Origin: Adineta vaga
Taxonomy: Eukaryota > Animalia > Rotifera
Length of the DNA stretch: 64,000 nt
Direction: 5' to 3'
Assembly: GCA_021613535.1 (NCBI GenBank)
Contig: CP075492.1
Location: forward strand, 17,422,001 to 17,486,000
The notes below the pieces were generated by a model, which saw only the letters and a program-made list of their open reading frames with translations, was not told where the DNA came from and made no database searches. Below, piece after piece: positions 1-64,000 of the stretch. Each line of letters opens with the position of its first letter. Position 1 is the stretch's first letter. The position numbers and the translations under genes are program-made.

Positions 1-1473
1 GGAAGATAAAAGAGGCATTGAATAAATATCTACGTACTTTAAAAAAAGAAAAACTAAGGAACTCAGCTAAATGCTTTAATACAGTTGAAAGAAAAGAAGA
101 AATCAAAACTTACCTTTGCAATTACAAATCTCTTCTATTATATTTTCAACTTGTTGTTTCAACAAACAACGGAACAGTACGCTTTTTATACGTGCATTCT
201 CTCTCTCTTATTTTTTGCTTTCTTCCTTGCTTTCCTAGAATTGTGTAACTCGGTAAAAACCAACTATAACTCGGTAGTAAGGATGAGTGACGATGAGGGT
301 GAGAATTTTCTCTCAACATGCAATCATCCTAAAAGATGCAATGAATCTAATTGATATCAAATTTAATTCTTAAATCTTATTGGATTTAACTGGATCTTCG
401 GACCACTCCACCACACTAAGACGGATTTGGACATATTGAAGGTGTGAAATAACGTGAATGTCCGTATGAATCAGGGTGAAAAAGAGATATCTACCATTTT
501 GCAATAACATCACTGACTTGTTCCTTCTACTTCATCTGACAAGAAGTTATCAATATTCAATCCCATGAAATTTATCAAATGATACATTTTAAATGGGGGA
601 ATACATAACTAAGGTAGAAGGAGAAAAAAGAGTAAAAAATATGTTTAAAGCAAGTAGCATTATCTTTTTGTATTAAACGAAATATTGATATTATTTTTTC
701 AATTGATGAAACATAGATAGCATTTCGATAATCTTTGTCATATCCGCTGTTAACGAATTGAAATGAACTTGCTCGAACACCATCGATTTTTTTTCCACCA
801 TAGTATATATTACATGCTTTATCTTGCGATGGTCTTCCACTAACATTGACAACTTGACTATCGACGAGTGATAGAAGAAGAACCGTAGTGTAGTAACGAT
901 CAGAGAGATGCAATGGAATTGCATAATAATAATTATCGATGAATGAATAGAGAGAAAAAATGAAACAGATATTTTCTATGCCACGTTTCAACTATGCACT
1001 AAGTAAGTATTAATGAAACGGATTATTGGCATTGACTCACCATTCATCATTAAATACTAAATACTATCAATTCGTAGTAATCTGCACTATCTGTGGTTAA
1101 ATCTTAGGCATACAAAAATGAACCAATACTATTATTGAAAATTGATATTGGATTTTTTTAATATCTGCTTCATAAAGAAAAGTACACATTCAGCACAGTC
1201 AGTTTCAATATTTTGTAATATTTTGGTAGGAATTTTTAGAATCTTCTGAAGAAAATCGAGAACTTTTCCACAAAGATTACAGACAAATATGGTAAAAATA
1301 ATTCTTTTTCCAATTTTCGACCAGAAAACTACCTTTAATCTAGTCTCGTATTTGTATCCATTTGATAGTCTTTATGAATTTCTTGAGCCTTGAATGTTTA
1401 TGTTTTCAAGAAAGTATCAATATATTGGAAAGAGAAAACATATATACGTGTCATAATGTATTCATGTAATATT

Positions 1474-2608
1474 TCAGCAACTATCCTCCTGTTTCTCGTC
1501 TAAATCATCGTCAGTAAATGTTGAAGATTTTGTGCCATGACGTGATCTGGTTAATACAACTTCATCGATACTAGCACGACTACTTTGACGACTACGAGGA
1601 ACATGTACAGCTGGTATAAATTGAATGGATGGTTGAAAATGTTCATTTGAATGATCAAAGAAAATTGCCGGATCTATAACACGTAGAAAAGGTGTCTTAT
1701 CTAATCCATTCAAGATGTGTGTTTCATCTAGCTCAAGGCCCCATTCTTTCAAAGTATTGATCACTCGTTTAGCACTAGCATCAGTACTTGCAGTAACTAA
1801 GAAAGTGCGTATACGCCATCTATTATTGTCACCTAGTGCTCGACGCACATTTTGCAATTTGAGAGCAAACGCTTGCATTGGTCCTTTTGCTAACGAAACT
1901 GGATCTGTTCGCCGATCAGATTCTGTTGGTTGAGGTTCTTCGAAGAAGAGTACACCATCTCCATCAAAAACAATACGAACTTGATCTTTAGGCCATGTTG
2001 ACATGTTAGACGAGATAGATGTAACACTTGAAGCCATAATAGAATTGTCAGAAGGTCTTCATAAGAAGTGAATAAAATCATATCTATAATATATAGTTTT
2101 AGAGAAATTCATTAACTTACATGGTTACAGGTTGAACAGGTACTGATTCAGGTATTATATGATAAACTAAGCCAGCTGCTATACCTTGACATAGATGTGA
2201 ACTTCCGCCAGCAAGTGCTCTTCTTACCTGTTCTTCTTCTGTAGTTAAGAAGAGATCACATTTCCAAGATGAAAGATATTTGGTAACTTCTTCTCCACAT
2301 GTGAAAGACATTCGATCAATTGAAAGTTTGTAATAATGAATAGAATTTATAATACGTTGTCCAGATTCAGCATCGTTACGTGAAACGAGAACGATATCGA
2401 TTATAGGCTTTTCTAAAACTTTATTCAATTGCAATAAAGATTGTACAAGAGGAAACCCAACACCGGGTTTGAGAGGTTTGTTAACATTTTCACGTTGATA
2501 TTGTTTGAATGCTTCAAGTCCATCTGATTTCCATATTTGATGCGATTTAGTACAATCGAAAAGTGCAGTAGATGCAATACAAATAACGAGCTCAAACGAA
2601 GATTGCAT
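1474..2608 (-). CDS. 5'-nucleotidase (cN-I/bacterial 5-nucleotidase-like, HAD family), 2 exons
   Basis: Motifs IASTALFD, PLKPGVGFPLVQSLL, SRNDAESG, VRIVFDGDGVLF, KGPMQAF and IFFD. A GT-AG intron at 2120-2057 joins the two ORFs in frame (..PVTI-PSDNSIMASS..). Confidence 0.85.
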
Positions 2609-3869
2609 TTGTATAATTATATGATTGAACTAAAGAGTAATTTGTTAAAGTATCGTTATAATGCCTTTTCTACACTTTAGATTTTCATCGAAACGCGTAT
2701 AAATCATATCAATACGATAGAAAAAAAAGCATTTCTAAGGCTACGTGTTGGAAGTAAATAAGTCTTTTATACTTTTAAGCCGTAAGTATAAATCATAAAA
2801 TACCGTGTTTCGCAAATATTGACAGAAAATTTAACAATATAAGAAAGTAATTGAATTAGTGATTTTTCTTTTAAACTATTTTCAAGATATGGATGATATA
2901 ACGACAACTATAGTAAGACTCATCAGATCTAAAAGATTTAAAAATAAGAAAGTCATCTCGAACTGTGCGCAGTTAATTAATGAATCATAACTAGATATTG
3001 ACAAGTAAGAAGAAAAACATGGCTTTTTTAATAATAATACTTGCTGATATCTGCACTCTACGTGTAAGAGCACATTTGGATTTTGATGATTAATCACTGG
3101 TTTTAGAAACAAAATATATACTACTTTTAAATCACTATCGATATATTTGCGCAATATATTTTTTTATATCACGAGAAAAAATATCCACGTTGTTGATATG
3201 TTTTTAGTTTGTCGCTATAATATCAGAACTAAAACGAATACTGACACTATGATATATACAGAATAAAACTGACGACACTTTCGATTATAACTTAAGACAA
3301 ATAAATGTGTTTTTGCGCATGTTGCACGAATTTTCTTCTCTCCTCCTGATCATCTACACTCTTTCAAAACATTGAATTAATGAATTAGTTTTTAAGAGAC
3401 TAATTTTATTCGTTATTTATTTCAAATCGTTAGTAGGGTTTATTTGTGGATTCTTGTATTCACACCCACACCCACCCTTTGTATTATACTGTCTGTTCGA
3501 CGTTTTACGAAAGGCAATACTTATGATATCAAATGAAAAATTGTAGAATTATAGACTACGATTTCGTCTATCAAAATATATAGATAGAGGAAAAATTTCC
3601 TCGAACCTTCTGTAAGATTTTATAATAAGGGTATCATGTCTTCTGGTATGTCTTAAGTATAATAATGATATATTGAAGACGAAATGACTGAAACTATTTG
3701 GTTTTCAGGGATAAATATTATTGGGATTTAATTTCCTAAAAGGATAGAAATTAATCATAGAATATTATATTAATATTCATATTACTTCTTGCTCGTTTAT
3801 TTTAGCTGCTATTTTGAATCTTAATTACATCTTATATTTTTTTGTCTCAGATTATCTCACGTTTCAAAC

Positions 3870-5156
3870 ATGTCAAATTCAGTAGCCGTTTTAACTGCGA
3901 ATTTAAATACTATTCTGTTCTGGCTGAATCGCATTTGTCCACCTTTCCAGATTGTTTTTGGAACATTTGGAAATTTATTTAACATCATTATATTCACTCG
4001 TCGTTCTTTACGTACGAATCCATGTTCCATGTATTTTCTGGCTGGTTCAATCAACAACTTTTTTGTTCTTTATATGGCCTTATTAACGCATTATCTCGCA
4101 GTAGTGGCGTATCCAGAGGGGGGCTAGGGGGGGCTCAGCCCCCCCTACGAACGTTCGAGCCCCCCCTACCAAGTTTCGAAACTACTGCAAATTTATATGT
4201 TTGCCCCCCCCTAGAGGGGGCAAAAAATAGGCTGAGCCCCCCCTAACAATTTTTTCTGGCGACGCCACTATCTCGCAGATGGTTGGGGTATTGATCCATC
4301 ACAAGGGAATAGTGCATTCTGTAAGTTACGTAATATCTTCGTATATCCTTCTTTTTCTCTTGTGTTATGGTTTGTTGCAATTGCCACTATCGATCGTTTT
4401 CTCTCAAGCTCACCAAATGTGCGACTGCGTCGATTGAGTAATTTGTCAATTGCTCGAAAGGTTATTGTATTTACTACTATATTCATGTTTTTAATTTATG
4501 TTCATATACTCGTTTTCTTTAAGTCTGACGTGTACGGCGTAGTTAACGCTTGTCGTATATATGTATATGAATATAGTATTTTCTTCTACTTATTTTTCTC
4601 ATTCATTTCTTGTGCTATACCAATCATATTAATGAGCATCTTTGGTATTCTGATGATTTTCAACGTTCGAAGTATTCGCAATCGTGTAGGTCCGAGAGTT
4701 GGTAACGCACAAAATGAACGTTTAAGTTCAAATGATCGTCAACTGTCTATCATGCTTCTATTTCAAGTGTTGATTACTACTCTATTCTCGGCTCCTTATG
4801 CTTCTTTCAATATTTTCAATATGATTGCGTTGATAATCCTTAAATATACACTTTCAGCGTCTGAACGAGTTATTTTTATTTTTGCATTTGATCTTTCTCG
4901 AATACTTCACTATACAAATCCTGTACTTGGATTTTATCTTTTTACTCTATCGGGGCCAAAATTTCGTGTTGAGATGAAACGTTGTGCCCAATATGGATTG
5001 ATTTTTTCTTTCAAAAAACTGGGTCTGACACGATATCTGCCTGTATTAGCTGGACAAGCAATACTCAACTGGAATCAAATAGGTATTATTAACACTCAGT
5101 TTACAACCAGACAAATACAAGGAAATACCGGTAATACTAATCGACAACAGAAATGA
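3870..5156 (+). pseudogene. Rhodopsin-like 7TM GPCR disrupted by a MITE
   Basis: Motifs GTFGNLFN, NPCSMYF, IDRF and FYLFTLSGPKFR. Removing 4102-4270 plus one TSD restores ..THYLADGWGIDPS..FCKLR.. in frame. The insert carries an in-frame TAG at 4125-4127. Confidence 0.9.
4102..4270. mobile_element. 169-bp non-autonomous hAT-like MITE
   Basis: Perfect 8-bp TSD TCTCGCAG (4094-4101 and 4271-4278). TIRs TAGTGGCGTATCCAGA / TCTGGCGACGCCACTA match at 14/16. GC-rich interior with internal inverted G/C runs. Confidence 0.92.
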
Positions 5157-6379
5157 ACGAATGCCTTATTTGGATTATAGACACATGAAACAAAACTGTT
5201 ATTTATATATGTATATATATTATTAATCATTGGTGTTGTTACCCCATCATTAACAAAGAGAATGTTTGTCAGTCAACTCAAATAACAAATATTTTTACCA
5301 TTTTTATATTGCGTTCAGTTATGTTTCAAATATTTAAACCAAAAGTAGATCACTTTTTGATTTTCAAGTTATCTAAAAGAATTTCTTATGATGAGATGTC
5401 ACAGTTATACACGTTCAGTGATCATTATGAAAATCTGTTTTACTTCTAACAAAATGATTCAGTGATTATGTCTTCTTTTCGTGTGTCTCTAAATTTTTGC
5501 TTTTAATCAATTAATAAAATATCGTGGTAACAGCTGTATCTATTCTCTCATATGTTATTAAGAATTGTCTGACAAAGTAGCTCATGGAAATAAAATGTCT
5601 CCATAGAAAAACGATAATCAGAATGATAAAACAAATATTTGTGATGATACTTTAAATAATGTTATGAGGATCAAAAATGATAGGAAAAATAATAAATGTT
5701 TCTATGAAGAATCCAAATGCGAACTTTCAGTTTACTAGACTAGCACTTTATCATTGAACCATAGAGACATGTTAACTTTCTTGTTGAACTCTCTTTGTTA
5801 TAAATCGAATATATATCAACTAAATAAAAAGAAATCATAAAGTAGAATAGATCTTGGCCTATATTCAATCTTCATTATTATACATGAGAGAACTTTTTTT
5901 GAATTTTTATTAAGACATATTTTTAAGATAAATCGCTCGATATGACATTGAATTTTTCAAACTAATTGTTAAAATTTCGAAGTGTGTTGAATATCTGACA
6001 GTAAGAGTTTTACCTACTTTCCATTTTATGTCAAATTTTACCTCTGGCTTTTGCGTCTTTTGATAAAAGCATTGTATGACTTTTATAATTAGAATTTCAT
6101 ATAGACATTGCCTGCTTAAATTTTGCATTAGCTTGTATGTCAGTCATTATTTCGATGTCTTGAGGATATCGGAAAAGTTAGTAACATGTTCAAGTATTTC
6201 TTGTCTGAATTCTTCTGTAAACTGGTGCTGACTTTCGCAAAGGTTGTGGTGGATGCAGAATTTAATTCTATATCGAATGAAGTTATTCTCGATGGAGATG
6301 ATTGGGAGGAAAACAATTGTACACTCACACCCTCAACGAATGAAAAAATATCGTATTCGGAAATCAAACCTCTTAATTC

Positions 6380-6808
6380 ATTTAAATTATTTTGTGTAAG
6401 ATTAATAGATGATCAAAAATAGGTAAACCAATTTCGAACTGACATAAACACCATTGAGTACCATTAAAAGTAGTACTAATATCAAAATAATGCCCATGGA
6501 GTTGTAATATCTTGTAATGGTATTCCTAATTTTTCACCTAATTGAATAAAAGCATCGAAAAGAGTACTTCCAGTTGGATCAGGTGGCCATGTTGATGTTT
6601 AACAATATGATGCTGCATCGTGTGTACCGGGTAATGTTAAATTTGTTAAATATACATTTGATATTGAAGGTAAAATCTGTTTCATCCAAATACTTGTATT
6701 GATATTTATATTTATATTTGGAATTTTATTTTTCAGTGGATAATGAAAACTTAATTTTATTAGAAAAGAAAATAATATGATTAAACGAATTGAAATATTC
6801 ATTATCAT
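6380..6808 (-). pseudogene. Degenerate PI-PLC X-domain protein fragment
   Basis: Signal peptide, then WMKQI...LTNLTLPGTHDAASY (PI-PLC catalytic His motif), followed by an in-frame TAA and further stops. Confidence 0.6.
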
Positions 6809-7303
6809 GCTTCTTTGATAAATGAGAAGAAAAGATGTTATTTCGATTAGATTTCATAGTAAATATATGTCATTTGTATGTAGGAGAAAAACTCATATCT
6901 AACTTAGAAACAATATTGATCTTGCAGAGATTGACCTACTTCTAGATAATTTCTTTCGTATAAATACTGAAATAAAGTTTAAGATATATTATCATAGAAA
7001 AAGCTTGTATTGATAAATACTTACAAAGTGACATTTCTCATATCTATAGGAAAAAATTGTTGATTAACTGGCGAGATTACTATTGACTTACGCTTTGGTC
7101 AGTTATTATTAACAATAAGATTATGATAAGAGTATTTAATGCTAAAAGATATCATACTTACCTATGAAATTTGTTCTATATAGATAAGAACAAAAAATTA
7201 CTTTCAACAATACATTTCATGTAGAAATAAACGACGAACATATCGCAATTACAAAAGAGCAAGTCATTGTGTTTTTCTAAAATAATTTCTGGTAAAATTT
7301 ACA

Positions 7304-8680
7304 ATGCATAACAATCAAGTGTACTGTGAGAATATTATTGTAAATCAGAGAAGACGAAAATGGTGGCAACGTCGTTGCTTTAAGATTATTTGCATCCTTT
7401 TAGTTATTTTAATAATTCTTGCACTTATTACTCTTGTTCTCATATTTAAATTCGTTCTATGTGAATCAAAAAAATCTGAAACGACTATCACATCCTCACC
7501 GCTACTTACAACAACAACGATGTCAATTCTATTATCATCAACGACAACAACAATACCTGCGACGATTACAACATCAGAGCCACAAACAACGATAGTATCG
7601 ACATCAGCAGCAGTAACCACTATTAAAAAAGCAGGTAAGTTTGACATAATTTTTCTTTAAAACATAAAATATTTATTTCTCTGTAAAGGTTGGTCTAATA
7701 CTGGTAGTATGAATCATGGACGACAAGAACATACAGCATCCTTATTAACTGATGGGAGAGTACTCGTTACTGGTGGATTAAATCGTCTTACCATTCTAAA
7801 CACTTGTGAATTGTATGATCCATCGAAAAAGACTTGGATGGTTACTGGTAGCATGAATAATGTACGACAGAATCATGCAGTATCCGTATTGAAAAATGGA
7901 AAAGTGTTAGTCACCGGTGGTGATGATGGAAATCCACTGAATACTGCTGAATTGTATGATCCATCAACGGAAATGTGGACACTTACTACACGTATGAATA
8001 GTACACGATCGTTACATGCGTCGTCCATATTAGCAAATGGAAAAGTATTAGTTACTGGTGGTTGGGATGGTAGTAATTCTCTGGATAGTACTGAATTGTA
8101 TGATCCAGTGACAGAAACTTGGACCGTTAGTGGTGCTATGAATAGTGCACGACAGGGTCATACTATTTCGGAATTATCAAATGGAAAAATATTAGTTACT
8201 GGTGGAAGAAACGACCATCCTCTAAATACAACGGAATCATACAATCCCTTGACAGAAACTTGGACTACAAGTATGGACATGAATGATGCACGATATTCTC
8301 ATACAGCATCCATACTAACAGATCGAAGAATATTGATTACTGCTGGGTCGGACGGTGGGGGATTATTTCGTAGTGCTGAGCTATACGATCCTGTAACAGA
8401 AACTTGAACAAATACTGGTAGTCTAAATAGTACACGGCAGTATCATACAGCATCTGTATTAACAAATGGAAAAGTGCTAGTCACTGGTGGCTATCGAGGA
8501 TATATGCTAAATAGTGTTGAATTATATGATCCGTCGACAGAAATGTGGACGTATGTTGATAACATGAATGATGCACGTTTTTTCCATGCGGCGTGTGTAT
8601 TAAACGATGGAAAGGTATTGATTTCCGGTGGATATGATAATATTATGGCATCGAATACTGCAGAACTCTACGGACTATAA
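7304..8680 (+). CDS. Type II membrane kelch-repeat (beta-propeller) protein with an in-frame TGA at 8405-8407; probable pseudogene
   Basis: N-terminal TM and Thr-rich stalk, intron about 7635-7688, then about 7 repeats of R..H.AS.L.NGKVLVTGG..LN.AELYDP.TETW. The TGA replaces the conserved Trp and the frame continues to 8680. Confidence 0.85.
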
Positions 8681-8785
8681 TAAAACAATGCACTTAACGC
8701 ATGATTGTTTCTATTCTATCTATTTTTAATACCACATGGATGTTTTATTACTTATCGAAAAGATTTCAATAAACAAATTCTAATA

Positions 8786-8847
8786 AAATCTTGAGGGTGT
8801 GGGTGAAGATACAGTATGAACTAACATCATCCATACCCTGAAGATTT
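8786..8847. repeat. Inverted telomere-motif palindrome
   Basis: AAATCTTGAGGGTGTGGGTGA..TCATCCATACCCTGAAGATTT. Confidence 0.75.
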
Positions 8848-9072
8848 ATTCAATTTCGATTCACTTGAATGTTGAGGGAACCATTCAATATGAGATTGAC
8901 GCCAAATTTGAGATGTAATTGATTCTTGGGATATCTTTCAAAAACAAATTACTTCTTCTAATGCAGAATGCAAAAGAAAAATATTCTGTCTCCGTCAGTG
9001 CGCATATAATATTTCGAACACTATTACACAGCTATACATTATTACTATTTGTTGTCCTTTTCAAATTGAAGC

Positions 9073-9352
9073 ATGTCTAATGTAAAGGTTTCTTCGCCAA
9101 ATACGATACAAGGTTGTACAATAAAAAACGAATCGGATGGTGATTGTGAAGTAGAAGTGGAATATGGAGTCGAAGGACATCATTCAAGCAAGGTCAAGTT
9201 CAGTGTTCTCAGGGGTTTTCAAAGAGAACAGAACGAAGCAAAGATTGCCGATTTACCAGGGGAGCCGAGTTCGTATAAACATAGAGTGCATTCTAGTTAA
9301 ACGAAAAAACGGAGATACAATGATAGAATCAGTGTCGTCAGATAGGGTGTGA
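9073..9352 (+). pseudogene. Small protein gene, frameshifted and 3'-truncated
   Basis: Protein-like sequence in two overlapping frames (MSNVKVSSPN..; ..IECILVKRKNGDT..) ends at a telomere-motif palindrome (9343-9389). Confidence 0.4.
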
Positions 9353-9555
9353 ATGAACGGAAGAGTATCATCCACACCCACACCCTCAACTAACAGTGTA
9401 AAAGCGTATTATAGTATGATGATCTTGAAAACAAATTATTAAAAGTTTGTGGAAATGGGAAAAAAGACAAACTCTTTAATAAAATTCAAATAAAGTAACA
9501 TTCAGGATAATATCTACTACTTAAAGAACATATTTTGAATTTTCGATTAACTCAA

Positions 9556-11752
9556 CTATTTGTCAGAACATGTAATTAACGCTTTCTTCATATTATCGAT
9601 ATCTTCTTGAGCATTAACGAGTGATGGATGATTTAATGGGCGTGATGCTTGTAGTATGTTAAAAGCAATCGTGTAATTTTTCAATGCTAGATGAAACTCT
9701 TTCATTTGTTCATAGATATCACCAATACGTTGATATGTTGTTGCAATCGACGGATGATTCGATGGTAAGGAAATCAATTGTATTTGTAGGGCTTGTTCAT
9801 ACATTTCTAGAGCACTATCGAGATCATCCACGTCATTGTACACATCTCCAATATTAAAAAATGTATCGGCAATAGTTGGATGCATTTGTGGTAAGAGCTG
9901 TTGGCGGATTCGAAGACATTCTTTCCAGGATAATATTGCTAGTTGATAGTTTTCTTGTTTTTCATAGGTTTGACCAATACATTCATGATCTATTGCTACT
10001 TTGAGGTGATTCTCGCTATGAAGATCACGATGAACATTGAGCGCTTTTGAGTAGTTCTCAAGTGCACGATCATATTGTTGAAGTTCTTTGTAGCTTCCAC
10101 CGATAATTTGGTAATAAAATGCAAGATCATTTCGATCACCATTGGTCTCTGTTAATCTGACTACACCTTTTTGCAATTCTTCAATGATTGTTGGATAGTA
10201 TTCACCTTTCGTATATGATGACACCGTAGAATTACCAAATCGACCGTTGCTCTCACTTCTCATATGTTCATTGCCAAGATCATAAGCACGGCTTGCTTCT
10301 TTTCGTTTACCCATATCATCTAAGACTTTTCCTACAGAGCTCATATCCGTTTCATCGTCTAATTTAGCTTTCAGAGTCGTAAAAACTTCATTCAATTGAT
10401 TGTCTTCTTCACCACACAGGACCAATTTAACTGTCCAAACTGGATCGTCTTCCGAGCCCTTTTGCACATCAATAATACGAAAGATCGAACCTGCCATGAA
10501 AAGAACTTCATCTTCTCCATCTCGAAAATAGCTGATATCTGTAACGTCAGCAAATGGTTTAGTATCAACACGATTCGTATCGGCTTCTAGTTCGAAAAGA
10601 ACTGCACGGTGTCGGTGATTATCAGGATCAATGGCAGATTCGGCGAAAAGATGTGCTATACTTCGATTCCGACTTGTCGAAAGGAGACTATTCATAGAAA
10701 AGAATTTACCTTGATTATTAATTATATCATTTAACTCGTCAATATCAAGAACTTGACCACGATAAAGATTAACCACGATTCCATTGAATCTTTTCTGCTC
10801 CCTCAATGTCTGAAAAAGATCGTGAAGGAAAAAGCGGAGCGTAAAAAGAAGAACAAAATCTTGCTGGCGCAATGCTTTGTTGAGGATAACATAGAGAAAC
10901 GAATCACGTGTGTACCACCATACTGCCTGATCCGTCTGATAGGTTGACTGGAGCTCATCAACAATACGAAGTTTAGCAACATCATCGTGATATTGTTGAC
11001 GGACAAGTTCAATAAACTCTTTTCGAGATGAATGAAGAGCTGTATTGGACATACGAAGTAAAGTTTCGATAAACAATTGAAACCAGATGAAATCTCCATT
11101 TTCATTTGCTAAATTCTTGGTAGATCGCTCATTTGGATTAAAAAAACTACCAATAGTTCCTATTGAGTCTTCAAGCTTTGCACGTTTTCTCTGATCTGTT
11201 TCAATCGTTTTAATCAATTCAGTCGAATCAGTCACCACAGCTTTTACCTAAAAAAAATGTTAACCTATTAATTTATTCTTTAAAACTATTATGTTACTTT
11301 AGGAAATTGTTTGTCCGAACCACTTGCTTTATAGTTGTCTCTCGAGTAGATATAGATAGCAATGACTCGTATTTGATCATGAAAATGACGAAGAAGTTGA
11401 TGATCGTGATTGTTAGACATAATAATGATAATCTACAAGAATATCTTCGATACTTTTTTATTTTTTTATATAAATAAATTACTTTCTCAGTTTTAATTTC
11501 TTCAATGTATGTCTGACATTTATCAGGATCGTTGAATATTTTGATAAAATTAATTAAACGATGTAATTCATATTGAATTTGTTGAGTATCATTAGTATCG
11601 TTCATGTCAGCATCGTACCATACGAGAGTATATGGTTCAAGATTTCTCTCATTCTTTCCAATTAAATATTCATCATAGAATGATCTATATAAATCTTCAC
11701 TTGTCTTGCTCAATGATATAAGCTTATCGACCAAAGCTTTTTTATCTGTCAT
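9556..11752 (-). CDS. ADP-ribosyltransferase (R-S-E type) domain plus TPR-repeat protein, 3 exons
   Basis: AVWWYTRDSFLY..LNKALR, LYRGQ, LSTS and EDEVLF, followed by TPRs (..HPTIADTFFNIGDVY..ALEMYEQAL). Introns 11482-11433 and about 11297-11248 give a continuous frame. Confidence 0.88.
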
Positions 11753-12672
11753 TTTTATCTAAAACTATTCGATGATATTTATGTGCACAATATTCTTCTT
11801 GAGGGTGTATCAAATTCGGGTTCTGTTCCTCGGAATTTACACTGCAAAAAGTACAAGATCAAAAATTCTCTTTGAATTCTCAACATCACTGCTCGTGGTT
11901 ATGTCACTATATCCTATTTTCAATAGAATTCTGCTAAGCTGCTATTATAAACATTTTTCATACAGCTCGCAACTATCACGTTTATTTCACATTGTACAGT
12001 CTTATCGGTAACTTATTCCGAAACGGCTAACTTCGTGAGCAAATGATGTCTTTAACTGAGAAACTCTCTTAATAATATTTAAAAAAGAGCCATAATCAAA
12101 GAGGAGAGTCGATCGACTATAAGTAAAACTGCAGTCATTATAGGAAATTAGCTCAAGCTATCTCGTCAGTTAAAAACTAAGATGTTAGAAATAAACATAT
12201 GTAAAACACTAACTATGGAAAGAATATGAATTGAGTTTTTACGTCTCCATGCTATTTACTCTTTTGGTATTATTGCTATATTTGAGTATGAACAGAACAG
12301 GCAAGTTTTGTCCATGCAATGAAAAGTATTTTATAAGTGTTTATTGCGCACAAAATAAACGTTTTCTCTTTATATTTCTACGTCGAAATAAAAAAAACTT
12401 GTCAACGAAACGAATTCTCTTGCAAAAAAATCAAACAGCATATTGTCGCTCTGAATGCTGAAAGAATGTGGATAGAAAACAAAAATTGTTGATCAGTTTG
12501 GGTATGAGTGGGTGAGAGTGAGGATGAATAAAAGATATTCATACCCACACACCCACCCTCAAATACTTTTAATTAATTGATAGTTGTATTTTATTTGATT
12601 AAAAATATGATAGTGAAATGAACGATACAATACAAAAATATATAAATATATATATGAATCGATTTCTCATTA

Positions 12673-13682
12673 TTAAAACTTTGTATTTGGATTGTTAGTG
12701 AGATGAAAAGTAGTTTGATGTGGATTGATTTGATTTCGTTGTCGGCACCAGAATAGTTGATCTCTGACATTTTTACGAAATCGACTTGATGAAATCAAGA
12801 ATATATAACAACTTCCCTAAAAGAAATCAAATGAATATATAAAAACATGTCTGAATAAAGAATTAATTAACATACGACAAAATGGAAGTATGTCATCATA
12901 CTGAACACTGTTGACGAAAAATATTCTTTCAATTGTCGATCGAAATCCTTAGTAATTCTAGTTGTGCTGAGACTGTAGGCAGAGTAAATACCATATGGAA
13001 TTAGACTAATAAGAACAAGTACGATTTGAACTAAAGTCATTTTGACCAATTGGCGATCAGCATGTGATTCTGCAAGAACTGTTGTTTGATGAATATTGCG
13101 ATAGGTCAACCATCCAAATATAATTAAAACTAAACATGGTATTGCACACACAACACCTAGTAAATAAAATATTCCATACTCAGAATAAGTATCATTGATA
13201 ATTACACAAGCTTTACTAATAGGTGAAATGTCATAGTATAAAAGAATAGGTATTCCATGTAAACAGCTAACAATGATAACAATGAGTAGAATTCGATGAG
13301 ACCATTGTATTTTACTACAACTTCGAATAGAAGCATGTTTTGATGTAACTAAATATTGATCTATTGCAGCTAAACATGAACAACCCATAGAAATTATAGT
13401 AGGTGTAATAAGGAAATAATATCGTAATTTACATCCTGTAGATGATATGCTGCTTGAATCCATTTTATATCCTACACTTAAAATACGAGCAGTAATATTG
13501 AGTAGAATATAAAATATGTTGTTTATTGATCCAATGAGAAAATAAAATGTACAAGGATTTGTACGATAAGTACGAACTTTGGAAAACACTACAATATTGA
13601 TTCCATTACCAATGACACCGATTATAAGAAACAAGAATCCAACATAAATTGTAAACTGTTGAGCGTCATATAATAATGTCAT
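12673..13682 (-). CDS. Rhodopsin-like 7TM GPCR, 2 exons
   Basis: GVIGNGIN, NPCTFYF, CKLRYY and AIDQY. A terminal exon GSCYIFLISSSRFR follows an intron at about 12875-12818. Confidence 0.88.
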
Positions 13683-14927
13683 GTTAATTATTTTCAGTTT
13701 CTCTTATATTCTGATTGTTCTTCAAAAATGAATGATAGAATTAGAAATACTGGGGAAAAAAAGAACTTTAAGTTACGATGGAATGAAGATATAAAAAAAG
13801 AGATGATTATATACATCTCTGGCCAAAAATATAAGAACAAGCACGTTATTTTTCTTTTTCTTCTTTCCTTTTTGGATTGATATATGTCTATGAACATATA
13901 TGCGCATTCAAGCATAGTCTATACAAATATCAATTCAGAATTTCTACTTCGTTATTTATTTTAATAAAAAAGAGAAAAACAAAAATAAACTACTTGTTCT
14001 TATATATTTCGACAGCATTGTATTTTTATTTAATGTAGAGAATTTCCAAAAACATGTTTTCAGTAATTCTATATTTGGCTATTTATTTTTTGAAATGCGC
14101 AAAATATCATTTCTCCAACCATAGAAGAAACACAAGGATAATTTGACCTTCGGCAAATCTTCAAACAACATTGACAAAAAGATCATAGATAGAAATTAGT
14201 CGTTCTCCCGAATAAAAAGGAAAAAAAATTCATAATTGCATTGACATGTTTAATTTTACCAAGAAACATGTTCTGATGCATATAACTAATAAACCAGTCC
14301 TCATATTTTCTTAAGATTTTCATAGTAAAACCTTCAAAATCCCGAAAATTGTTCAAAATATTTTCAATATTGAAAATTGTTGAAAAAATTGATGGTGGGT
14401 GTGTCTATTCATCGTGCACCCTCACCCACACCCACCCACCCTCAAGATGGTAACGGGATACTGGATATTCCAAGTACTATATATATATATATACGATGAG
14501 GAATATGCAGGATCGTGTCTTCTTTCTTCTTCGATGAATTTTAATTCCTTAAAATACAATAATCTATAAAGAAACATTAAATTTTCGTGATAAATCGAAT
14601 AGACGTAGTGCAGTCAATGCTTTTCCCTAATCTTTGATGAATATCAATACGAGTAAATGAATCTACATAATCATCAATTTCTCCTAACTTACTTTCAATT
14701 AATTGAATATACAACGATTTTGTTTCTCTCGTTTAGAAAGAAAAAAATTTTTATCGTTCTTTTTTTTTCTTCATTGAGAGAAGAAGAACATATTCATTGT
14801 ACAACATAGAAGAAAAGGTGGAGGTAAGTAAAAAGTATACACTATATTTTTAATATTCAATTGACTTATCATCAAATGTCTTTATTTTTAGATTTCGATT
14901 TCAATCAATTTGTGAAACAAAGACAAA

Positions 14928-15429
14928 ATGAATGGTAAATTATTTCATTAATCGAAAAATGAATCTTTTCTATAGAAGATTGTTTTTGTATAAGATACTA
15001 CGTATATTATCCTATAACTATTCTCAATGAATTTTACTCTCAATAGTCGTTTACATGTTTAAAGTAATATTAATCGTTGAGATTCATTTCAGAATTATCG
15101 AGTCGATAGTCTTTATATACGTGTATATTCGAATCTAGATAATTATCGATTATCATTTAGAAACACCTGTACATACAAGTCTATTGTACGATGGACCTCA
15201 TACACAAGGCCGTAAGAGTCGTTATTCTCTTCTTATGATTCTAATACCTGGTATTATTGGTATTGCTTCTCTTATCGCTGCAATTGTTCTAACTATTGTT
15301 GGAAGTGTTGGACTTCGAAATTATGGTTTTAATAATGGTCCTCTTATTGCTGGTATTGTTTTATTTGGTGTTGGCATTGTTTTTAGTATTACTAGTTGTG
15401 CAGCAGCTGGTTCAAATAAAAAAACCTAA
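14928..15429 (+). CDS. Small two-TM membrane protein (about 90 aa), 2 coding exons
   Basis: ATGAATG|gt (intron 14935-15160) ag|AAACACCT gives MNETPVHTSLLYDGP.., followed by two hydrophobic helices. Confidence 0.6.
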
Positions 15430-16381
15430 AAAAATTAGATCGAAAATATATCATATATTTATGGAATTGACAAGGTTCAAATTCATCCTTGATTATCGTG
15501 AGAAACCTTCATTAAATCGTTATATATTAAAATTGTTCATTCAAATTACGTAACATATACATTTTCTTTCTATGGTATCACAAGGTGATGTGAAAGAATA
15601 AAATAATTATATAACTTTTTATAACTGTTACATCACGACACATACATATAACATTTTTTCTATATGTATATGCAAAAAAGAAAAAAAACCTCATTATAAT
15701 ATTGAGCAACGTCTCTCTCTCTCTCTTTCTTTCTTTGAAAGAAACATTTCATTTTTATTACTCTCTTGTGTAAGAGAATAGATTCAATGAATTGAACATT
15801 TTTTTTCATTCCAAGGACACAGAATATATTTTTATACGTTTTTCTTTCTTTCCTCTGATTGATTTCTAAAACAATGATAAATTCTTGCAGGTTCATATAA
15901 TGAACAAGACATGATGATGTAGATGGGATTGATGTGTAAATGTGCTACGCTCACCCTCGCCGTTACTCACCTTGATCGCAGAAATTATGTAATATCGAAA
16001 TCGGTCTGAACTTAGACGATAGATTGAAATGAATATGAGCTAGAGGTGGAGTCAAGTGGTAGCACAAATCCAAATAGATCACTAAAAGTTTTTAAACAAA
16101 ATTACTTTTTTCTTATCATCGAAACACATTCGGCTTGAATTATTTGATCTTTTATTTATTGTTATTCAGCAACTGTTAGTAGTTATGTTTTCTACACTGT
16201 TAAAAATGATGCAATGATCGAAGGAGTCGATTCTAACTAAAACATACTAACCCTCACCTACACCCTCTCTACTACAGAATATTTTATTAATGCAGCGAAA
16301 AAAGAAAAGAAATAAAACACAATCTGTGTATACAAATGTCTGAGTTTGTTTTGAAATAGTTAAGTATCGGTTAATGTATCA

Positions 16382-16681
16382 CTATTGATTATAAACTACT
16401 TCATCTGCTGTCATCAGATATCCATTTGAACCTCCTTGCATCCCACCTCCGTAACTACCACCATAACCTCCCATAGCTCCCGAATCAAACTGTGGTGAGA
16501 ATGGAAGAAAGATGTTTCTTATACGGCTTAAACTGAATCCTCTTGAACCTCCATATGCACCATCATGAATTCCATTGGAGCCTTCATTTTCATACGCATG
16601 TTCATACACTCTAGCTACTTCACGGCCATGAGCTCGAAGTCTTCTATCTCTTCCCCATTGTTCCATACCAGGTTGAGACAT
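16382..16681 (-). CDS. Small Gly/Tyr-rich protein
   Basis: GC-richer ORF MSQPGMEQ..GGYGGSYGGGMQGG, with a TATA-like sequence upstream. Confidence 0.55.
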   Translation of the reverse strand: MSQPGMEQWGRDRRLRAHGREVARVYEHAYENEGSNGIHDGAYGGSRGFSLSRIRNIFLPFSPQFDSGAMGGYGGSYGGGMQGGSNGYLMTADEVVYNQ

Positions 16682-17279
16682 TTTACTTGTCACTACGTTT
16701 GCAAATAATACTTATATATGTTGTATTGTGAAGTTGTTACTTCGATGTCTGAAACGATTGTGTAATGATTGCACAGTTAGAAACTAACGATATATTTATA
16801 TATGACTACTCACGTGCCTATTCGAGAGAGAGAGTTACCTAGATTCATTTTCTATCATTTATATGGAACCTAGAGAAATATTCTTGTTTAAGTACATAGT
16901 TTGTCTTTTCAGTGCCTGGAAATCATATAACTAAACATTTTCTAGTGAAGAAAAGTAAAGTGCGCCGTTTGAAAATTACAAAATTGTATTACACAATTAT
17001 GTCTGGAACTGAAACAAAAAAGCATGTTATTAGATATGTTTTCATTAATTCAAACAAGACAGCAAGAACAAGAACGCAAAATACACTCATATCAATACAT
17101 TTCTTTTATATATAAGCGTATATTTTTCTCATGGTGATCAACATTACACTTGTTTTTGATCGGTACATTTGAAAAATGTCTCAAAAAAATGAAATCACAT
17201 ACACACACATACCCTTCTCTTCTGTTTCGTACTCGCAGAAGAAAAGAAAATCATTCTTGAACATCTATGAAGATTTAGT

Positions 17280-17920
17280 TTATTTGTGGAAATATTTTTT
17301 TGTTTAAATCGTTGCAATAATTTAATAATAAGAGTAGCCGGTACTCAACAAATAATAACTAATCCACCATAAAGTGAAATAAGAGTTGTTATTCCTAATA
17401 TAAGATTCTTTTCATCAATATATGAATAAACACATTGTTGATCATATAAACAATGAAGTGTTGATTGTAAAAGAGCTTCAATAAGATAACAACCAGTCAT
17501 TATATTATTGGATGATTGAATACATTTTGATGACAATGCACATTGACAATATATTCGATATTATTTGGTTCATAGGAAACAGATGAATAATAAGAATATA
17601 AAATCCAATCATCTGAACAAATTTGTGTTCATAGTTAAAAATTGTTTATATTTAATTGACATTTTTGAACAAGAACATTGTAATGAATTCGAATACTGTT
17701 GAAATAAATGTTTATAAATTATTAATGATGGTTTTTTCACTACGATAATAATTGTTTGAGAAGTAAAGGCAAAAAACATATAGAAAATATGTAATCGACG
17801 AATTAATTGTAATTCAGTATTACAAGGAAATAATCTTTTGAGAGAATTAAAATGAAATTTTTCAAGAAAATGAAGACCAATTAAAATAATTAATTTCAAT
17901 CCAAGTGATATTCCACCGAA
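17280..17920 (-). pseudogene. Heavily deleted remnant of a large multi-TM Cys-containing protein
   Basis: Disjoint motifs KKPSL..YSNSLQCSCS, GCYLIEALLQSTLHCLYDQQC and TTLISLYGGL, separated by frameshifts. Confidence 0.5.
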
Positions 17921-18269
17921 AAGGGTGTGGGTGTGGGTGCAATGCAAAGTGTTATCCACACCCACACCCACGTGATCCTTTTTTCAACCAAAACTTATTT
18001 TCTATTAAATCTAAAGGTGAAAAAATAATTTTTTTTGAATACAAAAAAAAAGTTAAGATAATGAATTGTCATAAGTCCTCCTAACCTTTCATTTTTCCTT
18101 TCACAGATTAGTTTCAAGGTTCTTCATCATCGTCCTGTAAGTTCATAAACAATATTTTAAGATTAAGCACTTCTGTCAAACAGGGAATTAAAAAAAAAAG
18201 TCGTATTGTTTTCGTTTGGTTTTAAGCATTCCTAATACAAACACTTTGAATTATATCAGGAAACAAAAA

Positions 18270-19298
18270 ATGACGTCTGCTGAAGAACTAAACAAAATTG
18301 CCAGCAATATTGTATTATATGTAACATCGATCTGTTTCGTATTAGGTATATTTGGTCATTGTTTAAATATTATTCTTTTAACTCGACCAGTTTTTCGAAA
18401 GAATTCTTGTACAACTTGTTTTCTTGCATCAACATTCGCTAATTTAATAATAACTCTTGTTAATAGTTCAACAACTATTAATAAATATGTAATTGGCTTT
18501 GATTTACTTGCATCAAATATAATTCTATGCAAATTCTTACGTTACACATTTTGGATGATGCGTTCATTATCTATTTGGTTCATTGTTTTAGCCAATATTG
18601 ATCGATATTTAAATAGTTCTTCTCAATTTCAACGACGTTCATTAAGTTCAATGAAAAATATCACATGATCAATTGTCTTAATTACTATTTGTATTATGAT
18701 TATATATATTCATATGGTAATTTATTATGATTTATATTATATAATTGGTAAAAAGGGTGAAATCATATCAGCATGCAATCCACAACCGGGTTTCTATGCT
18801 GTTTTTTCTGCATTTTTACATCTAATTATGTATAGTTGTTTACCCGTTATATTAATGTTTAGTTTTGGATTATTAACTTTAATTAATATTAATAAACAAC
18901 GACGCTTAATACGTCCAATGAATATGAATAGTGTTAAAAGAAAACAAACAATTCGATTAAATAATCAACTTTTGAAAATGTTACTTGTTCAAGTATTAAT
19001 AATTGCAATTGTAACATTACCATTAACAGCACAAAAAATTTTTCAATCACTTACCGAAAATTCAAATAGAAATTCATATGAACAAGCTCAAGCAAATTTA
19101 TTTATACAAATAACACAATCATTTTCTTTTCTAGTACATTCCGTTAGTTTTTATTTATTTACTTTATCCGGGAAAATATTTCGACATGAATTAAAACTTT
19201 TATTCGTTCGATTAATTCGACGATTTTCTTCTTTCGAAAGAAATAATAGATTAATAACAATCGAATTAATGCAAAGAACTGGTACTCAAACTAAATAA
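18270..19298 (+). CDS. Rhodopsin-like 7TM GPCR with an in-frame TGA at 18666-18668; probable pseudogene
   Basis: The two ORFs share a frame across a single TGA. Motifs GIFGHCLN, NIDRY and FYLFTLSGKIFR. Confidence 0.85.
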
Positions 19299-19575
19299 TA
19301 ACTTCTCACAAGATTTCTAATTCTTCTATTCGATCAAAATAAAATTTCATGTTTTATAGATCATTTCAGTTATTTCTTTAGAACATTCACTTTCTGCAAG
19401 AACAAAGATTAATGTATAAGGAAATGACATACTTTATCGCAAACTTCTTTAATGTATCTGATAAGAGTCATGCTTATATGCCGTATAGTAGCTTAAGCTA
19501 TGCATTACAAATGAAAAAAGTTCTATTTATATATGCAGTTAACATAGAGAAGTTATATATGACGAAAGAATTAAA

Positions 19576-19696
19576 ATGAGCAATTCATCTAGTAAAATAG
19601 ATTATCTAAATTTTGTATCTCGAACCACTATAGGATATGGTGGTTTAATCATTCTTGTTCTTGGTACAATTGGTAATTCTATTAATATGGTCACAT
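19576..19696 (+). pseudogene. GPCR 5' fragment (TM1 only)
   Basis: MSNSSSKIDYLNFVSRTTIGYGGLIILVLGTIGNSINMVT stops abruptly at GGGGTGTGGG. Confidence 0.7.
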
Positions 19697-19755
19697 GGGG
19701 GTGTGGGTGTGGGGTTGTGTTAGGGTCTCTTGTTAACCAACATTCACACCCTCAA
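19696..19755. repeat. Inverted telomere-motif palindrome at the junction of two truncated genes
   Basis: GGGGTGTGGGTGTGGGG..CATTCACACCCTCAA. Confidence 0.8.
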
Positions 19756-21575
19756 GATCTTGAACATCCGATATCGTGATGATCAATATTTAACACCACA
19801 AGTCTTCAACAATACAAAAGATGCATGAATATTTGATAGAATTTGTTTCTTAAATGCAGCTTACCGTGTTTACTTGTACAATATTGGTTATATACTCTAC
19901 TCCTTGTTCTCTGATACAATTATGCCGAAGATCTAGTATTTCTAATGTCTAAACAACGAAGAGGGATAAATAGAATGAGTATTATGAAAAACTAAATAAA
20001 GATTACCGTATTGATTTGTAGAGCATCAATCAAATGCTTTACTTTCTCATCGTCCAGAAAATTGTATGAGAGATCTAATATTTTTAAGGTCTAAAGAAGA
20101 TAATGCTCTGAGGAGATACGAAGGTTAAAAACTGAATGATTAATACCGTATTTAGTCGCAAAGCATCAGCTAGTTTTTGTGTCACTTCATCTTCTAAAAA
20201 GTTATTCGAAAGATCTAGTGTCATTAGTGTCTACAGCAGAAAGTATTCTAAATAAATAAGAAAAATGGGAAACTGAATGAATTTTACTTTGTTGATTCGT
20301 AAAGCATCAGGCAAGTATTGTGCTGTGATTAAATTGTTTGCGAGATATAGCACCGTGAGTGTCTGAAGAAGAGTATGCTACGAATAAATTAGAAAGTAGA
20401 AGATTGAATAAAAACTACCGTGTTCACTCGTAAAACGTCAGCTAAGTGTTGTTCTCCTTTGTCTTCAATTAAATTGCTCGAAAGATGTAGCGTAGTGAGT
20501 GTCTATAGGAGATATAGTGTTCTGTATAAAGAAAAAAGTTAAAGAGTGAATAAATATACTGTGTTCACTCGTAGAGCATCAGCTAAGTACGCTGCTCCGT
20601 AGTTGTCGATTTTATTCCAACTCAGATTTAGAATCTTAAGTGTCTAAAAGAATAAAGTGTTCGGAATAGATAGACAAATAGAATAAGACTGAATAAAGGC
20701 TACTGTGTTCACTCGTAAAACATCAGCCAAGTATTGTTCTCCTCGTCCCCAGATCAAAATTCTCGAGAGATGTAGCGTGGTGAGTGTCTAAAGAAGAGCG
20801 CTATTAATAAGTTCGGTAGTAGAAAACTAAATTAAGATTACCTTGTTCACTTGTAGAGCATCAGCCAAGTAGTTTGCAGCTTGTTCTCCTAAAAGATTCC
20901 ACTTTGAATCTAATGAGATAAGTATCTAAAGAAAAGAGTGTTATGAATGGATTACAAAATAGAAGATTATATTAAGATTACATCGTGTCGTCGTAGTTCA
21001 TCAGCCAAGAGCTCCTCTTCGTTTTCCCCAGAAGAGTTACTGGAGAGATGTAGCGTAGTTAGTGTCTTAAAAAAGACGGTGCTACGAATATACAGATATT
21101 GAAGTAAAAGACCGAATCAATATTACTGTGTTGAACCGTAGAGCGTTAGCTAATTGCCATATACGATAATCATTGATTTTATATTGTCCCAGATGTAGTT
21201 TGGTTAGTGTCTATTGTGCATAGAGTGGGATCTTTTCTAATGAGTTTATCAATTATTGGTAAATTAAGAGTCTGAACGCGATCTTATATAAAATGTACAA
21301 GCGATAAGAGGAGAATTCAGCTTTCATAAAACAAAAAGGAAATCTCAAGTTGTCATAAAAGAGTTTTTACGCTATGTCGATAAGATTGTAAACGCATTTA
21401 ATTGTATGAAATTTTTTCATTAGATTTACAGATCTACCTGATATCGTTGATAGCTATTCAGAATTTGATTGAATCGATGACAAACATTTTGTATTGAACA
21501 AACAAGACTAAACTCATCCAGATGATCGAGAATTCTGTAAACGAATTCGACCGGTAATATAATGAATGAAGACAT
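19750..21575 (-). CDS. F-box plus RI-like/NLRC3-like LRR protein with 10 LRR exons of about 84 bp; 3' end degenerate or truncated
   Basis: F-box LPVEFVYRILDHLD. Phase-0 exons such as TLKILNLSWNKIDNYGAAYLADALRVNT, each flanked by ag/gt. One exon is 75 bp. Confidence 0.85.
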
Positions 21576-22999
21576 TGTTATACGAAGTGACTGATAAAAG
21601 AAATCCAGATGAAAATATACCGATAACGAAAACGACTTTATGGCGTTATTTGCATAAAATAAATGGTATGGAGAAAATAAAAATTTAATTGACATCCACA
21701 TATATCTTTTTACACAAAATTATTATTTTATTTCATAATAATACATTGAGAATTTGACACTAAAATCAATTATGATCGAATTGAATGCAATATCTTACAG
21801 CATAAATAGATCAACACCCTCAACGAAGCACGTGGTAGAAAAGAAGAAAACATAAACATTACATTGGTGTCTTCACATTCATCTTTATCAAAGAAATGAA
21901 AAGAATACGAAATATTTTGTATACAATAAATTCCCATCTTGAACATCCATCAAATCGTTTTAATGCATTTCAAAAGTGTCAACCAAATTCATCATTAATC
22001 GATCAAATAAACCAATATGCTTTTTCAATGCCTACACATCATTCACAACTTATTTCTTCTTATGATTTAAAGATACCATATGATATTAAAGATCTACAAC
22101 ATGAATGGAATCAATATTATTTAAAATTATTTTATTGTACAAATTACAGTTCCCTTGAACGAGTATTGAATGACGTTCGACCGTATTTTTCCGGTAATCT
22201 ATGTAATCAAGATAATGTTCGAAAAGTCGAAAATCGTGTTTTTATTCCAGGAATTGGTGATAAATTTCATGCTCTTCGATATGCCTATTTAGGATACGAT
22301 GTACTTGCTAGTGACATATCAACTGTTGCAATAGAACGTCAAAAAAAAATTAATCAAAGTTTACCGATGTCATTTATTCATTATTTGTATTACAGAAAAC
22401 ACAAGACTGATTATATATATGTCACAGTTGACATGAGAATTTCAGTTGAGATTGGAATGCGCGAAAAAAAAATAGAAAAACAAAATAAAACAGAGAAATA
22501 AAAAAAGAGATAAATACAATCGAAATAAAATCATAGATAATAGATTTCAAAAAAAAAAAGAAAGAAAAAAAAATTCTTTTTTTCCACCATATTGCTTCTA
22601 TTATTGAACAAAATAAAAATCAATAGAAAATTATCAGTAAAAATCGTTTTAAATAATGCATTCAGTTTACGTTATCATAAACTAATAAAAAGGATTCTTT
22701 TATACATTTCTTCCCAATATTTCATAATTCATCTTTTAATAATGCCTTTGAAATCAAATTCTACGTACATATAAATAAATTAAATTATAAGAAAATTGTA
22801 TTTCAATGTATCCCTATGTTAATATTCATTGAATAAGCATAATCCTATTTTTTTCCTGCTCAAATTAAAAACTCATTTATTGAAAAGCAATATAAACACA
22901 GCTCACTATGACAACATTAATTAACTTAGAAACTACATACATCATTTACTATGTCTTTGTTTTTTCTCTTTTTCTTCTTAATTTATTGAATTCAATTTC

Positions 23000-24988
23000 A
23001 TGGAAATATTTATTTCGAAACTGAAATCATATATCGATAATCTTGATGAAAAAAAAAGAGAAAAATATACAATCAACAATGATATGTATTATAATATGAT
23101 GAAAGTATTAAAAAAAGAAAAAATAGACGCCTCACCAAAATTCAAATTTTGGGTGCGACATACATTTATATTAATGGAAATTGGATCAAATAATGTAATA
23201 TACAATAAAAAATCTAATTTGCCATTAATTACACAAGAAAACATCTATCAAAAAATTAAAGATTGTCACACAAACGTTGGTCATTATGGTAGAGACAAAA
23301 CATGGAGCGAGGTTCATACACTAAATTTACTTATAATTAATAAACAGAATTTTGAATAGGTCAAAAAACGATATGCTGGAATACCTCAACAAGCTGTTAT
23401 TATCTTCATCGCCATGTGCGATGCATGTCAAACTAGACGATCTTTCTATAAACCACCAGCTGGAAAACCAATAGTTTCAATTGGTTTTCTAACTAGATTT
23501 CAGGTCGATTTAATAGATATGCGAAGTACAGCATATGATGGATATAATTTTATAATGCATTGTAAAGATCATTTTACTAAATTCAGTTGGTTATTTGCAT
23601 TGAAATCGAAAGAAGCTAGTGGTGTCGCTGTTCATTTAAAAAACATATTCTATACATTTGGTCCACCTAAAATTTTACAATCCGACAATGGAAAAGAATT
23701 CGTGTAAAAAAATTATTCTATATGCTATTAAATAAATCTTTATTTAGGGCCAATGTCATTTTAAATTTAAAAAATCTATGGCCAGATTTATTAATCATTA
23801 ATGGACGTGCACGACATCCACAGAGCCAAGGTCTTGTTGAACGATCCAATGCTGTAGTTCAACAAATGTTAGGTAAATGGCTTGATGTAAATGAAACTTC
23901 TGACTGGCCAAGTGGTTTAGGTAAATGAAATTACAAGATAAAATTCTCATTTCATTCAAAAATATTTTTATTAAAAGGACCTGTGATGTTGGCAGTCAAC
24001 AACTGTATTTCACAAACAACAAAGAAAACAGCATACGAAATGGTTTTCGGTCAACCATGTAGAATTGATCATGAATTCTGGTTAGAATTACATAAAGAAT
24101 CATCGAAAAACGATTCAATTGTAAATGAAGAAGATTTACCTGAATCATTTCTCGCAAATTTAAATGCAGTTACAACATCAGTTCGTAGAAATCTAAAATT
24201 ACGTGTTCATTTTTCTTCTTTTATTTACATTTTTCTTTATTCTTTAGACCAACATCGATCATCAACAGATAATTTCTGATGAACAAACATCATCTAGATC
24301 ATCATTTCAATCTGATTTCGATGCACCTACTGAGTACATGATTTTCATTCTTTTTTTCCTATAATTCTAATTCATATGATATTCTTGATTTATAATAGAC
24401 AATCAACTGAAACAGCACATAAACGAATACGTGACGAAGCTGAAAAGCATTATATCAATACAGCAGGTACAATTAAAAGATCAATTTTATTTCATTGATA
24501 CTTGTAAAATATAATTCATATCCATTTCAGAACGACAACTAAAAATTTATGAACGTGGTTTGAAAAAACAAAAATCTTTCCAAATCAATGATATTATTGG
24601 ATTGAAAATAGCTGATGTTGACCGTTCACATACAGCACCAAGTATTTTACCTTGTAAAATTATTAAAATTATAACAAAAGATGATTCAAACAATATATTT
24701 TATAAACTCGCCACAGAAGATGGAATTATTAGTGAATTATTTCAATCATCTGATTTCATGGATTTAACACAAACTGTCTCTGCTAATTTAAGAAGAACAG
24801 ATACAAGTCAAATACCGATTGTCACATTTATTCAAGCTTGTAAAATATTTACTAAATTCAAAACAAGTAGACCATGTAAATGCGCAGGAAATTGTGATAG
24901 TAATCGTTGTCCGTGTAAGAAACGACTTATGAAATGTTGTACTAAATGTCATCGTGGTAATTCTAATACATGTAAAAACAATGTTTAA
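23000..24988 (+). CDS. Ginger/KRBA2-SCAND3-like transposase (H2C2 Zn finger, rve DDE integrase core, C-terminal Cys cluster), 7 exons
   Basis: CHTNVGHYGRDKT..CDACQ, FQVDLID, LQSDNGKEF, HPQSQGLVERSN and CKCAGNCDSNRCPCKK..CCTKCH. Six GT-AG introns give an open frame. Confidence 0.9.
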
Positions 24989-25643
24989 TTCTTTAATATC
25001 ATTCAATCATTCAAACTGTTTTTCTTAAAATAAATATTCTCGACTTTTATGAAAATCGCAGAAACCATCATTATCAGAACATAAATCATATAAATCAATT
25101 TCAGAAACAAATAAATAAAGAATCGTAGAAAAAAAGCAGTCACTGTCTTATCATGTGGTTTAGAATTCCCCACATTATTCATATCTTTTAACGCTGTTTT
25201 CAATTCATGCAATAAATCAGTTTATTAAAGAGCCATTTTTATATCTATTTATTTGATTTCATTAGTTGCTTAGATACGACATATTGAAAATAATTCCGTT
25301 TGCATCGTTAACCTCATCACATTATCATACTTAATAAATAAGAAATCTATTTGTTGACTGAAATAAATATTTCCATTGATTATTTATTTCATTCAATTCG
25401 TAACAACTCATATTTTACTTTCCGTATCATTTACAAACCTATCCTAATCTATCACTGTGAACAAAAATCGACTCATTCAATCTGATATTGCATTGTATGT
25501 AACTAATCATATCCAATAAATAAATTCGTATTAATATCATTTACTAATCAATTACAAGTATTAATACATAATTCTTAACACCCAAAAATATTTGCTCGAA
25601 ATATTTCATTTTTTTATCTTAATATTTCATTTCAGATAATCAA

Positions 25644-27328
25644 ATGAATAAGAAACATAAAAAATCTAATACAAAGGAAATTGTGAATACTGTTTCAATC
25701 GCAACGTGAATTTAACTAATCTTATTTTCATGCAACAATGATTACAATAATTTTCTTTTTTATCTAGAAATGATAATACCCTACCTATAACAACAACACA
25801 AGAACAAGAACGAGAAGAAGAAGAATATGATGAGAATGACGATCATGATAATGAGAACAATACAAATCCATCACATTCTCTTACAACAACAGGTAATTTA
25901 TTGCAAATATTCAAAACTTCTCACGTAAATGAGCAAATACATTTATTGTTGTCCTAAAAAAACATAATATAATACTTGCTATGTATATTGACATAATATT
26001 TCTAAATAATTCAGTTTGACTAAAGACAACCCAATACTACTTGAGGTAGATGTCATGTTGATAGATTTCTTTCTATCGTATTTCATTTATTTTTAGCAGT
26101 ACAACCAATTCTGATTAATATAAATGATATCACTACCGATATAAAATTCGTGTATGTCATTAATACAAATTTTTACAATTATAATGATAAAAATCAGTTC
26201 AGTTTGATTCACAAATCATTCCTAATATTTTATCTAACTTTATATTCAATCTTTATTTTCAATTTCATTCAAATTTAGATGGAAAATTCATGGATTTGTC
26301 ACTTGCATTTATCCTAAACGAACATTTACAAATTCTCATGGTGTTGGTGAAATTTCAAACTGGGATATAACCGATGAATCAGGTTCAATTACATTGGTGG
26401 CATTTAACTTAAATTCACATATAATGGCTGATAAATTGAAAATAAATCAAGTACATAATTAAGAAAGAATTTATCACCATAATCTTCTTTTTGTTAATAG
26501 GCATATGAACTGTCAAATTTAATAATCAGAAGTGCAGTTGATATGTACAAAACATTACCACATCCATTTCAATTAACTTGTACAAATGCAACATGTGTTC
26601 GTGATATTCATCCACCATTTAATATTACACAAATCACATACAATTTCACACCATTGAATCAAATAAACACTCTTCCATTGAATACAATAATTGGTGAGAT
26701 GTTTCAATATTATCACAGACATTATTCAATTATTCCAAATATAAGATAACACATTTTAATTGAACATAAATCGTCGACAATAAGAAACAAAAAAAGTTTG
26801 AGCAGATCACTAATCAATTTCGCTTTATCAATAAGAAATAAATAATACTAAATACTAGAATCTACATATTAATTAAAAATATCCCACAAAAAATCTATAT
26901 GAATAATATGATTTATAATAATAATTTTTATTTAGATGTTGAAGTACGAGTTCTACGTGATTTTGGTGTGACAACTGGTACAAAAAATGATTCAGTATGG
27001 AGTCGGCGCGATATACATGTTGATCAAGATGCTTCTCATATTGGTATGACTTTATGGAATGAACAAGTAAAGTAAAATAAATTAATCTATTACTTGAATT
27101 AATAATTATATAATCTCTCAGGCTCGATTCATAAAAAAGAGTATGATTCATCTTCGATTAAAATTTAAAAATATAAAAATATCTTGGTATGAAGGCATGT
27201 AATAAAAAAACAATTCATATTCTTCACAATATAATTATCGAATAAACGTTTTTATTTTAGGAACACGATTCTTAGTTACTCTACCAAACACACAAATGAA
27301 AGTATTTCGAAATAATTCGATAAAATAA
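25644..27328 (+). CDS. RPA70-like ssDNA-binding protein (OB folds DBD-A and DBD-B only), multi-exon
   Basis: WKIHGFVTCIYPKRTFTNSHGVGEISNWDITDESGSITLVAFN resembles RPA1 [57 protein letters not shown] resembles DBD-B. Exons include 26279-26450, 26501-26693, 26936-27066, 27122-27194 and 27261-27328. Start codon tentative. Confidence 0.8.
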
Positions 27329-27939
27329 CAAAACGTTCTCTCAACAAACAAATCGATGTAAAAGAAATCGAAATCACATTTATTTTTTTATTTTATTTTC
27401 ATCGATATTTATCGTTTCAATGGGATTTGTTTTTCAATCTATAAATATTCAATCTGATTTTCGATTCAATTATTAATTTCGATTCTCTTTTATGATAACA
27501 ATAAAGAAATAAGAAAAAACTTCTAAAGGATCTTCTGATAATAAACAAAGATAAAAAAATAAATTCAGCTCTTAATCATCAAGAGAGTTTCTCCATAAGC
27601 ATGTGATATATTGGTGTTGACACCCACATCCTCATATTGACACCGTTCGTTTATTCTGAACAAATCACGCAGACCAAATCGTCTCCTGAGAGAGATGAGA
27701 TTGTATCTTCCATGAGCAGGATATATGATACCACTCATATAAATGTAGCAATATGTTCAAGATTCTCTTAGTTTTATAGGAAATTTCTTCGATTTGCAAG
27801 AAACAGAAAATAAATATGAGATTAGAAAATTTTACCACCTTTTTCTCATTGGTTACATCAAATATTTCAAAACGGACAATAGAATCATATCATTCTACAT
27901 TCCAAAATCAAACTTAAATTCGTTACAAAAACAATATCA

Positions 27940-30900
27940 ATGGAAAATAACAAAAACCAAGAGTCACTTAATAATTTAATATGGCAAAGAAATCTATCGA
28001 ATGCCAGAAATATCAAAATAAATTTACAATCCATTATAGATGGTCCAATGAAACTATTGTATCAAATATTGAATCATTTTGAAAATCTGAATGGTACAGA
28101 TCCTATTGGATTACTTTTAAGTTTATTTGTTTGTGTCGGGCATTTTTGTGGCGAATCAACAGTTAAAATAACAAATCATATATCGAAATTAAATGTTTTC
28201 CTTTTACTAATTGGTCCATCAGGTCATTTTTTATAAAGAAAACACTATAAAAAAATCACTTATACATATATAGGTAGTGGAAAGTCAAAAATAATATCGC
28301 CCATTAAAAAAGCAATAATTCGTGCTATTAAAGCCTTAGGAATTTCAAAACAAGATGCTGGAATCATGGATGATTTCACGAATGCTTCTCTTTCATCGAA
28401 ATTATCTAAAACTAATGTTTTCATTCTCACAGATGAAGCTGAAAAACCACTGTTGTCATTGGGATTTTATTCACCATTATCAGAAGTTAGTGCTGCAGAT
28501 CGTATTTCTGGATGTAAATTTTTTGGTACAATACCAACAACTAAAGATACAATGAGCTATCATTTGGAGATTAATTCACATTTATCTTTTGTTGGTGCAA
28601 CTACAGGACGATTATGGCATCGATTGATACATTTTTATGCACAAGGTTATCAAAGTGATGGATTTTCAGAAAGGTATTAACTTCTTCTTCATAACTAATC
28701 CACAAAGATTCACATAATTGAAAGAGTATTCAGCAACTAAAGTTCATTATGAATATCATTGATAAGAAACCTCTAATGAAACATAACGACGATTGAAGAA
28801 AATTGAATGTTGATTGGTTGATTAATTATCTTATAATTTTTTCCGCACATGTTGATACAAATCTTTCCATTATCGAATCCATAATTATTATACATATACA
28901 TTAATCAGGAGATAGAACAAACTTTTATTAATAAGCAACTAATGCTATCATCAAAATTTACTCTATTTCTCTTTTGTAATCTGTTATTCAAGAAATACTT
29001 ATAACATATAATAATACATAAAATACATCATTTTTCATTTTAGATTTCTCCATTATGTTATGCCTAAGAAAAATGAGTTGAATTTTAATTTATCGCAATG
29101 CATTGAATATGAAGAAGTTGATGATGGTGATATTGGTGATGAATATGATGATGATATCAGTGATGATGAATATGACACTGAACAAAAACTAAGTTCAAAT
29201 ACGAATCTTCCAACTTTATGTCAAATTTTAATTATTTGCCAACTTCTTGGAAAACGTAAATTTATTTTAAGCAGAAATGGAACAAAAAAATTTTATGACA
29301 AAGTTCGACAATATCAAGAACTTTCTCAAATTGATAAACCAGACGATGTCAATTATGGTTCTCGTATGGGAAAATCTGCTGAAATACTATGTAAACTAGT
29401 GGCTATATGTCAAACACTTAAAATCTCTATGGATATTCTGAAGTAAATATAATGAACTAAAAATTTACTTATATCAATAATTCAACAATTAATTTTACGT
29501 TTTAATTCATAGAACTCTTCAAGAACAAAAACAATTGATTTCTGGTGATTTAACTTTTAATTTTATTCGAAGTGTAACTCAAATTATTGAAACAAAATAT
29601 AAGTCTACAAACAATATTATGGAAATAGATTCATCTAGTTGTCGACTAGCAGTAACCATTCTTTGTAGCCATTTACTTAAAACATTATTTACTTTGTACA
29701 ATACAGAACCAATTACTGAACCTGACGAAAAATCCACAAATCTACAATCAATTTCTAGTAAAATTCCTTTTCCAAACATTTCTTTTATACTAATTGTTTA
29801 TTAGTTCATTCAAATATAAATACTATTCGTGAACGCATAATTCAATTTCCACAACTTTTCTTCTTGAAACGTGATTTAACTGGAAGTATGGGTGTACTTC
29901 GGCATTATCCTTCTCAAATGGTCAATACCGTTCTTGATGAATGTATCTCTTATCAATTAATACGAAAAGGACGTATGAGTTTTTAACTATTCAAGCAAAT
30001 ATTTCTATATTCATATCAATATTTTTGTTAGCTTACATCACAACAACGTCTCGTGGAATTGTTCATATGAAATCTTTTCCATCAAATAATATTTTAAATA
30101 ATCCATCAAAACTTGTTGCACTTGAACAAATACTTAATGAAATCAATTTGAATTTAACTAGCTACTCAAATATTCTTTGCCAATGTATTATAAAAGAAAA
30201 ACAAATACTTACATCAGCTGGGAAAGATATATTATTGTTACCTGAACACAATCTTTTATATCAACATTTAAAAGAAAAATATCCAGAACGCCAATTAAAT
30301 GGTAAATTTTCATATACAACGATCATTTATTTCATTATAATCACTACGTCAATACAATGATCAAATCTATTTTTTGAAACATAAAATTCTATATTTTAAT
30401 TAATTATTCTTACAACAAGTTTATAATTTTCAATTTTTTCTATTATAGATATAATTCCTTCATCTCAACCAATTGTTTGCACAAACATTATAAATGAAGA
30501 ATTACCGAAATCTACAATAGATAACGCATCAAATATCCTCGACACTTCTGATTATGGTAAAACAATAAGAAATTCATAATGTGCATCATTGTTTTTTTTT
30601 CTATTGCACAGTAACTAATTTATCAACACCAATTCTGTCATCTACAACAATTGATACAACATTAATAAACAACTTTTACAATAATACACCACCTCCATCA
30701 AATGACAGCTCTTCAGCACTGACATTAAATATTCCAGAAAGTAATTATTTATATTATTTTACATCTGATCATGACCAATATTGAACTCTAATTATTTAGA
30801 AAATTTCATCACTAATCCACATCGAACACAATCAACAATCAATCAAAATTCAAATCAAAACAAAACGTTACCAATCACAGAACATGAACTCATCACCACA

Positions 30901-31978
30901 AATAATCATACAATGCATTTTTCTACAAATCCAACTTTTAAATGCATAAAAACGATGATTCCATTACAACAATCACGTATATCATTTTCATAATATATAA
31001 TACTATTTGAAAATATCTATCTAGCAACACAATCAGACAAGCAAAACAATGTCAAATATATCATTCCAACACATTCTGGTAAATTAATCAGTAAAAAATC
31101 TAAAATAAAGAGAATTTCATTTTTACTTTCAGTATTATCCTTCAACAATATAAATGATCCAATGCAAATATCCGCTGCTCAAACATCAGTATCAAATATT
31201 AATAATATCTTCCAGTCATCATCTACTATGGCTCATACTATTCAACAAGTAAATGTATTTTAATTTTTGTTATGAGCTTATTTTTGCGAATCCATCAATA
31301 GTATTTCGTTCGATCGATAAAAAACAATTCCCTTGATATTTTTTACCAATTTTATCAATAAACAATTTTAATAAAAAAATTTCCGTTTTGATTTTGTTTT
31401 CATTAATAACTACCAAAAACCAAAAATAAAAAGCATATGAATTATACGCATAATTCATCTTTTTTCACCATACTTGAAAATCACTAAATTACTTCTACAT
31501 TTATTTACTATTTAGAACAAATCTTTAACCATGTTAACTAATAAATCGAATACATCGTCAAATAATGCACGCATTGCATACGAAAATAAAACGAATACAT
31601 CAAACACATCACAAATAGTTGATTTGTTTGATAATAACACAAGCATAATTGAATCAAAAGGTAATCTTATTATTTGAATATCATATTTGTCAGAAATATT
31701 TCGAAAAAAAATTTAACAATTATAAACACTATATCAATACATTTATATTTTATATCAGCATAATTTTATCCAATTTTTTATTTCTGTCAATTCATATTAA
31801 TTGCGTTTTGATGTTAATACTGTGTTTAGAAAAAATACAGACAAAACCTGTTCCGTTATCGAATACGACAACAACAAAAACCGATCCAAAATCTCGAAAA
31901 CAAACCAAACGCAACATTTATTCACCTCGACAAACTGCCAAAAAAAGAACATCATCTACAAAACGCAAAAAGAAATAA
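27940..31978 (+). CDS. DUF3987/YfjI-like P-loop AAA+ ATPase (putative helicase) with a low-complexity tail and basic NLS-like end, multi-exon
   Basis: NVFLLLIGPS|GSGKS Walker A split by intron 28223-28273, FILTDE Walker B, LSFVGATT, and SDGFSER|FL Arg-finger-like motif. C-terminus KKRTSSTKRKKK. The 3' exon structure is less certain. Confidence 0.72.
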
Positions 31979-32325
31979 ATTCAGTCGAAAAAAAGAGCTA
32001 ATAAAAATAAAAATAATTATTTTCATTTTCTTTAGTTTTAATTGATAATAAATGAATGAAAATATCTTTAAAATATAATATAAATCCATTAAAAATTGAA
32101 AACCCTTCTCCTTAATAAAACTATTTATGAATATAAATAACTATTTTCTACAAGTAGAATTTCATTTTCTAATGAAAATTGAACTCTTTTAGATGGATAA
32201 TTCCTAAAAAAACGTAATTCACTCTAAATTTTTAATATACATTCAAACTACATAACTAAAAAAAAATCCTTCATACGTTCCTCCTGCACACATATTCACA
32301 CTAGCAAGAACAATAATGCATTTAA

Positions 32326-33058
32326 AACAAAACGAAATTTACTTTCATTTCATTTAATACAAAATTCAATGTCCCGCATGTCCCAATAATAGAAAAATAT
32401 CTATGTATAACAAAACGAAATTCACTTTCCTTTTATTTAATACAAAATTCAATGTCCCGTATGTCCCGATACTAGAAAAATATCTATGTATAATAAAACG
32501 AAATTCACTTTCATTTCATTTAATACAAAATTCAATGTCCCGTATGTCCCGATACTAGAAAAATATCTATGTATAATAAAACGAAATTCACTTTCATTTC
32601 ATTTAATACAAAATTCAATGTCCCATATGTCCCGATACTAGAAAAATATCTATGTATAATAAAACGAAATTCACTTTCATTTCATTTAATACAAAATTCA
32701 ATGTCCCGCATGTCCCAATAATAGAAAAATATCTATGTATAACAAAACGAAATTCACATTCATTTCATTTAATACAAAATTCAATGTCCCGCATGTCCCA
32801 ATAATAGAAAAATATCTATGTATAACAAAACGAAATTCACATTCCTTTTATTTAATACAAAATTCAATGTCCCGCATGTCCCAATAATAGAAAAATATCT
32901 ATGTATAACAAAACGAAATTCACATTCCTTTTATTTAATACAAAATTCAATGTCCCGTATATCCCAATAATAGAAAAATATCTATGTATAACAAAACGAA
33001 ATTCACTTTCATTTCATTTAATACAAAATTCAATGTCCCGTATGTCTCGATAATAAAA
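32326..33058 (+). repeat. Tandem array of about 9 x 83 bp inside the transposon
   Basis: AATACAAAATTCAATGTCCC recurs at 32356, 32439, 32522, 32605, 32688, 32771, 32854, 32937 and 33020 (exact 83-bp period). Confidence 0.97.
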
Positions 33059-33988
33059 ACACTTCTATATTAAAAATAAAAATCTATAATTTCAAAGCAA
33101 ACTTCAAACTCTTTCATTCTGACATTAGCGTTAATATAGGTATATAACGAAACGAATATAGATAATTCACATAAATTTATCATAACTTTTTCCACAATTT
33201 TTCTATAAAAAAATACATAATAAATTATTCTAACTTTTATTACTTAGTGGATTTAAAGAAAAATCTTTCATTTCACAATGTAATTTGATAGAAGTTTCTA
33301 AAATCTACTTTCTATTACATTAATGGAATAATAGAAATATAGAATTTATTTGAAATTTACATAGATTCCAATCTCAACTAAATTCCCTAATCGACTGCCA
33401 CATATACAAAGAAATGATTGAGAATTTTTGGAAACGAAAGGGTAAAATTGAATATTTAGTTCATGATCTTGGAACTTTGATGGAAAGAATTGATGATGAA
33501 TCTTTTGGTATAATAACAAGTTGTTATGTATGGCAAATCATGTCGAAAGAAAGAGAAAAAATAATGATTAAAGAACTTTTTCGTATATTAAGTAAAGGTG
33601 GTTTATTAAATATGTTTTGTCATAATATTCCTGCGGATAAATTGATTTATCGAATTAATTTATTAGAAGAAATGGGTTTTATATGTAATATATCTCGTCA
33701 AGGATTAGAATATTGGTTAAAATCATCGTCATCCATTGGTTATGAAAAACGACAGATGGTCAAAAAAGAAATTGAAAAAAAAGAAATGGAAGAAAAACGA
33801 CAATTATTACTAAGATATCCTGAATTGAAACGAGTTTATTTTTTTCTTTCATCCGGATAATAATACGATAAACAATATTGTAAAGAATCAACGCAGCATA
33901 ACATCGAAAGAACTTTCATGAACTATCAAGATTTGTTTCAATGAATCTTTCTATTCCAAATTCAATCCTTTATCAAATCAAAAAGTAT

Positions 33989-34064
33989 TTGAAGGTGTGG
34001 GCGTGGGTGTACATTGGTGCAAGTCAGTTTCACTATCCACCCTCACCCACACCCACACCCTCCA
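33989..34064. repeat. Inverted telomere-motif palindrome
   Basis: TTGAAGGTGTGGGCGTGGGTG..CACCCTCACCCACACCCACACCCTCC. Confidence 0.8.
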
Positions 34065-34296
34065 TAGAAATTGAAAAGAAATGTTCGCGTACGCTAATTA
34101 ATATAGACATTAGTAGATTACGTATTTCATATCATTTTCAAGACATACTTTCATCAATAGAAATGATCAATAAGAACAAACTACAAACTTACGAAACTAC
34201 GCATAATATGAAGAAAAGTTAATAATCTTTAGTCCTCAACTGTTAATTTGTCAATATTGTTGCTTGTTTATTTTGTTGAAAAGAAGTTTTATCACG

Positions 34297-35310
34297 TTAA
34301 TTTACAATGTTTCTATGAAATAAATTTTGTAATTCTTTACGAAATAAACGACTTGATAATGTAAAAAGGAAAAAACTTAAACAAGGACCAATCATTGAAC
34401 AGACACCGACAATTGCATTAATTAAATTAGCTTGAGCCATTTCGAATGCATTCAATTGACGAGTACCCATTGCTGTTGTAACAATTAATCCAATTGAAAA
34501 AGCAAGACCTGTAATACTGTAAACAAGAACTTGTATAAATAACATTCGAAGTATTTGTATTTCGTTTTTTTGTTTTTTTTGATTATTTGTTACTGATACA
34601 ACTTGAACTCGTCTTCGTTGATGAATTTGTTTTATTGTAAGAATACCAAATATGAACATAAACAAAGGTGGAAAAAGACCAAAAATCATTAAATTACAAT
34701 AATTAATAATTGTTCGATAAAATCCAAGTGGACCTGTTGTATAACAAACAGATTTCAAAGTTGTTGGGGAAATATCAATTGTGAAAAATATTGGTACATG
34801 AATGTAAATAAGAAAATTAATCAAAACAGTAATGAGAATAATTCGATTAGCTACATGGACATTACTCCATGATCTTATTGTTGCGGATGAAGAACTACAC
34901 AAATATCGATCACCACAAGCTAGAGCAATTAACCAAAATGCAGTTGATCTAGAAACAAGAGAAGAAATTATTATCTTATCTAGAATTTATAATTTTACTT
35001 ACCTGATCGGATAAAGAAAAAACCAAATTATTTTACAAAGAATAGGTGAATAAACAGTTGGATCGAGATAAGGATAATTTGTTTGAATTAATCTTATTGG
35101 TAAAATTAAACACGCATTTAAAAGACCAAAGATTGATGCCCAAAAAAAATATATTCCACATGGGTTTGCTCGTAACGAAGATCGAGTAAAAACATAAAAA
35201 TTCATGAAATGACCAATAATACTTAATGGAATGATTATACAACAAAAGTATTTGATGAAAAGTATTGCAATTAAATTCAAATTATTCGCTTCATCTTGAA
35301 GATTTTTCAT
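34297..35310 (-). CDS. Rhodopsin-like 7TM GPCR, 2 exons
   Basis: NPCGIYF, CKII, ACGDRY and FFLFTLSSRLFRKEL. Intron 35002-34949. Confidence 0.88.
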
Positions 35311-36258
35311 ATTGATTGATTGATTCTATATTTATTTAGAATAGAATTGGAAAATGTGTTATCTTATGATCTAGAATATGACTCAAATATCGATTTAAGA
35401 CATCTATGTAAAAAAATAGATCATAAATCTTAAAAGATTTTGATGTGGTTGTTTTGATGATTAAACGGCGTATAAAAGTAATCTCTATTCTGCTTAGATA
35501 ATTCTTCTGTTCAGAATTATAGGACTCCTGTAATATATGACATAAGATATATCTCGAGAAGAAAATATTCATTTGAGCTAAATTTTTTCAGAACATTTTT
35601 CTTACCTTATTAGGATCAAGCTGATGCATTGAGTTTGAACCAAAAAATAATTTCTAGATTATATCAGACTGCTTATTCGTAACAGATATATATCCCTACT
35701 TGACATGATTTTCTTTTTTTTCGTCTGCGAAGAGTATCGTCTAAAATTACATGATACAATCTACCTTTTAATTATAAATAGTTCGATAATGACATTGAGT
35801 AATATTTCTAATATGGTTAAATCTATTTTATTGGTTTATGTATTATATAGTTTCAACATAGAATAAAGACATGTATTATAGATTCAGATGTTTTAAGAGA
35901 ATTTTGATAATATCCAACGGAAAAACTCACATATGAGATGTCATCAATTTTTTTTCTATTTGCATTTTAATGAACTAAATCAAGCGTATAATTGTGATGA
36001 AAATAATCTCAAGGTTTACATCAATCTTAGTTTATCTTAAAATAGAATTCATTTAATGACGCCGTTCTCTATCTAAATATCAACGCAAAATAAACAAACA
36101 CATTATAATTGTCATTCTTTACTTTTTTATACTTCGTTCTCTATTTAGCTCGTTTCATTAGACAATTAATAGTAATACTCATTATGAAAGCATAGAAAAG
36201 AATGAACAGATATTTTCTTCGTGTATTTGTGAGTCTTATTGTTTAAACACTGGAACTC

Positions 36259-37185
36259 ATGTCAAGATTTAGTACGAATAATTCAAATATAACAGATATT
36301 GAATCATGGTATATTCCAATGGATGATATTTTACGAATGACATGTACTATTATAACAATAAGTATTTGTTTTATTGTTTTGGGTCTTCTTGCTTCGAAAC
36401 GAACACCTCGAACAATACCAATGATGTTAGTTGCAAATACATGTTTAAGTGAACTTATTTGTGTTTGTACAGCTTTAAGTTTAGTTTCATTTTCACTTAA
36501 TAATGATCTAAAACAAATTCAATATCAAGATTCACTTTGTGTATTTCGAGCTTATATTAATTATAGTATGACTGTTATACAAAATCATTCTTATAATCTT
36601 CAAGCAATGTATCGATATGTAACTGTTGTACATTCAACTCGTATTTCTTGGCAATCACGTCGATTTAATTTTTGTCTAATTATTATAACATGGATATTTG
36701 GATTAATATCTTTTATACCATTCTTATTTACTAATTTGATAACATATAATATTGAAAATCAAATATGTCAATCACCAATTCAATTATCCTTTGCAATTAT
36801 TTATATTGCATTGATTATTTATATGATTCCAAATATGATTTTAAATATAATTTATATGAAATTAGTTCGATATGTTCATCAAATGAATAAACGAATAACA
36901 CCTGTAAATGTTATATCACGTGCTGAAAGAGAATTGAAAATGGTTCGAAATATTGTTACAATTTCAACAATTCTTGTTATTCTTGGTTTACCATATGCAA
37001 TTTTTATTTTAATGTCATTTTTTACAAGTATACCAAAATATCATTTTCGTATTGCTTTTATTTTTATTGATATATCAACAACAGCGGTAATCATTGCTCT
37101 TTTCAAAACTACAGATCCAATTAAAGCAACAGCAAAACAGATTATCATTGAATTAAGAACTTTAATTACACGAACGAATATTTAA
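36259..37185 (+). CDS. Rhodopsin-like 7TM GPCR, intronless
   Basis: 308 aa with 7 hydrophobic segments, LCVFRAY, AMYRY and GLPY. Confidence 0.85.
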   Translation: MSRFSTNNSNITDIESWYIPMDDILRMTCTIITISICFIVLGLLASKRTPRTIPMMLVANTCLSELICVCTALSLVSFSLNNDLKQIQYQDSLCVFRAYINYSMTVIQNHSYNLQAMYRYVTVVHSTRISWQSRRFNFCLIIITWIFGLISFIPFLFTNLITYNIENQICQSPIQLSFAIIYIALIIYMIPNMILNIIYMKLVRYVHQMNKRITPVNVISRAERELKMVRNIVTISTILVILGLPYAIFILMSFFTSIPKYHFRIAFIFIDISTTAVIIALFKTTDPIKATAKQIIIELRTLITRTNI

Positions 37186-37549
37186 ATCAAACTGGATTTC
37201 GTTTTATTACTATTTTTACATTTTATATTTGACGTCATTCTTCGGATGTGAAATATGTCATCTCAATAAACTGTTTTTGTTCAATAAAATAAATCTCTAA
37301 TTCTCTTTGATATATGGTACGTGTTTGTTCATACTTCATGCCTTTTGGTTATTCATGTCATAATGAATTTGTTTTGCGCTTCATGTCTTCTTTTTATTTT
37401 AAGTGTGTTTTATTCTTATAAATTTTTCTATTCATCTATTTCAACTTGCTATCCATTTTATATGTCATAAAGAAGCAGCTATATTCTCTAATAAGAAGAA
37501 TGCACTTATAGTTTTCTTTTTCTTATTTATTTCCTCAATAACAATCTTA

Positions 37550-38180
37550 CTCCTGAGCAAATAGTTGTTTTCTAAATATTTTACTTGTCAAAATAAATAT
37601 GAAAAATGTTATACTATGTCCTGTTACCGATAATGGTCCAACAAGGTTACTTTTAATTTGATTTAGCGCAAATCTTAAATACTATTGACTATAATAGCAT
37701 ATGTAGCTGCTGTTGATCCAACTACTAAACATTGAATTAAAGCGATTCGATATAAATTTATTTCTTTATTTGAATTTGCTGTCATTTGATTTGAGTGATT
37801 AGTTATTGGTAATACTCAACGATGACGAATATTTCGAATACTTAATAATGAGAATATTAATATTAATAGAGATGCTCCTGAACCATACGTAAACAAATCC
37901 TATATATCAAGAAATAATGAATAAATATTATTTTCAATTGAACGAATTCGACGAAATAAAACAATTTTATAAAATATAATCACATGTAAATATGTTACAT
38001 AACCTAAAATACATATTACAGGAGTTGTACGAGATGTTACTTTGAAACTGCTTGATTGATGACAATTAACATTTGTTGAACTTTGTAATTAGAAATCTTT
38101 GGAAAAAAACATTTATTTTTTCTCTGGAAAAATATAAATTTATTTACCGATCAAAATAAACAAGAAGAAGAAATCATATT
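37550..38180 (-). pseudogene. Degenerate GPCR remnant (TM5-TM7)
   Basis: Frameshifted segments NLYRIALIQCLVVG and GHSITFFIFILTSKIFRKQL. Confidence 0.5.
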
Positions 38181-38235
38181 GCCAATGCCGTGTATATATA
38201 ATATATAAATTTTATATTTTTTCTATTCAAATATC

Positions 38236-38545
38236 TAGGGTATGGGTGTGTGCGCAGTTCTAAGTGAGACTGCCGGAGTGAGTGCGAAGGTGTGAGTATG
38301 AGTATCTGTGGGTGAGGGTATAATATAAAGATGTGCGTGTAACAGAATCAAGCACATACTGAGGAATAACGCGTAAAAATGCATTCAACTATAGAACGAA
38401 GTTGAGCGCCGTTCAAACTCTAGCACATTGCTAACGCGTTAATATGTGCTCTTTTTATCATTTTATTTTCGTTCAAAATTTAACGCGCTTTTACACGTTA
38501 CTTTTCATTGTTTGTCTGCCCGGGCACATCCACACTCATACCCTA
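38236..38545. mobile_element. About 310-bp element with telomere-like terminal inverted repeats (MITE-like)
   Basis: CTAGGGTATGGGTGTG ... CACACTCATACCCTAG match at 15/16. No TSD visible. Confidence 0.5.
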
Positions 38546-38870
38546 GCCGCCCGTTAGTTTCTCCTAGGAAAGATTCAGATTTCCGGTTTCCCCAGGCCGA
38601 TTTTCAATTGCCCTAATTTGGAACTTATCCTGCGACATATATTCACTCATTTCACACACCTGACAGCTTTCAGTTGTTATCGCTGTTCTTTTTTTAAATC
38701 GTCTGAACAGAACATAACAAATATAATTTCGTTATCAGTGTGGGTGAGTTCCCTTATCTTTAAACCCGCTCACTCTACCACTGACTATAAAAAGCTTCTA
38801 TTCACACAATTTAACAATTTATTGTTGATAAAATCAGACTTAAGGCCAGGATAAATATAATCATTTAGAT

Positions 38871-40181
38871 ATGGCAGCATTGCCCTTTCTCCTTGGTGGT
38901 ATAGCAGCGCTCGGTGGAGGTGCCAAGCTATTATGGGATAAAAATTATCCAAAAGCTCCGATTTCGACAATTTACGACGTCGTCATTCGTATGAGTAGCC
39001 TACTCGCATTGAAAACTACTGGTTGGGAGATAGTGCTTGGTGAGAAAATGCAAGATGTCCATCTAACGGAACATGAGTTTAGCAATGATCGTGGTGTGAT
39101 TGTTTCTGTTATGGGTTCTTATAATCGTGGAAAGTCATTTCTTATCAACGAACTTTGTCATATCAATTTACCAAACTTGTCTTGGTACCTACACCCACCC
39201 ACACCCTCAATTGTCAGAGATAAACACAATGACAAAAAAGCAACAGAAGCGCTCCTTAGAGAGTTAGCCCTTCATTTGTCTTCATTTCTTATTATTGTGG
39301 TGAATCGTCTACGGACAACAGACCAGACATATATTCAGCAAGTACTGACTCAGTTGAAAAACACTCAGTCAAAGAAAGATGTGCTTATTGTTCACAATCT
39401 GCTGGATGTTGAAACACTAGACGATATGGAAAAAATTATAGAAAAAGAAGTGGTACATCTTTTCGATGCTATACCTAAGGAAACAGGATCAAGAATAGGG
39501 GATCGATGGTTGAACGTGCCGTTTTATCGATCCGTCCAGAATGGTATCAACTTGCGACATTTCGTTTTAGCCAAGAAAGATTCAAGAGCAGCTCAAGAAT
39601 GGAATGATAAATCCATTGACGATATAATGAATATTCTCCAGGCATCAACAAATGAACGAAGAAATCTAAATGTAATTGCTAAAGTTATAACTTATGTCAA
39701 TACGAAACTTCCACATTTATTTCGAGGTGAACAAGGGGCAGATGGGAATGTTATTGATGCCGATACAACCTCATTAAAATTCGAAATGCATAAAAGTAAG
39801 CCCAGTCTTTTTGTTTCACAGCGGGCAGGATTGGATGACCTGAATGACGATCCGTTCCCGATTGACCTCTCACCAAAACTTGTGTATGATGATGCCGGCT
39901 ATTTCGTTGGAATTACTTCGACCGATAGAGGTGAATGGCAACCTCGTTGTAATATTTATGAGACCACAGATGATATACATGTTATAGTAGAGCTTACTGG
40001 TTTTAAAGAATCATTTGAAAATCCAGTCGCTCGTCAGGAACAAATACCCATTGGTATATTTAAATTAGAAATTCCGTTAGGTTATCGAGTTAAACACACA
40101 GATGCAAAGCTGCATCGCGACCAAGGCTTTTATCGAATCACTTGTAATAAGGTGAAAAATACTTCGACACGCCTGAAATAG
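38871..40181 (+). CDS. P-loop GTPase-like domain plus C-terminal HSP20/alpha-crystallin-like domain; the G2/G3 region appears to be replaced
   Basis: VSVMGSYNRGKSFLINEL (G1), LIVHN and WQPRCNIYETTDDIHVIVELTG..GIFKLEIPL. A telomere motif at 39191-39210 is translated as LHPPTPS. Confidence 0.7.
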   Translation: MAALPFLLGGIAALGGGAKLLWDKNYPKAPISTIYDVVIRMSSLLALKTTGWEIVLGEKMQDVHLTEHEFSNDRGVIVSVMGSYNRGKSFLINELCHINLPNLSWYLHPPTPSIVRDKHNDKKATEALLRELALHLSSFLIIVVNRLRTTDQTYIQQVLTQLKNTQSKKDVLIVHNLLDVETLDDMEKIIEKEVVHLFDAIPKETGSRIGDRWLNVPFYRSVQNGINLRHFVLAKKDSRAAQEWNDKSIDDIMNILQASTNERRNLNVIAKVITYVNTKLPHLFRGEQGADGNVIDADTTSLKFEMHKSKPSLFVSQRAGLDDLNDDPFPIDLSPKLVYDDAGYFVGITSTDRGEWQPRCNIYETTDDIHVIVELTGFKESFENPVARQEQIPIGIFKLEIPLGYRVKHTDAKLHRDQGFYRITCNKVKNTSTRLK

Positions 40182-40456
40182 ATCGTTGGAATTGATTGTT
40201 GTTCTTTGCAAAGACACATTTCCTGATTTCTCCCTGAAACTCACCATAATAAAATCCTCCTATGCATGGCGCGAATAGAAAAGACGCCATAACTACGTTA
40301 ATCAAGAGAAAGATTCTAAGAAGAAGAGATTATGATGATTGAAAAGAAACACACCCGTGACCGGTTTTGACCTTGCTTACGGGTCTTCCTGCTTAGTTTT
40401 AGTTGTGTTTATTGTATAGAAGATGTCTGAAAAAGAGAGAACAGACAAGAAGAATA

Positions 40457-40502
40457 TTGAGGGTGTGGGTGTGGGGAAAGATTAGACATCCATACCCCTC
40501 AA
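40457..40502. repeat. Inverted telomere-motif palindrome
   Basis: TTGAGGGTGTGGGTGTGGGG..CATCCATACCCCTCAA. Confidence 0.8.
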
Positions 40503-40503
40503 T

Positions 40504-41487
40504 TCAATGGACTGGTAAATACATAGCAAAACATGGAACTTTATCATAACCTCCACCAGAACATACCGGAATGAAAAGTGTTTCTTCTGCATCTGCGAGA
40601 CGAGTTATGGTTAAGATTTGTCTCTTTTGAAAATTTGTACCATCAAAAACTAATTGTTTCGGTGTCCATTCAAAATACTCTTTATATAAAAGCGGCCTCC
40701 AATAAATAACAACAGTATCATTACCATCAATTTTATGAGGAGGTGCAGGAAGCCAAACTTCGACTTTTGCACTTTCTTTTATTTTCAATGTGATTTCATC
40801 TGGGTGATATGATACTCCTAGATCACCATCTCGACATACATCAGACCAATTCTGTGGAATTGACTTAAAATATCTGTAAGTTGGTATTCCTACTGAGTAA
40901 ATAGTATAATTTTCAATTCGACGAATGGTTTGTCTATCATCACGAATAACTTCAGAATATCGAATTGGAATATCTGTATTTTTTTGAAAATATATTTCTT
41001 GACATCGATAAACTTCGCCCGTATCAACTCGACATGTTTTATTTGAATACCAATAATCTTCATTTGCAGATGCATTCATCAAATGAATCATCGGATAATT
41101 AAAATTTAGATAATTTTTAATACGATATGAACTATCGTTACCCCAGTGAAATGGGAATAAACCGTATCTATTAGAACTATATTCCCAATACGTTAAATAA
41201 GAACAACCATTATTTCTACTATTCTCATTTAAAATTAACTGAACATAATGTTTTGTTTGTGCCGAGCCAGATTTTGAGTACGGTATGTGCCGCATTACAT
41301 AAGCAATGTCAGTATCATCGCCACTTACATTAAGTTTTAAATAGGCGCGTTGGTAAACTTCATCAATTACAATTAATGTTTTATTACCATCACGAGAGAA
41401 AATAACTTGCTCAGGAAAATATGGTTGTGTTGTATGTACGAAATGTTGACGAACTATCAAGATTAATAAACATGCAAACAATTTCAT
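40504..41487 (-). CDS. Secreted protein of unknown function (beta-rich, possibly Ig-like C-terminus)
   Basis: 327-aa intronless ORF with a signal peptide and paired Cys. Confidence 0.75.
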   Translation of the reverse strand: MKLFACLLILIVRQHFVHTTQPYFPEQVIFSRDGNKTLIVIDEVYQRAYLKLNVSGDDTDIAYVMRHIPYSKSGSAQTKHYVQLILNENSRNNGCSYLTYWEYSSNRYGLFPFHWGNDSSYRIKNYLNFNYPMIHLMNASANEDYWYSNKTCRVDTGEVYRCQEIYFQKNTDIPIRYSEVIRDDRQTIRRIENYTIYSVGIPTYRYFKSIPQNWSDVCRDGDLGVSYHPDEITLKIKESAKVEVWLPAPPHKIDGNDTVVIYWRPLLYKEYFEWTPKQLVFDGTNFQKRQILTITRLADAEETLFIPVCSGGGYDKVPCFAMYLPVH

Positions 41488-42125
41488 CTTTTAAAATATT
41501 TAAACAAAAAGAAAAAAAAGTATTTTGTGATAAAAAAAAGTACAATGACGTTGTATCTTATCTTCCATTAACTCTTCAAAATGTTGATATCATTCTTTAC
41601 ATGATGTTTTATTTTATAAAAGAATATAGTAGAGATGGGTGTGGGTGTGAGTATTCCCATGTTTCTCACCCACAACCACACCCACACCCTTTTTAAGACT
41701 TATGAAGAAGATGTGAAAAATCATAGGAGCGAATTAATTTAAGATCCAGATTTATTTTTACATACCGTCAATTTAATGCACTCTACGATCTTTTTCTAAT
41801 CTTTCTCTCAATAATTGGCCAACGCTTCATCACAAACAAACTCGCCTACGAGATATTTAAGGACAATAATGCATGCAAAAAAGTGTTGTCAAGTTTTCAA
41901 CCTTGAAATCACTTGTGTGCTTTTAAAACAAACGGAGATTTTTTTTTCTTCTTTCTTTTCTTTGTTTATTTTACTATTTTTAGTACAAAAAAGAAACAGA
42001 ACAATCCCTTTGACGTGAGAGTTTTTATTGACGTAATCATAGTCAATAAAATCAATAGTTACTGTTCACTATAAAAAGGCATCAAACAACGAGAGTTGTC
42101 ATTCATCAGTTGAAAAAAAATCAAA

Positions 42126-42562
42126 ATGAATTCATTAACAGTTATCTCTTTACTCGGTAAGTTTTAATAGTTCCTTAATAATAATTATACACACTTTATG
42201 TTTAGTTTTATTACCTGTTTGCATTGGTATTCGTTGCTATACATGTACTGCTGGACAATCAGGATGCGATCCAATCAATACAGCTAGTTTAAGTCCAACT
42301 AGTGGCCATACTTATTGTAAAGTAAGTAGATATTTTGTAACCAAATACCATTTTTGTATATTTTATATAGAAAGTATGGAGTGGAAGTCAATCAACCACC
42401 GTCCGAAGTGGTGAAACCACGTGCGTAGAAGCTAATGTGGCCGGTATTGGTACATATTGTTGTAGTACAGATGCATGCAACGGTGCAATTAGCAAATATC
42501 AAATACCATATCTTATGGGTCTCGTTCTTGCTGCTCTTTTTGCTAAGTATCAATTTGTTTAA
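42126..42562 (+). CDS. Ly6/uPAR three-finger protein, probably GPI-anchored, 3 exons
   Basis: Signal peptide, IRCYTC..GC..YCKK..C..YCCSTDACN and a hydrophobic tail. Exons 42126-42156, 42206-42321 and 42371-42562. Confidence 0.85.
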
Positions 42563-45418
42563 AAAAATACTTTTATCATCATGACTTTATTTCTTTTGCG
42601 TGAAAACTTATCAATATATGTGCAGTTCATTTCTTCATTTTTGATCTTGCTTATGTAGTTAAAATCTTCGTTCGTTTTTTTCATTTATTCAAGCAAAATA
42701 AATAGAGTGCATTTTGTAGTATTCACTTCAACATTTGTCTAACGTCAGCATTGCAAAATTCATGTTCGTCAATAAACTCAATCAAATTTCAAAATGAAAG
42801 AACGAAATAAACTGATTGCACTGTTTAAAGAAATTCTTATAAAACAAGGATTTTTTTTTTCAATGATCTTGAGTGTGGATGGATCAAGATATCTATACTA
42901 CAGCATGTTCCTAATGAGAAAATAATTTCGATATTCATTGGTGATCACAGACTAATTCCACACGATTGTAAATACGTTGTACTATTTTTTTTTACAAATC
43001 TTAAACTTCACAATCTTCAGAGATGCCATATGAATGTATTTGAATAATAATCGACTAGAAGTATTATAGATTTTCAATCTTGATGGTGAGTATAGAAATC
43101 ATGCCTTGCATTTTTATATGTGAGTGCATATCCATCGTCATTTATATCCTGAAATAATTATCTTTTTCATTTATCCTTGTGTCTCTTCTCTCATATCCAT
43201 TTTTTTCTTCTATGTTATAGGAAAAAATCAGACAACAATCAAAAAGAACATAAGAATTCTACTTGACGAACGATATCTTGTCTTTCCTTGGTTAAAATGA
43301 TATTAATTATTTTATTTAGAGAAAATATTTTTTTTATAAGACGAAACACAAAGAAAAGCAGTTATTATAAAATTTTCTTGTATTTTTCTAAAACAAAAAG
43401 AGAAAAGATAAGAGAAATATTTTCTTTTTTACTTACCAAGTTCAGAATTTGTTTCTTAAAGACGTGTTAAACCATCGTCGGTATTACTTTTAAATTCAAT
43501 AACACTTTTATTTGTCAGATGAACTTCGTCATTGATTCCACTGAAGCGACTAATTGATTCGACTACATTTATTAATCGCATTTCTACAGCTTTTTTGTTC
43601 AATTTGTATTTTAATTTTGTTTTGGATTCATTTGAGAACTTTTTCACAACTAGTTTAACCGACACTGTAAAAAAATTATATTCTTAAAGAATTTTAGAAA
43701 ATGTAACAGTTATCGATGTACGAAAAATCTGCTTCCTCTAAGCGATGAATAAAAATCCTTCTTTTTTTTTTATTAAGAAATGGTTTCGTGTGATTGAAAG
43801 TAGTAGGAAAAAGATCATTGGAATGAAAAAATCTTGATGATAAACTCATACTTACTGGTAAATAATAACGAGTAAATGTACTATTTACTATCGAAAGAGT
43901 ATGAAAAAAAATTCAAAAACGTAATAAAGTATGCGTTATTTTATGCTCATTTTAATACAGTGGTTACTGATACGCCAGTTAAACAGGAAATTTTTTCAAA
44001 AATAGATTTTAAACATTGATATTGTTCGATAATGTATACAATAAATTTGAAACAACATAGCAACAAATCGTCTGTTGAACTCAATTATGCTTATCGAATT
44101 CTATTTACAAACTTGATGGACGAAAATAGACAGAGTTAGATTTATTACTGAAAATATTTAATACAACTTATAATCATACAGCAAAAGCTGAAACAGCAGT
44201 TACACACAGCTATGCACTTATTGGTCTTTTTAATTGTCGTTGTCGTTCCATGAGAAGATCGATCGTCACCAACGACGGAAAATGGTTGTTCTATCGTTAT
44301 ATTCATACTATTTGCCGTATGTTGTTGATAGAATTAGTAGAATGAGTAAATGAAAACAGTTTCTAACATAAACACACAGTTTGATTCAATATTTCATGTT
44401 CTCGTCAATATGAAAGAGAATAAAATATCTTTATACAAATTAAAAAGAAAAAAGAAAAACAAAATTTGTTACAATATACTGTTTCTGATGCACCCGCACT
44501 ATACATTGGCTGATATTCAAAACATGAAGGAAGACAGTAATTCACACTCATTTTACCGAAATAATTAGCATTACTTTCACATTTATCATTGATAAAATCA
44601 ACATTAATAATCATGAAAAACAACCATCTTGCGAGTATAAGTATGACTATTCGTCTTTTCCACCTATGATCATATATCTAGTATTATATTGTCAGGCACA
44701 CATTCGAGATAAATTTGTTTAATCTAAATAACAATCGATCCTTTTCCTTCTTCACATTGAATACTCATTTAAAACCGAAATGGGTCACTGTCACCTATAG
44801 ATAACGAGAAAAAAGCAAATTCTCTTGTTCTAATGCTTGATTACTATATAAAGAAAAGAATAGTGAAAGTTTAATTCAGTGATAAGAGGAAAACAAACCG
44901 TGCCATTCATTGGGGTAATAGAAACGAGAGAAATTTGGTACTAAAATTTGCAGCCGTCGTAATCGTAGTAGGGGTCATCCGAGTTCCTGTTATGAAGATA
45001 ATCATCGTTTTCATTGTGATGGTGATGGACATCGTTGTGTTCGTAAATAAATCAATTACATAATTTAAATATATTGCTGTGGTACTAATCTATCTTTCAA
45101 ATATTCTGCTTTTATGTAATCAATACTTTTACAAATTCGTATCAACATCAACGAATAATTGATCGATTAGACTCCTATGTTTAACTGTATTTTTTTCTTT
45201 CTTTTCACACTCTTTCAATAAAATGTCAATGTGCTCTTCTCATGTTGATAATTTTTTTTAAGTACAACTGTCTATAGAGTATTGAAATATTAGAAATACA
45301 AGTTTCTCTGAGAGGAAATATGAAACAATGATAAACGCATAGATGATTGTGAACAAAACTGATCCGTAGAACACTGTTCACATGTTCATTTATATCCATA
45401 AAAATTATCGTTTATTTC

Positions 45419-45598
45419 TTATCGAAAACATCGAATGCAGCATAAAATCGTATCGCAAAAGTTCAAACAACATGTGCACATATTTAAGCAATCAATACAT
45501 GAACAATTAGTGGACGTTCCATTTGTCGTTGTTGTCTTCACATCAGAAGAATGATCACGACCCAAATCAGTAAATGGTTGTTCTGCTGTTGCACTCAT
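45419..45598 (-). CDS. 59-aa microprotein with a Cys-rich tail (CYSTM-like)
   Basis: MSATAEQPFTDLGRDHSSDVKTTTTNGTSTNCSCIDCLNMCTCCLNFCDTILCCIRCFR*; below the ORF-track length cutoff. Confidence 0.55.
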   Translation of the reverse strand: MSATAEQPFTDLGRDHSSDVKTTTTNGTSTNCSCIDCLNMCTCCLNFCDTILCCIRCFR

Positions 45599-46119
45599 TC
45601 TATTCGCAGTGTGTTGGTTAATACAATCAAAAGTATAAGCAAATGAAAATATAAAAAAGCATCATAATCGAAAACAATTTTTATAATAAAAAAATTCTGA
45701 TTCAGCATTTTACATTCTTGCCAATTGACGTAGAATAAGAAGAGAAGAGAAAAATAGAAATTATTTCAATGCATTCTGTTTCACCCACTGTGTTTAGCCG
45801 GCAGTGAATTACAAAATAATAAGTGACATGCAAGATGACAGCTTTTTTCTTCTTTTCAATTCTGTGTACTAAAATAATTCTTTAGCTCGAATGTCATAAC
45901 AGACTGAATATTTGTTAGTAAGACTGTTAGTTACTAACTTTTCTTCTCGTAAATTCATTCTAATGAAACAGTATTACCTATTGATTAAATCAATATTAAT
46001 AATTATAAGAGAGGAATCTTGTTTTGTGTTCCATTGTATCTTTACCCATTCTCAAGGGGAACAGACTGATTTCAATAACTGAAAACATCTGAAATCACTG
46101 AAATCATCAAATGATGAAA

Positions 46120-46587
46120 TCAGTTTGTTCCCCCTTGGCATAAAGGCAAGAGTTGTCGACGTATTACAAAGGAAATTTCAAGGAAGAAAAGAGCTTTTCT
46201 ATATTTACCAATTTGATAACAAGAAAAACCATAGATTGTTAAATAGAATGCCAACTCAAGTTGATTAACAGTATTCATATTCTCGATTGCAGAGATACGT
46301 TTACATTTTTCATAAGCCATTTTATAGTCTTCTAATTGCTAACTTAAGAGTGCTTTTTGCTGTTGCATTCGAGCTATGTCAATCGAGATTGTTCTTATCC
46401 AAAAAGTAGACACTTTTGAATTTGGAAGAGGATTATCAAGATCTTTGTCATACTGATGACGTCGTTTTCTTATCCACTTTATATACTCATTTTTTTCGAT
46501 ACATTTATCATATGTGATATCATGTTCGTTAATCGAGCTATGATGGCATTCTGTGTAAAAGATATACAGTTTACTGGCAGCTGTCAC
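46120..46587 (-). pseudogene. TPR-protein fragment with an in-frame TAG (46339-46341)
   Basis: The two ORFs share a frame. GFSCYQIGKYRKALFFLEISFVIRRQLLP is TPR-like. Confidence 0.5.
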
Positions 46588-46992
46588 GTTTGAAGGACTA
46601 AGAAGATTTCTGAAGCATCTTTTTAAAATAGAAATAAACTTGATAACCTCTAAGCCATTACCTTTAATTGAAAAACATAACTATCACCTGGTGATTCGCT
46701 CGAATCATTTTCGAGTGTGGGTGCGGTTACTTTTAAAATTGAATGTTCATACACACCCGCACCCACACCCTTGGCATCATGTTTATTTCGTATTCGGTCA
46801 GATCTCGGAATTCCGGGAAGTGTCTTCTATAGAACAGAACTATCGAATATCATTAGAATATTTCATCTATTCAAATCGAAATTCTTCTGAATATGAAAAA
46901 AATTCTCGATTTATTTTTAAAAAAAAGTGATTTCATTTCTGACATTCGAAATTATGAATATATGATCAATTGAATTGAATTGGAATAGTATT

Positions 46993-48842
46993 TTACCACC
47001 ATAAATGAACTCTTCCATCAATAAGTTTGAGAACATAATCATGAAGAAGTTCTTCTGAATCAATTAAAATTTTCACTGATTTAAAGAAATCGCTACGTTG
47101 TTTCGAAATACATAATGATGATAAATAACGCATATGATCATTTGTTTCTAATAGAATACATCTTACAATTGATTCTAAATCCCATTTATGTAAATTGATT
47201 GTTAAAAATTCCAGTTGACGAAAAAGATAAAGACATAATTCAATTTTATCGAATGTAATTTCTTTTCTAATAATAACATTTTTAATCTTATTTATATTCG
47301 ATATAAATTGGAATATTTCAGTTTGTTGAATTAAAAACGAAGTTGATCTATTCAATAATATTGAATCAAATTCTAATGTATGAACATTGATTGTATAAGA
47401 AAGTAAATCAAGAATTTGTTCAAATAAAAATTGATGACAATGAAGATTTAATTTTGTTAATTGTTTTAATGGAAGAATTCGATTAAAACTATTTTGAATA
47501 AAATTACGAGGCATATTAAAAGTATCGGAAAGAGTCAATTGATTTACATTCGGAAAATAACCCAGAAATTGTATTATTGTATTTAGATTTCGAATTTCCA
47601 AATGATGAATTAAATGAACATTTGTTTCATTTATTTGATCATCTAACATATAATGTTTTTGTCTAAAAAAAAACAAAAAGTAGATTTTAAAAAAGAGAAT
47701 CAATTTATACTTTGAATTAATTGAATAAAATAAAGCGTGGTCGATATATTTTCGATAATGTCGATATTGAAGAATCCATTGTCGGTTCAACCAAAATGAA
47801 GACTCGAATTGTTTAACATGAGTTTCATACTGATGATGACCATTATTGTAATTTTCTGCAATACATTCATATTGATAATCAAAAATACGTAAATTTCGAA
47901 GATTATTTGTTATTAATTCTTCCCAACGATTCGCATTTAAATATTCATCGTGTAAAGAGTAACCGTCATGTACTAAAAGACATAAAATTTGCACATGTTG
48001 AAAAAAGTCTTTGACTAATAATTCAAATTCATTAAAAGGAATATAAAGCAATTTAAGAGAGATATGAGTTAAATTATTTAAACTAATTGATTGAGTATTT
48101 CGGTTTCGATTTGTTCTATCAAGATTTTCCAATGATAAATAACGAAGATTTGGAACATAAGATAATAGAATAGAAATATGATTAGATGAAATTTTATGTT
48201 TGATAATTAAAGATTCAATTGAACTAAATTGATTTGTAGCAAATGGTAATGAAACAGAAACTTTTAAAGTTTTTATTGATATTTCACAATATTTAAGTAG
48301 AGGTAATCGGAAAATTTGTTTATAAATATGATCTAAATTTCTGGTATTATCAATTGATTTGATCGTTAATGAATGTAACATTGGTAATGAATATAAAGAA
48401 TCTAAGAGAATTTCAATAGAATTTGATTGAATTTTATCAAGAATTAATGACTGAAGTTGAAGAAAATTTGTTAATAAAACCATATCGGAAATAAATGGAT
48501 TTGATAAATGTAATGATTTTATTCGATAACATTGTGAATGAATAATATTTGTTAGAAAACGTTGAAATAAAGATTTTGATATGGATGAAAGATGAATTTC
48601 AATTGGATAGTTTGAATTAATAAAAAGATTTTGAAATCTTTGATTAAGATCATAAAAACATTGAAATGATTCATGAAAATTTAAATATTCAAATATTTCA
48701 TAAATAATTTCATTTGATAAATCTTCAAATTTGATTATGTTTACTGGAATAAAAGAAGGTTTTAATTAAAAAATGACCAAAAAACTCACTTACGAGATAA
48801 TTTTTGTCTTTTATTATTCTCTAATCTTTTTATTTGTTCCAT
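46993..48842 (-). CDS. F-box plus degenerate LRR protein
   Basis: A short first exon, then FEDLSNELFYEIFEYL..LNQRFQNL in frame with the 496-aa ORF, which ends HLWW. A 3n intron is likely near 47664-47710. Confidence 0.8.
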
Positions 48843-49656
48843 TTCAATTCTGGTAATAGTAAATGATGGGATATTTATTCTTTATACCAACACATCATTT
48901 TTTCCAACATACACAAAAGAAAAGAAAAAACATTCGACACATGGGTGCATGTCAATGAATCATACACTTTCAATTTTTTTCCATCCAAATGATTCATTGT
49001 ATATAACATACATTATGGTAGTTAAAGAAAGCATATTCTTCTTGAGTGATTCTAAATTTCTTCGCAATTTTGTGAATACACTTCACCAATCTTGTTGTAG
49101 ATAACAGTTGTATTCCAATGATCCAGCAGAAAAGCTTTTTCTTGGAATACTCACCTATTCCTTTGTGAATGGTTGTCATACCGATATGTGCCAGGATAAA
49201 ATTGATATTATGAGGAGGAGAAGCTTTTTGCAAATAGATCACAACGAGGTAAATGTAGACCGGGTGTCAATTTCGTTCGAATGTTGCTGTTATCTAAGAA
49301 ATGCTCGGATCAGATGACTAATTATCAAAATATTTCAAACAAAGAGAAATAGTAACACATAATACTAGATAGATCTTCATAATAAAATCAATATTTTTAG
49401 TTTTTAGTAAAAATACTTTTATTTTACCATAGGATACGAAAATGACCGTGTAATTATTGTTATTTCACTCGCATTCATCCATATTAGAAACAAAACGTTG
49501 AATAAACTTCTAGAAAGAAGTAAAATGAAAATTTATTGTAGTATGAAACTTAAGTAAAATATTATATACAACATGTTTCTGACTATTTACAATGAATGCA
49601 ATTTCCCTGTGCAAATTATACATAGTAGAAGGATAGTGGATATAGAAATAAAGGCA

Positions 49657-50166
49657 TTAACCACCACCACCGCAGCTGCTGCCACCACCACCACAGCTAC
49701 TACCACCTCCGCCACAACTACTGCCACCGCCACCGCAACTACTGCCACCACCACCACCACAACTACTGCCACCGCCACCGCAGCTACTGCCACCGCCACC
49801 ACAGCTACTTCCACCGCCACCGCAACTACTACCACCGCCACCATCGCCGCAATTGTTACCACCTGTGTCACATGTTCCATTGTTATCACATATATTGCCA
49901 GCATCATGATGACTATGATGATGATCATTACCATCTGTAAACTGGGAATTCATCGTACTACCATCATAATAGTCACCGTAACTGTACCCGTTGGTATCAG
50001 CTGCATATTCATAGTCGTAAGATGCACCAGGCTGGCGTGTTTTTGTTTGTATCGGACGTTGATAACGGTGTTGAAAGCGTTTTTTCTGTTGATTCAAGCT
50101 TTTATTATATCGGTCCGGATGAGTAAAAACACGTTTCAACCAAGCAGGTATCTTTTTCTTCTCCAT
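49657..50166 (-). CDS. Protein with a Gly/Ser/Cys-rich tail of (GGGGSSC)n repeats
   Basis: 169-aa ORF with about 8 GGGGSSC repeats of about 21 bp and a His/Asp patch. Confidence 0.7.
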   Translation of the reverse strand: MEKKKIPAWLKRVFTHPDRYNKSLNQQKKRFQHRYQRPIQTKTRQPGASYDYEYAADTNGYSYGDYYDGSTMNSQFTDGNDHHHSHHDAGNICDNNGTCDTGGNNCGDGGGGSSCGGGGSSCGGGGSSCGGGGSSCGGGGGSSCGGGGSSCGGGGSSCGGGGSSCGGGG

Positions 50167-50531
50167 TTACTTTGTTCACATACGGCTATACAGAATACTT
50201 GTCAATAAAGAATATTTTATACCTACGAGAATGACGACATTCTACGCCTCCTTCTCACGTTTTATGTGTAGGCTGGATATTAAAAAAATACACATAATGA
50301 CGATATGGGAAATGTGTTTGTTATTCCTTCGTATACAAAATGATGCATTGTCAACAAGCTGACTCAGTGTTTTGAGTATGTATTTAGAGTGTGGGTGTGA
50401 GTTTCTCTTATTTACATCCACATCATCATCCTATCGGATCCAATAAAATTCAACTATTATAGTAAAATAATCAAATACTTTTATTTATTGTTATATAATA
50501 TAAATAAAATAGAAACCGTCCAACTGTTTGT

Positions 50532-53354
50532 TTAATGATATATCGGGCCCCATACAATAGTCTCTTCATTCATTTTTCGACATTTTCCATATCTTACATT
50601 TTGTTCGACTAATCGCTCGATTTCATATAAAGAATTACCATATACTTCATTGCACAGTGCATAGACTTCAGTGAGTGTCTATTTAGAGACCTGTACATTT
50701 ATATATCATAGAAATCAAAATACAATGAAAGTTACCGTATTGGTCTTCAAGGCGTCAAATAAATATCGTCCTCCTTCATCTCTCATTTGATTTCCTCCGA
50801 CATCAAGTGCTGTAAGTGTCTATATGCCGTATTACTGATGAATCTATTCGATAATGATACAAAAATAAAAATTACCGTATTCTTTTTCAAAGCTTCAGCT
50901 AGGTACCCTACTCCTTTATCTTCGATTAGATTCCATCGCAGATAAAGCTTGGTTAGTGTCTACATACAGAATTACATATAAATATATGAAATCGATGATA
51001 AGAAAAATGCAAATTACATTGTTAATTTTCAATGCATCACCCAGACTTTGTGCTCCAACATACTCAATTTTATTTTCGCATAAATCAAGTGTCGCGAGTG
51101 TCTGTGTGCACAATCGTAGAGGAATAAATGAGATTAATCATTAGGTAATAATAATTACCCCATTCGTTTTCAGTGCATCAGCCAGATATTGTGTTCCTTC
51201 ATTTTCAATGTCATTATTTGAAAGAATAAGTATACTCAGTGTCTGTATGTGTGTTACAAATGAATATCTCGGTTACATAATAAAACAATGAATATTACCT
51301 GATTTTGTTTTAATGCATCACCAAGATGTAGCGTTCCTCCATCCCCAATTCCATTCTGTTCGAGACAAAGCGTGGTCAGTGTCTGCATCCAAAATTATAG
51401 ATGAACATGTGACAGTCGCCAATAAGAAAATGAATGTTACGGTATTGTTCTTTAGTGCGTCACTCAGATGTCGTACACCTTCAGCTCCGATTTGATTATA
51501 TCCAAGATTAAGTGTCACGAGTGTCTGTATTAATATTTGTAAATAAGGCTATTATATAGATTATAAGACAATGAGAATTACCTCATTGTTCAACAATGAA
51601 TCAGCCAGATGTTTTGCTCCTACAGTTCCGATTTTGTTCCCTTCAAGATATAATGTGGTGAGGGCCTGTGCGCAGAATTGCAGATGAATATAAGAAATAG
51701 ATGATGATACAATGAAGGTTACTTTATTGTTCTTCAATGCATCAGCTAAATATTGAGCTCCGACATCACCGACTTGATTGCTTTGAAGATCAAGTGTGAT
51801 AAGCATCTGCATAGAAAATTATGAATAAATATCTATGATAGATGATTCTTACCTGATTGTTCTTCAACACATCAGCCAAATATTGTGCTCCTCGCAGTCC
51901 AATATGATTCCCTCCAATATGAAATGTAGTGACTGTCTGTACAAAAATTTGTAAATGACTAGATGTGATAGAGATTAAGAAAATGAAGGTTACCGTGTTG
52001 TTCTTTAATGCATTAGCCAAATATTGTACTCCATTTTCTCCGATTGCATTGTCTCCGAGATGAAGTGTAGTAAATGTCTGCATACAGAGTTTTAGATAAC
52101 TAATTACATGAAACGAATGATGAGATATTGACGATTACCTGACGATTGCTCAATGCATTAGCCAGATGTTGTGCTCCGTCGACTCCGATTTGGTTCTTGT
52201 CGAGATACAGTGCGATGAGTGTCTGTATTGCAAATTTTAGACGAGTATAAGAGATAGGCGATAGGACAATCAAGATTACCATATTGTTCTTCAGTGCATC
52301 AGCCAGACATTGTGTTCCTTCATCTCCGATTTGATTGTTTCCGAGATGAAGTACCATGAGTGTCTATATGAACAATTGGTAATGAATAGTTGGATCAAGC
52401 CATCTGATAATGAATAACTACCGTATTGTTTTTCAATAGTTCACTCAGATGCTGTGCTCCTTCAACTCCGATTTGGTTCTCTTCGAGATAAAGTGTGGTG
52501 AGTATCTGTGCGCAAATTTTTAGATGAACATATGAAATAGATGACAAAAACATGAAGTTTACTGTATTGTTCTTCAATCCATCTCGAAGACATTTCGTTC
52601 CTGCAGGTCCAATCAAAGTGTCCGATAGATTAAGTGTGGTGAGTGTCTGTATACAGAATGGTAGATGTGTATATGAAAGAGATCTTAAGACAATCAAGAT
52701 TAGTGTATTATTCTGCAACGCTTCAATCAGATATTGTATTCCTTCATCTTCGATTTTGTTACTTCTGATGTTAAGTGAGGTGAGTGTCTGTATACAGAAT
52801 GGTAGATGAAACTGTCAGCTAAATGATAAGACAGTGAAGATCACCGTATTGTTCTTCAATGCATCTGCCAGATATTTTGCTCCTTGACAGCTGAATGTGT
52901 ATTCCGAAAGACGCACTTTGGTGAGTGTCTGAATAGAGAATTTTGGATCAAAACACGAGATGCTTGTAGTATTTGTTTCGAAAGTTCTTAAAAGAAGTGA
53001 AGTAAACTTTATGATAGAGTGAAGGTCTTCGTGGATGTCGATTTACGGACACAAATAAGAAGTTTTCTTTTTGGGCAGATGGGGAAAATTGTTGGAATAT
53101 TTTATCTAGTGTTCAGGATGGATATGCAAATATGCTACTCATCCTGAAGATGGAGAAATAAAACAAGAAATAATTGTGTTTTAGATTGGAAATGCTCTTA
53201 CTTGATAGCGATAATAACTGTCTATCATTTTGTTAAATCGTTGGCAAATATTCTGCATCTCAAATAAAATAGTAAAATCATTTTGATGATCGAGAATACG
53301 ATAGAAAAGCTCGACTGGTAATGTAAGAAAAGAATTAATCGTTGTTGTCGACAT
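50532..53354 (-). CDS. F-box plus RI-like/NLRC3-like LRR protein with 16 LRR exons of 84 bp and a terminal exon
   Basis: F-box exon 53354-53202 (LTLPVELFYRILDH..YYRYQ). Exons TLTTLxLxxNQIGxxGAQxLADALKNNT repeat at about 141-bp period. Confidence 0.88.
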
Positions 53355-54680
53355 TGTGAGATATTACGAAAGGCGTACTCGTTTTGGACGTTGTCTGTCT
53401 GAAATGTTATTGTCATTTGGTTGTTTTTTTTTATACAATGTTATGATTTGTTTGCAGAAGAAAAAAAGGAAATTTCATACATATTAACTCTCCATGTGTG
53501 TTCGTGTTTATTGCTAGCAATAAAATAGAACATAAATCACAAATGTAGCATACTTTTGTATCAAATATTTAAATATTCTAATCTAAAGTCAATAGGTTTC
53601 TAAAAAAAAATTATGGGTGAGAGCGTAGATGTCAGAGAGAAACTTTGAGGAAATGCTCACATCTCACATTCTTTAGTGGTTTGTATTAAATTATAACAAA
53701 ACTATTTTTATTGGGTTTCATCTTGATGGTGTGGATGTGAATGTTCTGTTAGTTATACTTGGTTCACCCACCCTCGAGGGGGAAAAAGCGAATTCTTTCG
53801 GATTCTGGAATCCAAATCCAATTTTAGAATTGGATCTGCCAAGATTTGATCTGGACCTCACAGAATCTGAGCGTGTAAATGTGAGTGAGGATGTATAGAG
53901 GGGTATCGACGTTCAACAGATACAGATGCGTCGTTATGTGAGGTCTTGTATATAGTGATATGTCATGATATCTTCCCTACCTTCAGACTCATACCCTCCC
54001 ATTGCCTCTACCTACTCTCATACGTATCCATTTTTAATTATCGGCACATTCAACATTATTGTCACATTGTATATCGACATAAATCGTCGCCTACTACCAT
54101 TTAAGTCAGATCTTGTTAATTCCAGGCAAATCCTAGATTTGAATTTGATCGGAGTGGGATTTGGTTCACCCCTAGTCTCCATGTTATTTTTAACAAAAGG
54201 TATTCAAAAAACACTTAAACTTGTGCGGTCTTGAGATGGTTATAAATTGTTTACCAAAAATCGACTTTTTTGGGAAGGAACAACTGTAAATCTATGAAAC
54301 TTCGGTGAAAATTCTTGATTTTTATACGGATGATAGAACAGATTTCCAGTTATAAAATAGTAGAAATGAAATTGATATAGCATTCCTTCTTTGTTCTTAA
54401 ATTCGATTTGTACCATAAGGAATATCTTTATTACGTTAGCTAACAATGCTGTCTTCTAAATTCTCTTTTCGAGAAACTCAATCTATGAAAACATATCAAT
54501 CTGAGTTTTTGTAGTTTTCACATTTGTTATGTACAGTTGATTATGCAATAGAAGTTCTACAACACTCATCAAATCAATTTATTTATTTTCGTCACAGATT
54601 TATTAAATTTGATGTGTCAATCCTTTTAAGCGCACAATTGGGTTACGGTATCACGGCTATTTTCAAAAAGTAAAAGAAAT

Positions 54681-55583
54681 TTAACCAATATTTATTGATA
54701 AGTTTGCAGTCAAGTTATTTCCGATCACAGAACCTTTCGTCATCGTAGCCGTGGAAAATACCTGAAATGCGCCAGTAACCAGATTCTGACCCGTTCCCAT
54801 TAAACTTAAAAATAATCTTTGTGTATTTTTTGGTAATCGAAAGTAAGACATAGCGTAACCAGATGGATAAGTCGAATTCGCATATGCTGATAGAATAGTA
54901 TTGGTTTGCGATGGATTTGGCTCCGACAATGAAGCATATAGTGAACAAGCAGGGCAGTTCCATGTGAAGAGAATAATAGAATCATTCGTCAGAGTATAGA
55001 AATGGTTAGGAAAAAATTGCACAGTGTAGTATGTGCCTGGAAGTGTATTTCCAAAAGTTACTACTGTACCTCTTCCGATGTTATAAGGTGGTACAGAGCT
55101 TATGACAGAGGCAATATATGATGTTGAAACCAGAAGCTCGGTAAAACTACTAAGCTTGATAGCATAATATCGACTCGGATACGTGGCAAGTAGATCTAAA
55201 TTAATCGTATTCGAATCATGTCCTATATCTACGATGATGACAGTCATCAATTCTCCGTGTTCTATATGTCAGATACGAGCTGCTGCAGTCATATCTGGCG
55301 AGGTTGTCAATACAATAACGGCTCTTGATGGAGCTCGGCAGTTTGAGATACATGAACTGAGAACAGCATCTAGCGCAGACGTTAGAGTGGAAGGTTGCGA
55401 TTGAGTTGGAGTATACTGCTTCAAATCCAATTTTGATTTAACGACCAAAGCAGAGTTTGTTGTTCCAAGAGGCACAACCTGATGAACAACTGATGAAGCG
55501 CCATAAAAAAAGACACCAAAATTCGGATTGGAACCAGTAGGATTTAATTCTATCGCAATATCTGCAACAGCCTTTTTCATCTG
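54681..55583 (-). pseudogene. VWA-domain protein, 5'-truncated, with an in-frame TGA at 55269-55271
   Basis: NFGVFFY, STLTSALD, RAVIVLTT and TVIIVDIG. The ORFs share a frame across ARI*HIE. No upstream exon is found beyond the palindrome at 55601-55655. Confidence 0.65.
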
Positions 55584-55918
55584 TCCATGTTGAAGTAAAG
55601 AAGGGTGTGGGTGGGGTGTGGGTTGATATTCTGCCGATCCTTATCAACACCCTTATTCCAAGTTTATTATTCGTAAAACGATAAATTCAATTAGTTTATG
55701 AACGAAAATCAAGTCCAAACTCCCGTCGTAAGTTTCATTTTTTTTCTTTTGTAACAATTTCTTTCATCACTTTTTCTTATCAAAGATACCGGAGCACGCC
55801 TAGATTTCTCTCTGCTTGTCGATAAGGTCATACTTTTTTTTCATTTTTCATCTAAGCAACATACAGGAGAAGATATTATCTGTGATAAAAAGTATTTTAT
55901 ATTTTATTACTTTCGAAA

Positions 55919-56821
55919 ATGAATCGCACTGCTTTGGTGACTGGTGCTGCTCGAGGTTTGGGGCGTGCAATTGCTCTTCGACTTGCTAAAGATGGTTTCG
56001 ATGTCGCTGTTAATGATATAGAAGTTAATACTTCTGATCTTCAAAAAGTTCAACAAGACATCGAAGCCATGGGTCGAAAATCCATTGCTATCATTGCTGA
56101 TGTTTCTATAAGTGAAAAAGTCGAAGAAATGATGCAAGATGCTGTTAAAAAATTGGGAAGTCTTGACGTACATATTTCTTTTTTTTATGGCTTTTTCTGA
56201 TTGTTCTATCTCTTTTTTCCTCTTTTTAATTAATTCGACAGGTAGTCATTGCAAATGCAGGAATATGTATTGTGAAATCACTTTTGGAAACAACTGTAGA
56301 CGAATGGGATAGACTTTTTTCAGTGAATATGCGTGGTGTATTTCTTTGTTATAAAGAAGCAGCCAAAATCATGATTAAACAAGGTAAAGGAGGAAAAATC
56401 ATTGGTGCTTGCAGTACTGCTGGATATAAAGGATATCCAATGATTGGTCATTATTCTGCTACAAAATGGGGCGTTCGAGGTTTAACACAAGCAGCTGCTC
56501 AAGAATGGGCTAGGTATAAAATTACAGTCAATAGTTATTGTCCAGGTATGTTTTGATTCATTTTTCAAGTATTTCAAATTTGAAGAATTTTCAATAGGAC
56601 TTATTGATACAGCGATGACTCAAACAAGTAACGAAGAACTGGCAAAACTTCGAGGATTGACAGTAGAGGAAAATGTGGCAAATTCCGTCAGAAATATTCC
56701 ACTCGGTCGCACTGGACAGCCTGATGATGTTGCAAATGTAGTTTCATTTCTTGCAAGCAAGGATTCTGATTACATTACGGGACAAAGTATTTTAATCAAT
56801 GGAGGATTATATTTTTCTTAA
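55919..56821 (+). CDS. Short-chain dehydrogenase (acetoin/diacetyl reductase-like), 3 exons
   Basis: [31 protein letters not shown] and [12 protein letters not shown]. Introns 56168-56241 and about 56546-56597. Confidence 0.92.
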
Positions 56822-57424
56822 TTTATCTATTTTCAAATAAAATTTCACTTCATGATAAATCGTTGTCAAAATACTCTAAGGAGGTTAAATCTGCGACTTT
56901 TGCCTTTTGTATATTTGTTTGTTACAACTGAGATTTAGTTAAAACAAATACTGTCCTTCTTCAGTGACGCTCTCACGATACGAAAACACGTGCGTCATTT
57001 TTTTCTTTTCTTCTCTCCTTATATTACTTCATACGTGTACGTAGCCACGTATGCAAAAATAAAAGAAAAGTATGTCAACATGAGTATTTATTCGTCGTTC
57101 ATTTGTTTGCTCTTTATAAATAACTAATGTCTTTGATAGCAATATTACCACCACTGATCCTTTTCATTTCAATAAATTAATTTTTTATGACGTAGTTTGA
57201 CGCACCTAAAACTCATTGACTCTCCTTTTTTCTGTTTTTCTTCATTTTTACTCAAAGAAACCTATACATATATTAGTCCATAATAACCAAAATGAAATTC
57301 TTTTTACTTGAATCATGAGATTGTTCAGATTAAAACAAAGCCCCTATATTTGAATATCATGACTTCACCTTATGTCCAAGAGCTATTTCTTTTATTTACA
57401 TTTAGTCATTGACATCGATCAATT

Positions 57425-58441
57425 ATGAGCGAATCACTTGTATCATCAATTTCTACCGATCTTCAAGTTCCTGGTGAAAAATATTTAACACTTTTGGATG
57501 GTCGTCAATTGGCATATACCGAACAAGGTGATACAAATAGTAATAAAATAATGATCTTCTTTCATGGAGTATTTGGTGTTGGAGACTCATCACCTGATGG
57601 GAACCCTTATCGACAAATTGGATATCATTCTATTTCTCCTACACTTCCTGGTTGGGGTAATAGTTCACCATGGCCAGAAGATCAACCGATTTCAAATTAT
57701 CCTAATGATATTCATCAACTATTATTATCTCTGAAGAAAAATGATGATAAAAATCTTAGTATTACTGTTGGAGGTGGAAGTTATGGAGCTGCTTTCGCTC
57801 AAATATGTTTTTTTACATCCACTGATATAATGCCTGAAGTTGTCAATGTTAAATCATTAGTTCTTTGCTCTGGTTTTTCTCCATTTAAATATCATAGAAC
57901 ATATACAACAGGAATGAGTTGGTCAAATTATATTGCAGTTGGTGGACCAGCGATTTATTTTCCTTATATTAGAAGACTATTGGGATCATTTCTCCAGAAA
58001 AAAGCTCGTAATATTGATGAAGCGAAGAATTTTTTGCGAGAAAATATCTTTGATCAAATGGATGATGAAGAAAAAGCTAAATTACATAAATGGGAAGAAG
58101 AAAGAAATAAATCATCAGGATGGGTTCTTGAAACTATGGCAAGAAATATGTGTATAAGTATTTCTAAATCAATGGTTGGCTTTAATACTGTTGCACAGGT
58201 GTTACATTCAGATTGGGGTTATGATCCAACAAAAGTTCCACGATTACCAAAACGAAAAATATTAATTATAACTACAAAAGGAGATAAGATAGCTCATATG
58301 GAAATGTCAACATATTTAGCTGAAACTTATCCAAATACTGAACTTCGAATAATTGATGGAGGTCATTTAGCGTCATTTTTTGAAATCAATGAAATTATGA
58401 AAGATTGGCTGACAAATCTTGACAAAGAATTAGAGGAATAA
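57425..58441 (+). CDS. Alpha/beta hydrolase
   Basis: LLDGRQLAYTEQG, FFHG, PTLPGWGNS, GGSYG nucleophile elbow, D and GGH. Confidence 0.88.
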   Translation: MSESLVSSISTDLQVPGEKYLTLLDGRQLAYTEQGDTNSNKIMIFFHGVFGVGDSSPDGNPYRQIGYHSISPTLPGWGNSSPWPEDQPISNYPNDIHQLLLSLKKNDDKNLSITVGGGSYGAAFAQICFFTSTDIMPEVVNVKSLVLCSGFSPFKYHRTYTTGMSWSNYIAVGGPAIYFPYIRRLLGSFLQKKARNIDEAKNFLRENIFDQMDDEEKAKLHKWEEERNKSSGWVLETMARNMCISISKSMVGFNTVAQVLHSDWGYDPTKVPRLPKRKILIITTKGDKIAHMEMSTYLAETYPNTELRIIDGGHLASFFEINEIMKDWLTNLDKELEE

Positions 58442-59112
58442 ACTTTATGATCTTACACTAAAGACTATTTTTTAATGTATGATGTATTTGAGGGTGTGAG
58501 TGCTAATGTTAACTTAGCCTATACTCACACCCATATTACTGTGAACTTCTATAGTGCCACGTTTTCTAGTCTTTTGGTAAACTTAAATAACAAATTTCAA
58601 ATTTTGAATTAAATTGTTCTAATATTGGTTTCATTGAATTGAAATCGATCGAGATAAGTAAGAAATGTATGAAAACTGTTACTTAAATATTGAAAATAAA
58701 TCATTGATTGCATGGATAAATTTAGATGTCGATAATTAGTTACCATTGGTATATCTAAATGACGACGTTAAATTTTGACACACAGTGTGAGTATACGTTG
58801 AATGATTAAAAGTTCATGTAGATCACGAATACTTATTGAAACTTTAATAACCATATCGAAGACTAATATCAATTCGATTTAAACAACGATGTGGAAAACC
58901 ATTTGAAAAAATAAATTGATGAATATCAAATTGTTTAACATGATCAAGAATTGTCATGACATTCTAAGTTAGATAGAATTTTAATAGCGATTTGAAACCG
59001 ATGATTAAGTGAATAAAAAATAGATTAAGGTTCTCGAGCAGTGAAACATTTACAAAATTTCCAATAGTATTTAGGAAAAATAATCTTGTTTAAAATATAA
59101 AAAATATATGAT

Positions 59113-62100
59113 TTAATTCGAATGTTTATTCGCTTTTTGACAAGCATCTATTTTAGCTGACTTTCTTTTTGTTCCTTGACCTCTAAAAATCGATCCATCT
59201 GGCATTTGAACGCAACAAATAGCCATCGATTGACCATCGATTTCTTCTACATATTCTCTACAAAACAAAGATTATCAATGAGATTTTCGTTTTAGAAAAC
59301 GATTGTAACTTACGCAATTACTTTACCACCATGTTCAGAAAACAGTCGAATTGGATTTAAATTTGGATGTTGAATAGTTTGATCTATACATATGAATAGC
59401 AGAAAAGAGGATATTTTAAATAATTCTATCAAGATCATACTAATATAATTATGAAGTAATGGTTCAAAGACATCCCAAACGACTTGTAATGAATTATTTG
59501 AATCAAGAAAAACAGCACCAACAAGTGCTTCGAAAACGTCAGCTAACGCTTTTGGAGCTGTTGTATTTGCCCATTGATCAAGATCCTTATTCAAATATTG
59601 ATTAGTTGTTTGATCTTTTGAAAAAAGATCTTCATCACCTGCATAAGATGATATTTGTCCAAATAGATCGGTTGAATTATGTAGAATCTTTGTATGTAAA
59701 CCACAAGCTACGAAAATATATGCCAATCGTCCATTGTTTGATATATCTTGTCGAATATCTGTTACTCTTCCTAAACATACGAACAGGATTTATTAGAAAT
59801 ACATTCGTTATAATCTTATTATACCAGGTGTAATTGTTTCATTAAAATTAACAAATGCATAACGTGTAATCAAGAAATCAAGTATGGCATCACCGAGAAA
59901 TTCCAATCTAAAAACAATCAACTGATTAAAATTCAGATTACACAAAATGACTAACCGTTCATAACAATCTGTTATTCGATTAGCAAAATTCGATGGATGA
60001 GTGAATGCAGCAATAAGATAAGCTTTATTCTGAAATATATAATTAATTTTTGTCTCAATTGTTTCAAAAGCTTGATCAATATAAAATATATTTGTTAATC
60101 GATTAATCGGTTCATTATCTAAATTCATTGTTTGAACACGTAGAATCGACGGTATTTTCATCGTGTGACCTATAGAGTGAAAAGATTTCTAACAAAAGAA
60201 AGAAAAATGAATTGAAATATATTTACCTTGATTATCAATTGGAATTACATCAAGTCCAAGATAATGCATAAATTTTAATGTTGTTGTATAATCACTTTCA
60301 ATAAGAAATGCACCGATAAATGCTTCGATCATATCACTAAATTGTTTTTGTTTTGCAGTTTGATGTGTATATTCTTGATGATCAATTTCATTAATTTTAT
60401 ATCCAGGTGGTAACCAATTAGCTTCTTTACCTCGAAAGATTATTTTCTTTGCATATAAATATTCTTTTAGATTGTTTTTAACTGCTAATTGATAGAGATT
60501 TCTATTGGAAATTTGAACTTTCTTTTTACTTGTAAGCAGTCCAGCACCAGCTGATGGATATTGAATGTATAATGACATTGAAACAGCTAATTTAAGAAAA
60601 CAATCACCAAGTATTTCAAGATTTTCATTATCCATTTGTTCACCAGTTGAACGACGTGTTACAGATTGAAAAAGAATATTAGATAATGGTTGAAAATTCG
60701 TACAAATATTTGTTAAATCTAAACTCAATGTTGTCAATGGAAGTACATTTTTATTCATTGTTTTAAGACAATCTGTAAAACTAATTGGTGTTGATATTTG
60801 TAATACATTCATTCCTACAGAAGAACTATTTAGATGAGTATTGAATAGGATACGTAATTGTTCAATGTAATGTATTTGAGTAATACGAACGAGAATACTG
60901 GGTAATTTTTGAATTAATTGTAAATCATCAGCATTTAGTGGTGCATAACGAATTAATTCAATAGGAAAGTAGAAAACTTGAGTGTTTGATGTTGTAGTTG
61001 AATTTTTAACGCTTGGAGCTAATGGATAAAGATAATCAATTCGTGGTTTTTTAATTGATTTCATTTGTGCTAATACAGAATCTTGTTGAAAATGAATAGT
61101 TGGACATTTATCTTGAAAGTAATCAGCATAAGTCTTAATCATATCTGATTTTCTTTTATGTTCCCATGAATCAGAAATACGTTTCATTGAAACATTTTCT
61201 CTATCTTTTCTAAAGAATGTTTTTTGAGGTAAATGTTGAGCAATATACAATTCATCATCGGATAATTGTGAATGATCATCAATTGATTGATTTAATCGAT
61301 TATAAATTGTTAACATACGTTCATTATCAATTTCATTCGTATCTATATGAACAAAGATGATTCATAAGAATGTGTCACTTATTTTTTTTACTTTTTATTA
61401 AACATAATAATAATTTGAATGATGATTGTTCGATATTGAATTGAAGAATTGATTCTTTTAGAATTTCATCAAAAAGATTTTCAAATAAATAACGATTAAA
61501 ACATTCAAATACATTTCGATATTTCATATAATCAATTGATTGAATATAAATAATCTTTACAGTAAATATTTCATTAGAAATTCCATATAAATTAAAATTT
61601 GGTAACTAAGTAAGATAAAATTAACAAAAAACAACAACAAATAATCAATTTACTTCAAGTAATTTCGATGGAACAATAAAACCAAGTTGATCTTTTTCAT
61701 CTTTGAAATGAATTTTATAAAGATACCAAATATTTGTTACATCAATAGTCAATGGTGGAAATGAAATGATTTGTTTTGAAAATATTTCTATCATATCATC
61801 ACATTTCTTCTCGATTGTTTCGTCAAATAGTTTTATATGATGTGGTAAACAATCTTCATTCAATCCTCCTACAAAACATCGAATAATCATTTTTGATATT
61901 CTATAATTTTACCTTGTCGATGAAGTAATTCCACCATTTTTAAACAACATTGAAATTTTGCTAATTTTTTTCTTGATTTTTCACACTATAGAAAATAATT
62001 AAGAAGAATTTATGTTTAATTGAAGATCAACTTACAATAATATCATCACGAATAGGACAATTAGCTGGCATTAAAAGAATACTTTTATATGTGTCATGAT

Positions 62101-64000
62101 CAGTGCGAGAAAAAAGTATTCGGGGTGGACAAAGTTGACCATTACCAATAACAGCACAATATCTTTATTTTAAAAAGACAAAATCTTCTTTTCTATCAGA
62201 TTTCTTCCAATAACTTACTGATAAATAATTTGTGCAGCACGTATTGCACTAATAACAACACCACTTTCTGTTCGATAAGGTTCTAATTGTTCTAAATCTT
62301 TAATAGTATCATCATCATCATCAATAGAAAATCCTGTTTGAATTCTCTAATCAATCAATTAAATAAAATATAAATATGAATTTAATACAATTTACTTTAA
62401 CAATTTCTTCGTAAGTTTTATAATCTGTTATATTATTGTTTATTTCTTTTTCATCGATTCCATCGATGAGAAGTACATATGAAGCATTATTTTTAGCACG
62501 AGCACGACCTTTTGATTGCATATATGAAGCAAAATTGACTGGTTTATTGAAGCGAAATACAAGATTACATTTGGGAATATCAAGACCTTCTTCAACTACT
62601 GCTGTAGCTATTAGAATATTCACGTCACCAACATGAAATTCTTTGAGTACATGACGCTAAAAGAAATTATAAACATATAAAGGAAAATCTAAATTCATTT
62701 CAAACCAGATATTTTGCATTCATTTTTGCATTTACAACATTTGCTCGTGGACCAGTTACATATTTGATTTTAAATTCATTATTATTTGATGGTAATAATC
62801 TTCTATTCAATTCCATCAAAACTTCAGTCAAAATACTAGCTGTGTAGATACGTTCAACAAATACAATACATCGAGTTAAATTGTTAATTTCGAAATCTTT
62901 TCTAATACGTTGATATAATTCGAGTACTTTTGAACTGAATAAGATATCATTTTGATTTTGATAGAAATTAAATAGATTTTGAAGAATATCATTAACAAGA
63001 CAATCAATACGTTGTACAGCATCATCAAATAATTGTTTTCCTTGTGATTCATTCATATGATCTAAGATTTGAGATGATTTTAACAGTTTTTGAAGTGCTT
63101 TTGTTGCTAAGAAAAGTCCATAGAGACCTAATTCATTTCCAAGTTGAACTAATTGTTCAAGATAACGATTAAGTCGAGGAATATTTACATATTCCGATTG
63201 AAGAAATATTGTATAATCGACTGAGACAGTATTGTAATCAATGACATCCTCTGCCAAATAATCTTTACTCAATATAATTTCACTCAGATCATGTTCACGT
63301 TTTTCACGTTCAGCTTTTTTCTCTTTTAAATACAGCGCTAAATCGTTTAAAATTGATTGTATTGTCTACATATTAGAGAATATTTAGAGTTGGATCACAA
63401 AGATACGAATAGACTTACATCAAAAGCAATAGAAATATTTTCATAACGATCAACTATACATTTTTTGTAATTTGAACATATTATATGTTCAACTTTAGCT
63501 GAAGTTCCACATCGAATACTTTCTTCTCGATTTGTACCACTAGCAACACGAGCTCTACAGAGAGAAAAAACAGACATTTCATTCTCTGTTCGTACATATA
63601 TAGATTTATTATACCTGTACGTATCTTCAATATTTTTTGCAGCCTTACTCAGTTGATCGGGTTTGAGTTTTTTTGCACTAATCGATGCTGTAAGACCAAG
63701 TATACGTGGTTTTTCATCACACTCATCATAATGTCTTCTCATTAGAGCTGCATAACAATTTTCTCCACTTGAATGATGACATTCATCAAAAATCAACAAA
63801 TTTACTTTACACAATGCTAAAATGTTCAATAATATTTATAATTCAATAGAAACAATCTAAAGACATACGAAAATACTTATGATCAACAAGATCAAGAAAG
63901 ACTTTTGCTGTAAAAACTAACACTTGATGCTGTTCAAATTCATTCATCCATCGTAATTTATCCCATAGATCAACGCCTAATTCACCATAATATCTTCCAA
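59113..64000 (-). CDS. Dcr: Dicer (DExD helicase, DUF283, divergent PAZ, RNase IIIa and IIIb, dsRBD); 5' end lies beyond the window
   Basis: IFDECHH, LGLTAS, ATAVVEEGLDIPKCN, YMQSKGRAR, ENLEILGDCFLK..SDMIEAFIGA and ERLEFLGDAILD..ADVFEALVGA. Confidence 0.95.

Follow-up and report, generated by a model that had tools for sequence, protein, structure and literature searches.

The locus lies in a 64,000-nt stretch of an Adineta vaga contig, which is referred to here as the window. Two convergent genes meet there at a block of telomere-type repeats. On the left, a rhodopsin-type GPCR on the plus strand is represented by codons 1–39 (19576..19692), which reach the end of the first transmembrane segment, TM1 (..GTIGNSINMV). 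On the right, an F-box/LRR gene, assigned from Pfam F-box hits and its exon pattern, occupies 19783..21575 on the minus strand. The block between them, at 19696–19758, consists of a G-rich telomere-type tract (TGTGGG units) opposite a short C-rich tract, with a 30-base middle between the two.

The GPCR stub was recognised by its match to a 315-aa GPCR of Adineta ricciae (P0001). In a word-based database search this match covered 98% of the 40-aa stub query, and residues 1–39 of the stub share 79% identity with residues 1–39 of P0001. Using tblastn, we found that residues 1–42 alone match at the stub and that residues 40–315 are absent from the 64-kb window; the remaining P0001 sequence retrieved paralogues only, at 24–29% identity. 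The 40-aa stub itself gave no match in Pfam (E up to 10) or in BLASTP against the neighbouring GPCR. Judged against P0001, the gene is truly truncated, with 39 of 315 codons remaining. The original prediction had stated that the GPCR ends right after TM1 and that a complete version should be present in a sister species, and both points agree with the A. ricciae comparison.

An open reading frame, 19576–19779, reads through the block. It is one of two observations that suit the block being a short intron (GT...AG, ~59 nt) or an intron-generating element within the GPCR gene, the other being that the division GG/GTGTGGG ... CCCTCAAG/ places GT and AG properly and yields an intron-like length. 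However, no GPCR-like sequence follows on the plus strand past the block, and the right flank holds a gene on the opposite strand. We consider an intron extremely improbable.

The G-arm of the block (19697..19725, plus strand) begins with GGGGGTGTGGGTGTGGGG at 19697–19714, an internal run of TGTGGG units and hence of the telomere repeat of the animal itself, and continues in irregular, degenerate units (TTGTGTTAGGG) to 19725. TGTGGG has been named as the bdelloid telomere repeat (PMC7943196, PMC8494291), and a protein match at 99% identity, P0153, named as A. vaga, places the window in Adineta. The irregular part of the arm is common to another locus in the same genome and resembles a metagenome locus, L029. 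It is followed by a middle, or linker (19726..19744, plus strand; TCTCTTGTTAACCAACATT), which on the minus strand corresponds to a run-on, AATGTTGGTTAACAAGAGA, after the right arm. The C-arm (19745..19751, plus strand) is a single unit, CACACCC, that belongs to an inverted pair of 10 nt with 90% complementarity. An outer edge motif, TCAAGAT (ATCTTGA on the minus strand), occupies 19752..19758 on the plus strand. Beyond it, 38 nt (19759..19796, minus strand) extend from the edge motif to the point at which a second genomic copy departs; these may be left over from the terminal exon of the LRR gene or may be filler. With -11.6 kcal/mol (z -1.27), the 19696–19758 copy forms a weak hairpin; 20 of 200 shuffled sequences fold equally well. 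The term palindrome, under which the block had been described, therefore overstates it.

The right-flank gene starts with its F-box exon at 21575 and continues with eight or nine LRR exons of 84 nt, separated by introns of ~57 nt. The last clear LRR exon lies at 19865–19948 and a short terminal exon starts at 19803. The eight clear LRR exons are in phase 0, and a terminal exon in the same phase reads TCGVKY* and stops at 19785–19783. It had been proposed instead that the last LRR exon runs into the C-arm. One reading, LVVLNIDHHDIGCSRS*, does stop at a TGA (19754–19752) that adjoins the arm and belongs to the edge motif, but the frame ending in the arm differs from the frame of the other LRR exons, and the resemblance of this 49-nt LRR-like piece to LRR exons was matched by 70 of 500 random 49-mers and is not significant. 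The junction block and the cut GPCR of the original prediction are upheld, its cut LRR gene is upheld in part, and its palindrome is overstated.

A word search with the F-box exon found no longer orthologue of the LRR gene. An exhaustive search with this exon returned 483 relatives, mostly single-exon fragments (best identity 70%); in the five longer F-box relatives examined, the C-termini were unrelated or varying. We abandoned the reading of 17924–19796 as an insertion into a single exon on grounds of phase: the open frame to the left of 17923 continues the frame of the LRR-like reading, and the phase-0 reading is out of frame with it. This open frame resembles the beginning of another gene.

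A 1933-nt contig covers 17894–19826 with 0 differences in five public runs (X1, X2, X3, X5 and X8), and a 197-nt contig identical to the window covers 19640–19836 in a sixth, X15. Since six public runs from four studies carry the identical junction, 19696–19758 is not a misassembly, which had been named as a point to be checked. The same contigs speak against an assembly artefact or a chance simple repeat. The hairpin energy of this copy, taken alone, falls within the shuffle range as a chance origin would have it, but the window holds 23 matches to telomere-type 12-mers (≤1 mismatch) against 0.01 expected, and we give artefact or chance practically no credence. Run X11, from a different sample, had no cover on 19400–19690 or 19760–19900 and contained only look-alike units of other loci.

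A contig starting at 19797 had a depth 1.4–2.0 times that of the junction contig, which suggests that the right flank exists in a second copy, diverging at 19796/19797, 42 nt past the arm. This departure point is 38 nt past the edge motif and not at the edge of the presumed patch. On 19400–19796 no second contig at least 80% alike was found, the shared sequence of the second copy being seen from 19797 on. The two flanks of 19696–19758 could equally have come from different places rather than having been joined by an in-place deletion of a multi-kb segment.

The block is one of at least a dozen of telomere type in the 64 kb. The strict head-to-head pattern GGGTG-N8-38-CACCC gave 14 matches at 10 sites (0.03 expected), and its reverse, tail-to-tail order gave none in the window. 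Across a 1.7-kb GPCR segment lies a sister block (17923..17971; like the copies below, without an assigned strand) with a 17-nt G-arm, a 16-nt middle and a 16-nt C-arm, situated at the left end of the 1933-nt junction contig. Its DNA fold has a z of -4.33, and none of 200 shuffles was as good. Copies at 9345..9389, 33994..34060, 41636..41689 and 55603..55652 were assigned to the family as strict pattern matches. Further members are 8792..8840, with both edge motifs (ATCTTGA ... TGAAGAT); 12508..12562, whose stem reaches into non-telomeric ATGAATA/TATTCAT; 14393..14448, with a right edge TCAAGAT; 40457..40503, bordered by TTGA ... TCAA; 46715..46770, in which a rare variant, GGGTGCGG, is mirrored in both arms; and 58488..58532, which lies 50 nt beyond the stop of a hydrolase gene. 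Blocks of the same type had been indicated at 9343, 17921, 46710 and 55601, and one is present at each. A self-comparison of the window detected internal tandem repeats only and no paralogous segments ending at telomere-type units.

These units share their edges. Within the window, TTGA precedes 9 of 32 arms (background frequency 0.009) and ATCTTGA precedes 3 of 32. The edge motif (ATCTTGA or TTGA) adjoins GGGTGT with a variable onset (ATCTTGA, TTGA, TGA or none), and three of the best-formed copies, at 17923, 41636 and 46715, are without it on either side. ATCTTGA also stands at the same edge in two other loci found in public reads. A metagenome scan yielded at least 119 loci, many of them GC-rich bacterial hairpins. 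When arms among the matches listed were divided by a crude rule of our own into rotifer-like (flank GC <0.42, no perfect 5-nt stem) and other, ATCTTGA preceded 5 of 81 rotifer-like arms and 0 of 132 others, TTGA 9 of 81 and 2 of 132, and TGA 14 of 81 and 5 of 132. In contigs of prokaryote genomes (596 Gb), the query ATCTTGAGGGTGTGGG retrieved at least 120 loci, a count that fits chance; among the matches listed, the flanks were AT-rich in two only and clearly rotifer in none.

The middles are shared as well. Related middles occur in the window at 39180–39189, 50400–50413 and 14405–14415 and, among the matches listed, in nine environmental contigs, including L029. AAGAGA and AGAGAA are each found in 6 of 54 middles, a count reached by 0 of 300 shuffles, and several 6-mers are enriched across these 54. 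One locus in the reads matches 19699–19742 with 7 differences and a second matches 19699–19758 with 6 differences and 6 gap letters, both between unrelated flanks. That other loci share the irregular repeats together with the middle points to a templated unit. The original prediction of a deletion junction sealed by a palindrome is accordingly retained in part: the block marks a loss of coding sequence, but the shared repeats and middle suggest something other than a simple palindrome as the seal. A hammerhead-like reading of one middle (GTTTC...TCATCA, 50400–50431) was rejected because helix II cannot form. At gathering score Rfam returned 0 matches in the window and no hammerhead, and none of the 53 ORFs scanned contained a reverse transcriptase domain.

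A one-armed copy lies inside a GTPase/HSP20-type gene (39177..39209, plus strand; TTGTCTTGGTACCT + ACACCCACCCACACCC + TCA). Here 11 in-frame residues stand in for 32 residues, the DTAG motif among them, that are present in seven of seven full-length homologues in our alignment. Read in this way, the copy shows a loss of host sequence without a hairpin and without a duplication. If the units are repair patches, repair at this site would have deprived the GTPase of its G2/G3 motifs.

Foldback or long-TIR miniature transposons combine a hairpin shape with many copies and conserved ends, and the Adineta units resemble them in shape, copy number and ends. The block could be a mobile element of foldback or MITE-like type, small and hairpin-shaped, whose inverted ends (ATCTTGAGGGTGTGGG...) are telomere-like and which inserted here, with recombination or breakage at such elements then removing the remainder of the GPCR. 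At least 12 copies in 64 kb, with defined mirrored ends and partly common middles, agree with such an element, as do the terminal inverted repeats of some copies (ATCTTGAGGG... / ...CCCTCAAGAT), the mirroring between arms of rare variants (46715) and of non-telomeric bases (12508), and the 44–60 nt of the 19696–19758 copy that are common to three loci. Unlike such transposons, however, the units have no target-site duplication in either of the two copies with both edges complete (8792–8840 and a locus in X11/X15). Host sequence is missing at the GPCR and in the GTPase gene, where the copy is one-armed; the GPCR does not resume past the unit, so that the target is not uninterrupted; and the length of the ends varies (ATCTTGA, TTGA, TGA or none), the best-formed copies having no edge motif. 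No transposase-encoding partner was seen in a search of less than genome-wide scope. Overall, a mobile element appears rather unlikely.

Alternatively, two independent telomerase-capped broken ends, or fragment ends, may have had their short caps end-joined nose to nose. Caps that are G-rich at the 3' end must yield a fixed head-to-head polarity, and each segment from one block to the next is bordered by a C-arm at its left and a G-arm at its right, as a small linear chromosome would be. The segment 17956–19714 shows this arrangement and appears to be specific to a single chromosome copy. On this view, the window would consist of stacked fragments with telomere caps, and new telomeres at A. 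vaga breaks are on record (partial text of PMC13564844). Independent synthesis nevertheless leaves unexplained the irregular units (GGGGTTGTGTTAGGG) and the middle common to several loci, the words enriched in the 54 middles and the one-armed patch in the GTPase gene, and we hold a fusion of caps to be quite improbable. In the human 2q13-type scar, two telomere arrays face each other internally as the result of a single whole-chromosome fusion, with subtelomeric flanks. The Adineta units likewise present two telomere-repeat arrays facing each other at an internal site, but they are many, tiny and gene-cutting and have a common middle; at least 10 strict sites fall within 64 kb, and 19696–19758 is flanked by truncated coding sequence on one side and the end of a gene on the other.

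We think it probable that 19696–19758 is a templated repair patch of telomere repeats that sealed a break. A broken chromosome would have been rejoined, and the head-to-head telomere-repeat unit would be the patch left behind. A telomere-type reverse transcriptase (telomerase or an Athena/Terminon enzyme) would extend the 3' end of the broken DNA along a hypothetical template RNA, the relevant part of which would be roughly ...GUCUCUUGUUAACCAACAUU-CACACCC-UCAAGAU, with UCAAGAU and GUCUCUUGUUAACC as the neighbours of the repeat template. Copying that begins at or inside UCAAGAU would place ATCTTGA, TTGA, TGA or nothing at the edge; the repeat template would be passed at least once, and run-on into the upstream part would produce the shared middle. 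Either the C-rich far end of the product or a second extension that starts at the opposite end would then pair with the G-rich tail of the other broken end, and the gap would be sealed. Another genomic copy of the unit, acting as template instead of an RNA, would give the same picture. Such a patch, for which no present function is known, would leave the GPCR as a dead stub and a gene whose end lacks the normal tail. No empty or ancestral allele was seen that would bear out a one-step insertion at a break for 19696–19758, and the mirrored arms at 46715 and 12508 also fit a hairpin-shaped mobile unit.

Insertions comparable to the proposed patch have been described elsewhere. Nergadze et al. 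(2007; PMC2246262) reportedly attributed short interstitial telomeric sequences of vertebrates to insertion during double-strand break repair. In the partial text of Sola et al. (2021; PMC8537989), breaks are the insertion sites of vertebrate TERC-ITS. At 3 of the 41 loci, head-to-head repeats adjoin a stretch copied from immediately downstream of the template, and the head-to-head order is explained there by a second enzyme that acted on the opposite side of the break. The likeness to the Adineta units lies in internal telomere-type repeats, which in Adineta too would stem from break repair, and in deletions or filler at the site. Some TERC-ITS are also flanked by sequence copied from the part of the RNA that adjoins the template; the Adineta units have conserved non-telomeric neighbours. 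The break-site changes seen here are a GPCR without residues 40–315 and a GTPase gene in which 32 residues have become 11. By contrast, the head-to-head arrangement is the rule at the Adineta units (more than 10 sites in 64 kb) and the exception in TERC-ITS, and the Adineta units are much shorter. Moreover, ATCTTGA and the middle ending in AAGAGAC are unmatched to a telomerase RNA; these pieces are unmatchable because no description of a bdelloid telomerase RNA came up in our literature searches.

For A. vaga lines, telomere repeats and Athena fragments have been reported at deletion breakpoints, and the authors propose transient new telomeres that leave scars (partial text of PMC13564844, Sci Adv 2026). 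These cases resemble ours in genus or species, in the repeat (TGTGGG) and in their position at deletion breakpoints. They differ in consisting of soft-clipped reads ending in repeats, and that part of the text does not mention fixed head-to-head units, a common middle or an edge motif. Athena and Terminon elements are endonuclease-deficient Penelope-like retroelements that use exposed 3' ends, whether telomeric or at breaks, as primers, and they have telomere-repeat caps and often trap host genes between them (partial texts of PMC8557442, PMC6431247 and PMC3846280). Terminon 3' ends are given as (ACACCC)n or (TCACCC)n (partial text of PMC6431247), and TCACCC is the reverse complement of the TGAGGG unit at Adineta unit edges. 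However, the arrays in these partial texts run head to tail with repeats in one direction, whereas the Adineta units are head to head, and no reverse transcriptase ORF or hammerhead motif adjoins the Adineta unit.

A tentative possibility is that one small RNA, most simply the telomerase RNA of bdelloids in the region of its template, gave rise to all the units as run-through DNA copies; the region copied would read about 5'-GUCUCUUGUUAACCAACAUU-CACACCC-UCAAGAU-3'. If so, telomerase or the Athena enzyme would be a routine break-repair polymerase of bdelloids that joins gene-sized fragments, and the TGAGGG variant unit would arise from alternative realignment on UCA. The run-through copies would also supply a sequence tag for the telomerase RNA gene and a physical route for shuffling in subtelomeric gene families, perhaps including foreign DNA.

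Bdelloid rotifers survive massive chromosome breakage and their chromosome ends are unusually shuffled and rich in gene families. If the units are fixed repair patches, each would mark an old break, its edge and middle recording the template of the repair enzyme. One could then test which enzyme and which RNA carry out the rejoining, and at what frequency genes are cut or recombined by repair. At the present locus, the GPCR stub, and probably also the end of the neighbouring gene, are to be annotated as remnants.

The 19696–19758 block is a genuine junction scar and belongs to a type that recurs. PMC7943196 and PMC8494291 give the bdelloid rotifer telomere repeat as TGTGGG, and on the plus strand the block comprises a G-arm of this type (19697–19714, GGGGGTGTGGGTGTGGGG), irregular units (19715–19725, TTGTGTTAGGG), a middle (19726–19744, TCTCTTGTTAACCAACATT), a single C-strand unit CACACCC (19745–19751) and an edge motif TCAAGAT (19752–19758; ATCTTGA on the minus strand). 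A 1933-nt contig covers 17894–19826 with 0 differences and 0 gaps in four public sequencing runs from four studies (X1, X2, X3 and X5) and in run X8, and run X15 yielded a 197-nt contig on 19640–19836, also with 0 differences. A zoomed contig comparison over the complete record list found no contig bypassing the unit or forming a joint there. Misassembly, checked here on reads, is therefore excluded, because zero-difference contigs span the unit and none skips it. The original prediction called the block a palindrome. An inverted match is present (18 nt at 78%, or 10 nt at 90%), but the term is too generous, because the DNA hairpin (z −1.27) is matched by 20 of 200 shuffles. Within the irregular part (19715–19725), the telomere unit widespread in animals, TTAGGG, lies inside TTGT(G)TTAGGG; an environmental copy (metagenome locus L029) shares the irregular stretch.

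To the left, an ORF from 19576 runs open across the unit. Residues 1–39 of this GPCR stub are 79% identical to the N-terminus of a 315-aa rhodopsin-type receptor of Adineta ricciae (P0001), the sole match among 17 candidates; a BLASTP alignment with it has 31/42 identities, and the identity ends at ..NSINMV, the start of the G-arm. Searched against the window with tblastn, the receptor aligned over residues 1–42 at the stub and elsewhere solely to distant paralogues (24–29% identity). The receptor gene is truly truncated after TM1, as had been proposed: homology ends at the G-arm and the rest of P0001 has no orthologous match in the window. The full GPCR expected in a sister species exists as the A. 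ricciae receptor. The stub, a very short query, had no match in Pfam or when compared with the neighbouring GPCR. An intron reading of the unit was rejected, because nothing GPCR-like follows it. The neighbouring GPCR (18267–19298), full-length apart from an in-frame TGA at 18666–18668 (..MKNIT*SIV..), may be a pseudogene.

The right-hand F-box/LRR gene, on the minus strand, consists of an F-box exon followed by 8–9 LRR exons of 84 nt with introns of ~57 nt. The LRR exons all begin ACA CTx after the acceptor AG, in phase 0, and the last clear one lies at 19948–19865. From the next acceptor AG (19805–19804), the phase-0 reading is TCGVKY*, with its stop at 19785–19783. A predicted LRR-like frame ending in the arm-adjoining TGA does exist, but it requires a one-base shift from phase 0. 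A cut of this gene exactly at the arm was not supported. At the DNA level, the similarity of the 49 nt concerned to the LRR exons was matched by 70 of 500 random 49-mers. The protein database returned no longer orthologue. At the least, the unit crowds the end of the gene, with 28 nt from stop to edge motif. The LRR exons (19948–21065, minus strand) start ACACTCACCACGC.., similar to the C-rich telomere strand (ACACCC/TCACCC), and the unit itself, in its minus-strand reading, looks like the beginning of an exon, AG followed by ACCCTAACAC.., read as TLTQPHTHTP.

Near-exact telomere-type 12-mers number 23 in the window against 0.01 expected, far exceeding chance. The strict pattern GGGTG-N8-38-CACCC occurs 14 times, spread over 10 sites, against an expectation of 0.03, and its reverse, tail-to-tail order has 0 matches in the window. 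Weaker copies lie at 8792 and 40457, and single arms at 3461, 6320, 39191 and 50389. Two units absent from the original prediction are found at 58488–58532, 50 nt beyond the stop codon of an alpha/beta hydrolase gene, and at 6296–6337, with a degenerate G-arm. Units sit at or near gene ends. Among 11 copies folded as hairpins, three were better than all 200 shuffles and the target unit was among the weakest. A hairpin-shaped mobile unit, a reading we regard as unlikely, would account for mirrored variants at 46715 and 12508.

At 39177–39209, a one-armed unit that shares the middle and edge of the target unit lies within conserved coding sequence, where host sequence has been lost. The ORF at 38844–40178 encodes a GTPase and HSP20-type protein with 71 database matches, many of them full-length rotifer homologues. 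At the patch site, 7/7 full-length homologues carry 32 residues (GNLIHTEGISITTAKKRVEDVVFIDTAGTDTA in homologue P0154), including switch I and the DTAG motif, and the window protein carries 11 (LSWYLHPPTPS), encoded in frame by 39177–39209 as TTGTCTTGGTACCT, the C-arm ACACCCACCCACACCC and TCA. One window ORF is 99% identical to the A. vaga protein P0153, whose public gene model (327 aa) skips the 39177–39209 region. The unit at 39177–39209 has the appearance of a patch at a break; neither a chromosome fusion nor a cut-and-paste element would look like this.

Of 32 window arms, 9 have TTGA (background frequency 0.009) immediately before their first GGG, and three have ATCTTGA there. Scanning metagenomes for two exact 11-nt arms gave at least 121 matches in at least 119 loci, and 110 loci were listed after removing duplicates and flanks <80 nt. 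By a crude ad hoc rule (flank GC <0.42 and no perfect 5-nt stem), 41 of these 110 were rotifer-like; their arms (n=81) were preceded by ATCTTGA in 5, TTGA in 9 and TGA in 14 cases, compared with 0, 2 and 5 for the arms (n=132) of the other 69 listed loci. Two read loci with unrelated flanks, each with ATCTTGA at the left edge, match 19699–19742 (7 differences) and 19699–19758 (6 differences, 6 gap letters). Among 54 middles (41 metagenome, 13 window), TGGATG (9), AAGAGA (6), AGAGAA (6), GTGAAT (5) and AATGTT (5) each exceeded its own count in 300/300 shuffles; no word at all was counted more than 8 times in a shuffle. A plain fusion of two independent new telomeres would leave the shared middles unexplained, and we consider such an origin improbable. 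On the G-rich strand, many arms show the order edge motif, repeats, run-on, the latter reading, for example, AATGTTGGTTAACAAGAGAC in the target unit, GGTACCAAGACAA in the 39177 patch and GGGTAAAGAGAAGAC in metagenome loci L040, L048, L050, L072 and L073.

The target unit is probably a templated repair patch. A telomere-type reverse transcriptase would extend a broken 3' end along an RNA whose template part is close to GUCUCUUGUUAACCAACAUU-CACACCC-UCAAGAU, copying the repeat part one or more times with possible run-on. The product would then be joined to the other end, which would often have a G-rich extension of its own. The edge motif would be graded because the copying start point varies. 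TGAGGG, a frequent edge unit, would be produced by realignment on UCA, and TCACCC, the complement of this unit, is reported at the 3' ends of Terminons, which are Penelope-like retroelements (PMC6431247). We infer every step of this mechanism, and copying from another genomic unit would give an identical picture. Vertebrate TERC-ITS, interstitial telomere repeats put in at breaks along with telomerase RNA pieces, are likewise read as telomere-type repair insertions and are head to head in 3/41 cases (PMC8537989). Deletion breakpoints in A. vaga lines reportedly carry telomere repeats and Athena retroelement fragments (PMC13564844), and short telomere-repeat stretches between subtelomeric genes are a long-known observation (PMC2861651). 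A literature search, with two key papers and supplements outside its scope, turned up no account of bdelloid units that are fixed, head to head and alike in their middle and edge motif.

The junction contig has depths of 82, 44, 60 and 14 (X1, X2, X3 and X5), the level of other zero-difference contigs. The contig from 19797 reaches 1.4–2.0 times that depth, with 9 (X3) and 4 (X5) differences over 555 nt, a pattern expected of collapsed alleles. A second right-flank copy therefore appears to depart between 19796 and 19797 (31-letter words), 38 nt past the edge motif. To the left, the junction contig ends at the sister unit (17923), either precisely on its outer edge or at most 30 nt away. The resulting 1.9-kb block (17894–19826 contig), bordered at or near the 17923 unit and between 19796 and 19797, contains both units, the GPCR with the in-frame TGA and the GPCR stub. 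It looks specific to one chromosome copy, because its depth is single-copy and X1 and X8 have no further contig at least 80% alike on 19400–19796. Near the 17923 unit there is a structural difference, one contig joining 17395 to 17705 and skipping 309 nt in 4/4 runs.

The window is AT-rich eukaryotic DNA with GPCR, kelch, TPR, F-box/LRR, SDR, hydrolase and Dicer-like genes. It is taken to be from an Adineta bdelloid, given the P0153 match and the A. ricciae protein as nearest match of the GPCR stub. The Dicer-like gene (59313–63835, minus strand) combines a helicase C domain, two RNase III domains and part of a DEAD/ResIII helicase. Directly right of the F-box/LRR gene, 22982–24276 holds broken integrase (rve) ORFs from an LTR-type retroelement. 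At 32326–33059, an 83-nt unit is repeated in tandem (8.9 copies, 95% identity) in a C-poor region with strong GC skew (30–33 kb).
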